Source: Clavelina lepadiformis (Eukaryota). From it: a DNA stretch of 64,000 nucleotides. The DNA is taken from contig NC_135244.1 of the NCBI RefSeq assembly GCF_947623445.1, forward strand, positions 13,078,860 through 13,142,859, written 5' to 3'. The translations under genes were made by a program, and so were the position numbers. Shown here one piece after another: positions 1 to 64,000 of the stretch. Within the stretch, counting starts at the first letter, position 1, and the number at the start of each line of letters is the position of its first letter. The notes under the pieces were generated by a model. The model saw nothing but the letters and a program-made list of their open reading frames with translations. It was not told the DNA's origin and did not search any database.

Positions 1-450
1 TGTTACTGTTCATTGACATAAGGCAGTCCCACTCCAACTATGTATTTATTTTGTAGTATGAGAAAGTGACCAAGTAAGATTAATTTCATTTTTGTCCCAT
101 ACTTACTTTTTTAATCACATTCAAACACTTCACAGTTTCGTTTGATTTGGTTGTATCTATGTTTAGGCAATTTAAGGATCAAAAAAACTCTCTAGTGCGT
201 AAGCAAGCAATAGGTGCCCATCAAAAAGCATTAAATAACTTGTTTTCTTTCATTGTAAAATCTATTGTTCTCTAAATAAAAGGGAAATAACTTAAAGTAG
301 CAAATAAATTGTGGTACATTTTATAGTATAATTCTAAATTGTTGTGTTACAATTACTACAACATAGCTTTGCCAAAGGCCATCATCTGCGTTAGGTGGCT
401 GAGGTTAATAGAAAAAAATAGCCAATTTTACACTGATAAGCCTTTATCTA

Positions 451-473
451 TAATAATAATAATAATAATAATA
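451..473. repeat. (TAA)n microsatellite, about 7.5 units
   Basis: taataataataataataataata is read directly at 451-473. Confidence 0.9.
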
Positions 474-665
474 TTTAATCATTTTACTTCAAAACATTCA
501 AGTTCCGATTGAAACAGAAAGTTAAAGAAACCACAATAAAAGGGTAGATGAGTCACAATGTGCCTAGTGACTCTAATAAGTGGCTATAAACACAAATTAA
601 AAGGTTCAATACATAGACATCAAACACATCGATAATTGCTATCGACAATATATAGTGCATTAGTG

Positions 666-2146
666 TCATCTTGCACTAAAAAAAGTATTCAACACCTCAA
701 TATCACATGCAAGAAATCTTACTTCAAGTTTATCAGCAATTGCTTCCTCATATGGTGAATAAAGGTGTTCATTGTCTGCTTTACAAAACCAAGAGCACCT
801 CCTTACAGTTGAATGTGGTTCTTCCCAGTAAACACTGCAGCGTTCTCTTTGAGCTATACTTACATCATACCGACCGCCATCAGTGATAATCGTATCAGTT
901 GCAGCACTTCCTAAAAATAACCATATTTGAATGCTTGTGTAAGTTTCAAGGCAAAATAAGATGCACTGTAAGCTATAAGTAATGCAACAAAGCGACACCT
1001 GTTTGGTAGGCGCTTTCCAAGCTACGCGAGTCTTCATTTGAAAATGGACACCAAAGAATGTTGATTTCAGTAAGTTGCTTGGAATAAAACCAATGGGGGA
1101 CTACAGGTGGAGCAGTATTTCCTGGCACTGGCATTGACAAATTTGATGAAAATGTTGTTTCATTTACCAGCTTTGGTTGTGGATGTCCCATTGTATGAGG
1201 CGGCGGAAAAATCATGCTTTCATGGCCAACATGTTGCATGGTGGATGGGGAGTTGATGGGTAACGTATTCTGTACTATGCTAGTATTAGTTGGAAACATG
1301 GCTCTTGGCCTGTGTCCAGCCAATGCTTGGCGAGAATAAGGATTTGCATGTGCAGAATCTAGAGCAGCAGGAGGAGGATGAGGAGGCTCAACTTCATCTA
1401 CAATGGATGACTGTGATGGATTGATAGATGAATGATTATCTAGCTGAGGCGACAGTCCTGGACTTGAAGGTACAAACAACTGCGGTTCTTGTTGACCAGT
1501 TGTTATCGGAACCGAAGGTTTAGACTGCATTACAGAATCCCTTGGCAATGATGTAGGAGCAATACAAGCAAAGGGATCTGAAAGTTTTAGAATGAACTCA
1601 ATAGCTATTGTCAATGGTTTTCCCAAAACTTAGTTAAAGTCCAAATACTTTCTATCATTAAAATGCCGTAATAAAATAAACTACAGTGAAAGCATTAACT
1701 CAACATCTTTGAGTTCGAAACTTTGAGTATACTAAAACTGGGTTTGGACTGGCATGATATCGCTGAGCTTAAAGTGGAAAGACTTTCGTCAGTCCAAGGA
1801 TAAATATGCCAATGGCAGAATCAAAACATGTCATTTAATCACTTTTGGTACTAATATAATTAACTTCCAACATTTACAGTTTATATATATACTGTATTGA
1901 ATAACACGCTTAAAGTCTTGAATTCAAAAACAACTTTCAAAGATTATACCCAAATCAAACAAGGCAAACGGATATTTAGATTTTTGGACCATTTTATTAT
2001 CTTACCAGTCGATAATGAATCAGATTTCTGAGAAAACATGGTGAAAGTGGCTACATTTTCATGATGCTGTCCAATAATATTCACGTTGTCACCCAGAAAT
2101 GAAGCTTCATCTTCTGCACTTGTATCTAAAGAAATGGTGCATGCTA
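666..2146 (-). CDS. WWE-domain protein, 3'-terminal exons (partial gene; 5' exons lie upstream of 2146, possibly up to about 2250). Exons on the minus strand: 2006-2146, 999-1577 (Pro/Gln-rich region plus the N-terminal half of the WWE domain), 666-910 (rest of the WWE domain plus C-terminus, stop at 666-668).
   Basis: The minus-strand ORFs 973..1626 and 666..1037 join through a GT/AG intron: donor caaacag|gtgtcgc at 999, acceptor ttatttttag|gaagtgct at 910. The spliced product reads ...HWFYSKQLTEINILWCPFSNEDSRSLESAYQTG|SAATDTIITDGGRYDVSIAQRERCSVYWEEPHSTVRRCSWF..., which fits the WWE consensus (W..W....W.PY.......LE.AYQ.G ... R.V.RR). The acceptor ctttcag|atccc at 1577 and donor g|gtaagat at 2006 define the upstream exon. 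An in-frame stop lies immediately upstream of the acceptor at 2146. A candidate poly(A) signal (AATAAA on the minus strand) sits near 46-51. Confidence 0.55.
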
Positions 2147-2551
2147 CTGTGGATGTTTAATGTACATGCAAATGAAAAATTGTATACCTTACTTTAGAGC
2201 ATCATCTAGAACATACCTGAAGAAAATATTGCAGGTGATTGTTCTTGTACTGGCATTAACAGTGCATTTGTAGTGAACTGTATGGTATTAGCAGGAGAAA
2301 ACAAAGGATTTCCAGGTGCTTTGTCATTGGCCATTATATTTTTTAAATTACCAAAATATTGTTCTCACCACACTATTGGTCTACCTATATCCCTAATTCA
2401 AACAATGGTGAAATTATTGCGATGTAGGCAAAACTTGGTGCATTTGAGGAAAGTGGTAGAACGCCATGTGTGTCAATCTAAGGTATGATTTAATTCCTCC
2501 AGTGTGATAACTTGCAATAACCAGGGTATCAGAAAACACTATATTCTAATG

Positions 2552-2873
2552 CAGTGGTTCCCGACCTTTCTACACCGGGGGAACGATAAACATTTTTAAA
2601 AAATGTTTACGGACTGGCAACAAAAGATCGTAGTGAATAGAACAGATATGTGTAATCTTTTTGTTAACCAAAGTCTGTAGTTGCGTTTGTGTTATCAATG
2701 AAGGCGAGATACGCCAGTTTTACTGCTGTGAATCGGCCAGGCGTAAAATGAGTTTTACAGGGAGTAACAACTTTGCAATGCTTATGAGTTCGTATTAAAA
2801 CTAGCTTGTTAGAAAGTAAGATACTTTGCGGATCGGCAAAAAAATTACACGGACCGGCGGTTGGAAACCACTG
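2552..2873. mobile_element. hAT-type MITE, copy 1 (322 bp). TIR is CAGTGGTTCCCGACC ... GGTTGGAAACCACTG. Flanking 8-bp TSD is TTCTAATG / TTCTTATG (one mismatch).
   Basis: Terminal inverted repeats are read directly. The internal sequence is about 90% identical to the copy at 21633-21902. This copy has about 50 bp more internal sequence (aatgaaggcgagatacgccagttttactgctgtg). An 8-bp TSD and a CAG terminus are typical of the hAT superfamily. Confidence 0.75.
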
Positions 2874-5800
2874 TTCTTATGGCTTTACAGTAGTGAAACA
2901 ATTGCTACAATCAGTCTGTTGGACGAAATGTGGACATAGATTTTTTTAATGTAAAAACCATATAAATGTCCAAAATTTCACAAATTCTTAAAGTTTGTTT
3001 AATAGTTTTGTTTTTTTATAATTTACTTTTTAATTTAGTAAATTCAAAAGCATGAAATCGATTTGAAACAGTTCTCATTAGAAAACCACCCAATCCTAAC
3101 CTTGCAATACATACTACTAAAGTGTTAATGCCTGGAGGCGAACTTATAATTCTGATTCTTAGACTTATTAAAATGAATTCTTTCAACATTTAACGTCTTC
3201 TGGAGAATAGAGGACAAAGAGCTGCGAATTAAGCTTTTAATTAAGTTCAACACAAAGTCAAATACAACTTTTGTAGTGTATTTATTGTCTGGTTAACCGA
3301 CAGAACTTTATCCGGATATCAGATAGCTTAGTTAAAATAGTCTCGGATAATCGCTTAACCGCTATCCTGGTAGTCGACCCCTATCGGTAGATTTAACCAA
3401 ATAAATTTATTACTCTTGTTTTGAAGAAGGGAAAAACGAAATTCGGTGACTAAAAGGTTAACGGTTAGGCCGCCTAATAACCTAACACCTAACCTAAATC
3501 AGGACTCACTGAAAGCCTGAAAAGGTTAAAATTAAAACAGTCATTCTCAACTAGGCCAATTTTCTTCATTTTTGCTTTTTTCAGGCCTTTCTTTCTAGGC
3601 TAGTCTAAATCTAATATCAACTATAGGCTAAACCCATTGCCCTAAATCGACTTTTTGCATCCTTTCTTCTAACCTAACCGCCCATCTCTAACTATGGACT
3701 CCCTAACCTCACTAGGATGAAATAGTCACCGTATAGCCTACAGGTATAGCTTATCATTTTATATTTTATACAATATCGTATAATATAAAAACGGAGGTCA
3801 TGAGGTGAGCTTATGTGGAAGTGAACTTAGCCTACCTCCCATTCACTGGTTACCAAATTCTTCCCACTTTGGATACCACAGATTGCTGATTTTGCCAAAT
3901 GCTTATTTTCATAGCTAAAACCAATTTTGGTTGCCAAATTAGGTAACCAATTTTCCAAATACCCACACAAATGTCCCAATGTTCAAAAATTTTAATGATT
4001 CATGGAAACAGTACAATTCTGATATTTCCGGGTTTCCCACGCTCCGTAACGCTGAATTCTTTCCTCCAGGTACAATCATAGAAATCTAACAACAATAGAA
4101 CATAGATAGTTTAATAAGATAACATACCAACCTTTCAGGCTGTCTTTCTACTAGTGAAATACTAAGATGACAATGGAAATTTGTGATCAGTGCATCATTA
4201 GTACTGCTGTAGTCAGTAGTGTATTGGCAGAATTATCATCTGTTAATCTCTAATAAAATTATGTCGTACTCATAGATATCTTAGAAAAACAACTGCAGTG
4301 TGGTCGTAACATATTAAAGATGTGGCGAATTGGGCAAATACACTAATGCTTAGACAAAGACAATTTACCTAAACTTGATAATACAGAAAACAGTAAGGTT
4401 ACTGAAAGTTTTGCTTTATTTCCATGATTTTGAAAATTGTGCTTATTTTTTTGAGATAATATCTGAGAAATTAATTACATACAATGGCTCCGGGATTAGC
4501 TAATGACACAAATTGTATATTGCATCTGATGCAATTTAGCCTGCCTTCCATTGTAGAAAGAGATGGACAAAAGAATAATCGCACCCTCTACATATTAAAA
4601 CAAAATAAAAAAAATTAGAAAAAGTTTTAACTTTGATTAACATTTTTGGATTATACATCACTGTATTTTTTGCTCATTTTTGGCAAAAAGAAGCACGCCA
4701 AAAAGTGGTGGGTCCGGGCTTTCCCCTAAATCCGGCCTTGAATCTAAGCTTGAGCTAATTGTTATTGAAACCTGGAGTTGTCACACCTCCCTGATCCCTG
4801 TATCTCGACAGCCAAACAAAATAAGCTGAGTACATTGTTGCACATCCTTATTGTTACCGTCAAAGTATACTTGTTACGCTTGATATTGGTGTCGTTTTTA
4901 ACATTTTTAAATGAATGTCTGTAGTGATTAAGCCATACCTTAAAAGTAAACAAATGCTCAAAAGTTGTTGTAGCCTTTACGACAATGCCTTTCACCACGG
5001 TGAAAGCAGAACATAGTAACTGACAAATGGTTGTAGAGGCAGTGTTCTAGGTAGGTATTCGCTTAGTGATCTATAGTTTGTAAGAAATATTAAGCTTAAC
5101 GTATCGATTGGTATTATACATTCTGTTGAGTTCTTATCTAATCTATAATTATAACCTGACCCCAATACTAAGCTTTCAGAAGGGTTGCATATCCTATTTA
5201 GAAACACTCCAAACTTATCATTTAAAAGTAGGCCTATATTGTATCAAATTTACATTTCTCTATACCGGTAAATGATTTGTTTAACGTTTTAAATAAAGGC
5301 ATAACATGCAGTGTCTACTTTATCTGAAAGACAGCCGCGCTGTTTGTGTTCTCTTTGCAGCTGAGGCATGTAGACGGTTGCATGTATACAGGTGAGCGAA
5401 CAGAGTCGGAGGAACAACTCCCTGACCGGGTAGGGCCCCATGGTAAAACCGGCCCCCCAAATCTGACTAAAGACTTAATTTTATGCATGTAAGCAACCAA
5501 AACTGAACTTACACATTTTCTCTTTCAGTATTCATATTTATCTATGGCAATGATTTAGGAGTCACGGGAGAGCTGTAAATTTGTCTGGGCCAATGACAGT
5601 GGAGGTCAAGTGAGACGCAGTTACGACAACGCGCCACACACTTATGCGAGTATGGCCTATGGTCTTCTGCTAATTAGACGTATTGTTGGGGTTGTGAACA
5701 GTTGTTAGTTATTGCTTGATCGATTGTTCGCTAATCTGACTCCATTTATAGCGCGTTCATTAACCCCTGATAGCTAGTTAAGCATTACAGTACCAGAACC

Positions 5801-6754
5801 AAACTGTTAATGTCTTGAATAATCATTTATTATTGGTTCTCAACGAAACGATTACTGTTTTCAGAGCACAAAATAAAGCTCCATTCGGTAGACTGTAAAG
5901 TCACAGACTGACAACGTCAGAACTAACGCGTTATGCGCTGTAGCATGAACAGCGTAATTAGGAAGTAGTCAAAACCAGGTCGTGTATACTAAACACGGCC
6001 AAAATATACAGCGCTTGTTGATAAACTCACGAACTAGAACACAAATAACATTATAATATCATCAGATCAGCACGAGAATTCCGTAGGAATACGGGCTAAT
6101 TATGACAATTAGCACACTCGTATAAAGAGCATACATGGCCTCAGGAACCAGTGATTTCGTCGTCAAACAACCAAAAATGTCAAGTGCGGTGGAAACAATG
6201 CTCACACGCAATGGACGTTTGCACTTGGTGCGCAATTTCACAGGAATGTACACAGTTTCACTAGATTTTGTTTGTTACACCGTTCGTTAGATTATTCAGT
6301 ATAACCAATTGAAAATTGATTGCACAGAAGTGCTGTCCAAGACATTAAATGCAAAATAACGCACCTTGTGCGGTGCTGAAGCTCATGAAAAGCAATACTG
6401 AGTGCGCCTATGCCAAACTCTGCATTCTGGCTGAAAGACACCCCACAGGACATAGGTGGTCAGCATCTTAGAAATTTGCTGACCACAGCTATTTTGTTAT
6501 TCTGCTTGCAAATCTCTTGTTATTCCTATGCAGCTATGTTCATGATGTTAGGCCTAAGTTAATTTGGTATGCGCACTGCACAATTTGGTTTGCGGACAGC
6601 TGGTTTCTTGTCTGCAACATCTCTAATTTCCACCAGTCATAATCCAAATTTTCTTTATATCTTGTGTGACTTATTGTTATTTCAATATCCGTTGATTTTT
6701 ACAGTATTACATATACGTTAAAATAAATCTACGTTTATATAAATATCGAAGTGA

Positions 6755-7395
6755 TTATTTCACCGACGTCCGTTCACCGAAGTTACTGAATTACAAAACG
6801 GTAACCGGCAGATTTTTATTGATGTGTTTATCGCTCCCGTTTTGGATGAGGGTAAAGGAAAGCGCAATACGCTGGCGTTGTGGTTAACTATGGGGCTCGT
6901 ATGCTGGAGGTCTCCGGTTCAAATTTTGCTATTGTTTCACTTTTCTTTGTCCAAATTTATTTTTGATATAATTTAGTTATGCGAGGTGAAAGTTTGAGCT
7001 GGAAGGCATTAGTTTTAAACTAATTTAGACAGTTAATTTAAAAAATAGTCATTTTTAGTTGGTAAATAACGTTTATTTCAACTCGAAGCGTAGCTTAGTA
7101 ATTTAATCACCGGAAGTTAGAGTTTGGGCCAGAGGGTATTAGTTTTAGGATAATTTACATTTTGAAAAAATTAGTACGTTGTTTTGAGTTGAAAATTAGC
7201 ATACATTTCAATTCATTCACTAGCCTAATTGCCATTTACCGTATTCATATTTTCCTACTTTGCTAAACGCCGGTCGGTGAAATTAATATCTACTTCACCA
7301 GCCGCCGTTTTAATAACCGATGTAAGAAAATACCAATACCGGCTATAGCCGTTTATCGAAGTAGCTTTTTGGGTAACCGGCAGTCGGTGAAATAA
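6755..7395. mobile_element. Putative MITE-like element bounded by 13-bp inverted repeats TTATTTCACCGAC ... GTCGGTGAAATAA. It contains two diverged internal tandem copies of about 125 bp (6975-7230) and a tRNA-like, SINE-like segment (6880-6900).
   Basis: Inverted terminal repeats are read directly. The internal tandem duplication runs gtgaaagtttgagctggaaggcattagttttaaactaatttagac... / ggaagttagagtttgggccagagggtattagttttaggataatttac... I did not find a clear TSD. Confidence 0.35.
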
Positions 7396-9448
7396 TTTTA
7401 ATATTTGTGTTAAATACTTTATTTTGTATGATTTGTTAAATAATAGACGGGGGCCCCAAAGTCCAGGCTTTGGCAGGGAGGCTCAAAACACCTATCACCG
7501 ACACTGTGACCGAGAAAATTAACAAACAAATAAATGCTTCGGTTAATACAATTATATAACTTATTTTAAAACCACACAGGAATGATGCTGCAAGAATTGG
7601 TTTCGTCTGTTGTGACTAGGTTGTGAAATCTTGCTTTACCTGATTTTAGCCAATAAGAAGCAGCCATCACTTATTGAAATATTTTTAGCAAGACACGGCT
7701 CAAAGTTCGCTCAATGACTTTAAGTCACTTTTTATAGTAGTGAGAAAAAACGCATCAAGGTACGCTACAAAACAAGTTCTAAAACTTGCGGAATAAAATG
7801 ATATATTTGTATCGAATCGGAGAGGTTTGGTTATAGTAGTAGTATGCCGCCAAACTCACTGTAATAGCCATAAGTGACTTAGCTCAGATGTATAATCGAT
7901 ATACATTACCCTTCAGAAGGGCGTCTCCACCCTATAGCTCACAGGCGGCTTTAAACTGAATAAATCACAAAAAGTACAGCCTATATGTAGCTACCACGAG
8001 TGTATATAGTCAGTGTAAACTTTGTTTCGTGAATTCGCGACGCACACGATCCAGGTGCATACCAGTTACATCATAATTACTGCAAATGAACAAAAACATC
8101 TTAAAATACATAACTAAATAACAGAAAAGTGGCGGTGTACGCCACATTTCCATTTCAAGTTATTTCTATGGTAGACGCAAAACGGCTTCTATCATCATTA
8201 CTTATCATTAGTTTGATTGGCGGCCCCATCTGAAAAGATTTGCATCTTGTAACGGAAAAACTATTTGTATGTACCGAGGGCCCAGGGATAATTATACTCG
8301 TTAGGTTTTTAACTAATATTTGGTTATAAGAAAAAATTGTTTGATCTGATTGGTACACTTGCACTTATATTTCTTGATTAGCTTTCTGAATCATACTCTA
8401 TATAACGAAAGCGTTGTACATTCAGATACATGTCTGATATGACTTGTACCGCATTTTTTGTTTCCAAATTGCGCACAAAACCGCTCGCATAGAAAACGCC
8501 TTGCTATAATCAGCTTAGGCTTGCGTAATAACAGGTCGGCAAACTGATCAGAAGAATTTCCGTGGCTATGATCAAGTTCCATGACTATTCAAATTCTGCA
8601 AAGCTTTCGGACAATCTTCACACTACACGAAAGAAAAAAAGACTTTTATAGATACTTAACGTAAGTGTTTTACCATCTCGTCATTCAGAAGTATTACTGT
8701 GTCAGAAGAAGTATCGAAAATTATTGAATTGTGTTATAGTGCCAATCGCACAAAATAGACGCGTGACAAGCCGCATTGTTTTAGATTTCGTATGTTATAT
8801 AGTCACGATCTATTTTATTGATCAGGTATTCACTGCTTAGTGCTTACACACCTGGTCCCTATTGCCGTATCAACTACGTAGGCCTACCAGGGTTGTGCAA
8901 AAATGAAAACTTTGAACTTTAAAGCTCTTGCGAGCCTGACCCGTCGACTTCATGATAAAACAAACAAAGGAACCGATTTTTGAAAAGAAAAAAGTTTTTA
9001 TCGATATTGTTGGCTATAGCCTACATTCAAACCCTATATGCCCACGGTATATGAACTTGTTATAATTGACGTAATAACAGAAACTATTTTGCTAAAAGTT
9101 TTCAAGACCATGAACTATTTTGTATAGGCTTCTTTGCGGTTTCGTTTTTGTTGAAAAAAAAAACAAAACAGAAACATGCCAGTGATACTGCCACTATGCG
9201 TGACGTATTAAGCACTAATTTATTGGACTTACCACGGGCACAGCAAGATTAGAAATTATTTTCGGTCGCAAATATTGGAGCAATTATAATTTTTTGCTTT
9301 TTTTTGGTCGAAAAAGTAAACGTTTGAGTTAAACCAAGGGTAGGCTTGAAGCTAGGGTTCATGAGAACACTCAAAAATGTTGACGTTCGTACCGAGCCTT
9401 CGGGCTCGTGTTTGGCACATCCCAAGTACTGTCTTGTGTATATATAAT

Positions 9449-9535
9449 CTTCTATTAACCGCAATAATATAATATTCCATAGTCTATTAACCGCAATAAT
9501 ATAATATTCCCTAGTCTATTAACCGCAAACGTAAA
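9449..9535. repeat. Tandem repeat of a 35-bp unit (tctattaaccgcaataatataatattccatag), about 2.5 copies
   Basis: Direct repetition is read at 9449-9535. The third copy is truncated and diverged (…ccgcaaacg). Confidence 0.85.
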
Positions 9536-10341
9536 TAAACACACAGTATATCTCACTTAGAATTAGCATACAAAACGATGTAGCAAATAAAGCATAATCA
9601 TTATCGCTTAGTTCCAAAATAAGAAGGAATGATAAAAACGAAGATAGTAATACAGCACGAAATTTGTGCAGGAGTAGAGTCAAATACATGAGAAATGTTC
9701 AGTTTGGTGAACATGTGTGGTTGTATGAGATACTTTTCGTTGCGTAAGGGTGTACGATTGATCACAAATCTTAAACTTGTGGTGTAGCCTATATAGCATA
9801 ACCAAATGCTCTCAGGTACGTGTAAAAACACAAACTACTCACTCAATTTGTGAAATAAGGTAGTGGTGCACTATTCCTTCAAAACCGGGAAAACCTAATC
9901 ATACAGTACCAGTGATATATAAGACTAATTTTTTATGTGTTAATGAGGTCAATGCAGTTTGCAACTTTGCAAGCCTCTAAATAGCTACTGAGATATTAAA
10001 AGAAATCAGAAATTCAATAGGCTATTTGTGGACTGCAAATATGAGGTGGAAAATTGAAGCATGTCAAATTTCTCTGAACTCGCAGTAGATAAGGACTTCT
10101 TTGAAATTCAAGACTTTTATCAATACGTTTTAAAGGCTATACCAACATTTTGACGATTACTTTCCTATTACAAACGTATTGGGACAAGGCTAGACTAATT
10201 TAGTGTAAAGGGTGTTTTTGCTGTTTTGTATAAGTACGATCGTCGTAAAAGTGTTGCCAGCCCGATAAGCTTTTTAAAGATGTTTTTACCGAACTACAGT
10301 ATATGTCTTAATTTTATTGGTAGAATTTGCAACGATTAAGT

Positions 10342-11651
10342 ATGTATTTCTATGCTGTGATTTTCATGCTCCTCCATTTTAGGCCAACAATTTTTGCACA
10401 CGAAGCCACTTTGTAAGTATACGTTAACTCGGTAAGCTTAAAGTTATTCGTGCATCTTCCTGTGTTTCAAAGGATATTTGGTATACTGCAGGTGTGTTAA
10501 TTTGTGTCCGCCATGCCTTGCCCAAAGAGTAGCGCTGGAATGTCCACCAGAACCTGTTTGTACGGAGAAAGTCAAAGAGCCCGGATGCGGTTGCTGCTTA
10601 GTCTGTGCTTTAACTGAAGGAGAAAGGTAGAAAGTATATACGTAATACCAGAAGCATAACAGTTTTTGAAATATTTTACAAAGTTGTAGGTTAATCACCA
10701 TGTAAGATAGAACAAAATTATAAGTTTGAAGAGATATTTAATCATTAAAGAAAGTATGTAATTCCGGGATTTCTTTAGATGTGGTATCAATCTTCCCGCA
10801 TGTGCCAGCGGTTTAAAATGTTTAACTAAAGAAAAACGATTTGGAATAATTGAAATTCTTGAAAACCACGGTACTTGCCAACATGCCCCACACACATTGA
10901 TAAGTGAGTGACCAACTGAAAATAATTAATATAAAATTGCTCATTTACAGTAGGACATGACCTTAAACCATGAATTAATAACTATAATTTACGTGTAACA
11001 AGTTTTAATTGGAATGATTTTAATCACAGGTTTATCACCAGAACACACTCGATCTTTACATAAATCTAGACGTTTGAAGCTGAGGACACGAAAAAGAAAA
11101 CGATACCCACGACATCCTCATTATGGACTCCTTGCTCCTATCAATGGCAACGTATGTTTCTAAGAAAACCAAACCTTTTTGTCGACGACATAATCCTTTG
11201 CGAAAAAGTTTAGATTATTTCTTCTCCTAAACGTTAATTTTTGCCGATTAATTTAAGAGGTGTGGCGGGTAAGATGGTCGTTTAAAATAATACCCTAAAA
11301 TAAAACTTCCAAAAACGATTTCATCGAAATCTTTCATAAACAGGGACCATGTGCAAGACACTATGAAACCCTTATGACTTCCTGTGGAACTTTACCAGCA
11401 CGGGTGTGGTTGCCCCATTGCGATAAACGGGGAAATTATGCCCCAAAACAGGTGACCAATTTCTTGAAGAAAATGCTGTTTACTGTTTCAACACTATGCT
11501 TAAAAAAAAACATATTCAAACATTTATGTGTCTTTTATAGTGCATGTCATCAAAAGGTTTACAAAGAGGCAAATGCTGGTGCGTAAACAAAAACGGGCAT
11601 GCAATTCCTGAAACTCCATACACCGAAGGTCCCTTGTTCTGCTACCGATGA
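10342..11651 (+). CDS. IGFBP-like secreted protein, about 223 aa (N-terminal insulin-like-growth-factor-binding IB domain plus C-terminal thyroglobulin type-1 domain). Exons: 10342-10412 (putative signal peptide [23 protein letters not shown]), 10492-10626, 10779-10903, 11030-11151, 11344-11451, 11541-11651 (stop TGA at 11649-11651).
   Basis: Exons 2-3 translate to [45 protein letters not shown] / [42 protein letters not shown]. This has the 12-Cys IB spacing including the hallmark GCGCC..CA motif. Exon 4 is a basic linker ([19 protein letters not shown]). Exons 5-6 give [36 protein letters not shown]|[36 protein letters not shown], a thyroglobulin type-1 domain (P.C...G.Y.P.QC ... G.CWCV..G..I.G). 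All introns are GT..AG and phase-consistent, and the summed exon length of 672 nt is a multiple of 3. The start codon and signal-peptide exon are the least certain parts. Confidence 0.7.
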
Positions 11652-13187
11652 GTTCCGCATTTTATGTTGGATTGCAGCGCGGACAAAAGATAAACACGAG
11701 AAGCCATAATACTATCCTATAGCCTGCTCATTATGATAACATTTTAAAATCACCGTGCAGCGCACCAAGGTTTACCCACACTGAACTTTGAGAATTCTTA
11801 TAGCGCCCTTTCTTCATATCATTTATACTATATTTGTTTTGTATTTATGACACTTTTTGTGCGCAGTACTTTTACTGATTTTCTTCTAAATGCGCTTTAT
11901 GAATTTCTATTGCTGTCGAAAGTGATAGATACTGCGCCCCAAAAATTGCCGGAAAAAAACTTTGTTTAGGTTATTCTATGACTTTACCCAATTAAACTTG
12001 TTTTAGTTGTGTACGCTTAAAATGATTTTTTTCAACTAAGACATAACAACTTTTATCGTCATGTGTTGTCGCGAAAAACATATAGCTTATACGTTTTGCA
12101 TGCAATATAAAGTAATGTACTAAAAAGGTATGGAAAGAATTGTATAAAGTTATTTTTACTGAAAAAACGAAATTTAATAAACCTCTCTTTACAATATAAA
12201 CAAAACCTTGTACATATGCACATGCAAACAAAACGGGCAGATCCTTCACGTTTCGCAAACACTTTGTGTACCCCTAATTACGCAAAAAATTTACATTCTG
12301 GGCCGCCTTGATACAACGATTGGTTGTGTCGAACTGGGGCTGCTACTCTTCGTACAGCTGCTCTACCCTTGATTTAGTCCACCGCAACTGACGAGTATCA
12401 CAGCACACACTCCACCATATCGACACTGTCATAAACGGCGTCTCGCGTACTATGACTAAATTTCCAATTGTCTACGTCTCACAACGTTTGCCAATCGTCC
12501 CATCCCTACACCCTGCTGAGCTACATTATTATACTTGCACGACAAAGCTTTAAATATATGTTTATTTACTGTTTGAATGAAATATTTTGCCGCTAAACGA
12601 GTGTTTAATTACCATAGAATTAGAATTGCATTAGCTTATAATGGCGCTACTGTCACGAGAATATCTTTACACACTTGTTTTAAGAAGCACTGCATTTTAA
12701 TGTTATATAATCCAAATTTTAAGGCACTAGTTTGCGGTGTAGTTTGTTATTGTGTAGTAATACTTTACCTTTGTGGCACTTGTGACCTTTTTTAGTGTTT
12801 TTAGAAAATTGTAGTTGTAGATACACGTACACGTTTTTCTTTGTTCCCTACAACTCTTCCCCGAAGCAAATCACGCTACCCGAGAATCCTTATTTCGTTA
12901 ATTGATGATGGTGGATGGTACGACGGTTTGGTGACCAAGTGTTGATTCAGTCTACGTTTGGATTTAATAGAAGAAACATGGTTGTTTTTATCAAAGAAAT
13001 GCTAATAAAAGTTAGAAAAGCAAAAGGAGCTAATTGACTAGCCGTAAAAACAGGAAGTTTTATGGCTAAGGAAAATCTTGGTTACACTACTACTAAATCT
13101 TCAACGAGCTGGCGTATGTCACCCAATTAAACGTTTTATGTGGCCAAATAAAAACTTTTATTGTTAAAGTAAATACAGCATAATGAC

Positions 13188-14097
13188 TAAGGCCATTTAA
13201 AGTCATTAAAGTCATATTTTTTTCTATGCATCAGTAAGTCGTGAAATCAATTTTAACGCAAAAACCGCATCCTTATGAGGTATATTAAGAAAGTTATGAA
13301 GTCATATAAAGTCATATTTTCCTGGTTAGGTCATAAATGAGCTTTTTAAGTTATATAGTCATATTTTTGTCATATTTTGTCATATCATGTAGCATACCAC
13401 CACAGCCTATAGTTACTCGTTGGGGTAGCTGGTTGAATGCTGCTCAATATTATGCCGAGAGACTTCCACAAGTGAAAGAAATAGTCAATGCATGGGAAGG
13501 TGAAGGAGTTATTGTAAAGAGCGTCAAAAATTCAGTCAACGATCCAAAGTTGACTAGTCAGTTAACAGAAATATGCCTCCATTACAACAATATTTCAAAC
13601 TTAATACTCAAAATGGAAAGTTGTACGTACACCATCAAAGAGGCCCATGCTGATCTAAATGCCCTTGATTTCGGAAAAGATCCGCTTGAGCTCAAAAATT
13701 ACATTAAGAAGCGATTGAACAAAAACAATGTGAAACAAATTATGGAGCTACAAAGACAAGACATTTCACCAGCGCTTTATGCAAAACTGCAGAAGTGTCA
13801 ACCCACATCAGCGTCTGTGGAGCGCTCATTTTCCTTACTAAAGTCATTTTTACGTCCAAATCGTAACTTCAAAGACTCTAACATTCCACACTACATGAAA
13901 CTGTACTACAACAGTGGTTTAAAATAAAAATGGATGTGTATTACTGTTATGTTGCGTATGTTTTACTCTTTAGTTCCGTGAGTGACGTTGTTCGCATGTA
14001 AAAATACACGATTTTCACATTAAGTCATATAAAGTCATATTTTCCAAAAAATAAAGTCATATTATTGATTTTTTAAGGTCATATAAAAATGGCCTTA
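13188..14097 (+). mobile_element. Non-autonomous hAT-superfamily element (910 bp). TIR is TAAGGCCATTT ... AAATGGCCTTA. It has a perfect 8-bp TSD ATAATGAC, subterminal AAGTCATAT repeats, and an internal ORF remnant (13337-13927) encoding a hAT C-terminal dimerisation domain.
   Basis: The TSD ATAATGAC is read at 13180-13187 and at 14098-14105. The TIRs are read directly. The ORF 13337..13927 ends ...LYAKLQKCQPTSASVERSFSLLKSFLRPNRNFKDSNI, which contains the hAT dimerisation-domain motif (S..ERxFS). Confidence 0.75.
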
Positions 14098-14214
14098 ATA
14101 ATGACAACATTTTGTCTCAATTGTAGTAAATAACAAAAAGTTTTTGAGAATTTTCTAACCGAATTGATATTCAATGAACAACTTAAAACGTAAATTTGGC
14201 TTATAGCCAGGGTT

Positions 14215-14345
14215 ACCATTCCGTGCTTATTTCTAAGATTTGTGCTTATTTTCAAGTAAAATGTCTAACAAAATACTAATGTGCTTATTTCTAACAAACG
14301 AGCTTATTTTCACTTGCTTGCTTATTTTTGTCTTATTTTTAGAAC
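14215..14345. repeat. Degenerate tandem array of the TGCTTATTTCT(AA) motif, about 7 copies
   Basis: gtgcttatttctaag / gtgcttattttcaag / gtgcttatttctaac / gagcttattttcac / ttgcttatttttgtcttattttt is read directly. Confidence 0.7.
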
Positions 14346-15841
14346 AGAGGTTCCTACTTTGGTCATTTTGACCCCTTTAGTATATCATTTTGTACCAAAG
14401 AGATACAAAAATTAAGAACATGCAAATAGTGTCTCGTTTTTTTTAAGAACATTGATTGCCTTCTCCTGTTGTGCACTGTTTAAGGTAATATTTTTCTTTC
14501 GTTTTCTATAAGTCGTCCTTATTTTTTAGTCCATACCGATGGCAACCCTGGTTACAGAGAATGATGGGGCTATATTTACTTATTGGAATCACCTAAAGTC
14601 AAGGGCTTTGGACCTTTCAGACTCCGCTTGTCTATTTATTCTTTATTTGACTCCGTTACTTTTTTCTATCGTTTATTATTTTCTTCGCCCCCATCACAGT
14701 TTTTATATAAATGTCCAAAGTCCTTATATTGCAATTGTAGCCACACTTATTATACGTATTAAAAGAAATTCATTGCAGAATACTTTTCAGATGTTTTCCA
14801 AACAAAACAGCAAAATAACAAATGTTTCAAAGCCCATTTTTCATTTTTAGTCGATAAAACGTATGACATACTTTATATATGTTATAACCAATTAACAATC
14901 GACACCGATGCAATGCGTCATAGTAAGATATTAATTCTAACCAATGATAATAATAATCTGACATCAAAATTATGTCAGCAGAGAAATGCTAATAAGCAAA
15001 CGTCGACATTTCTGGTATTTTTTTGGTTTAAATGCTACTGTACCACACCGCAACCACTTAAAAAGTATTTAAATACATGCGTCATATACTTAAACTGGGA
15101 AAAGTATTTGATATATTTCAAGTGCTCTACCTTACACCAAACTGATGCAGCTAATAATTGCGAATATTCTAAATGACACTATTTCCCAGCTAGAAGATAA
15201 CACAAATTTCTTAATTAATACGCCAGTTTATAAATAATTACAATTCACTATGAAAATTGTCAAAGCGTAGCGAAAAATGAACGTTATAGCAACTATACAT
15301 TTTTTAATATTTGTAGCAATGATTTTTCAGTCATTCGCTATTGGAACACCTATCGATCAATCAATCAATGTAATCCACTCTTCGAAAATCAATGCAACCA
15401 TCCTTTATTGAATCAATTGTAAATTTTTTTTGACATTGTTACTTTCACTTCATCAGACGGATATTTGCTCTTGACTTGAGAATGACAAATAATGGTAAAC
15501 AATCTCCTAAAGCACTGATGGAAGGAACGATTGTGGTAGTTGTGTCCCTCGCTCTCCAACTTGAATGGACCGCACTACACTAGCTTCTTGCCATGAGTAT
15601 TTCTTAGGTTGGGTTGAATGGAACTATAAACAATGCAGTCTCATCAATATTGTAAATTGTTGAGTTAACAATAATTATTAACACTCTCGTATTAGGCGTT
15701 TTATCCTGCCACTTTGATGTTTATGCACTTGATGCCACGGTGTAAACAGCGTAAGTGGAAGACGTTGAGTTGACGTTCGCGCCTTGCACCGTGGTCCAAG
15801 AGTCGCTTCTAAATAAAAGAGTGCTCAGATATGCATGCAAT

Positions 15842-16072
15842 TTATACTTCGTGTGTTCTGAAAGCTTGTTTTTTTGTCAAGACTCTCTTAGACAGTCTGG
15901 CCGTGGTGATTGAGGCCTTCCCCATCCGCTTGTTGAGTTCGGTGTTTAGAGAGAGGGTGTCGGAGATGGTAGAGCCCAGATATACAAAGTCATTGATGAT
16001 GTCATGTTCGTGATTGGAGACAGTAATGCTTGAAACATTGGGCCATAGAGCAACGTAACAGTCATAAGTCAT
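15842..16072 (-). mobile_element. Fragment of a non-LTR (LINE) retrotransposon reverse transcriptase, C-terminal region
   Basis: The minus-strand ORF is ...[50 protein letters not shown]. It matches the conserved RT tail of CR1/L2/RTE-type LINEs (FKYLGS.I.....L..E...RI.KA...F..L..RVW). It is a short isolated fragment. Confidence 0.45.
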
Positions 16073-16989
16073 AACCTTTCGCCATATATAAGTTTTCGAA
16101 GATGACTTTTTGCAAGCTATGCAAGGTAACTTATCAACTTTACGTCATGGTCAGGGTCACGCAGGGTTGGTTACTCCTTCGCCACCTGCCCCGGCCAACC
16201 TCAATGTTACTTAAGATTTGGCTTTTGGCGCGTCTGAGCCACCTCGTACTGATAATCTTGATAATATTTTATTTGACTTTTGGCGGTGATTCCCTGGTTG
16301 ATTTGCCGCGTAATTTAACTAATCGTCCAATATAGCGTCGCTCTGTCCCATTTGCAACAACGAACCCGTTTCTACTAGACCAGGGTTTCTTAATCAGGGG
16401 GCGTACGGCCGTACGTAACTTTTCACGATGGTGCGAGCCCTAACGTGCTTTACTACATATCTATTCTTCATTAAGACTAAGTACAGAAACAAGCTGGAAG
16501 TTGAAGGAGACTTACGGTGTGCGCTTTCTGGGGTTAAACCTTGCATTAAAGAGCTAGTTGTTAAGAAACACTGTCAAGTGTCTCACTGATTCGTGATCAA
16601 TAAATAAAATGCAATTGCAACATTGCTGTTTGTATTTATTTGTAAGTGTAGGGGCTAGGGGGGAGGGATTGAAGCGGAGAACCATTGCTCTAGGAATGTG
16701 CAATACCAAAAAGGTTAAGAACCGCTGTACTAAACGTTCAGTCTATCCCACGCAGTCACTCTCCGGAAACCAAACCCGTGAAACTTCCGTCGTTCTGACC
16801 AAGTCGCGCTAACCTATGGACTGACAAACCAAATACAGTGTATTTGACAAAGAGTTGTGCGCATGTTATCTCGCTGTGAAACAGTTTCGCTATTTCGTCA
16901 AAGGATGTGGTTTTCATTATTGGTTGACCGCAAGCCGATTGTTGGCGCAATCAAGACTCGCACAACCGAAGCCTCACCTCTGCAAGAAC

Positions 16990-19302
16990 GATGTTTGTCT
17001 TATATTTCCGAGATAGTAGTATACTCTATTTACCTGGCTCAGAAAGCATGGCCGCCAATTTTCACTCTGACATTGACGTGCACGCCCTCTACACACCCTC
17101 AGATGGAATTATATACCAAGATTATATTGATTATACCAAGATGACCAATTCTCAGCATGAAGCTGATTTTCAATCGACTAATTAACAACCCAAAATTAAC
17201 ACTGAATCTAGTGAAACGTCTAATGTCAGACTCTGGCCTTTCGCTGCTTGGCACCATGTCTAAGAAAGGTTTTCGTCCCATTGTCCCCAGGCAGTTTAGA
17301 AGGTTTTTTAGAGAGAACGATCAGGTTTTTCACATAAATCACGATTTATCCCACCCTGGTGTACGTGGTATTTTAAAATTCATTGCTGATCGTTATGTTT
17401 TGACAGAAATCAGAAAAGACGTTAAAGTATGGGGCAAGTCCATAAACAAGTTGATCTTGAATGAAAGAACACTGTTACATGAACATTCTGGTAAAATATT
17501 TTTGAAAAAAAATCCTGGTTAGGTAGTATTCAGTCAAAAAAATTGCAAAAAGTGTCAGTTTGTTGCCTTCATTATGACTTAGTAAACGGATCTTTTTATA
17601 TTTTTGATTAACCAAGTTGCTTGACATCATGCTGCTGTTGCTTTCCTTGCACAATAGTCAACTGAAATCATAAGTGTAAGTCATAGGAGTTTAACGTATG
17701 TTCAATTAGGCGTCATTTGAAGAATTTAGCAATGTGAAGCATTGTACTGTAACTAAATAAATTACGATTGTTTTAAACATAAAAAATCCGGCATAAAAAA
17801 AACAAAAAAAACGGTATTTCTCTTGCATTTCAAAATTCCCTATTGATATACATTATTTCTCTGGCTCAGAAAACCTGGTTGTCGTTTTCTCTTTCACATT
17901 GATGTACACGCCCTCTACACATCCTTAGATGGAATTGATTATACCAAGACGGCCATTTCTCAACATGAAGCTAATTTTCAAGCGGTAATTAACGACCCAA
18001 AATTCACACTGACTGTAGAAAAACGTATAATGTCAGACTCCGGCCTTTCGCTGCTCGGCGCCGTGTCCAAGAAAGGTTTCGTCCCATGTTGTTCCCATTC
18101 ACTTTAGAAGACAGGGTTTTCATATAAATCACAATTTATCCACCCCTAGTGCACGCGGCACTTTAAAATAAATTGCTGATCGTTATGTTTGGACAGGAAC
18201 AAAAAAAGACGTTAAGGATTAGTGCAGGGTTTATTGTGGGCAATCGAAGGTGCAACGCGACACTGTGGCACCCCTGATGAAATTTCGTCCACACTCGGAA
18301 CGCTTTGAAATAATTCACTTGGACCTGGTTGGTCCACTAACAAATTCAAACGGGTGCACGCATCTCTTAACCTTAATTTGTAGCTTCAGTAGATGGACGG
18401 AAGTCATTTCTTTACCTAACAAATCATCTAAAACAGTTAATTCTGCTTTCATTTTAAATTTCATAGGTCGTTTCGGTTGTCCTCTGGAAATTTTTTCTGA
18501 CAAAGGCGTGGAATGAATGTCTGTGCTTTAATCTGAACTCTGCTCGTTCATAGGTGCGAAACACAAGCAAATCTATTCGTACAGCTGCAACGGAAAAATT
18601 GAAAGGCAGCATCGAACAATGAAGAGCGCTCTCAAAGTGTCATGCGGCTAGAAAAGACTGGTACTACAAGCTCGGTAGGATTTTGTTGCGTATTCGAACG
18701 ACCTGGAAAGAAGACATCAACGGTTCAGCGGGAGAGTATCTCTAAGGACCACCTTATATCTCCCAGCGCAGTTTTTCAGACTACGTGACCAGATGCCGCC
18801 GGCCAATACAAATTTTGTTCCGGAACTGTTTCTGTTTATGACGACATTGAAATACAATGCTCTTCGTTCCCCCACGAATAGGAAAGTTTACGTGGACACG
18901 AGTTTACTCACCTGCTTTCATGTTTTTGTCAGACGCGATGCAACCAGCAAACCTTTGGACAGACCATCCCCAGGCTATTTAAGATTGTTTCGAGTTTCAA
19001 AAAACATTTTATTCCGGATTATCTCAACCACCATGACAGCTTCTCGATCAGCATTGATGGTTTGAAGCCGTGTTTTGTCGACATACTTGCCGATTTGCAA
19101 CAAGTTGTCAATAAAGATGCATTGTATCCATCTAACAGACATTCCAAAAGCGTCTTTTTCAGTCATATCGACCCCAACGACAGTGATGAAGAATCACTTG
19201 GACTTTGGATGCGAGAATGACCGCGAAACAGCGCACCTTGAGCTGTACACGAGATGTGGCAGGCCAGTCAAGAAACCTGCGCAGTATTTGAACACTTTGT
19301 GA
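16990..19302 (+). mobile_element. Degenerate LTR-retrotransposon pol fragment (BEL/Pao-like integrase). Internal tandem duplication: 16990-17520 duplicates 17860-18230. Integrase core is at 18250-18516 and the integrase C-terminus at 18790-19302.
   Basis: ORF 17157..17522 reads ...HPGVRGILKFIADRYVLTEIRKDVKVW (integrase N-terminal HHCC-type region). ORF 18250..18516 reads IHLDLVGPLTNSNGCTHLLTLICSFSRWTEVISLPNKSSKTVNSAFILNFIGRFGCPLEIFSDKGVE (rve core with the D..G motif). ORFs 18793..19302 read ...DRPSPGYLRLF... and ...TRCGRPVKKPAQYLNTL (BEL/Pao-type C-terminal TRSGR.V..P.RY tail). The two copies of the about 370-bp N-terminal segment are about 80% identical. Both carry stops and frameshifts. 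Confidence 0.55.
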
Positions 19303-19639
19303 TGATTTTGTGTATGTGTTTATTTATTCTCTATGCCATATCGAATAGCGTATTATTTTTTATTTTACTGTATGTTTTGTCGTGAGCCCTATCAAGGATA
19401 ATTTAAGTGTATGTCTAGCCTATACACTCCATCATTCATTATACTATTGCGGGAATTTAACCCATTTTGTACAAAGTCTCTTATTGCCCACTTGTCTCAC
19501 TTTCATTTTTTGTGCCTGTCACGGGTTTATTATGACCTTTGGTAAATATCTCCCACAGTATGGTGTTACGTCAAGTAGCGTTATTATGCCAATTTTGCTT
19601 ACTTTGATGGTCTTAATTGGCATGCTATCTGACGGTTAC

Positions 19640-19663
19640 CCCTCACCCCCCTCCCCCCCCCCC
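19640..19663. repeat. Poly-C / C-rich homopolymer tract (ccctcaccccccctcccccccccccccc)
   Basis: Read directly. A perfect CRE-like palindrome TGACGTCA lies about 80 bp downstream at 19735. Confidence 0.8.
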
Positions 19664-20569
19664 CCCGCTGAGGAAAAATGTATCTTTGTGATTCATTGGC
19701 TATAGTTTACACATAGTGGCTGTTTTCGGGAAGGTGACATCCTACCCGCTGCTGACGTCACTACACTTAAATATTAAATAAAACATTTATTTGTTTATGC
19801 ACAATTCTTTAAGACAGTGGTACTGAGATGTTATCCAAATATACTATCGTACAATTTATGACCAGACCATATTATCATTTGTACAAAACTTTTACATCTG
19901 ATGATTTGTGATAGATATTGAAACCGTCCCATTTTCACATTGCATCGCATATAGGCATACTACGTACAACCTTTGTAACTTCACATCTTTGTTGTGTGTA
20001 ATGCTCAGCTGTAGTAGGTGTATATGTAAATTTTGTGTGTTAATTGTACTTTCTTTATTGTTATGAAAACGCAATTCGTTATTCGATTGCATCGCTCCGT
20101 GTTGTTCTTAGTCGCTTACCGCCCTCTTTCATTCTTACCAGGGAAGGAAAGATATTATGTAGCGGCAATTAAGTACAGTTTTGTTTGTCACTGGTTGGCG
20201 CCCTTAGGCTGCTCCACGCATTTTGTAAAGTCGTAATATTTTGTTTTTTCATTTTCGTTCGCCTTTTTCTGCTATTGTTTTTGGTTTCTGCTTTGATTCG
20301 ATGTGTTGAGCTTATGACTTATGAGGTGATGACTGATTTAATGTATGTGCGAAGGTAACATACTATTGTAACAGCAGCATTTTAGAGTCAGGAGTCAGAT
20401 TCAAATAGCAACGTAAGAACCATAACCTTTTGCTTTACCTGCGCGCACGACATCCATTAACATGCACGCTAAACTTTGCCGATTTATAATAAATAAAAGT
20501 TGGTTGTTTCAACAACCATATAATAAAAGCCAAAGGATTTAGGTTTCAGTGCACGCCCTCACGGAAAAA

Positions 20570-21600
20570 TACTTCCGTATTTCCTTGTAGGGAGTGGTGT
20601 TACAATGATGGAAGATTAGCATGGCCACCAGAATCGTTAAGACTCGAATTACCATTTTATGAAAGTGCATCTATATACGAGGGTCAGTCACAAAGTAATG
20701 AGTCCATATCACATATAGCTTTATTTATTGCGATAAAAACACAATACACTCATAGATGTAGAGTTCTAAAATTAGGGATTTTAAAAATACTCTTTAATGT
20801 AATCTCTCTTTTTCTCGACACCGACTGCCTATCAATGAATAAGGGCATGTATGCCAGCCTCGTAAAATTGTGCAGGCTGCCCTTTCAACCAGATTTTTTA
20901 TAACTTGTTTGAATCTTTGTCATCAGAAAAGTGCTGGCCACTAACTCCCTCTTTTAAAGGACCAAAACGATGATAGTCAGATGGTGCCAGATTGGATGAT
21001 TATGGGGTACGTTGATGGTTGTTCAACTCATGACTTTACTAGTTTTGAATCTGGTGTGAGGCCTGGCATTGTCGTGTCGCAGCAAGACCTTGGAAATCTA
21101 CCGGTTAAGACGAACTCTTTTCAATCTTGCTTTCAACTTGTTTAAAGTGTTAATGTAAGCCTCTGAGTTAATGGTGGTTCCCTTTGGCATAAAGTCCACC
21201 AGTATAACTTCATCAACGTCCAAAAATACAGTCACCAGGAGTCCAAGACTTTGCCAACTGAATGCGGACTTTTGAACTTCTTTGTTCTTGGGGAATGGGG
21301 AGGAAGGGTAACGCTATTCCATGAATGCTCTTTTTGACTCAGACTCATAGTGATAATGTCTCACCCCCAGCCACTATACGCTTGAGGAAAGTTTAATCAC
21401 CTCTGTGACACTCAAGAAGCTCCGAACAACCTTCAAAACGGGCCTCTTCGTGCGCATCTGTGAGTTGTCTTGTAACCCACACCGAAAGCAACATCATCCC
21501 AGGCATCAAAATCCCAGTAATGATGACCAGACGCTGATTGTGCAGTAGCTCAACCACCTTTGAGCGAGTGGAAAAATTTTAAATTCGCATAGCCTAGTTT
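20570..21600 (-). mobile_element. Degenerate mariner-like (Tc1/mariner, DD34D-type) transposon; the transposase ORF is broken by frameshifts and stops
   Basis: Minus-strand translation gives ILVDFMPKGTTINSEAYINTLNKLKARLKRVRLNR..., ...LLRHDNARPHTRFKTSKVMS... and ...ELNNHQRTPYSPDLAPSDYHRFGPLKEGVSGQHF... These are the mariner catalytic-domain motifs (HDNARPH, YSPDLAPSDYHLF) in the right order. The boundaries are approximate. Confidence 0.65.
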
Positions 21601-21632
21601 TGGGAAACGAAAGTGCACCAAGTGCTCTAGGC

Positions 21633-21902
21633 CAGTGGTTCCCAACCTTTCTACAACGTTTTAAACAATGTTCACAGACCGGCAACAAAAACTCGTAGTG
21701 ATTAGAACAGATATGTGTAATCTTTTTGTTAACCAAAGTCTGTTGTTGCGTTTGCTTTGAATCGGCCAGGCGTAAAATGAGTTTTACAGGGAGTAACAAC
21801 TTTGCAATGCTTATGATTCCATATTAAAACTAGCTAGGCAGAAAGTAAGATATTTTACAGACTGGTAAAAACATTACACGGACTGGCGGTTGAGAACCAC
21901 TG
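21633..21902. mobile_element. hAT-type MITE, copy 2 (270 bp). TIR is CAGTGGTTCCCAACC ... GGTTGAGAACCACTG. It has a perfect 8-bp TSD CTCTAGGC.
   Basis: The TSD ctctaggc is read on both flanks (21625-21632 and 21903-21910). This copy is about 90% identical to 2552-2873. It is inserted between the mariner remnant and the BUD23 promoter. Confidence 0.8.
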
Positions 21903-22152
21903 CTCTAGGCTCTGCAACTTATTGTGTAAATACAATTATTGAGTCTGGAAGTTAGTTTAGTCAGTTTCTATTACTGTACTACGCTATGGATAAGTAATGT
22001 GTGAATCTGTAGACCTATGTCATGTTGTATACTTTTCGCCATTCATTGAATGGATTAGTTTAAGCTGTGTTAATTTATTGTGTTTTTAAAAAGTATCTTA
22101 AAAGTTATATGAACTATCATTATTCACAAGGCTGAAGGAATATCCATAACGT

Positions 22153-23289
22153 GTGGTAATGGCCACCAAAAAACGACCTGAACACTATGGCCCTGCACAT
22201 ATTTTTTATAATGATGAAGAAGCACAGAAATATACTACGAATACCAGAATGATTGAAATTCAAACGGAGATGACTGAAAGAGCAATTGAATTGCTCAATC
22301 TTCCGCCAGACAAACCTAGCTTACTTTTGGATCTTGGTTGTGGATCAGGTCTTAGTGGAGAATGTTTAACAGATCTTGGACACTCTTGGATTGGAATTGA
22401 TATTAGTCGTTCAATGTTGGATATAGCAAGGGAAAGAGATGTTGAAGGAGATACTATTTTAGGTGACATGGGAGAAGGCATATGCTTTCGTCCAGGAACA
22501 TTTGATGGAGCTATAAGCATATCTGCATTACAATGGTTGTGTAATGCAGATAAAAAATGTCATAATCCAGTAAAAAGAGTCTATCATTTCTTCGAGACTC
22601 TTTATGCTTCAATGAAACATGGCAGTAGAGCAATTTTTCAGGTAGGCCTGAATAATAACTATGTTACCTTTTTTGCTTTTAAAACTATCTTAATGCAAAA
22701 AGTCCAGTTTTAAAAGTTAGTTCATTTCATGCAAAAGAATTCAAACATATTTGGAATTTGTTTCTATGCTTATAAATTAAGTTGCTGGTTGCTGTGATTC
22801 CTACTGTTTCAACCTTGCTTGCATTGCGAGCATGCAAAATTTATTCTTTTTTCATGCGTGTTTGATGTCATGTAGTCGAAGATGCTGTAACGCTCACACA
22901 TTTCCTTATAATTGCCAATATTTTTGTTCTAGGTTTATCCAGAGAATCCTCAGCAGCTTGAAATGCTTACATCCCAAGCAATCAGAGCTGGATTTGGTGG
23001 TGGAGTGGTTGTTGACTACCCAAATAGCACTAAAGCCAAAAAGATATTTCTTTGTTTGTTTTGTGGAGTAACTAATATTTCTATGCCCAAAGCACGTGGA
23101 ACGGATGTATCACAAAATCAGAGTGTTATGTTTACACAAAGAAATAGTAGAATTCATAAAAGGCAGAAGAGCATTAAAAAGTCAAGAGACTGGATTGAGG
23201 AAAAAAAGGAACGACGTAGACGCCAAGGGAAAAATGTTAGGTCTAGTACAAAATACTCTGGTCGAAAACGAAAACCACATTTTTAATAA
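22153..23289 (+). CDS. BUD23: BUD23 / WBSCR22-type 18S rRNA (guanine-N7)-methyltransferase, 281 aa. 2 exons: 22153-22641 and 22933-23289 (stop TAA at 23287-23289).
   Basis: The exon 1 ORF reads MVMATKKRPEHYGPAHIFYNDEEAQKYTTNTRMIEIQTEMTERAIELLNLPPDKPSLLLDLGCGSGLSGECLTDLGHSWIGIDISRSMLDIARERDVEGDTILGDMGEGICFRPGTFDGAISISALQWLCNADKKCHNPVKRVYHFFETLYASMKHGSRAIFQ, then donor cag|gtaggc. It contains the SAM motif I LDLGCGSGLSG and matches BUD23 along its whole length. Exon 2 (acceptor ttgttctag|gtttatcc) reads VYPENPQQLEMLTSQAIRAGFGGGVVVDYPNSTKAKKIFLCLF...RRQGKNVRSSTKYSGRKRKPHF*, the conserved C-terminal region with a KRKR-rich NLS tail. The protein length equals human BUD23. Confidence 0.85.
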
Positions 23290-25259
23290 GAAATGTGTTA
23301 ATTGATTTTTAAAGTTATTGTGAGACAATAAACATGATATGTGGCCATTGAATGTTTTTCGGTTATTGTTTCCTTTGCAACCTTTTTTTCTAGTGGTAAT
23401 TGTGTTGCATCTAAGCATGTTACAGTATGTTTAAGTCTAACGTACTCTTGGAGAAAACTTCTACTCGTCATATAAATTAAGCTTAGAAGCTTCATAGTGG
23501 GCTCTGCTTTCACATGCAATTATGAGTTAATCTGCATTTCAGAGTCATTCTTTAAATTTTGATTTTTGCCCTTGTGTTTGTTATACTTGCACAATGCAAT
23601 TTATTAATGCTTGTATTTGCATAATTCTAAACTATGAGAGCAAATATGGTGCTGCTAATAATATTTAGTTCTTTTGACCAGTTTTTGATATGTTTTTCAC
23701 CAATTAAGGTTTAGTCGTTTTCTGCAATTTGTTGTATTAAAGTTTTCTATTGGACATCAGAAGAAATGAGTAAGACAAGGCCGTGTAAGTTTTTTAGGTG
23801 GTTCATGTATATAAACATATGTGATAGGTACTGCTATATGTTTTTAGATATTAGTATTCCAACCATGGGCGCCAAATTAGGGAGTGTGCGGCATGCCCAA
23901 AGTTTTGCAAGGTGTTGCGTTTTTTGAAATCTTAAGACTCGTTAAAACGCTAAAAGTTTCTCTAAATTGAATTTTTAACATCATCTGACTGGTATCATAA
24001 CGTGTCAATGTAAGCACAAAGCTTATTATCTGGATATTGATTTGTACCCATAACGTCTAACTTATTTACAATATTAAGACTTGTTTAAACATAACTATTC
24101 ATGTTTTTTTTACTTGCAAAGTCTGCAATGCATTGTGCATTAATTGACACTTTTAGTTGTGGGTTAAAAACTATGCCATGAAATACTACAATTGCGTCTA
24201 CATACACCTTGAAATGGCAGACCCACTTTATAACATACTACTTGTCCTTATTCTGAACCCTGCAACTTGCAGCACATTTTGCGTGGCTTGTTCTCCTTGC
24301 TTCTTTCTTCATGAGCTAGGTTTTCTCTTCAAACTCGTTGTTGAGAGTTATGTTCTCTGCACAAGGCACTCCGAAAGAAAGCACCAAATTAAATCCAGAC
24401 ACTTACAGTTGGCATCTTATTTCGTATCTATCGTTTATTTCTTTTCATTTTGACAAGGTAATGGTATAAGACAAATCTAAGTAATAAAATGTATTATTTT
24501 GTTGAAATTTGAATCTATAGGGAAAGGATTTTATTTTGTAAAGCCACAATTAAGTTTATTTTGCAAAGGGTGTGTTCACTTGATACGTTCTCACAGGAGG
24601 GGTCCATTGTGTCTGGTGTCCTCATGAAAATGTTTCAATTACATTGAACATAATTTAGTTGTCAACATTGAACGTTTTAATAGTGTTAATGCATAAATAC
24701 TTTGCTTTAGTTAAATGGCCGTATTCATATTGAAAAAAATGGTATTGTACTAATTTTCTAAACAAAACAGTATAACTTTTATCCTCGAAATTTTTTAAGT
24801 TTTCTCTGATGTAACATTTACACTTTTCATCACTCAAATCATAGTAATGTGTAACACTCATACGATTACGTTTTTATGTCTTTTAAAGGCGTTACCGGTA
24901 TTAAAAGTGAATTTCGCAATTACTTAACTCCACAAGTTGTCATGCTCTGTTTTGGGCATTAGGTAAACGACTTATGTGATGTCATAGCGGAACGTGATGA
25001 TGTAACATGAGGTCATTCTGAACATCCAGTTATTTTGCTAAGCTGGCGCCAATGGTTGCATTAATAACTGTATATTGTCGCACTGAATAAAACAGCAACA
25101 CCAAGATATTACCTAATGCATAAAACCCTATTTTATTTAGCTAAATACCTTGTGGTTTTATCAGAGATATATTACATCTACCTACATATACAATATACAT
25201 GCCGACTGTATGTATATATAAGTTATATGTGTTTACATTTGCCAATCTCTTATAATTAG

Positions 25260-28200
25260 CTCAAGCTCACGGTGGAGATGATGCTATATATCGCATTCCA
25301 CCATATTTCTACATACATGTGCTAGATCAGAATACTAATGTGACTAAGCTTGAAATTGGTCCAAAAACTTACATCAGACAAGACAATGAAAGGTACAGTA
25401 TATAAATAGATGTATGCAGAGCTGGGCATGAGCAGTGAGCACACTTCTTTTTTGACAGTAATCTTGTGAGCGAAGTTCTTTCTTCAAATTTGGAATTAAA
25501 CCATTAGCGTGCTATTTTAAAGTTACTTTTTTGCACAGCACTTTTTGAATTTAATTAATTTTAACTTTTAATTAATTATACTTATTACAACGATCATTAG
25601 ACATTTTACTAGCACTGGTAATTTGCTTTATGTTGTCATTGTGACAGAGTGAAAATATCCTTAACTGTTAAAAAGAGCAGAAGCGGCAAAACAAGTGTGC
25701 TCCTATTTTATCAAAGAGCAATAACACGAGTGCCGCTTTTTGTTTCATCAAGGAGCGTGAACATCACTCTTTGTGGAGTGATTGCCCAGCTCTGGATATA
25801 CGAAACATTCTTCATTGATTTAGAAGTCTTAAACTAAGGAAATGTTACAGTACTTCCAAACGTTATTCTGTTAGAGCTTACCTGTTTTTTTTTTTACGAA
25901 AAGTATTTTTACACTGGTAACTGACATTTAACTCATTGATTTCTAGCTACCGTACATCATAAAAGCCCCCATTGGATGCAAACATTAATTATCGGTGCTT
26001 GCTTAAGGGCATTACAATGATTGCGTATGATCAGCTACTCTATGAGTTTTTGGAAGTTCTTGATGTCTGATAAACAGCGTTTTAACTTAGTGGATACAGC
26101 TGTATCAATGAGAAGTGTGCAAAGTTGAAGCAATTGTTAACAGTTTTCTTATACACACATTTATTTGTCGCATTCTTCCAGAAACTTTTGGACCATATAT
26201 TCAAAACAAATCTGCCGCACTTTCCAGGTTTTGCGATGTGGTTTGTACAATTGCTGGGCATAGGAGGGGGATTTTGTAAACATGGCAAATTAATAATTTG
26301 CATTCAAAGCACCTACTATAATCACAGAGAATTACATGGGGTAAAAACTGGCACAGCATGCTACATTTTACATTTTTGTTTGCTGGCCCATTTGTTTATT
26401 TTCTATTATTCTCTTATCCAGAGATGGAAGCAAGAATGGTTGTGACCATAACTACTAATTTTCTGCTGCACTTGCAGAAGTATAAACGTTGAGAGACTGT
26501 TCACAAAAATACCTTTAAAAAACAATGGTTGTATCGCAACAAGTAAAGCCACTTACAGCACAAATTCAAGTCGAGTCATTTTAATTACTTTTCCAAATTT
26601 AGTCAACCATATTTATGAAGTTTTAAACTACTGTATGTCAGGCACAGCAAAGCCATTATTTATGGTATATTTTTTATATAGTTTGATACTAATAGCAAAA
26701 TTATACATATGCATAAATCCTAATTTTACCTAAGTATGACAGTTGTGACTAAGGTCAAGTCAATCGAAATATCCATGTTAATATAATTTGAAACTTTTAA
26801 ACAACAAAAATAAGTCAAGTCTTTCCGATAATCTGACTTAATTTTAATTCACGTCTGCCCTTACTACCTCTTGAGCAAGTCGCGGATTGTTTTAGTAATG
26901 CTCAAACAACTTGTTCATTATAGGCAGCATAGCGGTAATTTTTTCTGCAAAATATTTTATTATACTGTAAGGATATTCCCCAACCAGACATAATTTTTTG
27001 TAGAGTTATTTTTGGTCCTGAGCGAATGATAACAATTCCTCCACGAACTTATTGCATCATTGAAAATCCTGTGGTTCGCAATGCTGATGGTGATGTAGAG
27101 CTTGATTTAACTGGCCAGGCAAAGCTAAACCATGCTGATCGTGAAATTCGTTTAGCCCGAGATCCTTTCCCACTTTACCCTGGAGAGATTTTGAAACAGG
27201 TTTTTTGTTTGAAGTATTCTTTAGTGTTAAAATTTTAGGTAAAGGTGTTCTGTAAAAATTGTTTTCATCTAGCCTCTGAGATGTGTTTAAAGAGCACTGT
27301 TTGCAAACTTCAAGTTTTAAACTTAGATCTATAATAAACACTAGTGATGTTATAAACAGCAATAATTTAATGATAGGCTGTTTCTCCGCTTCGTGTTGTA
27401 CCTGCCAACACTGCTCTGAGACTAAAGGCTAATTTTGATTTTACTGATGGTGAAACTCGACGAGTTGCTGGTGATGAATGGCTTTTTGAAGGACCTGGTT
27501 AGTGGGAAAGTTATAATTTTCCAACATATTTCTGGAATGCTGGTTGTATCTATTTTAAAATTTTGATGTGTTTAAGTAAGACATTTTAGTTTTTCATCTG
27601 ACAAACTATAGATTTTATTTAAAAGGTACCTACATTCCTCGAAAAGAAGTATCTATTGAAGAAACTATTCGAGCCACTGTGATCAAGAAGAATCAAGCTA
27701 TTAAGCTGAGAGCTAGAAAAGAAACTAACGATCGAGATAACAATGCCAGAGTTACAGGTTTGCCACTTACAAAGGTGCCAATCAAATAAATTTTAGAGGG
27801 AGCAAAGTTTTGCTATTGATTTGTTTGTTTTTCATTAATAAAGTAAAATGCAATGGTCAACAAACAGCATTTTGATGATACTAACACCCTCCATCATTTT
27901 TTGTAATACTATTTCATGTATATGTCAAAACAACCTAATTATACACATCCGGATATGAATTTATGTATTGGTTTTTAGCAAAATCATTCTCTCTTTTATA
28001 AAATCTTTACAAATATGTAACAAAGACACTGTTTATTGTTCTGAGTTACGGTTAGCTGAACCTCATTCATTTGACTTGGCTCTTTCAGTGGTGTGTCATT
28101 TCATATTCAGTGTGAAACTTCGCCACATTTGAAAAACGACAACACCAAGATCAGAAATACAAACATTTCTTGTAGTTTGATTTCTAAATCTGCTTATTCT

Positions 28201-31200
28201 AATACTGAGATATGATATCAGTACATTGCTGGCTTCCTCTAGTCCTCTTTTTATAAGATATAAATTTGAAACAATTTGCTAGAAGTGCTGTAAACCGTTT
28301 GATACCATTATTATAGATAGAAATTTACAAAAGCACTGAGCTTATTACACAGTTTTAGTTATATTAATTATTCATTGATAACAACCTACTAAGCAACAAT
28401 CCTTTTCATTTTCGCTAAATGATTTTTTACAAATTTCAATTTGTGTTTAATGTGCTTACACGTTTTACTAAATCTAAATTTATGACACAGGTGAAGAATG
28501 GCTAATTAAGAAAGTTGGTGCTTATCTTCCTGGTGTTTATGAGGAGGTGATAGAAGTTGTAAATGCTGTTGTATTAACTGAAAAGGTAAAGTCCATTGCA
28601 CATTACAACATACCAAACCACATTGCTTAGAGCAGGGATGTCCAACCTGCGGCCCGCGGACCACAGTGCGGCCCACCTGAGATTTTTGTGCGGCCCGCTA
28701 GTCATTTTCACTCCAAGTAGTATTTTGAACTTTGAATCTTAGCCTAATTAAAATGTACCAGTCAGCTCTTTATGTACCCATTTTTCTTGAAATTTAATAG
28801 GTTCTGCGGCCCAATGAATTATTTCAAGTGACAATGCGGCCCACTATAATAAAAGGTTGGACATCCCTGGTTTAGAGCAAACAACTGTATGATACAATAC
28901 ACAAAATTTACAAAATTATGAGATATGTAAACAGATACATAGATTTCACTAATTTCAATATTAACAACTTCCTAAAATGCATGTAGTAAAATAAGAACTA
29001 GGCCAAAAAATGTTTAGGAAAGATTTTGTGTATCAGCTTCTGCCCACTCATTGAACTGGAATATTAATGTATGCTCATAATGCATCAGTTTTTATCTCAG
29101 TTTGCAATGCTTGGCTTGGCTTGGCTAGTGACTGTATTAGGATTTGCAACTTTTTTTTAGCAACCATAAAAAGCTTGCAACATTAAGATTTATTAATAAT
29201 AATGTCAGTATAGTAATGGAATCTATAATTTTCCATATCACTGATATATGTTTTTATGTGCTGCTGATAATACAATGGTCATATATAAATGCAAAGGCGT
29301 ACTGTAGCATACAGTTTTTACTTGGAGCGCTGCATACATTTCCTAGTATCCTACTCGTTAGGGGAAGTGGTTTAACTAAATCATATTGCAACAGGTAAAG
29401 TACACGCAACACGACAACTGAGTTGTCAAAATAATGAGAAGTTGCTTACGTATAAAATCTGCACCAAAAATCTTAAAACACGATAAGTGTAACTATAAGC
29501 TAGGGGTTCTATTCCGTCTTGTTTTAGTTTACTTAACTGCTTAAAAATAGACTTTACCCCACTTTTGTTTGTTTTTTTTAAGCACACTACTGGGGTAATG
29601 AAATATGAAGCAGAAGCTGTTGAATAGACAAATAAAATATAAATTTATGAAAGTGATGGTATTAGTTTTTCAAAATAATTTCGTTTTGGTTAATGTGTTG
29701 GGCTTTGTTAAATGTAAGAGTTTTAAAAATGCAAGCTTAATTTTTGTTAAATTTGTTATTAAATTTATCCTCATAGTAAGTAAAAATTAACCCTGATCAA
29801 GAACCCCTGATGCAAGCCATAGCCTACAGTGTCCGCTGCAATACAAAACTGGTATTGAGTACAACTCAATTATTATATTCGTTTTTGCTATTGTGCAAAT
29901 ATTTTGAAGGTGTTGTCTTTGAAATAACTATTATTAATGTTACCATTTGCATTTTAGTACAATAAGACAGCAGTTGAGCCTATTTTTAACATCCTTTATA
30001 TTTGAACTTCAGGTAGCTTTGCATATGCAAGCCACTCGTACTTTTACTGACTTCCTTAACGTGAAACGAAAAAATGGTGAGGAGTGGTTGATCACCATGG
30101 ATGATACTGATTGCCATATTCCTGATGTTCATGAAGAGGTGTAGTGACTGTATTATTTTCAGATTATTGCTCGAGATAATTTTACACATGCAATTTTTTG
30201 GGGTATGTACAGAATTAATACATAATCCATGATTTAATCACCTTTTTTCACCAATTTCTGTTTATCGAGATGCACTCATTTAATGTTATATGATCAAATG
30301 CTTCATACTCAGTCAAACTTGTACAGCTTCAAATTACACCTTGTAGCAAAATAGAATACCCTGACTTTCTGTTAATCACAAATAGAATATATAGTATTTA
30401 TATTGTTTCTGTGACAATTTCTTCTAATGGTTTTGAAGATAGTCTATCAAATGATTAGTCATGGTGTATGTGATCTAGGGCTTGAAAACCGAGATCCCGG
30501 TTTTGGGAATTCCTGAGATTTAGCAACCTTTTTAACTTCCCGTTTTCCGGTTTTACTCGCGAAAATTCCCTGTTTCCCATGTTACCAACGTTATGTCAAA
30601 AATACAAAAATGTATTGCAAATGGACGTCAATATCAATCTTTGCAGTCAACAGAATGTGCAATTGGCTGTGTGAGCGATATGACGATTCAATAGTCTTTG
30701 GATTAAATTTGCTTGCTGCTAACAAGAGCTGGAGTAAACGAAAGATCAAAGAAATCTCAGATTATATAAAGAACGACAAAGCAAGTTGGTTAAGAACAAT
30801 CCTATTAATGACAACCTTTTTGAAGCCTTCACATTCATATTGAAAATTCCATACACATCCAGTCCAACTTATTGCCATGTGATGATGAAAGCCAAGCAGT
30901 AATCAAGCAGGGGATGAAACTGCTAGAAGCCACCAGAAAAAGGCCAAGCAGTTTGGAGCACCTTTGCAAGGGTTTACTCAACATCAGTTGAGGCAGAACG
31001 AGCTTTGTCTGCTGCAGGACTGTTCACCACGAAAATTTGTTCACGTCTCAACAACAAATCTGTTAATGTTATGAGTTTTCTGCGCAGACATGAAATGAAA
31101 AATGAATTAAACAAGCTTAGATGTATTTCCATTTTGTTGATTTTGCCATTTATTAGCTTTTTCTATCATTATATGTAATTAAAAAAATCCCTTTTTTTTC

Positions 31201-34200
31201 CCGGGATCGAGTTATATTTTTGCGGTTCTGTGAAAATCCGGGAATCGAAAACCTTTGAATGTGATCGAACTGATGGGCAAAATGTGACATTCTCTTAGGA
31301 AGTAGTGACTTAAACTATTTTTTTTATGAAAGTTCTTTCATTTGTTTTCTTGCCACTGCTCAAATTCTTTGACCGATGGTAAAACACAGACTTAATTCGG
31401 TTGCTTGGCAAATATATCTTAAAATGTTTTGCAGAAACGATCAACAATAACTGCTTGTACTTAATACAATGAGTTTTAATCATGCTTTGTAAATATTTAA
31501 GGTTAAAGGGGTTGTTGATGTCATAACTCTCACAAGTAGACAATATTGTGTCATACTCAATCCCGTTGGAACAAATGGAAAGAACCAGCTGGGTAAACGA
31601 AAATTGGTTAAAGGAGAAAGCTCTTTTTTCATTAGGCCTGGTGAGAAGCTGGAACGTGGAATACAGGTTTAATATGTTCAACATTTATATTGACTATCAA
31701 GTTTACATATGATAGCTGCTGCTAAAGTAATATTATATGAAATATACATGTTATAGGTTAAGTATCTTGTCTTTAGATTTCTATATGATGACCTGTAATA
31801 TTTCAATAATTTTGCTGTTTTACTGCTTGGTAGGCTAGGTAGTTTGATTTGGTAGCCTGCATGCTAGAATTTTCATATCTATTCTACAAATCTGTCAGTC
31901 ATGGTAATTCATGTAATGCTTGTATTTATGAAGTAAAATGTTAGTAAAATACTATGTCTTTTATAATGCCTTTGATGACTAAAACAAGGGTTTTGCCTTG
32001 ATAAATTGACACAATACAATTACTGTTTGTTTCGGCATATAAAAGAGAATACAGTTAACAATAAAGATGGACAGCAGAGTTCAATTTCCAGATTATACAA
32101 AACATAATTTTGTTAAGGGCAGCCCCATACTTTATTCCAAGCATGAAGGAATGAGAAGTCATGGGAGTCGTCATGCTTTCCCTTGTTATGTCACTCTGGG
32201 TGATAGAGAGGGAACTTTTTTCGAAATCTCTAAAGTGCCTTAACCATTGGGCTATGGGCTCTCTCAAATGTTGTTTAAACTGCAAGGAAAAAAGTTGTTA
32301 CTTAATTTGAAGTAAAATATTAAACCAAAACCAGAATCAACTTGCAGATTTTAAAAGTAGAAATATATTTCACCTGAAGCGGGCATCATTAGTGTGTGGT
32401 ATAGAAAAGAATACACATAATCATAACCAGATATAAATAAAAACTGTAGAAGCCAAAACTGATAAATACTCAAGTACTGTAACTCAAGCTATAGCAAACT
32501 GAAAAGCTGTGATCTGCTCCAACAGGAGTAATAAACGAGCGAGGTACAAACTGCAAAGTGTGATGTAAAAAGTTAAGGAAAACGAAGGACCTATTAAAAA
32601 CCAACGTGGAAAGGCGTGTGGTAGGGAAACACGAAGGCTATAAGGCAAAGGTGAAAGGTTATATTTTATTCAACTTAGCTGATCCAGTGATCGGTTGCTG
32701 TTTAATAGCCAATGATGAGAAGTTTCAGATCCAAATTTTATTGTTATTGCTTAATTTGAAAGTCAAGATGGAACCGACCTGTGTGCCTGGACGGAAGAAG
32801 AAAAACCCTACTAAAATGAATTCCATCCATGAGACCGGAGTATCGTTTAGGTGGATTGTGGAGAGCACACAGTAAGAATCTTTTACACAGGTCGGTTGTG
32901 AGAGGAAGTAGAAGATGGTCAGCTTCGTCACTCATATCCAGCCAGATGGTTTGATCAGTTTGTGTGAATATGCATACATCGACAGTGATGTAAGTGCCAG
33001 GAAGAGATGAACATATCTGATGCCCGGTTGGATCTTGGAGCAAGCAACCTTGAAAATCCATTTCTTTTTCTTCTTTGCCAGGGTGTGAATAAGTCACTTT
33101 TTTTAAACCAAAGTATTTCTGTTTGTGTTCTTAAAAATCATATTTACAACACAGAAGAGAGTACTGGACTTTGATTTTACAACAGTGGCTATTTAGATAA
33201 TAATCCACATAAAGAAAAAATAGATATAGAGTTGCATATGATGCAAAAGAGAGAGAGAGAGAGAGCAATAATACCAATAGTAGCGCGGGTGTGTAAAGTA
33301 TGCTGGCCCTTATACAAAATCAATTTATGTCATAGATGCACAAAGAGCAATATACAGCACACACATTTGTGTGCAAAACCACACTCACAACAATGTGAAC
33401 AAAAGGGAGAAAAAGTGCAAGTTAATAAACTTCTGAGAATGTGAACGTAAATAAGTGTTTATAAGTAAGATCTGACCACAGAAAGTGTGAAAGACAAAAA
33501 TTATTACGTTACTTATAGTTGCTATTGGAATTACTTCCATGCAGGCTTGCACAACACAACTGGCTAGCGTAATACTGCTATCTAACATAACGGTTTACAA
33601 AAACACACTAATGTGAACAACTTCTGCAGTCCTACCTGGGTCATGTTACACGCACTGAAATGAAACCAAAGGTTTGAGATATAAAAAGGGGCCAAATACG
33701 AGTATAAGAAAAGGGGGAAAATGGCTGTAGTATTAGCCTGATTCCACGATGCTAGACTACACAGTCAAAAACACTTTAGTTATCGATATATAACGCAAAT
33801 GCACAAGTTTATTTATGCAAGAGTTAATTTATAACATCCTGACACATTAATAATTTCTATTATTAGCACCGTAACCATACTTATGTTATATTTTTACTTG
33901 CAAGGATGTATATATATTGGGAGAAGATGAAGGTTTGATCCTCAAAGCTGTGGAAGCTTGCTTTGATGCAGAGAATGAAATTGAAAGGAAACCCGGCGAT
34001 AAGTAAGACGTCCATACTAAAGTTTTAGTCACAAAGAGTGCTGTATTTTACTGTGTATTTCAGTGGAAATCGTTGATGTTATCTAACTGCTATCAAATTG
34101 CTTACCTGTTTCATGACTTTTCAGATGGATGATTCGAGGTCCATGTGAGTATGTGCCTCCAGTGGAAGTTATTGTGCACGCTAAACGGAAGGCTATAGCT

Positions 34201-37200
34201 CTTGATGAAAGTGAAGGAATCTACGTCCGAGATATGAAAACAGGAAAGGTGAGGCAGCTTGTTAATGGATACAGTATGGTGGAACAACTGTAGTTTTTAT
34301 TAAACTTTTTAAAATTTTCTACAGTGTTTCAAACAAGATACCAGTTTTGTATTATTTTTTGACAGGTTCGTAGTGTTTGTGGCAAAACATACATGCTAAC
34401 TCATGATGAAGAATTATGGGAAAAAAATTTGCCACCAACTGTGGAAACACTTTTAACTTCAGGAAGAGATCCTTCTGCTGATCGCAACACAAGAATTACT
34501 GGTATATAAGCAAACTAGTGTTTGATATATCTACAGTAAATGGATGCACTGTAATCTATGACTAACTTATTTGATTAAGATGATTTGCTAATTATTTTGA
34601 CTAAGATGTCTACAAGTCAATACAAGCTATGTAGTTAGGCTTGCCATTTTTTAGAAATGCAAATCCGGGACGCATATTAAAAACTGCAAATGAACTTAAT
34701 GTAGGCCTTATACAAAAAAAATTAATGCAACTAATTAATTAATATGGGCAAATTACCAATATATGTAGGCCTATTTCACCAACGAAAACAAAAGAACTTA
34801 ATAATATTTATGAGCAAATGAATCAGGCCTAATGATATTTTTCTGTGCTAAGCACCTTTTTCAAAAGAAAGTGTTCGATTTTATCTTTTCATAAAATTCA
34901 CTACATGTCAAATCAACATTAATTTTGCAAGTGAGGAGAGCTTTGACATTCTGTTCTAGCATTTGGCCTCTGTCATCAGACCACATCTTGTTCATAATTG
35001 AAAAACCTCGCTCAACCGGTGCTGATGTCCCAGGCAAACAAAGCACAAACTCGACAAGTTTTTGAAAGTTTGGAATGGTTATGTTTTTGTTGATAAAAGT
35101 TTGGAACAATTAGATCCACTTTTGTTCAAGAGATGTCGTTGCATTTTGCCACGATTCTTTCCTCTCACTCTCAGACATGTATTTCTTTACCAAAACGTGC
35201 TCATCGAAAAGGAAGTCGATGTTGATCATTTTCTTCTGAGACATTTTGTTGATATTTTCCGCAGACCCACATACAAGTGGCCAGGGTAAGTCTTCACTCA
35301 ACTTCATCCAAAGATGAGGTATCACATTTTCATGAGCATCGCTATAACCATTCAGATATGATTCACATTTCTCGTAAAAATCTGGAACTTTTGTAAAAAA
35401 ACACCCTTGCATCTATTCCTCCCTATTTCTGAAGCATTTTTTCAAACTTTTTTGCCAATCTCAAATTGAAAATTCCGGGACAAACTGGTTAACCGGTCGG
35501 GACGACGGGACCGGGCCTTAAAACCGGGACTGTCCCGGCTAAACCGGGACTTGTGGCAAGCCTATATGTAGTGTGTATCTTGCAGAGATGTGCCAAACTG
35601 AAAAAGAGTTTGATTCATAAGAACATGAATAATATATTTTTATATTGTGCAAATTCAAACCTGCCCACTTTGCCTACTCATGAGCTTAATTAAAATACCT
35701 GTAGTCGTAGGCTGATGAAAAACTAAACCATGACAAAGGTTATCAATTCATTGATGAATAAAAGATACCAATTAGCCTTGGTTGTATATCAAATCACAAA
35801 AATTTCACCATCATTATAGTTAAGCAGTCAACTTGATATTTCAAAGTTTTGTTTGCTCACCTACAAAATAAAAGATTAGGCTTGAATCTGCATTCACATT
35901 TCAAATTCATGACAATAAAAAAGTAGTGGAAATTTGTGAATAATATTGGGATTTATATTTTTATTTGGCACATTATCTTGGTATTTTTTATTGGTATCAA
36001 TTATTGTATTTGATGGCATGTAAAGATACTCCTGTTTTAGCTAGGCATGTATTTATACATGTACTGTTCAAGCTGGTATTTGGGGACTCGTAAAGTAAAA
36101 AATTGTTATGGTGAAAGCACCTTAAATGCATCAAAACGTTTGATTACTTGGAACTTTCCTGGGCACTTCATTAATAGATTCCAGACTTATTTTTTTCTTT
36201 GGCATGTTTACACAGTTGATAACTCATTTATCCCCGTTGTTGGTATTGCCTTTCAAGCAATGAATTCAATAATGAATGAGCAACAAGTACAACAAAGCTC
36301 AAAATTTACTAGTCGCCACACACTGAAAGTTAAGTGGTAGCTCGTGAAGTATTTCTATATGAACATTAAACAAGTTTAACACTAAAAGTTGATTATTGCC
36401 GGGTTTGTAAATATTTGCTTAGAAAATGTAGAATTTGCTTCATACATGTTAGTTTGCCATGATTAACAATAGTTTTGGTAAAATGCACGTCATTGATAGT
36501 TTTCTTTAAGTTTTTTACCATGTTTACAATAATTTAACGTTTCAGAAAGAAAACTTGATTTTTCTTTGAATATTGCATGGTTGTACAACATACTAGCTCG
36601 GTTTTGAAATGAAAATATTTAATGGATTGCTATAAGCATTTATTTCTATGTATTAATATGCAATTAAAGATTCTTATACACTTCGCATTGCATACACGTA
36701 ATGAACATATTATGTCTGTCTTTTTGTCTTAATACATTGCACACATCAGGTGTCCTGTGAAGAAGAGCTTTTGCATGTGTCATCACTTAATATTTATATA
36801 TTGTGTCTCAAAACGTTATTTATCCATTATTTTATCCAGATGTAAACTAAAAGTAACTAATGTCCAGGGCGATTCTTTATTAACCAATAAAACTTTAAAG
36901 TTTTTCTTACAAAAAATGACTTTTTTTAACAAAAGGTAGAACTAGAACTAAAAATTCAGAAAAAAAAACACAAAGCCACTTGAATTTCTATACTTAAAAT
37001 GTGATGTGAACATGAATTGTGCAACAAAGCAAACCACTAATGCATCTTAGAGATTTGATAACTAATAGCTAAAATAATGTGGGTGGCATTGATGCATACT
37101 GCCCTGTCCAATGGGTTGCAGTATAAAACCTTGTTTTCATGATGTTTCCAAGACTAAAAGAACAGCAAAGTTAAATTATAGAAATTAATAAGCCACAAAA

Positions 37201-39749
37201 TGTGCCTTAACTAATGCGAACACAAAAATTGACCGAAACAGATAATTTCATTGACCATGAACCGCCCTAACTATGAAATTTGATGCGGATTACAGTAAAC
37301 ATTTTTATATTTTAAGTGTATTATGTTAATTGGAAGCATTTTTCCATTTTAGTTGGTCTTACTAGATCTCAGTGAAGTACTGTGAATCTTCTTTTAAACG
37401 TTTATGCTACTGTATTGTGCATAAACTTTGCGTGTAATTTTGTACATACATGATAACATTTACCAGTTTTTATTTGAGAAAAGCTTATCAATTTAATTAT
37501 ATTTGAATCATCAATTTTTACAGATACTAACATTGCTAGAAACAAGACAATGGTTGTAACGTACAGAGTACCACATAATGCGTGTGTTCAAATCTATGAT
37601 TACAAGCAAAAGAAAGCCAGGTAGCTATCTTTGCACAGCAAAATCTTGAATTGTTGTGGAATCTTTACAGTAAAAACGTACATTGCACATATATGGTAAT
37701 GACTGTGACACTGTACTGCACAAAGAAATCAAACCACAGAAATAAAACATGTTCTCTGATTAAGAAATTCAAAATTTCTCCTTACCTGTTACAGTTTCTT
37801 GTTTACTGAATTAAACATTAAAAATTTGCTTTGGAAATGTTTGATAGTTTACTACAAAATATTTGAGAGATATATGCATCGATGCATACAAGTAAATCTT
37901 CAATTTTTATCTTTTTTCAGGGTAGTTTTTGGTCCTCATCTGGTTATGCTGGATCCAGATGAACAATTCACTCAACTCTCATTGTCTGGTGGAAAACCCA
38001 AACGTCCCGGTGTTATTCGATCGCTTGCATTGCTTCTTGGACCAGACTTTTGCACAGATGTGATCACCATTGAAACTGCAGACCATGCTAGACTTTCCCT
38101 GCAGCTTGCTTACAACTGGTGAGCGTTAGTATGATTGTTTTATTTTGTCAGTGGTCATGGTTTGCATGTTGTTTAATTTAATGTGCCAGCATTATTTTTA
38201 TTATTATTATTTTGACACATACAGTACTACCTGTAAGTTTATTTCTTCAGGCATTTTGACACTAGCAAAGCTGAAGACAACCAAGCAGAAGCAGCTAAAC
38301 TTTTCAGTGTTCCTGACTTTGTTGGTGATATGTGCAAGGCTATTGCTTCTCGGGTCAGGGGTGCAGTAGCCTCTGTAAGCTTTGATGATTTCCACAAGGT
38401 AGATATCATGAATTGTGACCAGTGCTTGAAACAGTTACGATAAGCCACACGGATATGTTGTTAGGAAACGTTGCATTGGAAGCAGAATGTTACACTCCAG
38501 TTTAGTTTATCACTACAATTCATCATTTGCGCTCTAGCATGTAACTATTGACCCAAGTTTTTGTGTTGTTTTCTAACTGTAGAACTCATCCCGAATTATT
38601 CGTTCGTCTGTTTTTGGTATTGATGACAATGGAAAGGTTCGGAATCGCTTTGAATTCCCGCAAAATCGTCTTGCAGTCACATCAATTGATATTCAGTCTG
38701 TTGAACCGGTGGACCAGCGAACCCGCGATGCCCTGGTGAAATCAGTTCAGCTTGCAATCGAAATTACAACCAATTCGCAGGAAGCAACTGCAAGGTAACT
38801 CTAACTCCGACTTTACCACGTGTGAAACATTTGTTTGTTTCAATAACTTTTAGAGATTAGTAGACTTTAGATTGGAGACACAAGTAGATTTTAAGTAATT
38901 GATAATAATGTTTTTGATTTTTCTCCTTGCTTAGGCACGAAGCAGAAAGAGCTGAGCAAGAAGCGCGTGGGCGTTTGGAAAGGCAAAAGATTGCCGATGA
39001 AGCAGAAGCCGAGCGCTCCCGCCGTGACTTGCTTGAACTGCAATCACAAAGCGCTGCTATAGAAAGCACCGGACAAGCTAAGGCTGAAGCTCAGTCTCGT
39101 GCAGAAGCAGCGCGTATTGAAGGTGAAGCTGCAGTTGAACAAGCAAAACTGAAGGCGCAGGCCCAAGAGATCGAAGCGGTGAATTATTTGACAGAATTTT
39201 GAACAGTTTCTTCTAAACCTTTTTGGAAACCATTACTTTTTCTTGAATAACGCTTTGATTAATTGCATTTATATTTTCGATTAAAATGTGCTTTTCATGC
39301 AGGCGTCTGAGTTGGACCGCTTGGGAAAAGCAAGAGAAGCTGAACTGAAATATATCAAAGAGCAAAATGATCTTGGAATTAACAAGGATCGTGATTTGGC
39401 CAGAATAGAGACAGAAAAAACGCAAAACATCATTTCCGCAGTTGGCGCAGATACCGTCCGTGCTATTGCTGTTGCTGGTCCAGAACATCAGGTAAGTTTG
39501 TTGACAACATTTTAAACCGATTCATCTTCAAGGGATGCTGTTCCTTAACGATGCAATGTGTTTGTTTAGATCAACTTGTTGCGCAGTCTAGGAATTCAGT
39601 CAACAATCTTTACCGATGGCAATTCTCCAATAAATTTGTTCAATGCAGCCAATGGTTTGATTGGTGGAAATCCTTTTGCCGTTAAGGCAGTCAAAGGCGC
39701 TGCAAGTGGCAGTGGAGATGCCAAAACTAGGGAGGAGGATAATGAGTGA
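25260..39749 (+). CDS. MVP: Major vault protein (MVP), 17 coding exons identified. Exons: 25260-25392, 27004-27199, 27377-27497, 27626-27757, 28491-28585, 30013-30138, 31502-31666, 33905-34002, 34125-34248, 34366-34501, 37524-37620, 37921-38118, 38251-38398, 38583-38794, 38935-39178, 39303-39491, 39570-39749 (stop TGA at 39747-39749). The initiator ATG is not in the 25260 exon; it is probably in a short upstream 5' exon.
   Basis: Exon translations are colinear with vertebrate MVP. Examples: (Q)[42 protein letters not shown] | [66 protein letters not shown] | [41 protein letters not shown] | TYIPRKEV... | ...[32 protein letters not shown] | ... | [66 protein letters not shown] | [49 protein letters not shown] | ... 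| [81 protein letters not shown] | ...AVAGPEHQ | [33 protein letters not shown]... Every intron has GT..AG. Phases are consistent throughout. The 17 exons sum to 2594 nt, so exactly 4 more coding nt (ATG plus 1) are required upstream, which fits a 5' micro-exon. Confidence 0.9.
28633..28869. mobile_element. MITE (237 bp) in MVP intron 5. TIR is CAGGGATGTCCAACCT ... AGGTTGGACATCCCTG. Flanking 8-bp TSD is GCTTAGAG / GTTTAGAG. It has an internal repeated GCGGCCC motif (5 copies).
   Basis: A perfect 16-bp TIR is read directly. The 8-bp flanking duplication has one mismatch. The CAG terminus plus an 8-bp TSD suggest the hAT superfamily. Confidence 0.7.
30490..31215. mobile_element. Possible degenerate DNA-transposon remnant in MVP intron 6, with terminal CGAGATCCCGG / CCGGGATCGAG inverted motifs and ORF 30610..30843
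   Basis: Inverted motifs sit at about 30494-30504 and about 31202-31212. The flanking G/C-poor sequence has repeated ccggg(a)atc motifs. The internal ORF has no domain I recognise. This call is weak. Confidence 0.25.
33247..33265. repeat. (GA)n dinucleotide microsatellite in MVP intron 7
   Basis: agagagagagagagagag is read directly. Confidence 0.85.
34636..35564 (-). mobile_element. Non-autonomous hAT-superfamily element (929 bp) in MVP intron 10. TIR is TAGGCTTGCCA ... TGGCAAGCCTA. It has a perfect 8-bp TSD TATGTAGT and subterminal CCGGGAC repeats. A minus-strand ORF remnant (34861-35412) encodes a hAT dimerisation domain.
   Basis: The TSD tatgtagt is read at 34628-34635 and 35565-35572. 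The 11-bp TIRs are read directly. The minus-strand ORF 34861..35109 reads ...[37 protein letters not shown] (S..ERxFS hAT-dimerisation motif). Subterminal ccgggac repeats lie at 34665-34672 and 35478-35550. Confidence 0.8.
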
Positions 39750-41994
39750 CATTGAATATGGTCTTGTAGTTTCTTGGCAATGATAGTTATGTGTAGTATA
39801 TTATGTAATCGACGTTATTGTACACTTAGGATTATGGATAATATAATGCATCCAGTGTCCTGTGGTCATTTTATCAAATCTTGTCGTACATGCACTTATA
39901 ATTCACAACGTAACTCTAAGTAGTTGTGTAGCTATGTTTGTTATAAGCCTTCCTTCTACATTATTGTAATCGACAAAAATATACCTAGAATTTACGTAGT
40001 TACTTTATGAATCTGTAAATCTTTCTATTTTGTAAACCCATGAGAAGTTAAGTTCTTTTTCCATTACGGTTCTGTTATGCAACAGTTTGTGTAATTGAAT
40101 GAGCCTAAATGTATTTCAAGTGTGTCATTGTACGTTTTACACGTTTGCTTCGTCCGAAATTGATTTCAAGCGTCTCTAATCTTCACATTTACTAGATTAG
40201 CTGACTTAGCAAGTATTGTCGTAGAAATCAATATTTGTAGCCAATCAAAAGTAGGGGTTAATTGGATAACCATGCATCCAATGTGAAAACGAATTGTTAT
40301 AAATCAGATGATACAGGAACGATTTTGCTGTGTTTGAGTGGAATAAAATCATTGTACTTAAGTGTAGTTGTATATGGCTGCAATCATAACGTAATAAAAC
40401 GTGGTATACTGTACCAGGATAAGAAATAAGCCTAGTATTCAAGATGTTACAGATACTGAATAACAACAAAAAGCTTAAACAGTTAACAAACATACAATAA
40501 AACCGACAAAGAAAAGCATAGCTTAAGTTGCAATTTCTAATGCAAAATTTTAATTCAATGCCAAGTGTTGTACCAACCATGTACATTGTTGGGGCTTATA
40601 CACATTGGCCAGCTGTTTGTCATATACACTCCCCTAGATTTTTTTCGATCGTCTGTGATTTCTGACTATTTTATCGACCGTGTTTCAACAAACAAACCCT
40701 AGTCATGCCTGTACAAGCCTGGTGAATTTACAAATCAGTTGATTTTTCCGTTTTGGTGGATGATGTGAGTTTATATTGTTGTAGGTAACGACATAAAGGA
40801 AACTTATACGGCATTATTTTTCTGTTACGGAACAAAGGAAATACATTTACGAAAAAAAAAAATTCACAGAAAGAGAGTTATGTTTTTCTCACTGTGTTTT
40901 TTTCTCTGAAGCCAAGGTAAATACAAATTGATAGCATTTGAAAAGTGGTTAGAAATATTCAATTGCCTACCAGTCGACGTGTTTTGAAAGTTTCCAATAA
41001 AAAAGCACTTGGTTATACAATGTTCAAGAGTTTTGTACGCTGTGTAAATATTATTGTAAGAATCGCACAAACCGCGCAGATGCTTTTGCTCAATAGAGAT
41101 TTTATATAGAAGTTACTGTTATCTTTTCGCATTACAAAACGTTTTCACTTGTTAGATGAAGATGATGAGCAATTTGTAGTAAAACAATGTTGTTTGAAGA
41201 AGGGTACCAATACTAGTTTACAGTAACATCATGGACAGCTGTTGCAAAGGTACATTTAGCACAAGAAGCCTGATATCTGGCTTCATTTACTAAGTCAATG
41301 CAATATCGTTTCAGTGGCTATGCTATATCTTAGATACTTGTCAAACGGAGTTATTGTGTGCCATATTAGGTTTTTTCCTTTATTTAATCCCAATGTAAAT
41401 AAAGGTTTTGTGCTCAATTCCATGTATATGCAAGGCAAATACCACATGACAAAGAGGCAAAAGGTATAGTGCTTATTTTGAAGGAGTGTTGTGTAAATCT
41501 TCAACGAGAGTGGAAAATACGAAAGAAAGCAAAGACAATGAAATATTGTTTAACTTTACCCTTTAATATTGCCGACTCTGCATTAACCAACGGAAGACAA
41601 GCCATGTTTTACGCATTGGTAGGGAATTTGCGATTAGACTTTATAAAATTTGTCGGGCTCTTGCTAATGTTTCTTGAGGTAACTTACGAATAAATTTATT
41701 AAAGCAGATTTAAGCAAACACAACATACAGTAAATTGGCTCTATTACAAAGAAAAAACTTTGAGCAAGTGCAGTAAATAGTTACTTGTAATATACAGATA
41801 TTACGTTTACAGTTAAATTCTAAAGCAAACAGGTGGGTTGCATTATTTATGAATGCACGATTGATACAAACTAAAATTATTCATTTCGTAAATAACTGAG
41901 TTTACAATTCATACTGTTACTAATACTAGTGTCCTAGTAGTATGATATAAAATTAATCATCTTTACTGTGATATAAAAGGTTTACTACATCGTC

Positions 41995-42852
41995 ATGTCG
42001 TCACGAAGAACAGCTTCAATGTCAACTAGCACGTCACTGTTAAACAGTTCGGGAAGCGGGAAAGAACTCAGGTCACATATCCCTTCACTTTCTGATGGAG
42101 GAAGAATGAGTTTAAAGGATATTATGATATGGAGGCAATTTACACGCAATTTGAAGCTGCGAGTTCAAAGCAAGCAATTTGAGAAGCGTTCGTTCTGTTG
42201 GGTAAATTTAGACAATTAAAATCTGCTTATTATTATTAATATGCATGCTTATAAGCTGTATTTCAAAAACTAGTAACTTTTTGCTTAATTACTTTTTGGC
42301 TTGTCAGTGGGATAACAAATCTCTATCTGGAAGTACCGTAAACCGTGAAACTGCTTTTGAAGTTGAGCCAACTTACAAGATGGATCCCGAAAGGAAACCA
42401 TCAGACACAAGATGCAAGGCCATAATCGATGAATATTTGCAGCAACGCTTAACAGAAGTTGCTTATGAAAGCGCAAATGTTAAAAGCCTTTCTGGGTGCC
42501 ATGATGAATTGAAATATTTTTTGTTCATTTCATAATGCCATATGCCTAATAATAATATAACACCTTCTTGATATTTTTGAACAATATTTAATAACGCATT
42601 TATAAAATCCATTCATTTTTTATATTTTCTAGTGAGATTGCCGACCAGATCAAAACTCGATTGAAATCAATACCGTGGCCACCAAGATACAAATGCGTTT
42701 GTTACGTAAGCCTTGGCCAAAAAACGGGACAAGGGCTCTGCGTTTCCAGCATGTGTGCCTGGGATTCCACTAATGATAGTTATATCACATGCTCCTATCA
42801 GAATTCCTCCATATTTTGTGTTGTAACAGTTTTCGCCGTTTATCACGAATGA
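41995..42852 (+). CDS. Tctex1-domain-containing protein (dynein light chain Tctex-type / TCTEX1D-like), about 204 aa. Exons: 41995-42201, 42308-42495, 42633-42852 (stop TGA at 42850-42852).
   Basis: Exon 3 translates to (G)EIADQIKTRLKSIPWPPRYKCVCYVSLGQKTGQGLCVSSMCAWDSTNDSYITCSYQNSSIFCVVTVFAVYHE*. This is the conserved Tctex-1 C-terminal fold (RYK.VV.V.IG...GQG....S.C.WD...D......F.N.SLFCVV.VFGVY). Exon 2 reads ...VNRETAFEVEPTYKMDPERKPSDTRCKAIIDEYLQQRLTEVAYESANVKSLSG and exon 1 is a Ser-rich N-terminus. Donors are tgg|gtaaat and gg|gtgcca. Acceptors are tgtcag|tgg and ttttctag|t. Phases are consistent, and the summed exon length of 615 nt is a multiple of 3. AATAAA lies at about 43082, downstream of the stop. 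Confidence 0.7.
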
Positions 42853-43454
42853 TTTGGTTCTTTTTAACCATGTGAAAGAGTTTTACGTGATAACTATTGG
42901 ATTTACGCAAATCTTTTGTATAAGCTTAGTCTGTAGTATAAAATATATACACATGGCTATGCATCTTTTTACCACGTTTTTACAGGATGACAGTTATTTC
43001 TCTCGCCTTCGTATTTAACGCTGTTCAAACGTATATGTCAGATTATTGCACTAGCATAACAACAGTATATAATTCTTTCTAATAAACAATAAATTTTAAT
43101 GTCGATGTGCTTGTTATCATAGCCTAATCCGTAATGAATGACAAGAACTACATCAGCTTCAGTGCACTGTATTGAACGTGTCCGCTTGTACGGTTTGAAA
43201 ACACTTAATATCGGCAAACATACAAGTTTGTAAAAACAATTGCAACAGTATCAAATAAAAGAGCATATAATTGTCGAAAATAATGCCGATAATAATAATA
43301 AATAACGTTTGTACCTTATCTCCAGCGATATGTGAAAAAATTCGACTAAACGTGAAAAACAAAAACGGAACAAAACTAGGGTAGAAATACGTCTGATTTT
43401 ATCAGACATCAACAAAATGTCACCAACCATCACCGCAAATTCAAATTGCGTACC

Positions 43455-46400
43455 CTACAAACAAGTCATCATTCGACCGGTAGAGTCTAGTATTGCCCTG
43501 GATTCATAATCCTGGCTATATTCAGCTCCATGCGGTATATTTGTTCTCAGTATTTCACCGGATTCGCGCCTTCCATCATAATACGAATCGCTGGCGGCAT
43601 TAAAATTGTTACGATCAGGACAAAGCGAGTCTTCGGACATTACACTAGTACGCCTCGTGCCTTCACTGGCACGTACGCCATCGGACATTCCATCTTTGAC
43701 CGTGCCTCTTTCTTGGGATGCTGCTACAGGTGTCATCACATAACGGTGTTTATCCGAAGCTTTAAGGCCATGGCGGTGAGTAACATTGGTGGTGATATCT
43801 GGGCTACCATCGCGCGACTTTGAAATACAATGCATTGCTGGACTCGAATCTAAATCAGGTGTGCTTTGGTAGAAGGCTGAATCTCGCTGACTGTCAGTGC
43901 TGCATGGCTCACTCTGCTTATATTGCGTTTTACAATTAGATGGCACGGGATCGGTAAGTCGCTGTACTTCCAAGTCATTTTCGTCTCTGTAATGGCCACT
44001 CCAGCCCTCGGGATGATAGGGTCTCGTTTCGTAATTTATGTGATTATCCTGATTTTCAATGATGGTACTTGAAATTAACGATTGTCTGCCTCCGATTGTT
44101 CGAGTAAGAGAAGCCGGGTTGCCACACGATGATCCAGCACTACTACTAGCACTAAAGTCATTTACAATAGGATCGTCCGACTCGGAGCTGGTGATAGAAC
44201 GCCGTTGTGAATGGTGTGCTATGGGCCGAAGAAGTTTTACCGAATGTTTGTCATACTGTGTCGGTGAAGGTGTAGAAGTATTAGATGTTAGTAGTCGTCT
44301 AGTTTCTGGGTGCGGGTCTTCGCAATGTGAGCAAGTACTTTCATTAGATCTTGTGGGTTGCGAAAATCTTCGCGAAGCTGCTATGGGGTAACCTTTTTCC
44401 CAATCCAATGCAGACGCAACCGAAGTAGTGTTAGATAAAGTGCTAGCTCTTTGAAACTCCGGACGTCGTTGTAGATTAACGTCTTCTTTGTCATAACAAA
44501 GGTCCCGACTTTGTAGCGCTTTAATGTGATTCATCGTTTTAGAGTGGGCTTGAAGCCGCGGTTGACTCTTGTATGGGTCTGCACGGCAAGTATTTGAGTG
44601 TTGAATATGAGCACACTCGCCATCGTGTGTACATGGGCGAGTGCGTTCGTGACCGTACAATTCGTTAGGATGACAGTGACGTTGTAAGTGGTCGTATGCG
44701 TCTTCTCCTACCTGTCCAACCAAGGCATCGTGAGGTAGGCAAGGTGCCTTTGCGGTCACAAACATTTCGTCTTCATGACTTCGACTTTGGTTTGATTCAT
44801 TTTTTGCGTCTAACATTCGGTCGTCGCTCATCCTACGTAACTGAGTCGATGACGAAGAATGTTGTTGTGTAATTGCTCGCCTTTGGTTAGGAACGGTGCA
44901 AGATTTTTCTGTTAAATAGAACAAGAATTGTGTCAGCTATCAACAAAATTTAAATTTAAGAATATTCATTTAATGAATAACTTAGTAACCTCTAAATTTA
45001 AGCTACCGTGTGTGTCGGACATTACAGTATCAAAAAACAAAAACGCTGAGTAAACGTTGCCTGCAAAAGACATGTTTTTCTATCTTACCTCTTGCCGGCA
45101 TGTTGTGAGAATTAAGCATGGAACCTTCATTTGGGTGGGTACCAACTAATGTTTCATTCCACATACGCTGTAGTTGCCCTTGCGACTAAACAGATTATTG
45201 AATTAATATTGTAACCAATGAAACAGATGTAGTCGATGACGTGTAAAAATACTAATGATGCAATGCAACAATAAAATTTAGGAAGCAATAAATGCAAATT
45301 ACTCGTTAAAACTTTAACATGCTTTTCAGAATTCAGGATGAAAGTACAGTAATTCTTTTCTTTTTTCACATTGGTGACGCGTTACGCAAGTGCAGTAAAA
45401 AAATTTTCTTCAGTGAAACGTTGGAATATATCATTACCATGGCTAACATTATAATAATCTCATAGTATGTTACAAACACTTACACTTGTTGCCTGCGTGG
45501 TCGCCGTCGAGTTGTGAGTAGTTGCTGAAGAATAGCGAGCTGGTGTGTATTGCTTTGAAAACGACATACTATTGCTAACGTAAGACTCTGGCGACCTCTT
45601 GCGACAGCACCAGGTTCGATCAATACACCGACTGTATTCACTTCTGACCTGAAAAGTTTTATTAAAAATCACAGTTAAGACAATTGTGGAATTTGGTTTA
45701 AATATCCAACAAAATAACCGCCGTTGCGATACGCTAGACTGAAATAGATAACAATAAACCGTTAGCGCCCTGTCTTAAACAGCAGATCGCTGTAGTTATA
45801 ATCGGGACACATGTTGAAAGGCCATGTCGAAAAATTCAATTTAAATTCATCATTAATTAAATATTTATTATAATGACGGACTTAAGGTACACAAAATCTG
45901 CTCACAAAAGAAAATCTAAAAATACAAATAATGACACATGTGTGCGTAATGGTTCTTCAAGGTTTGAATATTGTCATTCGCGATCCTATCAATTTAATGT
46001 ATTACATTATATATCAATCCAAGGTTACGCAAACCAGTTGTATGACAGGTTCGTTTTCCTAATGTCCAATTCAAAATTGAAATTCCCCCCCTGTGAACGA
46101 GTACAAACTCCGACATATGAAGACATGTTACACGCATATATTTATCCAAGCGTAAACCAATGGACAGTTTTTCTAACAATTTGAAGATTAAGGCAGCTTA
46201 TACGATCGCCATTAGCAGCAAAACACCGGTACTTTTAAGGTGAAAATATTTGTGTCAAATTCTAAAGTTTACTTGTCAAGTGAGATATCAGATTATCTTG
46301 TGAGGAACATCCGAAGTCAAAGGATATACGCTTTTGCAAATGGAGGGTTTCTCCTTTTAGCGTCTACACTATTCATCACGATGAATGAAACCAGACACTG

Positions 46401-49400
46401 GCTTAAGATGTTTTTACCGTAACGCGAAGATTATTGAAAATGACATCATACTGTATCATCACTAGAACATGTCATATTAGTTCAATGACTACAGAAAGTT
46501 TCATTGAATTGTAAACGTTGTTTCTGAGTATTAACGTATATGCCAAAAATATACTTATACCTATACAGATAAACATAAGTTAATACGCTTCATTGCCACA
46601 TTCTATACGATCAACGGAAATTTTATACGCCTTATTTTACCCAACTTGCTTCGAAGACGCGCTAAGTGACGGCCCTCTGGCAGTCATGCTTTATTTACAT
46701 TGCAAATGACGCAGTAAAAAGGCCGTGCCGTTGCTGCCACGTTTTTATCAACAAAAGCTGCACAGCGTATCTAACTATACTCCTGATAAATAGTTGAAAT
46801 ATCCCCAAAGTAGCTTACCTTCTTCTGGAGCAAGCAGTGGAAGACAAATATAAATAGCCCTTGGAAAGCGTTAAAAACGCAGAATAAGTAAGCCATAATA
46901 GGTGCTTGTTCCCACACCCACAATATTCCAAACGCCCAGGTTATACCAAGAAGGCATAAAAGAACAGACGCACCACGAACAGCAGCCCTGTTGTATACCA
47001 ACAACATTTTACAATTTTATCATTTACACAATAATCTTTTAACGACCAACAACAAGTTAACTCACTTAACGCTGTTGACTTTTGATGCGTCTGTATACGA
47101 GATGGTGTGACGGTACATTTTGAAAATAGTAATCGAAAGAAAGACGAGGTTGCACAAAATTACTGCGCACACGGGTCCAACAAAACTCCAAATGAAACCA
47201 GAATCAACTTTGAGCCAGCAAGCCTGAGTACTACCATAGCCATTACTGTCAACCGCAGCTGAGACTCCAACAATAACGGCTGGTACACCTGATAACAGCA
47301 AAAAATATTCTCAGTTGACCGCAGCAAGACTTACATGAAGAAGCATTGTAGCGCACTAGTTCGGAATATTTACAAAAAACTCACCGTAACCAATGAGATA
47401 ATACCACTTCCATCTCGATCGTCCTTCAAATATTTCGACAAGCATTACGTAAAGCTGAAATCCTTCCAAAGCCATCCACATAAATGCTGCTAAGAATGTG
47501 TAATGCAAGATGCCAGCTATTACGGCACACGGCACACGGTTGAAGGTTTGGTTGATACCAATTAAAAATACAGCCTCGGCAACAAACAAACTCAGGCACA
47601 AGTGTTTGTGAATTGTGTTGCGATCATTTTGGAGGTTTCTACGCAAAACATGACATAGTTAATATATTTGTATATTTAGGTTTTCTGATGTTTCACTGTG
47701 CATTGCAAAATAAACAAAATTTGGGTTATGATATTTTTTTACATAACGTTTGATAATTTATAGAAAATAAAACAAAATAGAAGCAAACGCACCTGAAAGC
47801 AGAAAATGTGTAAATGCAAATGGCAAGGCATACTAAGGACACGGATACCCCAATGCTGCTTACAATACTCAAAGCAAGTTCGTGGGTTGGAGAAGGTAAA
47901 GGAGTTGCAGCCACATTTACCAGTACAGCAAAACTCGTCAAATGATTACAGGAACATTCTGTGTAGGTCGAATTTGTAGTAACAACCTCACAGCCATCTG
48001 TCCGCCAGCTTCCGATCTTTAAGCTACCAATTGAAATGTGATTCAACAAGATACATAATATAAAAATTTTTAACTACTGCTTTGCAGAAGAACAACTTGT
48101 GGAATAAAGATTATAATTATTTCATCATCTTACCTCTGTGAGTAGCTCCAGTAGACACATTTTCTCTGGGCTTCAGACACCTACGCAACAATACAATGTT
48201 TCAAAATTAGATGATTACGAGTCAAGTCAGTGAGCAACCATAAATCTACTTGTAATTAGAAGTTAATGTTAAATGTTGAAGCAAACGTATAATTTGACCT
48301 GTAAAGTAGCATTATTATGCACATAAAATGTGACGTTCACTAGTGGATTGTAGGTAATGTCATTCTTACATTAGTAATCCTCAGACTTTCTATCCAGTCA
48401 CATGACATAGATGGTTACCATATATGTTACAATGGCCAATTAAAGACTTCTGCTATTGGCCGTTTAGTACACGCAAGCAATGTTGGTATTCCACCGACTA
48501 TAAGTTCACTGACCCAGAATGTTTGTTTGGTATCTCAGGGCGAGTCGTATTTCCTGTCTGAGTGTTCAAACTAAACTGGTTCAAGATATCGTCTAATTTC
48601 AGAGTGGCGATTTTAAAATTGTTAATTTGTAATTCAGCTTGGTTTAATCTAAAACAACTCCTGGCCAAACAAACCAGTATTAATCTTTACAAAATATATG
48701 TTGTATGGCAAAGAAATGTTGTCCATTTTAATTGAAAGTGATAATATCCAATATAATCGATCGTTGTCTAAACACTTAGTTATTATTTGGAAACCCTGTT
48801 ACTTTCATGTTCATCGAAACAGAAAGATTTTGTTATGTCTGTATCCGTATTAGCTTATATCAAGAAAAAAACGATTTAATTGTATAAATATTATTTAAGA
48901 CATGCCAATGAATTATTTAAAAGCGGATAACTTCAAACGCAACTCAAGTCGATCAAATATAAAAAAATCAATCAAGAAAAAACAATTTACATCACAGCCT
49001 TCTTTGAATCAAAAGAACCAGTGAAAAATTCACCTGTAAATTTTTTAACACAAAACGTATAGAAGGATTACGAAGTGCATTTTCCTCGGATTTCACCAAA
49101 GATGCAGATATCACTCGAGAGTCAACTTTCCAATCTTCAGCCGGTTCAAGACCTTCCACGTTAGCTTTAGCGAATGTTCCCAAGTTGTTATATAATGCAA
49201 ATATTAAAGAAGTAACATCTACAAAAAGAAAACAATGTTTAGTATACCTACTGATATCGTTGCTGCAGCATGTACAACGACATAAAAGATAGTATAACAG
49301 TAAACAGTCTACATAATTCATAATTGCTCATGCGAAGGTTTCATCGCAGTAGTTGCAATGAATGGAAGCTGCAATTTATTGCGGATCAAAAATATCAGAA

Positions 49401-52400
49401 AGATTGTAAATATTGCATATGTTAGCAAACCCAAAATAATGATTAAAAATGTTTAAAAATAAAAAAATTATCTTAGTTCAATTTTAAGAAAATTATTCTC
49501 TGATCAGTGATCAGTGATCTTTAATATTTAATCACTTTATGGATCAAACGGATCATATATTAAATTAGTCAAATTATATCTTTTGAATACAAAGTAAATT
49601 CTGCACCGTGTTGTTCTTTTCTAATAGTTTCTCGTGGTATGATGATTTTATCTTCGACATTTGACCATTCAGAAGCTGGGTTATTGGAATTTCGTGGAAA
49701 TACAACAGTCTCAGCACGTGGTGTTTGTACGATATCAACACGAAGCAATAGTTCTGGTTTGGCCACGGTAGTAGAATCTGCACAGCAATTAGTGCATACT
49801 AGTACGTTATATAGTAAAGAAAATACTGGTATCAATTTGTTTCATATGTAAATTTTACTACTCTTTACAATTCGAAAAAAATTAAAATCACAAAATCAAG
49901 ATATAAAAGCTAAAGTTTATCGTAAGGATGCAAGCTACAAAATGTTTGTAGCCTACAGACGTTGTTGTCGACCAACCTTTTACTTTCGACTGACTTGACA
50001 GGTCTCCTGCTAGATATTGTGACATAACCTGGCCAGCATTCTCAACACTGGACATAATAGCATCAACATTGCTGTATCTGTTATCATCACTCATTTCATC
50101 CCAAGCTGCTTTCATTCTTTTATCCAACAGAAAACTAGCCGAAGTTGAAACATCCTTTAAATCGTACGAGAAAAACAATTGTCAAATATTATTTTGTTAT
50201 TATTCAAACTTCAACTTGTGAAGGAAATACTAAATCAAACATATTTCAATACTCATGTAGCAGGGCGTAGTATTTTAAGATTGAAGTCTCGTTTATGCTT
50301 AAGGCTGTTCAATTTTGTGGGTTACGGAATAATTTATCTGACCAATCTCCAACGCAAATGTGCTGATAAACGTCACTTTCCGCATTTCCAACAAAGGTCG
50401 AGTCGATGCCGGTAAAACGATTTGCTGAGAAAAAATTGCTTTATGCGCCCTTCCAATTTTCCCGAGCTCAGTTGGCCAATAGAACGTTATCTTTTCGCTA
50501 TTATCATTCACCACCAAATTTAAATTCGCTACCGATGGTTAAGAAACGTATTATACAAACCTGATTTAAATAGATGTTACACAAAATAATCGCATAATAC
50601 TGCCGTTTCTCAATAGGCTTTGAGTATAAGTGCAAGGAAAGAAATCGGATCTGGCCAAAAACTTTGGGCATCGAACGTACTTGAAACTTTCATCAAGTCT
50701 TATATACATGACTATATACCGCGCAAGCAAGACACCAAGCCATATTAGCGTTCAGGCATACGGGCGACGAAAGAAGTCATCTCACTGTTTATTTTTGCTC
50801 CATCTTTTCTTCGGTGACGCAAAGCGATGGAAATGAGTCAGAAACTGCCTTGATGTTCGGCATTCTTTGCTCTGACGAGGATTTTGTTTGTTTTACGTCT
50901 CTTTGCGTTGCCCAGAAAGAGAATATATGTACGGGCGGGCGGTCTATTCGAGATTATTTTATTCACACGAGCCTGATCAATAACTGAATACACGTGACAT
51001 AACGAAAAAGATAGATTTTGAACTAGCGAACTGCTGTCGTAAGAGGTTTCCTTTGACGCATCGGCGGGATGTTCTCCCGAAATGAATCAATTTTTAGGTA
51101 AAAAAGTTTTAAATATAACGTCGCTGCAATGCCAAATAACTTGTTACATAAACCCGTGAAAAGTCAGATAAAGTCAGACGAAAAATACCCACCATGTTAG
51201 GCAATTTGATAAAATTAATTTGAAATTTGATTTCACCGGTATGGCCTAAGCCTTATACATGGCTATTCTATTTTATTATCAGGAATACGATGATCAACTT
51301 ACATCTACAAATTGATAACTTTGTGTTTCCGTCGGAGATAAAGAACTTTCGAGCAGCACTGAGGTTATTTCTTTCATGATTTGAGCCGTTCTTGTTATGT
51401 CGTCAGATGTAATTAACTTGTCATCTTGAGTTATCGTCGATAACCCGCGTGACAAACTGTTTGAAGCAGTCAACGGGTCAGCTTCACCTATGTATAAATA
51501 CGACCGGTATTAAGTAAATAGAGCAGAGGTTGTTTTGACCAAAAGTAGACCATCGATTCTCTCTGGTAAGAAATTACATGCATACACAGGACTTACTTAC
51601 CATTTTTTAAACTCGTTTCGATCTCACTGATCCATGAAAGGCATTGTGACATGTCGGGCCCATTCATATCCCACTGTGCTTGCCGTGTAGCTTTGTCGTA
51701 CTCGCACCGCCATTCGACAAATACTGAAGGTTATAATTTAAGAACGTTTAGTGTTTTTAAGACGGAAATAAAATCATACGCCCCACTTGCGAACGATAAA
51801 CGCCACTTGGCAGATGGGTTTTGGAAAACGTAATTACAGGCCCTCCCCCGATGTCTTTTACCTCCAGCTACAGACGCATTGTTGTCAACCAAATTGAATT
51901 TAAAGTGAACCCACTTTTATCACCGCATCAATCTTGCTTTGATCAAACCCGTCTGCCCATGTATGAATTGCAGCGTAATAATAGTGGCTTATCACAACTA
52001 TCCGCAAGTCTCAACAAAAAATTTCCGACCGACTTCACTGTTACAACAATATACATGGCGTCTCGTGACGTAAATGCGAGGTTAGTAATATGGGGTCTAG
52101 CTTATACGCAGGCCTAGATAAACGTCTGAAACCAATCACTTGCTTATATATGTCTATTAATGAAAAAACAAAAACCACACAAGTCTTAAAACAAGTGAAG
52201 TGAAAATAAACGCAATATTGTGTTTGGCAAGGCGTTTGCCCAACCTCATAACCAATATGCGGCGCTAACGCTTTTACTACTGGTATATTAGCAGTCTAGC
52301 CAATTGAAAGAATGCACTTGATATCATAAACCATCAATGAAATCGACCACTTACTCGAACCAGATTTGAAAAGTATAAATTGGATGCATTTACATACCTT

Positions 52401-55400
52401 CACTACGGTTGGGACAATGGGCGCGACAAGAAGTGTCGCCTCTGGTTTCAAGGCAGTTAATCCCATCCCTTGTTATTGCTGGACAACTCGGCACTGAAGG
52501 GACGACTTCTGATGTGTCTGGAAACAATGTGGGGGAGGGAGGTTCTGTTTCACGCGAAGTATGAGTCAAACTGGTTGTAGTGGGCGGTGTAGTGGTCGTT
52601 GTCGTTGGCTTTTCACCTGTTGGGCATAAATTAAACAAATCTTGTAAATTTGAAATTTGAGTAGCTACTTGATAACCGAACAGTTAGCATATCACAGCAA
52701 CACGTCTCGCACCCTTATGACATGTAAAAACGCAAATATACAATAAGTTTATGATTACCCATTTTCATAGCGTATAGGCAGTGAAGGCATCTTTGCAAAA
52801 AATAATATCTACCAACCTTCTACTGGGTCTGGTAATCCGAAATGAAGGTTGTAAAAAACTGCTGTGGCCGTGTTAGCTTCCCATGCATACAAAAGTCTCT
52901 CCCTTGGATTGTACATTAACGACGTAATATTGTAGCTTACAAAGTTGCGTGAATTTGAGCGTAGAGCGGCTGGATACGAAAACATTCTCCTCGGAGCCAA
53001 CCTAGCACTTCGTCGACCCCGTAATCCTATTGGATCGGAGGGTGAGTAGGGTCGATTGCTATCAAACCCAATAGATACAGATCGGCCATTCCCAGAATTG
53101 AGGTTAGTATTGTACATATATTCAATACTACCGGAGCGTGAACCGACAACGTACACAACACCGCATATAACAAAAGTGTGCACTGCTGAGTTATGTGGAT
53201 AAGACGTTTTCCAGGTTCTCTGCAAATGTTTGTAAAAGTTAAAGCCATATTCTCTGAAATAATTACAAAAAATGCAGAAGTAATCCAGAAAGTACGTACC
53301 TCGATTTGTAAAGTATTTTTGTTCATTTTACTGATTATCAGTCTCCCAGAAATATATGTGTCAGTATATATAACCCACAAGCCATCTTCATCAACAGCCA
53401 AGCGTATGGTATTGGAACTGGTACGTCTGTTTCTACTTAGCCTGTTTTGTAGAGGGATAGAACCTTCACGCATTCGAATTTGAGAGCGAAAGTTGAACTT
53501 CAAAATCTGACGACTTTGCGCCTGTGCATTGATTGACGAAAATAGGGCAAATAATTAAATAAATGATAGTAAAACGTGGAACACAGCAAGGTATATAAAA
53601 TTAGTACCTTAACGTAATACATGTTTCCATCATATATAACGTAATTGGTTCCGGAAATAGGAGCTGGTAAATTGTAAATCTTGATTGATTCCCCAGCAAG
53701 AAAATCGTCAGTGTTTTCGTATTCCTAATTTAAAAAGCAGTATAATGTTGGTATTTACTGCAGTGAAAACAAAATTCTAAAAGTTCAATTAAACTACAAA
53801 ATTAAAATACAAAAAACTCAAACACTAGTTTACCTGTACAGTCAGCTGGGAACTCGGAACAAAATAAATGTGGTTTGGATTGTAAACGGAATCTTTGCTC
53901 CATGATCCAGGTCTTGGCTCCATAGGAACCGAAAATGTCCTATTGCTTCCGATACCAGTCAGGGTGCCAGGACATCCAAACACTATGAGCACAGATACCA
54001 AGGCATTAACTTTACGTTTGTTCTTGGCAAGTAGCAAAATATCAATTCGTAACAAGTCCAAAGTATTACAGAAATGTTCTTACTATACTTGACACATCGA
54101 AATGTCACTTGAAGATATTTGTGTGTTCCAGAGCAAGGGTCAGGAAAATTTTGATCGGAGACAGTCAAAATACATTGAGTTTTGTTGTTGCACCTGTGAA
54201 AAGGTACATAATATTAACATTCTAGAAATCTGCAGACGCCATGTATCCAGTTCTGACAAGCGTGCAGATAACCTTTAGCAAAACAAAGATTTTTCTGATA
54301 AGATAACGTTTAATGGAACAATTTTACCTGTGCACTAGTGCAATGGGTTCCACTAGTTTTAAAAATTTTGCAACACGCGTTTTTTATGGTACATGATAAT
54401 AGCCTAAGTGCACGAAAAGTATGGGTAGCAGGGCTATTACCTACGATCCTTCACACGCATTGGAGCATAAAATTTCATCCAAATTAGGTTTATGGCGCGT
54501 TATATGACATACCAGGTGGCAAGTACTCTGTACTTCTGTACAACACACTGTCCTTGTTTTCATTTAAAAAAAATTGCGAGAACATGCTATAAAAATTTAA
54601 CAGTTTAAGAAAATACTTTATCATCTTGAAACGTATGAAGATACAGGATTTGGAGGTACAGAGATTAATCAGAAGATTACAAGACGCGGCTTGATTTATG
54701 GCTGTAATGCTTCAAAGAGTAATGCGAGATGCGACTGAAGTCAACACAGCGCACCGATTTTTCGAGGATTTTGAAAATATGCTGGGAAACTTGCTTGATG
54801 CAAGGTCATGTTACGCAAACAAAGGTAATTCAAAGAATGCCAACAAAAATAAGCATTGTTCACAAAGACGTTTATATTAATCAATTTCCTTTAGTCTATG
54901 CGTGTTTTTGTCTTGCTGACCTATACTTTTAGTTGCATTGCAATGCGTGGTACGAAACGCATGGTCGCACGTTATTAATAACAAACACACAAAAGGCAAA
55001 GATATAGTCTGAAATTTCGGGAGTATATTGGAATTTTCATTAACGCTCAAGTTTCGATTTTAATTTTCTTATGAACAAAACGTCGCGGTGATGAACTGCG
55101 GAAGTATTGAAGCGTTGATTCACTGCACATTGCATTTTACCAACATAAACGTATTAAAATGACGCGGAAACCGTCCTATTTATCGAGAGCAATAAAGGAT
55201 TAAACAGTTTAAGTAGACATCTTTCACAAAGACAGACTTACTTTGTCGACATAATATCAGAAGCCTCCGGCAAAAAGCACGCCGTGTTTTTCATCCATTT
55301 TGAAGAAGTGGCGCACGTCTCTGCGTTTTGACGACCGTATTCCGCTGTGACCACCTATAATTCGGTTAATAACGCATAAAATATTAATAAACATGAGGAT

Positions 55401-57249
55401 TGGTCTTATACAATAGGTGACCATTTCCATATTCGAGCTGAAGGAAAAAATACAGGCTAGTCGTTAATGACGCTCGAAAATAAAACCATACATAATTATG
55501 GTCTGCTCTAGCGCCAAACGTACATCGTCTAACAGGAATTGTCGCTAATCCAACTGCACTATTGATAAAAAATGTAAATTTTCAACATAAATGATGACAA
55601 ACTACATGGAAAGATGTCATATATCAAATGATTACGCACAAACTTAGGCTACCTCAATAACATCTGTTCCTGGACATCTTAGTACAATAGGGTATCCTTC
55701 ACATGCTAGTTCGTTAGATACAGGAAATCTCTTTCCACCAGGCAAACCAAAATTCAGTCGACCTAATGATAAAGACAAAGGGTAAGAATTTTATATCGCC
55801 AAAAAAGTTTAAAAAAGGCGTATGTCAGTGATGATTCCTATTGCATTAGGCCTACTTGTATTGAGGAACACCTTTGGTTAAGTGTAAGGTGAACAAAAAC
55901 GAAAATTGTTTGGAGTACTAATTGTGCTCCATTGCTTTCATCAACGGACGGTAATAGCCTATCTCAACAAATGACTTGTCAATAACCACAGCACGTTTGT
56001 CTAATTTGCAAAGGATCAGTAATCAGAAAAATACGAAATTTATTAGGCTTTATTTTTATAAAAGGGAGTAAGTATAAATATCATTTCTGCTAAGCATTCT
56101 ACTTCGATTGTTTTTTTTTTTAAACGTACGAAGGAGTCAACAAGTAATTGAGTCATGAAGCAATGCGCAGTAAGTTTGCATTATAATTATAACATTCCTT
56201 AAAATAGTCGGCAAAAGACACCAAATCCCAAAAACGGTTTTCCACTGGGACAAAACGGTTATTACAGTGAAGGAAGAAGACTAATTAATAAGGAAAGGTG
56301 AATTTGTCACTCCCGAAATGTAATCAACTTTGAACAAGAATCACATCTGTGATTAAATCGATTAGAACGCTGTGTGCTCTTTAGACTACACTGTTGAAAT
56401 GCTGAAATGTTATACATTGGCATAGTTGTGTGTCTGGTTTTCACTTTTCACTATGGCTGAAGCCTACTGAAGTGTCACGAATAATCTGACCGGTTTACAA
56501 AATTTCCACATACGAAACAACGGTTTGCATGGTAAACAAAAATCAGGAGTGTTAGTTTAATTAGTATAATGTTTGAAACAGAGAGTGGAAGATAAGATTA
56601 TTTGCCGAAGTGAGATTGCAGAAGACGACGCCCTCTGTTACAGAACTATCAATCGAATAAACAAATAGTACTTCATTGATTCATGATAGTTGCTATCGCT
56701 TTCTAATAAACTCTCATTAACTTCAAAAAGCTAATCCCAAAAAACCTTGAACCCAGCCTTTAAAATCGGGCGTTCTACATAACAGACTTAACCATTGTAT
56801 CGTTTCACAAGAACGCAGCAAGACTTCAGCAATCAAAAAGTTTTTCTAATAAGCGTAGAAACAAAAGATTATTTGTCTTGGATAAACTATCTTTCAAATA
56901 ATATTGTCATAGCGATCGACGTGGCTTTATCGCATAAATTATGCGTAGGTAAGTCACCCTTAGTCACGAATTGTTAACAACTTCAGGTCAGGAATAAAGA
57001 CGTTAATGCGGATATATTTACATTTCGTTATCACAACGAAAGAACTTAAGTGATTGAACTAGTTTAACAGTAAGTTTACTAAAAATGAAAAGTGAAACTG
57101 TTAAAAAAAAGTTCATAAAACTCGCTAAAAGAAAACAAGTATGATATGAATTTAACAATTCCATTACCTTCGACATTGCTGGTTAATAGGAGCAAGATAA
57201 GGCAGCAGCCTGCACAGATAGCAATCCTTCCCAGCCTGAGAATATACAT
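43455..57249 (-). CDS. Latrophilin-like adhesion GPCR (ADGRL family). Domain order 5'->3' on the minus strand is signal peptide, rhamnose-binding lectin (RBL/SUEL), olfactomedin, Ser/Thr/Pro-rich stalk, hormone-receptor motif (HRM), GAIN with GPS, 7TM, and an about 570-aa Ser-rich cytoplasmic tail. Confidently placed exons (minus strand, start-end in + coordinates): 57148-57249 (ATG plus signal peptide [28 protein letters not shown]), 55653-55762 (RBL N-part), 54084-54193 (RBL C-part), HRM 51601-51723, GAIN 51303-51487, GAIN 49034-49218, 48134-48180, GPS+TM1 47793-48023, TM2-3 47385-47638, TM4-5 47066-47288, TM6-7 46819-46987, tail 45484-45648, 45089-45185, and last exon 43455-44908 (stop at 43455-43457). 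Approximately placed exon regions: 53830-54010, olfactomedin about 52809-53503, stalk plus HRM start about 52390-52640, GAIN about 50299-50517, 49888-50178 and 49569-49835. One exon encoding the middle of the RBL domain (between 54194 and 55652) was not located.
   Basis: Translations match vertebrate latrophilins segment by segment. RBL: ...[21 protein letters not shown] | ...[36 protein letters not shown]. After RBL: [47 protein letters not shown]. Olfactomedin: ...[38 protein letters not shown]..., ...[26 protein letters not shown]..., ...[29 protein letters not shown]: ...[44 protein letters not shown]: ...[13 protein letters not shown]...[13 protein letters not shown] | [15 protein letters not shown] | [35 protein letters not shown] (GPS). 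7TM: R|[29 protein letters not shown]...[36 protein letters not shown]...YLIGYG | [58 protein letters not shown]... | ...[48 protein letters not shown]. Tail: [23 protein letters not shown]... | [15 protein letters not shown]... | Ser-rich last exon ending ...[10 protein letters not shown]. All junctions have GT..AG and phases that match across every adjacent pair of exons I checked. Confidence 0.85.
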
Positions 57250-60200
57250 TGTAGTGGATTTAACTCCCCTCTATTGATTCCTGTTAATCCACTTAAAGGA
57301 AAGATAACAAATATGCGGTTTGTGGCACACTAATTTTAGCAGGGTACTTTTATGAAATTAATCGCATATCCGTTGAGAATTTCAAATCTAGAAACACCCT
57401 ACAACTTTTTGTACTTCTGCAAAAAGAAACAAAGCTTAAATTACTTCCAACAGGACAATGTTCTAAAGTCTAAACAATGGTTTCCTTCATTCTATCACTC
57501 AGCAATATGTTACTCGTGTATATACGCAACGAATTATAATAAAATAACAGAAGTAAACTGAAAATTTAAACACAATTTACTGAATCGACAAAAATCAGGC
57601 TTGATCTATGGCAGTATGTGTAACAGAATCTGGTTAAATGCATTGAATTTGATCTGAATCTGAATTTGGTTTAATGCACTGTTTCTGAATTGCAGAACAA
57701 CAAGTATTGCTAAGCACCATGTGTTAGTTCTCACATGGGACAATCTATTGCGTAGTTTGTCTTGTAGTTTAAACAAGAGTTTAAACATCAAAGCACAACC
57801 TCTAATCTCGAGTGGTCTTCTGTACACTTTAAACAAAATAAAATTACAGTATGCACTGTGGAACTTATGCAATTAAACTTAGTCAATCTCGCCCAAAATC
57901 AAAGGAAAACGGTGCGAACGCGTTGTAGCATAGAAAGGTAACTGTCCTATGTACAGTAGCACACGAATTATGTTTTGACTGAAAATATTCTTGCCGTATT
58001 TACTTTACGGAGTGAATACGAATTCCATATTTATACAATACCTAATGAAAGTCTTGGTAAAGAGTTATTGGAAAATCTCATTATACAGAATATGATAACC
58101 ACTTAAACATATATCATATAACTATTATCCTTTCGACTTTACTCCGCAAATATGACGTTAACATACCGTATGTGCACTTAAACCAAGATTATGAAAAGGC
58201 ATTTTTGGGTTAAGTGTGACTGTAATATTTCTTTTGCTTATTGGCCGATCTACGTAATCTCTCGTAACTTGACATAGATCCGATCACAGCAATATTCTTG
58301 CTCCGTGTGCAGTCCAATTTCTCGTACAAGGGCGCTTTACAAGCTCATGTAGGCATCCGCATTGATTATGTTGTGCTTGCGAATGATTGAAAATAAATCC
58401 TATTAAACTGTTTCATGAACCCAAATTTAGCACTACGAGTGTTTATACATTTCGAGCTAGTAGAAAGGCGGCGCAGGCGAACGATCAACCCAATTATATG
58501 CGCGAGTAAGTTACGCGTATACTGATACCAGATTTTCTTTATCCGCAGCTATAGAAGAGCCGCTAAAACTACGGGAAAGTTTTGAAGGCGGCTAACTATG
58601 GGATAACTCGCTTTAGTGCGGTACAAGACATTACTACGAAAATGATAAGGCTGGAATATGGCTTACGCAAATAATTGTACTGACAAAACAATTTACCGCC
58701 TAGAAGCATAAGTATTGGGTTAGTAGGATCCTGACTATACAACATTACTGTTATGGTCAGGTTAGCTACAGTAATTGTAAGTCGCAACTATTTTATTAAG
58801 AACCCTTGAGAAGTTTGAAGCAGTTTGGTGTCGGAACAATTAAGAAGCCCAACTACGTTTTATAATTACACGGCAATTGTCTAGCCACCAAGTAATGAAA
58901 GCACTTATAAGATTTTTAGTTGGTAGACATGTTAAGTACTTCCGAAGTTTCCAAGCCACTCCTCATCTTTCCCGGCTAACTAGCATTTGAAATCTTTAAG
59001 TGTTCATATAATGAAACGCAAGTTGAATTTCGACATGAAAATTTTCGACTCGACTTTCTAAGTTTTCAGTAACAGTAACAGTTTTCTAAGTCTAAGCAAC
59101 AAAAACGCCAACAGAAAGACCAAGTATTAAATTGTCATAATTAATCTTAAAAGTACCAATAATCAGCCTAGCCTTAACACTAAGTTTTATTGACCTGCAC
59201 TACGGACCTTGTGAACGCAACAGTATATCTAAAGTCTAAACACTCTAAACCTTCTATCGAGCCGACCAAACTGCGTAATGAGTGTTTCTCGCTGCGGCCA
59301 CCAACTACCCAATGTAGTGAAAAAGGCGCCATGTGCGTATAACAAAACGTCGTCTCGACTCTCGAGGCCGCTCTTTTGTTTCTGTTCTTTTTTCAAACAG
59401 AGCTAATTATGGTTTTGGTAGCAATAAACAGAGGAAATGGTCACTCTCCCACATTTCATAACTTATCGAAATTTTATGTTACTGTATCCGTGCTCAAGCA
59501 ATCAGTTTGTTATTGTAAACATTCAATTCCAATTAATCTAACACTGCACATGCAAAACAACAAGATAGCAAATCACCAAGGGTAATGGTGTACACTTGTA
59601 ATTTGTTGAAACACGTACAACTATAATACAAATGCACTGAACTTAATTATAAAAAGCAGCTGGTGGGAGGGAGTTTCTAGTATATCAGCCAAGTGTTTCA
59701 GAGCTTTTGGCCCAATTAATATGGCAAAAAATTTTATAGGGTGTTTCTGAATTCTTCATACCTTAAATTCGCCAAAATTATAGCCTATAATTAGCTACCT
59801 ATTGAACTGACAATAACGTCGTAAGATTATGGCACAATTAAGCTTATGATATAGCACGGTGATAGAAACGCAGCCCCATGCAAAATTTTACAAGACTCAA
59901 TAGAAAAAACGGTCTGGATTGTAACAAACACAATGTTGGAATGTTTCTTAAATTTTCTTCGGCGTTTTTAAGTCAAGGTTTCATGAGTTTTTCGGGAAAG
60001 GTGTTCTACTAATGTTTCACATCAAAAATGGGTACAAACAAGTTAAATTATACTTTCAAACTGCGCTTGAGTGGTGAAAAGTTTATGCATCACTCTCGTT
60101 CGGCTATGTTTGTTCTTGGTTTACGCAAATAGAGAACGAGACCATATCAAATGAAGTCTTTACTTATAAAACAAAGCATTTGTTTTTCGGAAAACAAACG

Positions 60201-63200
60201 ACGTCTTGCTCTAATTTTAACTGTACGAAAATTGGTTCAAGACAAGACAAGACCTTTATGACAAGAAATTTAGCTTGATCTTTCCGACTGTGATCAATTT
60301 TCAGTTATTGAGCAAAAAAGTCTGCAAACGATAAACAATTTTTTGAAACAACAAACACAGTTAAAAAGACAGAAATGGTAGTATAAAATAATCAATTTTG
60401 ACAGCATTATTGCATCTGGACCATTTACATTTGATCCAATTATACTGTAATATTGTTTAGCTCATTTTCACTTTCCTGGTTTGAAAGGATATTTCTATTC
60501 TATGTACGTGAACGCAGACTAGTGTAGACAAAGTATCAAAACCCCGATTTACAATTAATGTGAGATGTTTAAGATCGTAGTTGAACGCAAAAAACGAGGA
60601 GGCTATGAAGACGAGTAAATCAAGTTATTAAGTCTGCTGTGGCCCAAAGCATAGCATCAACAAATCATGTGTCTTCTCCTGCAATCTCGCTGACCAACCA
60701 TGAAGCTTTTGGTGTATTTCCATGAAATATTTATACATCTAAATTACCAGATGTCCAAGTTTTCAACCGACGACACAAAACCATAAACGTTGCTGACGTT
60801 AATAAAAATTTCATACCGCGTGAAAAAGTAATTCTCGCAGGGGCAAGGCAAACACTTAAACCTGCCGTCTCAGTCGATTTTGGAAACGATTGTGCCAACT
60901 GATGATGAATGACCAGGTTTTTGACAAATAAGCAAACTTTGGAGCGCGAGTGGTCGGCGATCACATCGCTAAGAAATATCAATTTTAAGCGTGAAAATTG
61001 AACGAGGCTGTCATTCGTTTTTATACCACATTCGCAATTATAAAATAATTCGTTTTTGATAACGCACAATCATTTAATAAGCAATTCTTTGTCTACTCTA
61101 TAGCTATTATACGTCATTCTCTTAAATGATTTTCCTTCAGTTTGCTCAAGCCATATCGTTTGGTAAAACGTATAATCTGTGATTTCTGAAATAAAGAAAT
61201 CAATTTGCTGGAAAAGACGCGATGCACTGAGAAATATTCTTAATGGAGTTGTCGAACTTAGCCTATTCGATGATGGATTGCTTTCTCTACCCACAAACCG
61301 ACTTTTCCTTTCAAGCGCTCAATATTGTCACACTTACCTAAACCAAAGCTTAACAGTGACATACCGTACTCGCTGCTTGGATAAAAAAATGAAAGGATTT
61401 TGCGGAGCATTATTAGAGCACGCCGCTTTTTCTTTTTTTGGTGAATGGTGTAGGGCCTAAACGCGGGCATTATTACGAAACAAATTGTACCCCAAAGGTC
61501 CTACCTTCCGCAACGCATGAACTCGCTCAAGGCACGTTAGGGTAATGGACCGGGCAAGAAGGAAACAAATCGTTATCGATTGAAGTAGATTTGCGCTTTT
61601 GTTTCACAGGTTAATAGTTAAAAGAAAATAGTTCTATAAGAGCATCATTAATTCAACTTGGTTCAATATTGATGTAGCTTTATCGAGTTACTTTAACGCA
61701 TTTGTAAAAATGAATTCAGTTTTATTCAACAAACTCCTGCGGGAGTTCCCGAGTTACTTCCGAACTAATAACAGCCCATAATCAACAGCGTTTTGGTCAC
61801 ATGCTACAGTATCAACATAAAAACGCAACTTTTGACACACAACCTGAATAAGTTTTCATACTTTTGTTTCAGAGGGGCATCATGCTACCGCAATAGCAAA
61901 CAGATTGAACCATGCAGACAAAACAGCAAACAACACTTTTTATAGCGACCTTATAAAATCGTTAATCGTCAAATGAAGAAGAATTGCGCAGCCGTACATA
62001 ACCAACTTCCGTTCGCCTTCATTTGGGTAACACATTCGGACAGTTGAGAATTGTTTCCAAACTAATTTGAAAGAATTCTGTGGTTGCTATTTTAAGGAAA
62101 ACATTGAGAATCGTTCACCATTGCCTTATTCTGCAGAAACAGCGGTGATTATAATAGGAGGTATTTTTCTTTACAATTCTATCATCAACAAAAGAATAAT
62201 GAGTAGAAAAGGAATTTTCATCGATACTTCATTGTCAAATGATTCTAAATTCATTCGCCGCGCACACACGCAACTATTAACGTCTCGCCTATTCAAGTGC
62301 ATCGTTCTTTGCCTGTTATGATAAACATCGGTATGTTTGGACTGAGTTTGAAGGGAAGCATATCTATGGCGCACAGACCGAACCCTGAAACAAGCTAGAG
62401 TGCCTGCTAAAATAACAAACTCTACTGAGGCGTGCCGCTCCTCGGAGTAAATGTTTGTGGACAGAGTTCGTCGTGTAACAAAGCCGTTCCCTTCGCAACG
62501 GCTCAACTAGAGCTAAGTTAGCATTTTAACCAAAATTAACAAAACTAACAGCGACGTAATAGGATAGAAATAAATCAATCTCTTTACGTCTTCATTATCC
62601 GGCGCAAACACGAAACTTACTTTCAACTGGACGTACCACAGCCTGTAAACGGTCTCAGTCGGGAGTTTATACGTTTAATTAAGCATATTAATCAAAAATA
62701 ATTCCAGCTCAATTTTACAATATCCGATTTACTCACCATTCTTTCCATTTACTTCACCCTGACACCATTTGTTTATCCCTGACTAAGTCGTAATCCCTGG
62801 ACATTGTTATTACTTTCTAATCTGCTCTATAGACTAGGTTATGCTTATAGATTCCACAACACAAGGCTCATACAGCACTTTGAACTTCGTTCTTCCCATA
62901 TTTAATTAACTTCAAATAGTTCATCTTATCGTACAAGGTTTGAAAAGAAACACAAAAGAAAAATTAATCCATCATAAACAACGCTGTGGCTTGATGTGTC
63001 GGCGATTCACCATCTAATTAACGCTGATAACGAGGTGTGCTGCCCGAGGCAAGAAGATAAGGTACGCGGAAGTTTTACATTTCATTAGCACGTTTCAGAG
63101 GCTACACTCAAGACATGTACAACTGTTTACACTAATCAAGGATTCAAGCGCTCACTTGATGGGTTTATTTTCGAGAATTTCTGAAGAACATGAGGCAATC

Positions 63201-64000
63201 GCTCACCTGATAGTCGGCCCAAGGCAAGAGCCTTGTATAAACTTATAAATTTCGAATGCGTAAAGCAAATGACGTGTTTGATACTAAAACTAATCGGGTT
63301 TTCTCGTCCTAAGAGCTGTGGTTTGTTTTGTAAATGTGTACCTTAATCCCAAACCTCTGTCACACCATATTCGTCTCCTGCTTCGCCTTTAATCCAAAAC
63401 TCAGTATGACACAAAAGTTAAGTTTAATTTGGGTCAAAAGGTCAAGCAATGATTTAAGACTTGTTTATTTATAATTTTGGGTAGAGACGTTTTGCTTCTC
63501 TTTTAAATAATTCTCTTTTTCAACGTAGATTTTATACTTCTCAGAAACTATAATAACATCAGTATTCCTGGCCAGGAAATGTACAGCACGAATTAGCTAT
63601 TAGGTAAAAGCTGATTACGAAAAATTAAGAATATCTTTAACACGTAAGAGACTGACATTACGACAAATCATTGACGTATGCTAAGAGTGTTTACTCGCCC
63701 ATTACTCTTTATTTAATTAAACACTTAACGTCGAACTGGTTAGTTACAGACCAGCCACCTGACTCAAGTGGTACTCACATTGGTGAATAAGTAGAATAGG
63801 GAAAACGCCTTTTTTGATACAATCTATAATAAATATGTAACAAATCTCGTTTATCGATTCAACACCAAGCGCCCTTCACATTAAATTGAGGATTCAATTA
63901 ACGGCTCACTCTAATTGAATTTCTCATCAGGTCCCATGGTATGTACACGTAATGTCCCATCAGTGCCACACGTCCTTTTGTGCCCTTCCTGAATTCGAGC

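Follow-up and report, generated by a model that had tools for sequence, protein, structure and literature searches.

The presence of the major vault protein (MVP) in tunicates and in most other phyla of animals is well established, and the structure of the protein has been solved in the rat and human vaults (e.g. 4hl8/4v60, 7pkz and 11dr). We examined a window of 64,000 nucleotides (the whole stretch of DNA that was analysed) from the aplousobranch ascidian Clavelina lepadiformis, and the evidence strongly supports the presence in it of an intact, single-copy MVP gene on the + strand, with 18 coding exons at 23766-39749 and a product of 870 aa. The product is colinear with the rat/human MVP of the solved vaults from the RIPPY motif to the cap-ring and has the identical Pfam domain order. 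By analogy with rat and human MVP, it would assemble into a barrel-shaped vault shell of 78 subunits with 39 copies per half vault, with the N-termini and their short basic extension located at the waist, where the extension would face the lumen, and with the caps formed by the coiled-coil cap helix; we infer such assembly in Clavelina from the full-length conservation with rat/human MVP. The gene is ordinary and previously known, the same model being annotated in two public Clavelina assemblies, and it is of little wider significance.

A human MVP sequence, which served as a probe only, matched colinear + strand segments between 25277 and 39716 in tblastn, and in the cap-helix region the identity was 72% across human residues 674-755. 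When the junctions were optimised on alignment score, reading frame and GT/AG boundaries, 17 exons resulted. They begin at 25260 and end with the stop TGA (39747-39749), each is AG...GT-bounded, and together they translate into 863 aa and a split first codon. The same 17 exons and outer coordinates (25260-39749) had been given in a preliminary description of this DNA and were recovered by this procedure. When the 863-aa translation was compared with Pfam, all five MVP families were found far over their cut-offs: Vault (PF01505; 213 bits against a cut-off of 27, in 4 stretches, E=3e-64), Vault_2 (PF17794; 124 bits), Vault_3 (PF17795; 119 bits), Vault_4 (PF17796; 66 bits) and, after the repeats, MVP_shoulder (PF11978; 176 bits, E=3e-52), which covered residues 514-633 and its whole 118-position profile. 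In phmmer comparisons with PDB chains, residues 13-843 aligned in a single stretch to residues 4-850 of rat MVP (4hl8_A, E=0), and residues 14-859 aligned to residues 5-866 of the 893-residue MVP chain 11dr_A (E=0).

The five MVP Pfam domains were present in each of the best 120 database matches, which had 69-100% identity to the query and covered at least 89% of it. Those of the 120 with a functional name were all called major vault protein and the rest were 'hypothetical', 'unnamed' or 'predicted protein'. The top match was the Clavelina lepadiformis MVP of 870 aa, 100% identical across the query and with the N-terminus MSKTRPSQAHGG; next came the proteins of Ciona intestinalis (84%), Phallusia (85%) and Styela clava (78%), and further matches were MVPs of echinoderms, molluscs, cnidarians, sponges, amphioxus and others. 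The Pfam families, the alignment to solved MVP chains and the database matches agree with the claim of the preliminary description that this is an MVP gene, and its use of the presence of MVP to constrain the taxonomy of the source was sound; the organism is an ascidian.

The coding part of exon 1 (23766-23784, 19 nt) encodes M S K T R P and the first base of a Ser codon, and it is followed by the donor gtaagt and by intron 1 (23785-25259); both were placed by exact spliced mapping of the protein XP_076812675.1. Exon 2 (25260-25392, 133 nt) runs from the split Ser codon to a split Arg codon. Exon 3 (27004-27199, 196 nt) lies in the repeat domain region and is followed by exon 4 (27377-27497, 121 nt), exon 5 (27626-27757, 132 nt), exon 6 (28491-28585, 95 nt), exon 7 (30013-30138, 126 nt) and exon 8 (31502-31666, 165 nt). 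Exon 9 (33905-34002, 98 nt) holds the codon of I355, the sole coding difference to the second assembly, and exon 10 (34125-34248, 124 nt), exon 11 (34366-34501, 136 nt) and exon 12 (37524-37620, 97 nt) lead to exon 13 (37921-38118, 198 nt), which carries Vault_3 and the start of the shoulder domain. This domain continues through exon 14 (38251-38398, 148 nt) into exon 15 (38583-38794, 212 nt), where the cap helix starts; exon 16 (38935-39178, 244 nt) holds the cap-helix coiled coil, exon 17 (39303-39491, 189 nt) more of the cap helix, and the coding part of exon 18 (39570-39749, 180 nt including the stop TGA) the cap-ring and the C-terminal tail. All 17 introns of the 18-exon model are GT-AG and the frame is open throughout. 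The nearest AATAAA past the stop is at 40342.

The 18-exon model is identical at all 870 residues to RefSeq XP_076812675.1, the record of which lies on a 24.6-Mb chromosome, and it differs from GenBank CAK8689709.1 (UniProt A0ABP0GD45) only by I355V, the window carrying the Ile allele at residue 355. Two C. lepadiformis assemblies have been obtained from two individuals, and for the annotation of one of these, funannotate/PASA was trained with RNA-seq from embryos and pharynx (PMC10950049). CAK8689709.1 derives from the RNA-seq-trained annotation, by which expression of MVP is implied. Its locus in GCA_961645235.1 (L001) was 99.1-99.96% identical to the window, a few indels aside. The two individuals differed at 1/2613 sites of the CDS (I355V) and at 75/13347 aligned sites of the MVP introns, and this roughly 15-fold deficit of differences in the CDS fits purifying selection; the compared sequences point to an MVP gene that is intact and under such selection.

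The window and L001 also differ in structure, at 20309-20313, 35308-35337, 41328-41335 and 45732-45739. At three points L001 is longer, by about 0.4, 2.4 and 0.4 kb, and in the MVP intron 34502-37523 it is the window that is longer, by about 29 bp.

The preliminary description had placed the start codon outside the 25260 exon, in a separate upstream exon, and the annotated models bear this out by placing the ATG at 23766. It was likewise right that the 25260 exon starts in phase 1 (with codon positions 2-3), that a stop stands in frame just upstream (TAA at 25253-25255, two codons upstream of the acceptor) and that the translated exon holds no in-frame ATG. The further requirement for exactly ATG plus 1 nt upstream was wrong: the summed length of the 17 exons from 25260 is 2594 nt, so that any 3n+1 nt upstream keeps the frame. 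An open stretch that begins with ATG, is 3n+1 nt long and runs up to a GT conforms to this rule, and 54 such phase-compatible candidates were counted between the upstream gene and 25230. For ranking them, a crude donor matrix was derived from the 32 remaining MVP donors of Clavelina and Ciona. The annotated donor came 12th of the 54, this modest rank being due to its non-consensus exonic CGT, and the two micro-exons that had been proposed as carriers of the start codon, ATGA/gtaaga and ATGT/gtaaca (the slash marks the exon-intron boundary), came 25th and 54th. As the true donor of exon 1 did not stand out on the matrix, the latter was rejected as the deciding criterion. Where a phase-1 intron separates the start codon from the rest of a gene, the sequence by itself does not suffice to place that codon.

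What decides the matter is annotation and comparison with relatives. We conclude with high confidence that translation starts at the ATG at 23766 and that the first coding segment is the 19 nt of 23766-23784 (ATGAGTAAGACAAGGCCGT followed by gtaagt), which leads to MSKTRPS-QAHGG; exon 1 would be spliced at CGT/gtaagt (23784/23785) to the acceptor at 25259/25260. Two independent annotations, made on separate assemblies, share the model with 19 coding nt in exon 1 (XP_076812675.1 and CAK8689709.1), and the exon 1 coding sequence is identical in the second assembly. A TAG stands in frame upstream of the ATG at 23766 (23712-23714), and no other ATG intervenes. Within C. lepadiformis the junction of exons 1 and 2 is supported by two annotation pipelines together with comparative evidence, and when the first 157 aa were used to search a database for partial proteins derived from Clavelina transcripts, no match exceeded 73% identity. 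The preliminary description had said that a preceding exon with a longer N-terminal extension would speak against its reading; such an exon is what the annotations and the comparative evidence indicate.

The same N-terminus is seen in relatives. In the gene of Ciona intestinalis exon 1 contributes 19 coding nt in phase 1 (ATGAGCAAGGGAAAATCAG followed by gtttgt) and exon 2 is 133 nt, both as in Clavelina. The common 19-nt first segment indicates that the position of this intron is older than the split of the two lineages. Among the other full-length tunicate-like MVPs that were retrieved, 7 of 8 start with MS[KN] followed by basic residues (6 of 8 with MSK) and the remaining one starts with MKK, and invertebrate MVPs generally have a short basic segment after the Met and an acidic segment before RIPPY. 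The intronless MVP ORF of Styela clava (L003, from 6001) opens with ATGAGTAAGA, the same 10-mer as in Clavelina, and a tunicate-like transcript contig (L004) opens with ATGAGTAAAAAG after a 5' UTR that bears an in-frame TAG. The presence of these sequences in an intronless gene and in a transcript contig indicates that GTAAGA is Ser-Lys coding sequence retained in the mature mRNA of the relatives.

These observations bear directly on the proposed micro-exon ATGA/gtaaga at 23766-23769, for which the position and the ATG were right and the donor and the 4-nt length were wrong, given that both annotations splice at 23784/23785. Such a segment would end in TGA/gtaaga and give M-T-QAHGG, either as the main form or as a minor alternative 5' splice-site isoform. 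The GTAAGA (23770-23775) that it would use as donor is a good intronic match and shares phase 1 with the annotated donor, which lies 15 nt further downstream, but its letters belong to the codons for Ser and Lys (AGT AAG A..) in the conserved N-terminal MSK, and splicing there would delete the basic N-terminus that is conserved in tunicates. Ciona has ATGAGC at this position, without a GT (ATGAGCAAG), and its exon 1 is 19 nt long; the intronless gene of Styela retains ATGAGTAAGA and the transcript contig ATGAGTAAA; the downstream donor is used in both public gene models, and on the donor matrix the site scored -2.5 vs 0.7 for the annotated one. Use of the ATGA segment is therefore very improbable. 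That the two phase-1 donors 15 nt apart (ATGA/gtaaga at 23769/23770 and CCGT/gtaagt at 23784/23785) are both used, which would yield two MVP isoforms with or without SKTRP, is also improbable; if true, it would mean that only one of the two isoforms has a basic SKTRP peptide projecting into the vault lumen at the waist. The other micro-exon, ATGT/gtaaca, had been given as 24846-24849, which is one base off the actual 24847-24850. It is compatible in phase and leads to M-S-QAHGG, where the predicted second residue Ser coincides by chance with the residue across the real junction of exons 1 and 2. It was in error all the same, as the site falls within intron 1 of both annotations and is part of no annotated model, GTAACA lacks the +5 G and ranks last on the donor matrix, and the conserved basic N-terminal segment would be lost. 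We regard this reading as having practically no chance of being true.

A third departure from the model with its ATG at 23766 would give a longer N-terminus, through an additional coding exon upstream, or through a transcript of the upstream BUD23-like gene, read through or trans-spliced, that joins an acceptor just before 23766. AG dinucleotides do occur 3-7 nt before the ATG (23759-60 and 23762-63), and the BUD23-like gene is on the same strand and very close (stop at 23286, AATAAA at 23327). Against this stand the in-frame TAG at 23712-23714, the start of both annotations at 23766 and the tunicate relatives that start at the homologous MSK, including the transcript contig with the in-frame stop in its 5' UTR, and this reading is highly unlikely. 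SL trans-splicing and operons are known in tunicates; trans-splicing alters the UTR and not the protein. Given the BUD23-like gene about 480 bp upstream, SL trans-splicing of the MVP mRNA shortly before its ATG, or membership in an operon, is conceivable, if unlikely. Upstream of 23766 only weak, non-diagnostic motifs were seen for a 5' UTR, promoter or trans-splice acceptor. As a general caution, a GTAAG string directly after an ATG can be mere Ser-Lys codons.

The BUD23/WBSCR22-like rRNA methyltransferase gene has two exons (22160-23286, +) and matches Methyltransf_11/25 and WBS_methylT. Its end and the MVP ATG, both on the + strand, are 480 bp apart, and its AATAAA at 23327 leaves about 440 bp before that ATG. 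In Ciona, the 6 kb upstream of MVP yielded no call of a BUD23-like gene. Downstream of MVP there is a gene for a Tctex-1 family dynein light chain (~41995-42852, +), followed by a large latrophilin-like adhesion GPCR gene on the - strand (43455 to at least ~54200) with SUEL lectin, olfactomedin, GAIN/GPS and 7tm_2 domains. At the left end of the window, a 218-codon open stretch (976-1629, -) gave a weak WWE-domain match (E=0.0013, under the Pfam cut-off) and may be an exon of a gene located there.

Traces of mobile elements were seen both in the gene and around it. A hAT dimerisation domain (34864-35109, -, E=2.6e-7) in MVP intron 11 (34502-37523) is a transposon remnant, and a hAT-like motif (30927-31175, +), not significant in Pfam, lies in intron 7 (30139-31501). 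Upstream of MVP, an integrase-core fragment (18223-18513, +, E=2.9e-6, under the Pfam cut-off) is located in a GC-richer block at ~16000-20000. A dispersed repeat, seen via the L001 alignment, has two copies in the window (2594-2877 and ~21659-21906) that are about 89-92% identical.

Outside the gene, tblastn matches in the window were only noise and gave no second MVP copy; two candidates, 13334-13441 on the - strand (E=2.8) and 56779-56847 (E=7.6), were rejected as noise-level matches. No vault RNA or any other Rfam family was found in the window, either at the gathering score or at E<=1, and ARAGORN found no tRNA-like genes in it. Both scans agree with the earlier observation that the window holds no vtRNA gene. 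A limited literature search on tunicate vault RNA, TEP1 and PARP4 found no paper.

The Clavelina gene closely resembles in structure that of Ciona intestinalis (isoform X1, P0002, gene in L002), the product of which is 84% identical and which likewise has 18 coding exons. The lengths of 15 of the 18 exons and all intron phases are identical in the two genes. In Ciona, exon 11 is 6 nt longer (142 nt), exon 12 is 6 nt shorter (91 nt) and the last exon is 6 nt longer, and the intron lengths differ. This comparison illustrates that the exon structure of a related species is a cheap way to place a split start codon. In Styela clava (GCA_964204865.2, L003:6001-8613) the MVP gene is a single uninterrupted ORF of 870 codons, while Clavelina and Ciona have 17 introns in common at matching positions; this suggests that the lineage of Styela lost its introns wholesale, through, for instance, retroposition or gene conversion with cDNA. 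With respect to the rat/human MVP of the solved vaults, the Clavelina protein differs at its ends. It has about 9 additional N-terminal residues (MSKTRPSQA...) before the aligned core, and its acidic C-terminal tail is shorter and different; in the human probe sequence the N-terminus is MATEEFIIRIPPY.

Follow-up and report, generated by a model that had tools for sequence, protein, structure and literature searches.

The window, that is, the whole 64,000-nucleotide stretch of DNA that was analysed, almost certainly contains an intact latrophilin gene (ADGRL; family I of the adhesion GPCRs) that forms a single transcript. The gene comes from the ascidian Clavelina lepadiformis and, on this reading, represents group A (the Ciona "lectomedin" type), the tunicate equivalent of vertebrate ADGRL1-3. 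Tunicates are chordates, the sister group of vertebrates, and the second alternative offered in a first-pass annotation of this DNA, a non-vertebrate deuterostome lineage that retains the lectin plus olfactomedin (OLF) layout, agrees with this source. The layout is real, yet the gene is already in RefSeq and the architecture is already published for tunicates. What the analysis documents is the structure of the gene, which domains it encodes and in what order, its species, its orthology and its earlier annotation; the literature (PMC6422961, PMC2396169) was counted in favour of the identification.

Gene structure and domain order

The first-pass annotation had called for assembly of the spliced coding sequence. 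Guided by the best database match, we obtained a model of 22 exons on the minus strand (43455..57249), with an ATG at 57249, a stop codon at 43457-43455, and exon joins based on homology, splice signals and public annotations. The coding sequence is 5007 nt long and encodes 1668 aa in an uninterrupted reading frame, and every intron is GT-AG. The exons, in order and all on the minus strand, are 57249-57168 (exon 1), 55762-55653 (2), 55354-55242 (3), 54193-54084 (4), 53982-53834 (5), 53724-53608 (6), 53521-53300 (7), 53219-52817 (8), 52616-52398 (9), 51723-51601 (10), 51487-51303 (11), 50154-49977 (12), 49777-49607 (13), 49218-49034 (14), 48180-48134 (15), 48023-47793 (16), 47638-47385 (17), 47288-47066 (18), 46987-46819 (19), 45648-45484 (20), 45185-45089 (21) and 44908-43455 (22). 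Each protein motif quoted in the first-pass annotation is present in this model, the C-terminal MTCL included, and the middle exon of the rhamnose-binding lectin (RBL), which had been given as missing, exists as exon 3.

Two independent public annotations carry the same 1668-aa product. The model is identical over all residues to RefSeq XP_076812674.1 ("adhesion G protein-coupled receptor L3-like", Clavelina lepadiformis), and 1660 of its 1668 residues are the same in the ENA/GenBank allele CAK8689707.1 ("Latrophilin Cirl"), with eight differences. The window is collinear with a second C. lepadiformis assembly, GCA_961645235.1, at 98.75-99.95% identity, and Tctex-1 and MVP are neighbours in both; the second assembly differs by two extra non-coding insertions, one of 375 bp in intron 19 and one of 2.4 kb downstream.

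From the N-terminus, the protein consists of a signal peptide, a SUEL/rhamnose lectin, OLF, a Ser/Thr-rich linker, a divergent HormR, GAIN/GPS, a secretin-type 7TM and a long tail ending in -MTCL. The lectin-OLF-HRM-GAIN/GPS-7TM order had been read from the letters alone, and Pfam finds five of these domains (all except HRM) in that order; the five matches (lectin, OLF, GAIN, GPS and 7tm_2) lie far beyond chance. Exon 1 (57168..57249) holds the start codon and a putative signal peptide, a hydrophobic N-terminus read from the sequence. The lectin spans aa 46-137 on exons 2-4 (54088..55709); Pfam SUEL_Lectin (PF02140) scores 5.5e-19 over aa 55-135 in the full model, and a PDB sequence search matches the latrophilin-1 lectin 2jx9 at E 2.4e-32. 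A Ser/Thr/Pro-rich linker, read from the model sequence, covers aa 436-476 across intron 8 (52495..52817). GAIN and GPS, identified by Pfam (2.9e-19 and 1.5e-15, respectively, in the full model) and by fold match, occupy aa 560-839 on exons 11-16 (47921..51458). The GPS Cys, Trp and His-Leu-Thr positions are invariant in the alignment, and CSCNHL/TSFAVL corresponds to aa 828-839. The predicted autoproteolysis site HL/T falls at aa 833/834 (47944-47936) and is followed by the tethered-agonist sequence TSFAVLVNV. The 7TM domain covers aa 855-1087 on exons 16-19 (46849..47875; Pfam 7tm_2, 1.1e-69 in the full model). Among PDB sequences, ADGRL3 7wy5 matches best (E 4.8e-211, from the lectin through the 7TM), and ADGRL3 and ADGRL2 head the PDB ranking, before ADGRL4, E5 and D1.

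The cytoplasmic tail (aa 1088-1668, 43458..46848) resembles those of other latrophilins only in short motifs (SSESDDPIV...) and in the terminal T-x-L; the Pfam Latrophilin C-terminal domain (PF02354) has no match in the full model, nor in the precomputed Pfam lists of tunicate orthologues. The last four residues, MTCL (43469-43458), fit the S/T-x-hydrophobic pattern of a class-I PDZ ligand, of which the vertebrate counterpart, -VTSL, binds SHANK. The terminal T-x-L is common to the ascidian A and B paralogues and the vertebrates, and is lacking in larvaceans (-DVEV) and in Styela P0003. Its conservation in ascidian and vertebrate orthologues favours the earlier proposal of a PDZ-ligand-like C-terminus, which we regard as putative.

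By homology, we infer how cleavage, ligand binding, coupling and PDZ binding may proceed in the Clavelina receptor. The signal peptide would direct the protein to the membrane, where the extracellular lectin and OLF domains would bind partners on other cells. GAIN would cleave itself at HL/T and leave TSFAVL... as a tethered agonist; release or exposure of this peptide would then switch on the 7TM and, with it, signalling by G proteins. PDZ scaffolds, finally, may dock at the C-terminal T-x-L.

The HormR and OLF domains

The HRM (HormR) proposed in the first-pass annotation holds in substance, as judged from a latrophilin-specific profile and from fold, but not on the Pfam scan that had been suggested for it: Pfam HRM (PF02793) has no match in the full model even at E<=10. 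A custom profile built from 115 vertebrate ADGRL HRM regions matches aa ~480-552 at E 5e-11, and we place the domain at aa 477-540 on exons 9-10 (51629..52494). The alignment shows no variation at the four latrophilin HRM cysteines or at the W, PD and W positions; Cys490 replaces a conserved Trp, and there is one extra Cys. In the AlphaFold model, pLDDT is 74-90 across the HRM, and Foldseek aligns the model with the HormR+GAIN structures 4DLO, 4DLQ and 8VTI over 375-388 columns at 1e-19 to 1e-23.

The OLF domain, a five-bladed propeller assigned by Pfam and by fold, occupies aa 140-433 on exons 5-8 (53980-52824, minus strand). The first-pass annotation had staked its OLF reading on a Pfam scan of the region 52809-53503. 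Pfam OLF (PF02191) scores 8e-55 over aa 159-356, plus a second stretch, in the full model; the limits 52809-53503 are those of an open reading frame and not of an exon. Foldseek matches the AlphaFold model to the LPHN3 Lec-Olf structures 5AFB and 5FTT at E 1e-37 to 1e-38 (5AFB, 3.9e-37) and to OLF-only chains at TMt 0.83-0.86, and the Lec-OLF fold is also like that in LPHN1 crystal structures.

From aligned residues and predicted disorder, the group A OLF appears to combine a replaced metal triad, mostly changed FLRT-contact residues and a conserved, Arg-rich disordered insertion. The insertion is in frame, 38 aa long in Clavelina (aa 356-393, exon 8, 52944..53057) and contains an R-G-R-R motif; it is predicted to be disordered (pLDDT <50), is present in Ciona intestinalis, is shorter in Styela, and is absent from vertebrate ADGRLs. 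The OLF metal-binding triad is D332/N380/D436 in mouse LPHN3 (PMC4396693). In an alignment anchored on C203/C227/C385, the triad positions are R/H/M in Clavelina, E/H/K in Ciona and S/H/S(A) in Styela, with Arg, Glu and Ser, respectively, at the D332 position; none of the three metal-binding side chains is kept in the Clavelina group A OLF. Latrophilins bind FLRT with OLF blades II-III and teneurin with the lectin domain. Among the residues at which LPHN3 mutants are impaired in FLRT binding (P244, R246, T267, K269, R292, R294, R324 and G326), only R294 and R324 are kept. The loss of the triad and of most FLRT-affecting residues suggests that the OLF ligand of the Clavelina group A latrophilin is probably not FLRT-like. 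FLRTs are reported in vertebrates only (PMC10084454).

Relatives in tunicates, vertebrates and protostomes

The same architecture is found in Ciona savignyi, C. intestinalis, Styela, Phallusia and Oikopleura. In group A (Ciona lectomedin, C. savignyi and Styela clava), the lectin-OLF-HRM-GAIN-7TM order is that of Clavelina, and so are the His at the N380 position, the loss of D436 and the Arg-rich insertion, the length of which varies. The C. savignyi protein is 83% identical to the Clavelina gene product in the 7TM and 56% in the OLF, and the Styela A2 C-terminus is -MITNL. The Cys in place of the conserved Trp and the extra Cys in the HRM set Clavelina apart from the other group A members.

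Vertebrate ADGRL1-3 (human ADGRL3 7wy5, mouse LPHN3 5AFB, rat CL1 HormR-GAIN 4DLQ) have the identical domain order and are 35-37% identical to the Clavelina protein overall and 56-58% in the 7TM. The HL/T GPS site, a TxFAVL tethered agonist and the C-terminal T-x-L are common to both, and in Clavelina an intron separates lectin from OLF at the point of the alternatively spliced vertebrate insert KVEQK. The differences are concentrated elsewhere: the Clavelina OLF has the triad R/H/M instead of D/N/D, the 38-aa insertion and a shortened NYHDTSPYRWGG loop, and, unlike those of vertebrates, the Clavelina HRM and cytoplasmic region fall under Pfam thresholds.

A second ascidian paralogue, called group B and represented by Clavelina XP_076812163.1, Phallusia "Latrophilin-3" A0A6F9DJW2 and C. 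savignyi H2Y6J5, has the same architecture and a C-terminal -SMITNL. Its OLF retains D332, N380 and the ANYH.TSPY loop, is acidic or polar at position 436, and is without the insertion; its 7TM is 38-44% identical to that of the Clavelina gene and lies outside the cluster of group A and vertebrates. In neighbour-joining (NJ) trees, which were midpoint-rooted and confined to chordates (Cirl and LAT-1 left out), the gene joins vertebrate ADGRL1-3 with bootstrap 93 for the 7TM and 100 for HRM+GAIN, whereas the OLF tree sets the gene's group apart from vertebrates and group B. Because these trees are NJ, midpoint-rooted and without a non-chordate outgroup, they make orthology of this gene, as against the second paralogue, to ADGRL1-3 suggestive, not proven. 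We propose, giving it roughly even chances, that ascidians keep two lectin+OLF latrophilin lineages in mosaic evolution: group A with a vertebrate-like 7TM and GAIN and a remodelled, probably metal-free OLF, and group B with a more vertebrate-like OLF and a diverged 7TM. If this is true, the OLF function of the chordate ancestor was partitioned or re-targeted in tunicates, which would offer a natural experiment on the role of the latrophilin OLF without FLRT.

The protostome receptors Drosophila Cirl and C. elegans LAT-1 and LAT-2 were compared through the literature; they combine lectin, (HRM), GAIN/GPS and a secretin-like 7TM (PMC6422961, PMC6900090) and are without OLF, Cirl also without HRM (PMC6422961). 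A protostome-type (Cirl/LAT-1) latrophilin is ruled out by the OLF domain found by Pfam, which assigns the gene to the chordate type.

Age, unity and integrity of the locus

Does the locus date the lectin+OLF latrophilin earlier than usually stated, as the first-pass annotation had suggested? Some reviews call OLF "absent in invertebrates" (PMC6629964), and Clavelina is colloquially an invertebrate. The phrase, however, simplifies the statement "absent in non-chordates". According to Schöneberg & Prömel 2019 (PMC6422961), OLF was gained early in the evolution of chordates; they report RBL, OLF and HRM together in tunicates (Ciona) and the lancelet, and the OLF-type ensemble in no hemichordates, echinoderms, molluscs, nematodes or arthropods; likewise, "non-chordate latrophilins" are described as without OLF (PMC10084454). 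Since the tunicate lectin+OLF+HRM architecture was already published, the locus leaves its date unmoved. The source species is a tunicate and hence a chordate, a Ciona lectin+OLF "lectomedin 1 alpha-like" (NP_001231978/AAP91742) is already in databases, and RefSeq already lists this very gene as ADGRL3-like. Furthermore, a 50%-representative search gave 11 joint lectin+OLF matches, and all 10 that were checked (P0126 left out) come from tunicates, lampreys or jawed vertebrates. It is very improbable that this locus reveals a lectin+OLF latrophilin older than the chordates or than the literature says.

The chance that the OLF exons form a separate, neighbouring olfactomedin gene, fused to the receptor as an annotation artefact, is slimmer still. 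The exon joins of the Clavelina model do rest on homology, splice signals and annotations, and the Ensembl models of C. savignyi are fragmentary (P0012 is without the 7TM, and P0002 misses part of the OLF). However, the introns concerned measure 101 nt between lectin and OLF, 109, 86 and 80 nt within OLF, and 200 nt between OLF and linker, all in phase and GT-AG, and introns of 80-200 nt leave no room for the terminator and promoter of a separate gene. The two public annotations agree on one identical product, the same fusion occurs in at least five tunicate species and in all vertebrates, and the C. intestinalis "lectomedin 1 alpha-like" protein (P0121, 674 aa, the member scanned for NP_001231978/AAP91742) joins lectin, OLF, HRM and the start of GAIN in one chain. 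No more credible is a decaying or non-functional copy with a degenerate OLF. The change of the D332/N380/D436 triad to R/H/M and of six of the eight FLRT-affecting LPHN3 residues, the low-confidence insertion and the sub-threshold HRM could be taken as signs of decay, but the derived OLF features, insertion included, are common to the Ciona and Styela orthologues, which makes them long-standing features that have been maintained. OLF domains without metal, that of gliomedin among them, are normal members of the family (PMC4396693, PMC6719662). The OLF core is confidently predicted and close to solved propellers, the reading frame is intact through 22 exons with canonical splice sites, and the GPS and 7TM are strongly conserved, the latter as noted above for C. 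savignyi. Finally, pN/pS between two haplotypes is 0.33, a value drawn from 17 differences only.

Gene model and genomic setting

Stop-to-stop translation of the minus strand had yielded the coding pieces and motifs listed in the first-pass annotation at 43-58 kb, and a draft protein concatenated crudely from these open reading frames was used to search the databases. Its top match, far ahead of the rest, was a 1668-aa Clavelina lepadiformis protein (CAK8689707.1, handle P0001), which then guided a tblastn alignment combined with an exhaustive splice-junction search. The resulting minus-strand gene begins with an ATG at 57249 and ends with a stop codon at 43455; it has 22 exons, all of its introns are GT-AG, and its 5007-nt CDS encodes 1668 aa. 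The junction search placed a 47-nt micro-exon (exon 15), which ends at 48134 and is followed by an exon starting at 48023; the middle exon of the lectin domain, earlier reported as missing, is not missing and was found as exon 3 (55354-55242) in the exact splice model. The assembled protein is letter-for-letter identical to RefSeq XP_076812674.1, annotated as ADGRL3-like. The ENA allele CAK8689707.1, whose UniRef name is "Latrophilin Cirl", has 8 residue differences from it.

The window is collinear with contig CAUIVY010000001.1 of GCA_961645235.1 at 98.75-99.95% identity, and the downstream neighbours are the same in both. Mapped from the annotated reference locus, these neighbours are a plus-strand Tctex-1 family dynein light chain gene (~41995-42852) and the 3' end of the plus-strand major vault protein (MVP) gene (up to ~39749), both convergent with the latrophilin gene. 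Two segments of GCA_961645235.1 are absent from the window: one of 375 bp at ~45732-45739, within intron 19, and one of 2.4 kb at ~41328-41335, between Tctex-1 and MVP. They reflect insertion/deletion polymorphism among haplotypes or individuals and are possibly transposon insertions.

Do the exons encoding the olfactomedin (OLF) domain belong to the latrophilin gene, or are they part of a separate neighbouring gene? The introns that link the lectin, OLF and linker exons measure only 101, 109, 86, 80 and 200 nt and are consistent in phase, which argues against a separate gene. Likewise, the Ciona intestinalis protein "lectomedin 1 alpha-like" (NP_001231978/AAP91742), scanned as the 674-aa cluster member P0121, combines the lectin, OLF and HRM with the beginning of GAIN in a single chain, and the lectin/OLF fusion is also found in Ciona savignyi, Styela clava, Phallusia mammillata, Oikopleura and all vertebrates. 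Comparison of the CDS in two Clavelina haplotypes gave 8 synonymous and 9 non-synonymous differences, and this pN/pS of 0.33, a weak indication given the small counts, fits a constrained gene and also speaks against the two-gene reading.

Domain architecture and the divergent HRM

Pfam analysis of the crude concatenation detected five of the six expected domains, SUEL_Lectin (1.5e-18), OLF (2.1e-55), GAIN (1.1e-18), GPS (2.5e-12) and 7tm_2 (7e-61), with HRM absent. In the final model the same domains follow one another on the minus-strand gene: SUEL_Lectin at aa 55-135 (5.5e-19), OLF at aa 159-356 plus a C-terminal stretch (8e-55), GAIN at aa 560-768 (2.9e-19), GPS at aa 796-839 (1.5e-15) and 7tm_2 at aa 855-1087 (1.1e-69). 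This order, together with the GPS sequence CSCNHL/TSFAVL and the C-terminus MTCL, bears out the architecture described in the first-pass annotation, which had named Pfam recognition of the OLF region as a check. Among solved structures, human ADGRL3 (7wy5) matches best (E 4.8e-211), aligned from the lectin through the 7TM. A model of the Lec-OLF region matches the crystallized Lec-Olf fragments of LPHN3 and LPHN1 with E values of 1e-36 to 1e-38, and chains that contain OLF alone with TMt 0.83-0.86.

The HRM claimed in the same annotation fails the Pfam test proposed for it but is present by other measures. Pfam HRM gave no match even at E<=10, whether the full protein or this region by itself was scanned, and BLASTP of the region against primate ADGRL1 aligned the C-terminal half alone (E 2e-5), which is insufficient by itself. 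Since Pfam HRM was silent on the exact model, we turned to a family-specific profile and a fold comparison. A hidden Markov model made from the HRM of 115 vertebrate ADGRL proteins matched aa ~480-552 end to end (E 5e-11), and with this profile the orthologues from Ciona and Styela scored between 1e-13 and 1e-17. A 20-sequence alignment shows no variation at the four HRM cysteines of latrophilins or at the W, P-D and W positions. An AlphaFold2 model of aa 473-853 (mean pLDDT 83; 74-90 over the HRM) could be aligned across 375-388 columns with HormR+GAIN crystal structures from three receptors, BAI3 (4DLO), CIRL1/latrophilin-1 (4DLQ) and ADGRL3 (8VTI); the E values lie between 1e-19 and 1e-23. 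Thus, by family profile, alignment and predicted fold, the gene encodes a divergent HormR/HRM domain.

The silence of Pfam HRM is partly explained by two changes at window ~52455-52425. Where the other 18 aligned sequences, out of 20, retain the Trp of the HRM W-P motif, Clavelina has Cys490, and there is an extra cysteine, Cys499. Cys490 and Cys499 may form a lineage-specific extra disulfide.

Distribution of the lectin+OLF architecture

Tunicates are chordates and the sister group of vertebrates. The source of the window is a tunicate because the encoded protein is XP_076812674.1 and the window is collinear with GCA_961645235.1; it is neither lophotrochozoan nor ambulacrarian. Of the two lineages that had been suggested, the non-vertebrate deuterostome is therefore correct and the lophotrochozoan falls away. 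The "invertebrate-looking" context (35% GC, transposons, MVP) does not equate to a non-chordate genome.

We searched the lectin+OLF region against 1.84 billion 50%-identity representatives. Eleven matches contained lectin and OLF together, and all ten that were looked up come from tunicates, lampreys or jawed vertebrates. Among these ten, drawn from the top 150, there was no amphioxus lectin+OLF protein; the lancelet lectin+OLF latrophilin is taken from Schöneberg & Prömel 2019 (PMC6422961), where OLF was lacking in all sequences from hemichordates, echinoderms, molluscs, nematodes, arthropods, tardigrades and brachiopods. That paper describes RBL, OLF and HRM together in tunicates (Ciona) as well as lancelet and assigns the gain of OLF to early chordates. 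One candidate non-chordate, the Logan protein P0159 (lectin+OLF+7TM, 31% identical), was rejected as a larvacean tunicate close to Oikopleura. A lamprey cluster annotated 'ADGRL3-like' (P0131; Lethenteron reissneri XP_061437359.1 and relatives) combines SUEL lectin and OLF with a Pfam ephrin-receptor ligand-binding domain; these proteins sit on small contigs and could represent either a gene family specific to lampreys or products of chimeric assembly.

The proposal that this locus might date the architecture earlier than usually stated does not hold. Three LEC (lectomedin/latrophilin) orthologues have been described in Ciona (Kamesh et al. 2008, PMC2396169), and the locus, itself already annotated, is one more tunicate in a published pattern. 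It confirms, in another ascidian, the view that latrophilins acquired OLF at the root of the chordate lineage. The statement that OLF is "absent in invertebrates" is shorthand in one review (PMC6629964) and is better read as "absent in non-chordates". Beyond correct bookkeeping the significance is small, and the useful outcome is a negative one.

Two forms of the ascidian OLF and the C-terminal tail

The OLF domain was aligned with mammalian ADGRL3 and numbered as mouse LPHN3, with the anchor checked on C203, C227 and C385; the metal-triad and FLRT-binding positions are those of PMC4396693. The triad D332/N380/D436 reads R/H/M in the window gene, whereas Ciona intestinalis has E/H/K and Styela has S/H/S or S/H/A, so all three metal-coordinating side chains are lost in this lineage (group A, which includes the Ciona 'lectomedin'). 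Of eight positions whose mutation impairs FLRT binding by LPHN3, only R294 and R324 are unchanged, and the NYHDTSPYRWGG loop is shorter than in vertebrate latrophilins. Ahead of the last blade lies a 38-aa Arg-rich insertion (aa 356-393, window 53057-52944, minus strand) that is predicted to be disordered, is homologous to Ciona intestinalis sequence and has a shorter counterpart in Styela. A retained intron was considered and rejected: the insertion is in frame, is kept by both public annotations and has these Ciona and Styela counterparts. A C. savignyi model without the insertion also lacks one propeller strand and is probably mispredicted. The conserved Arg-rich insertion contains an R-G-R-R motif, and a second motif, R-N-R-R, occurs at aa 257 in the shortened loop; these furin-like R-x-[KR]-R motifs (aa 257 and 368) are not strictly conserved in Ciona. 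Separately, the 101-nt lectin-OLF intron (54084/53982, exon 4/5, ...RCVKY/MFGCPG...) falls at the position of the alternatively spliced KVEQK mini-insert of vertebrates, and at this junction the C. savignyi model carries 14 additional residues that may be read-through.

Elsewhere in its genome Clavelina has a second lectin+OLF latrophilin, XP_076812163.1 (P0142), which forms group B with Phallusia "Latrophilin-3" A0A6F9DJW2 (P0310) and C. savignyi H2Y6J5 (P0138). D332 and N380 are retained in group B, position 436 is D, E or Q, and the insertion is absent; the 7TM of this group is far more diverged, at only 38-44% identity to that of the window gene. In neighbour-joining trees built with no outgroup, group A clusters with vertebrate ADGRL1-3 both in the 7TM tree (bootstrap 93) and in the HRM+GAIN tree (bootstrap 100), and for OLF the vertebrates join group B. 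The domain trees are thus mosaic between the two ascidian groups. Triad variation is a known feature of the OLF family (PMC6719662), and the group A OLF is apparently a derived, metal-free form. The contrast between this derived OLF with its basic loop and the vertebrate-like OLF of group B is a modest lead rather than a discovery, one that could help adhesion-GPCR or olfactomedin specialists find OLF ligands older than FLRT.

By homology, the product would work as an adhesion GPCR: its lectin and OLF domains would engage ligands on other cells, self-cleavage of GAIN would take place at HL/T, and the tethered agonist TSFAVL... would activate the 7TM. Finally, the C-terminal T-x-L is a putative PDZ ligand. 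The C-termini are -RMMTCL or -RMITNL in ascidian group A, -SMITNL in group B, -QLVTSL in vertebrates and -GDVEV in larvaceans, a conservation that lends the PDZ reading some support.
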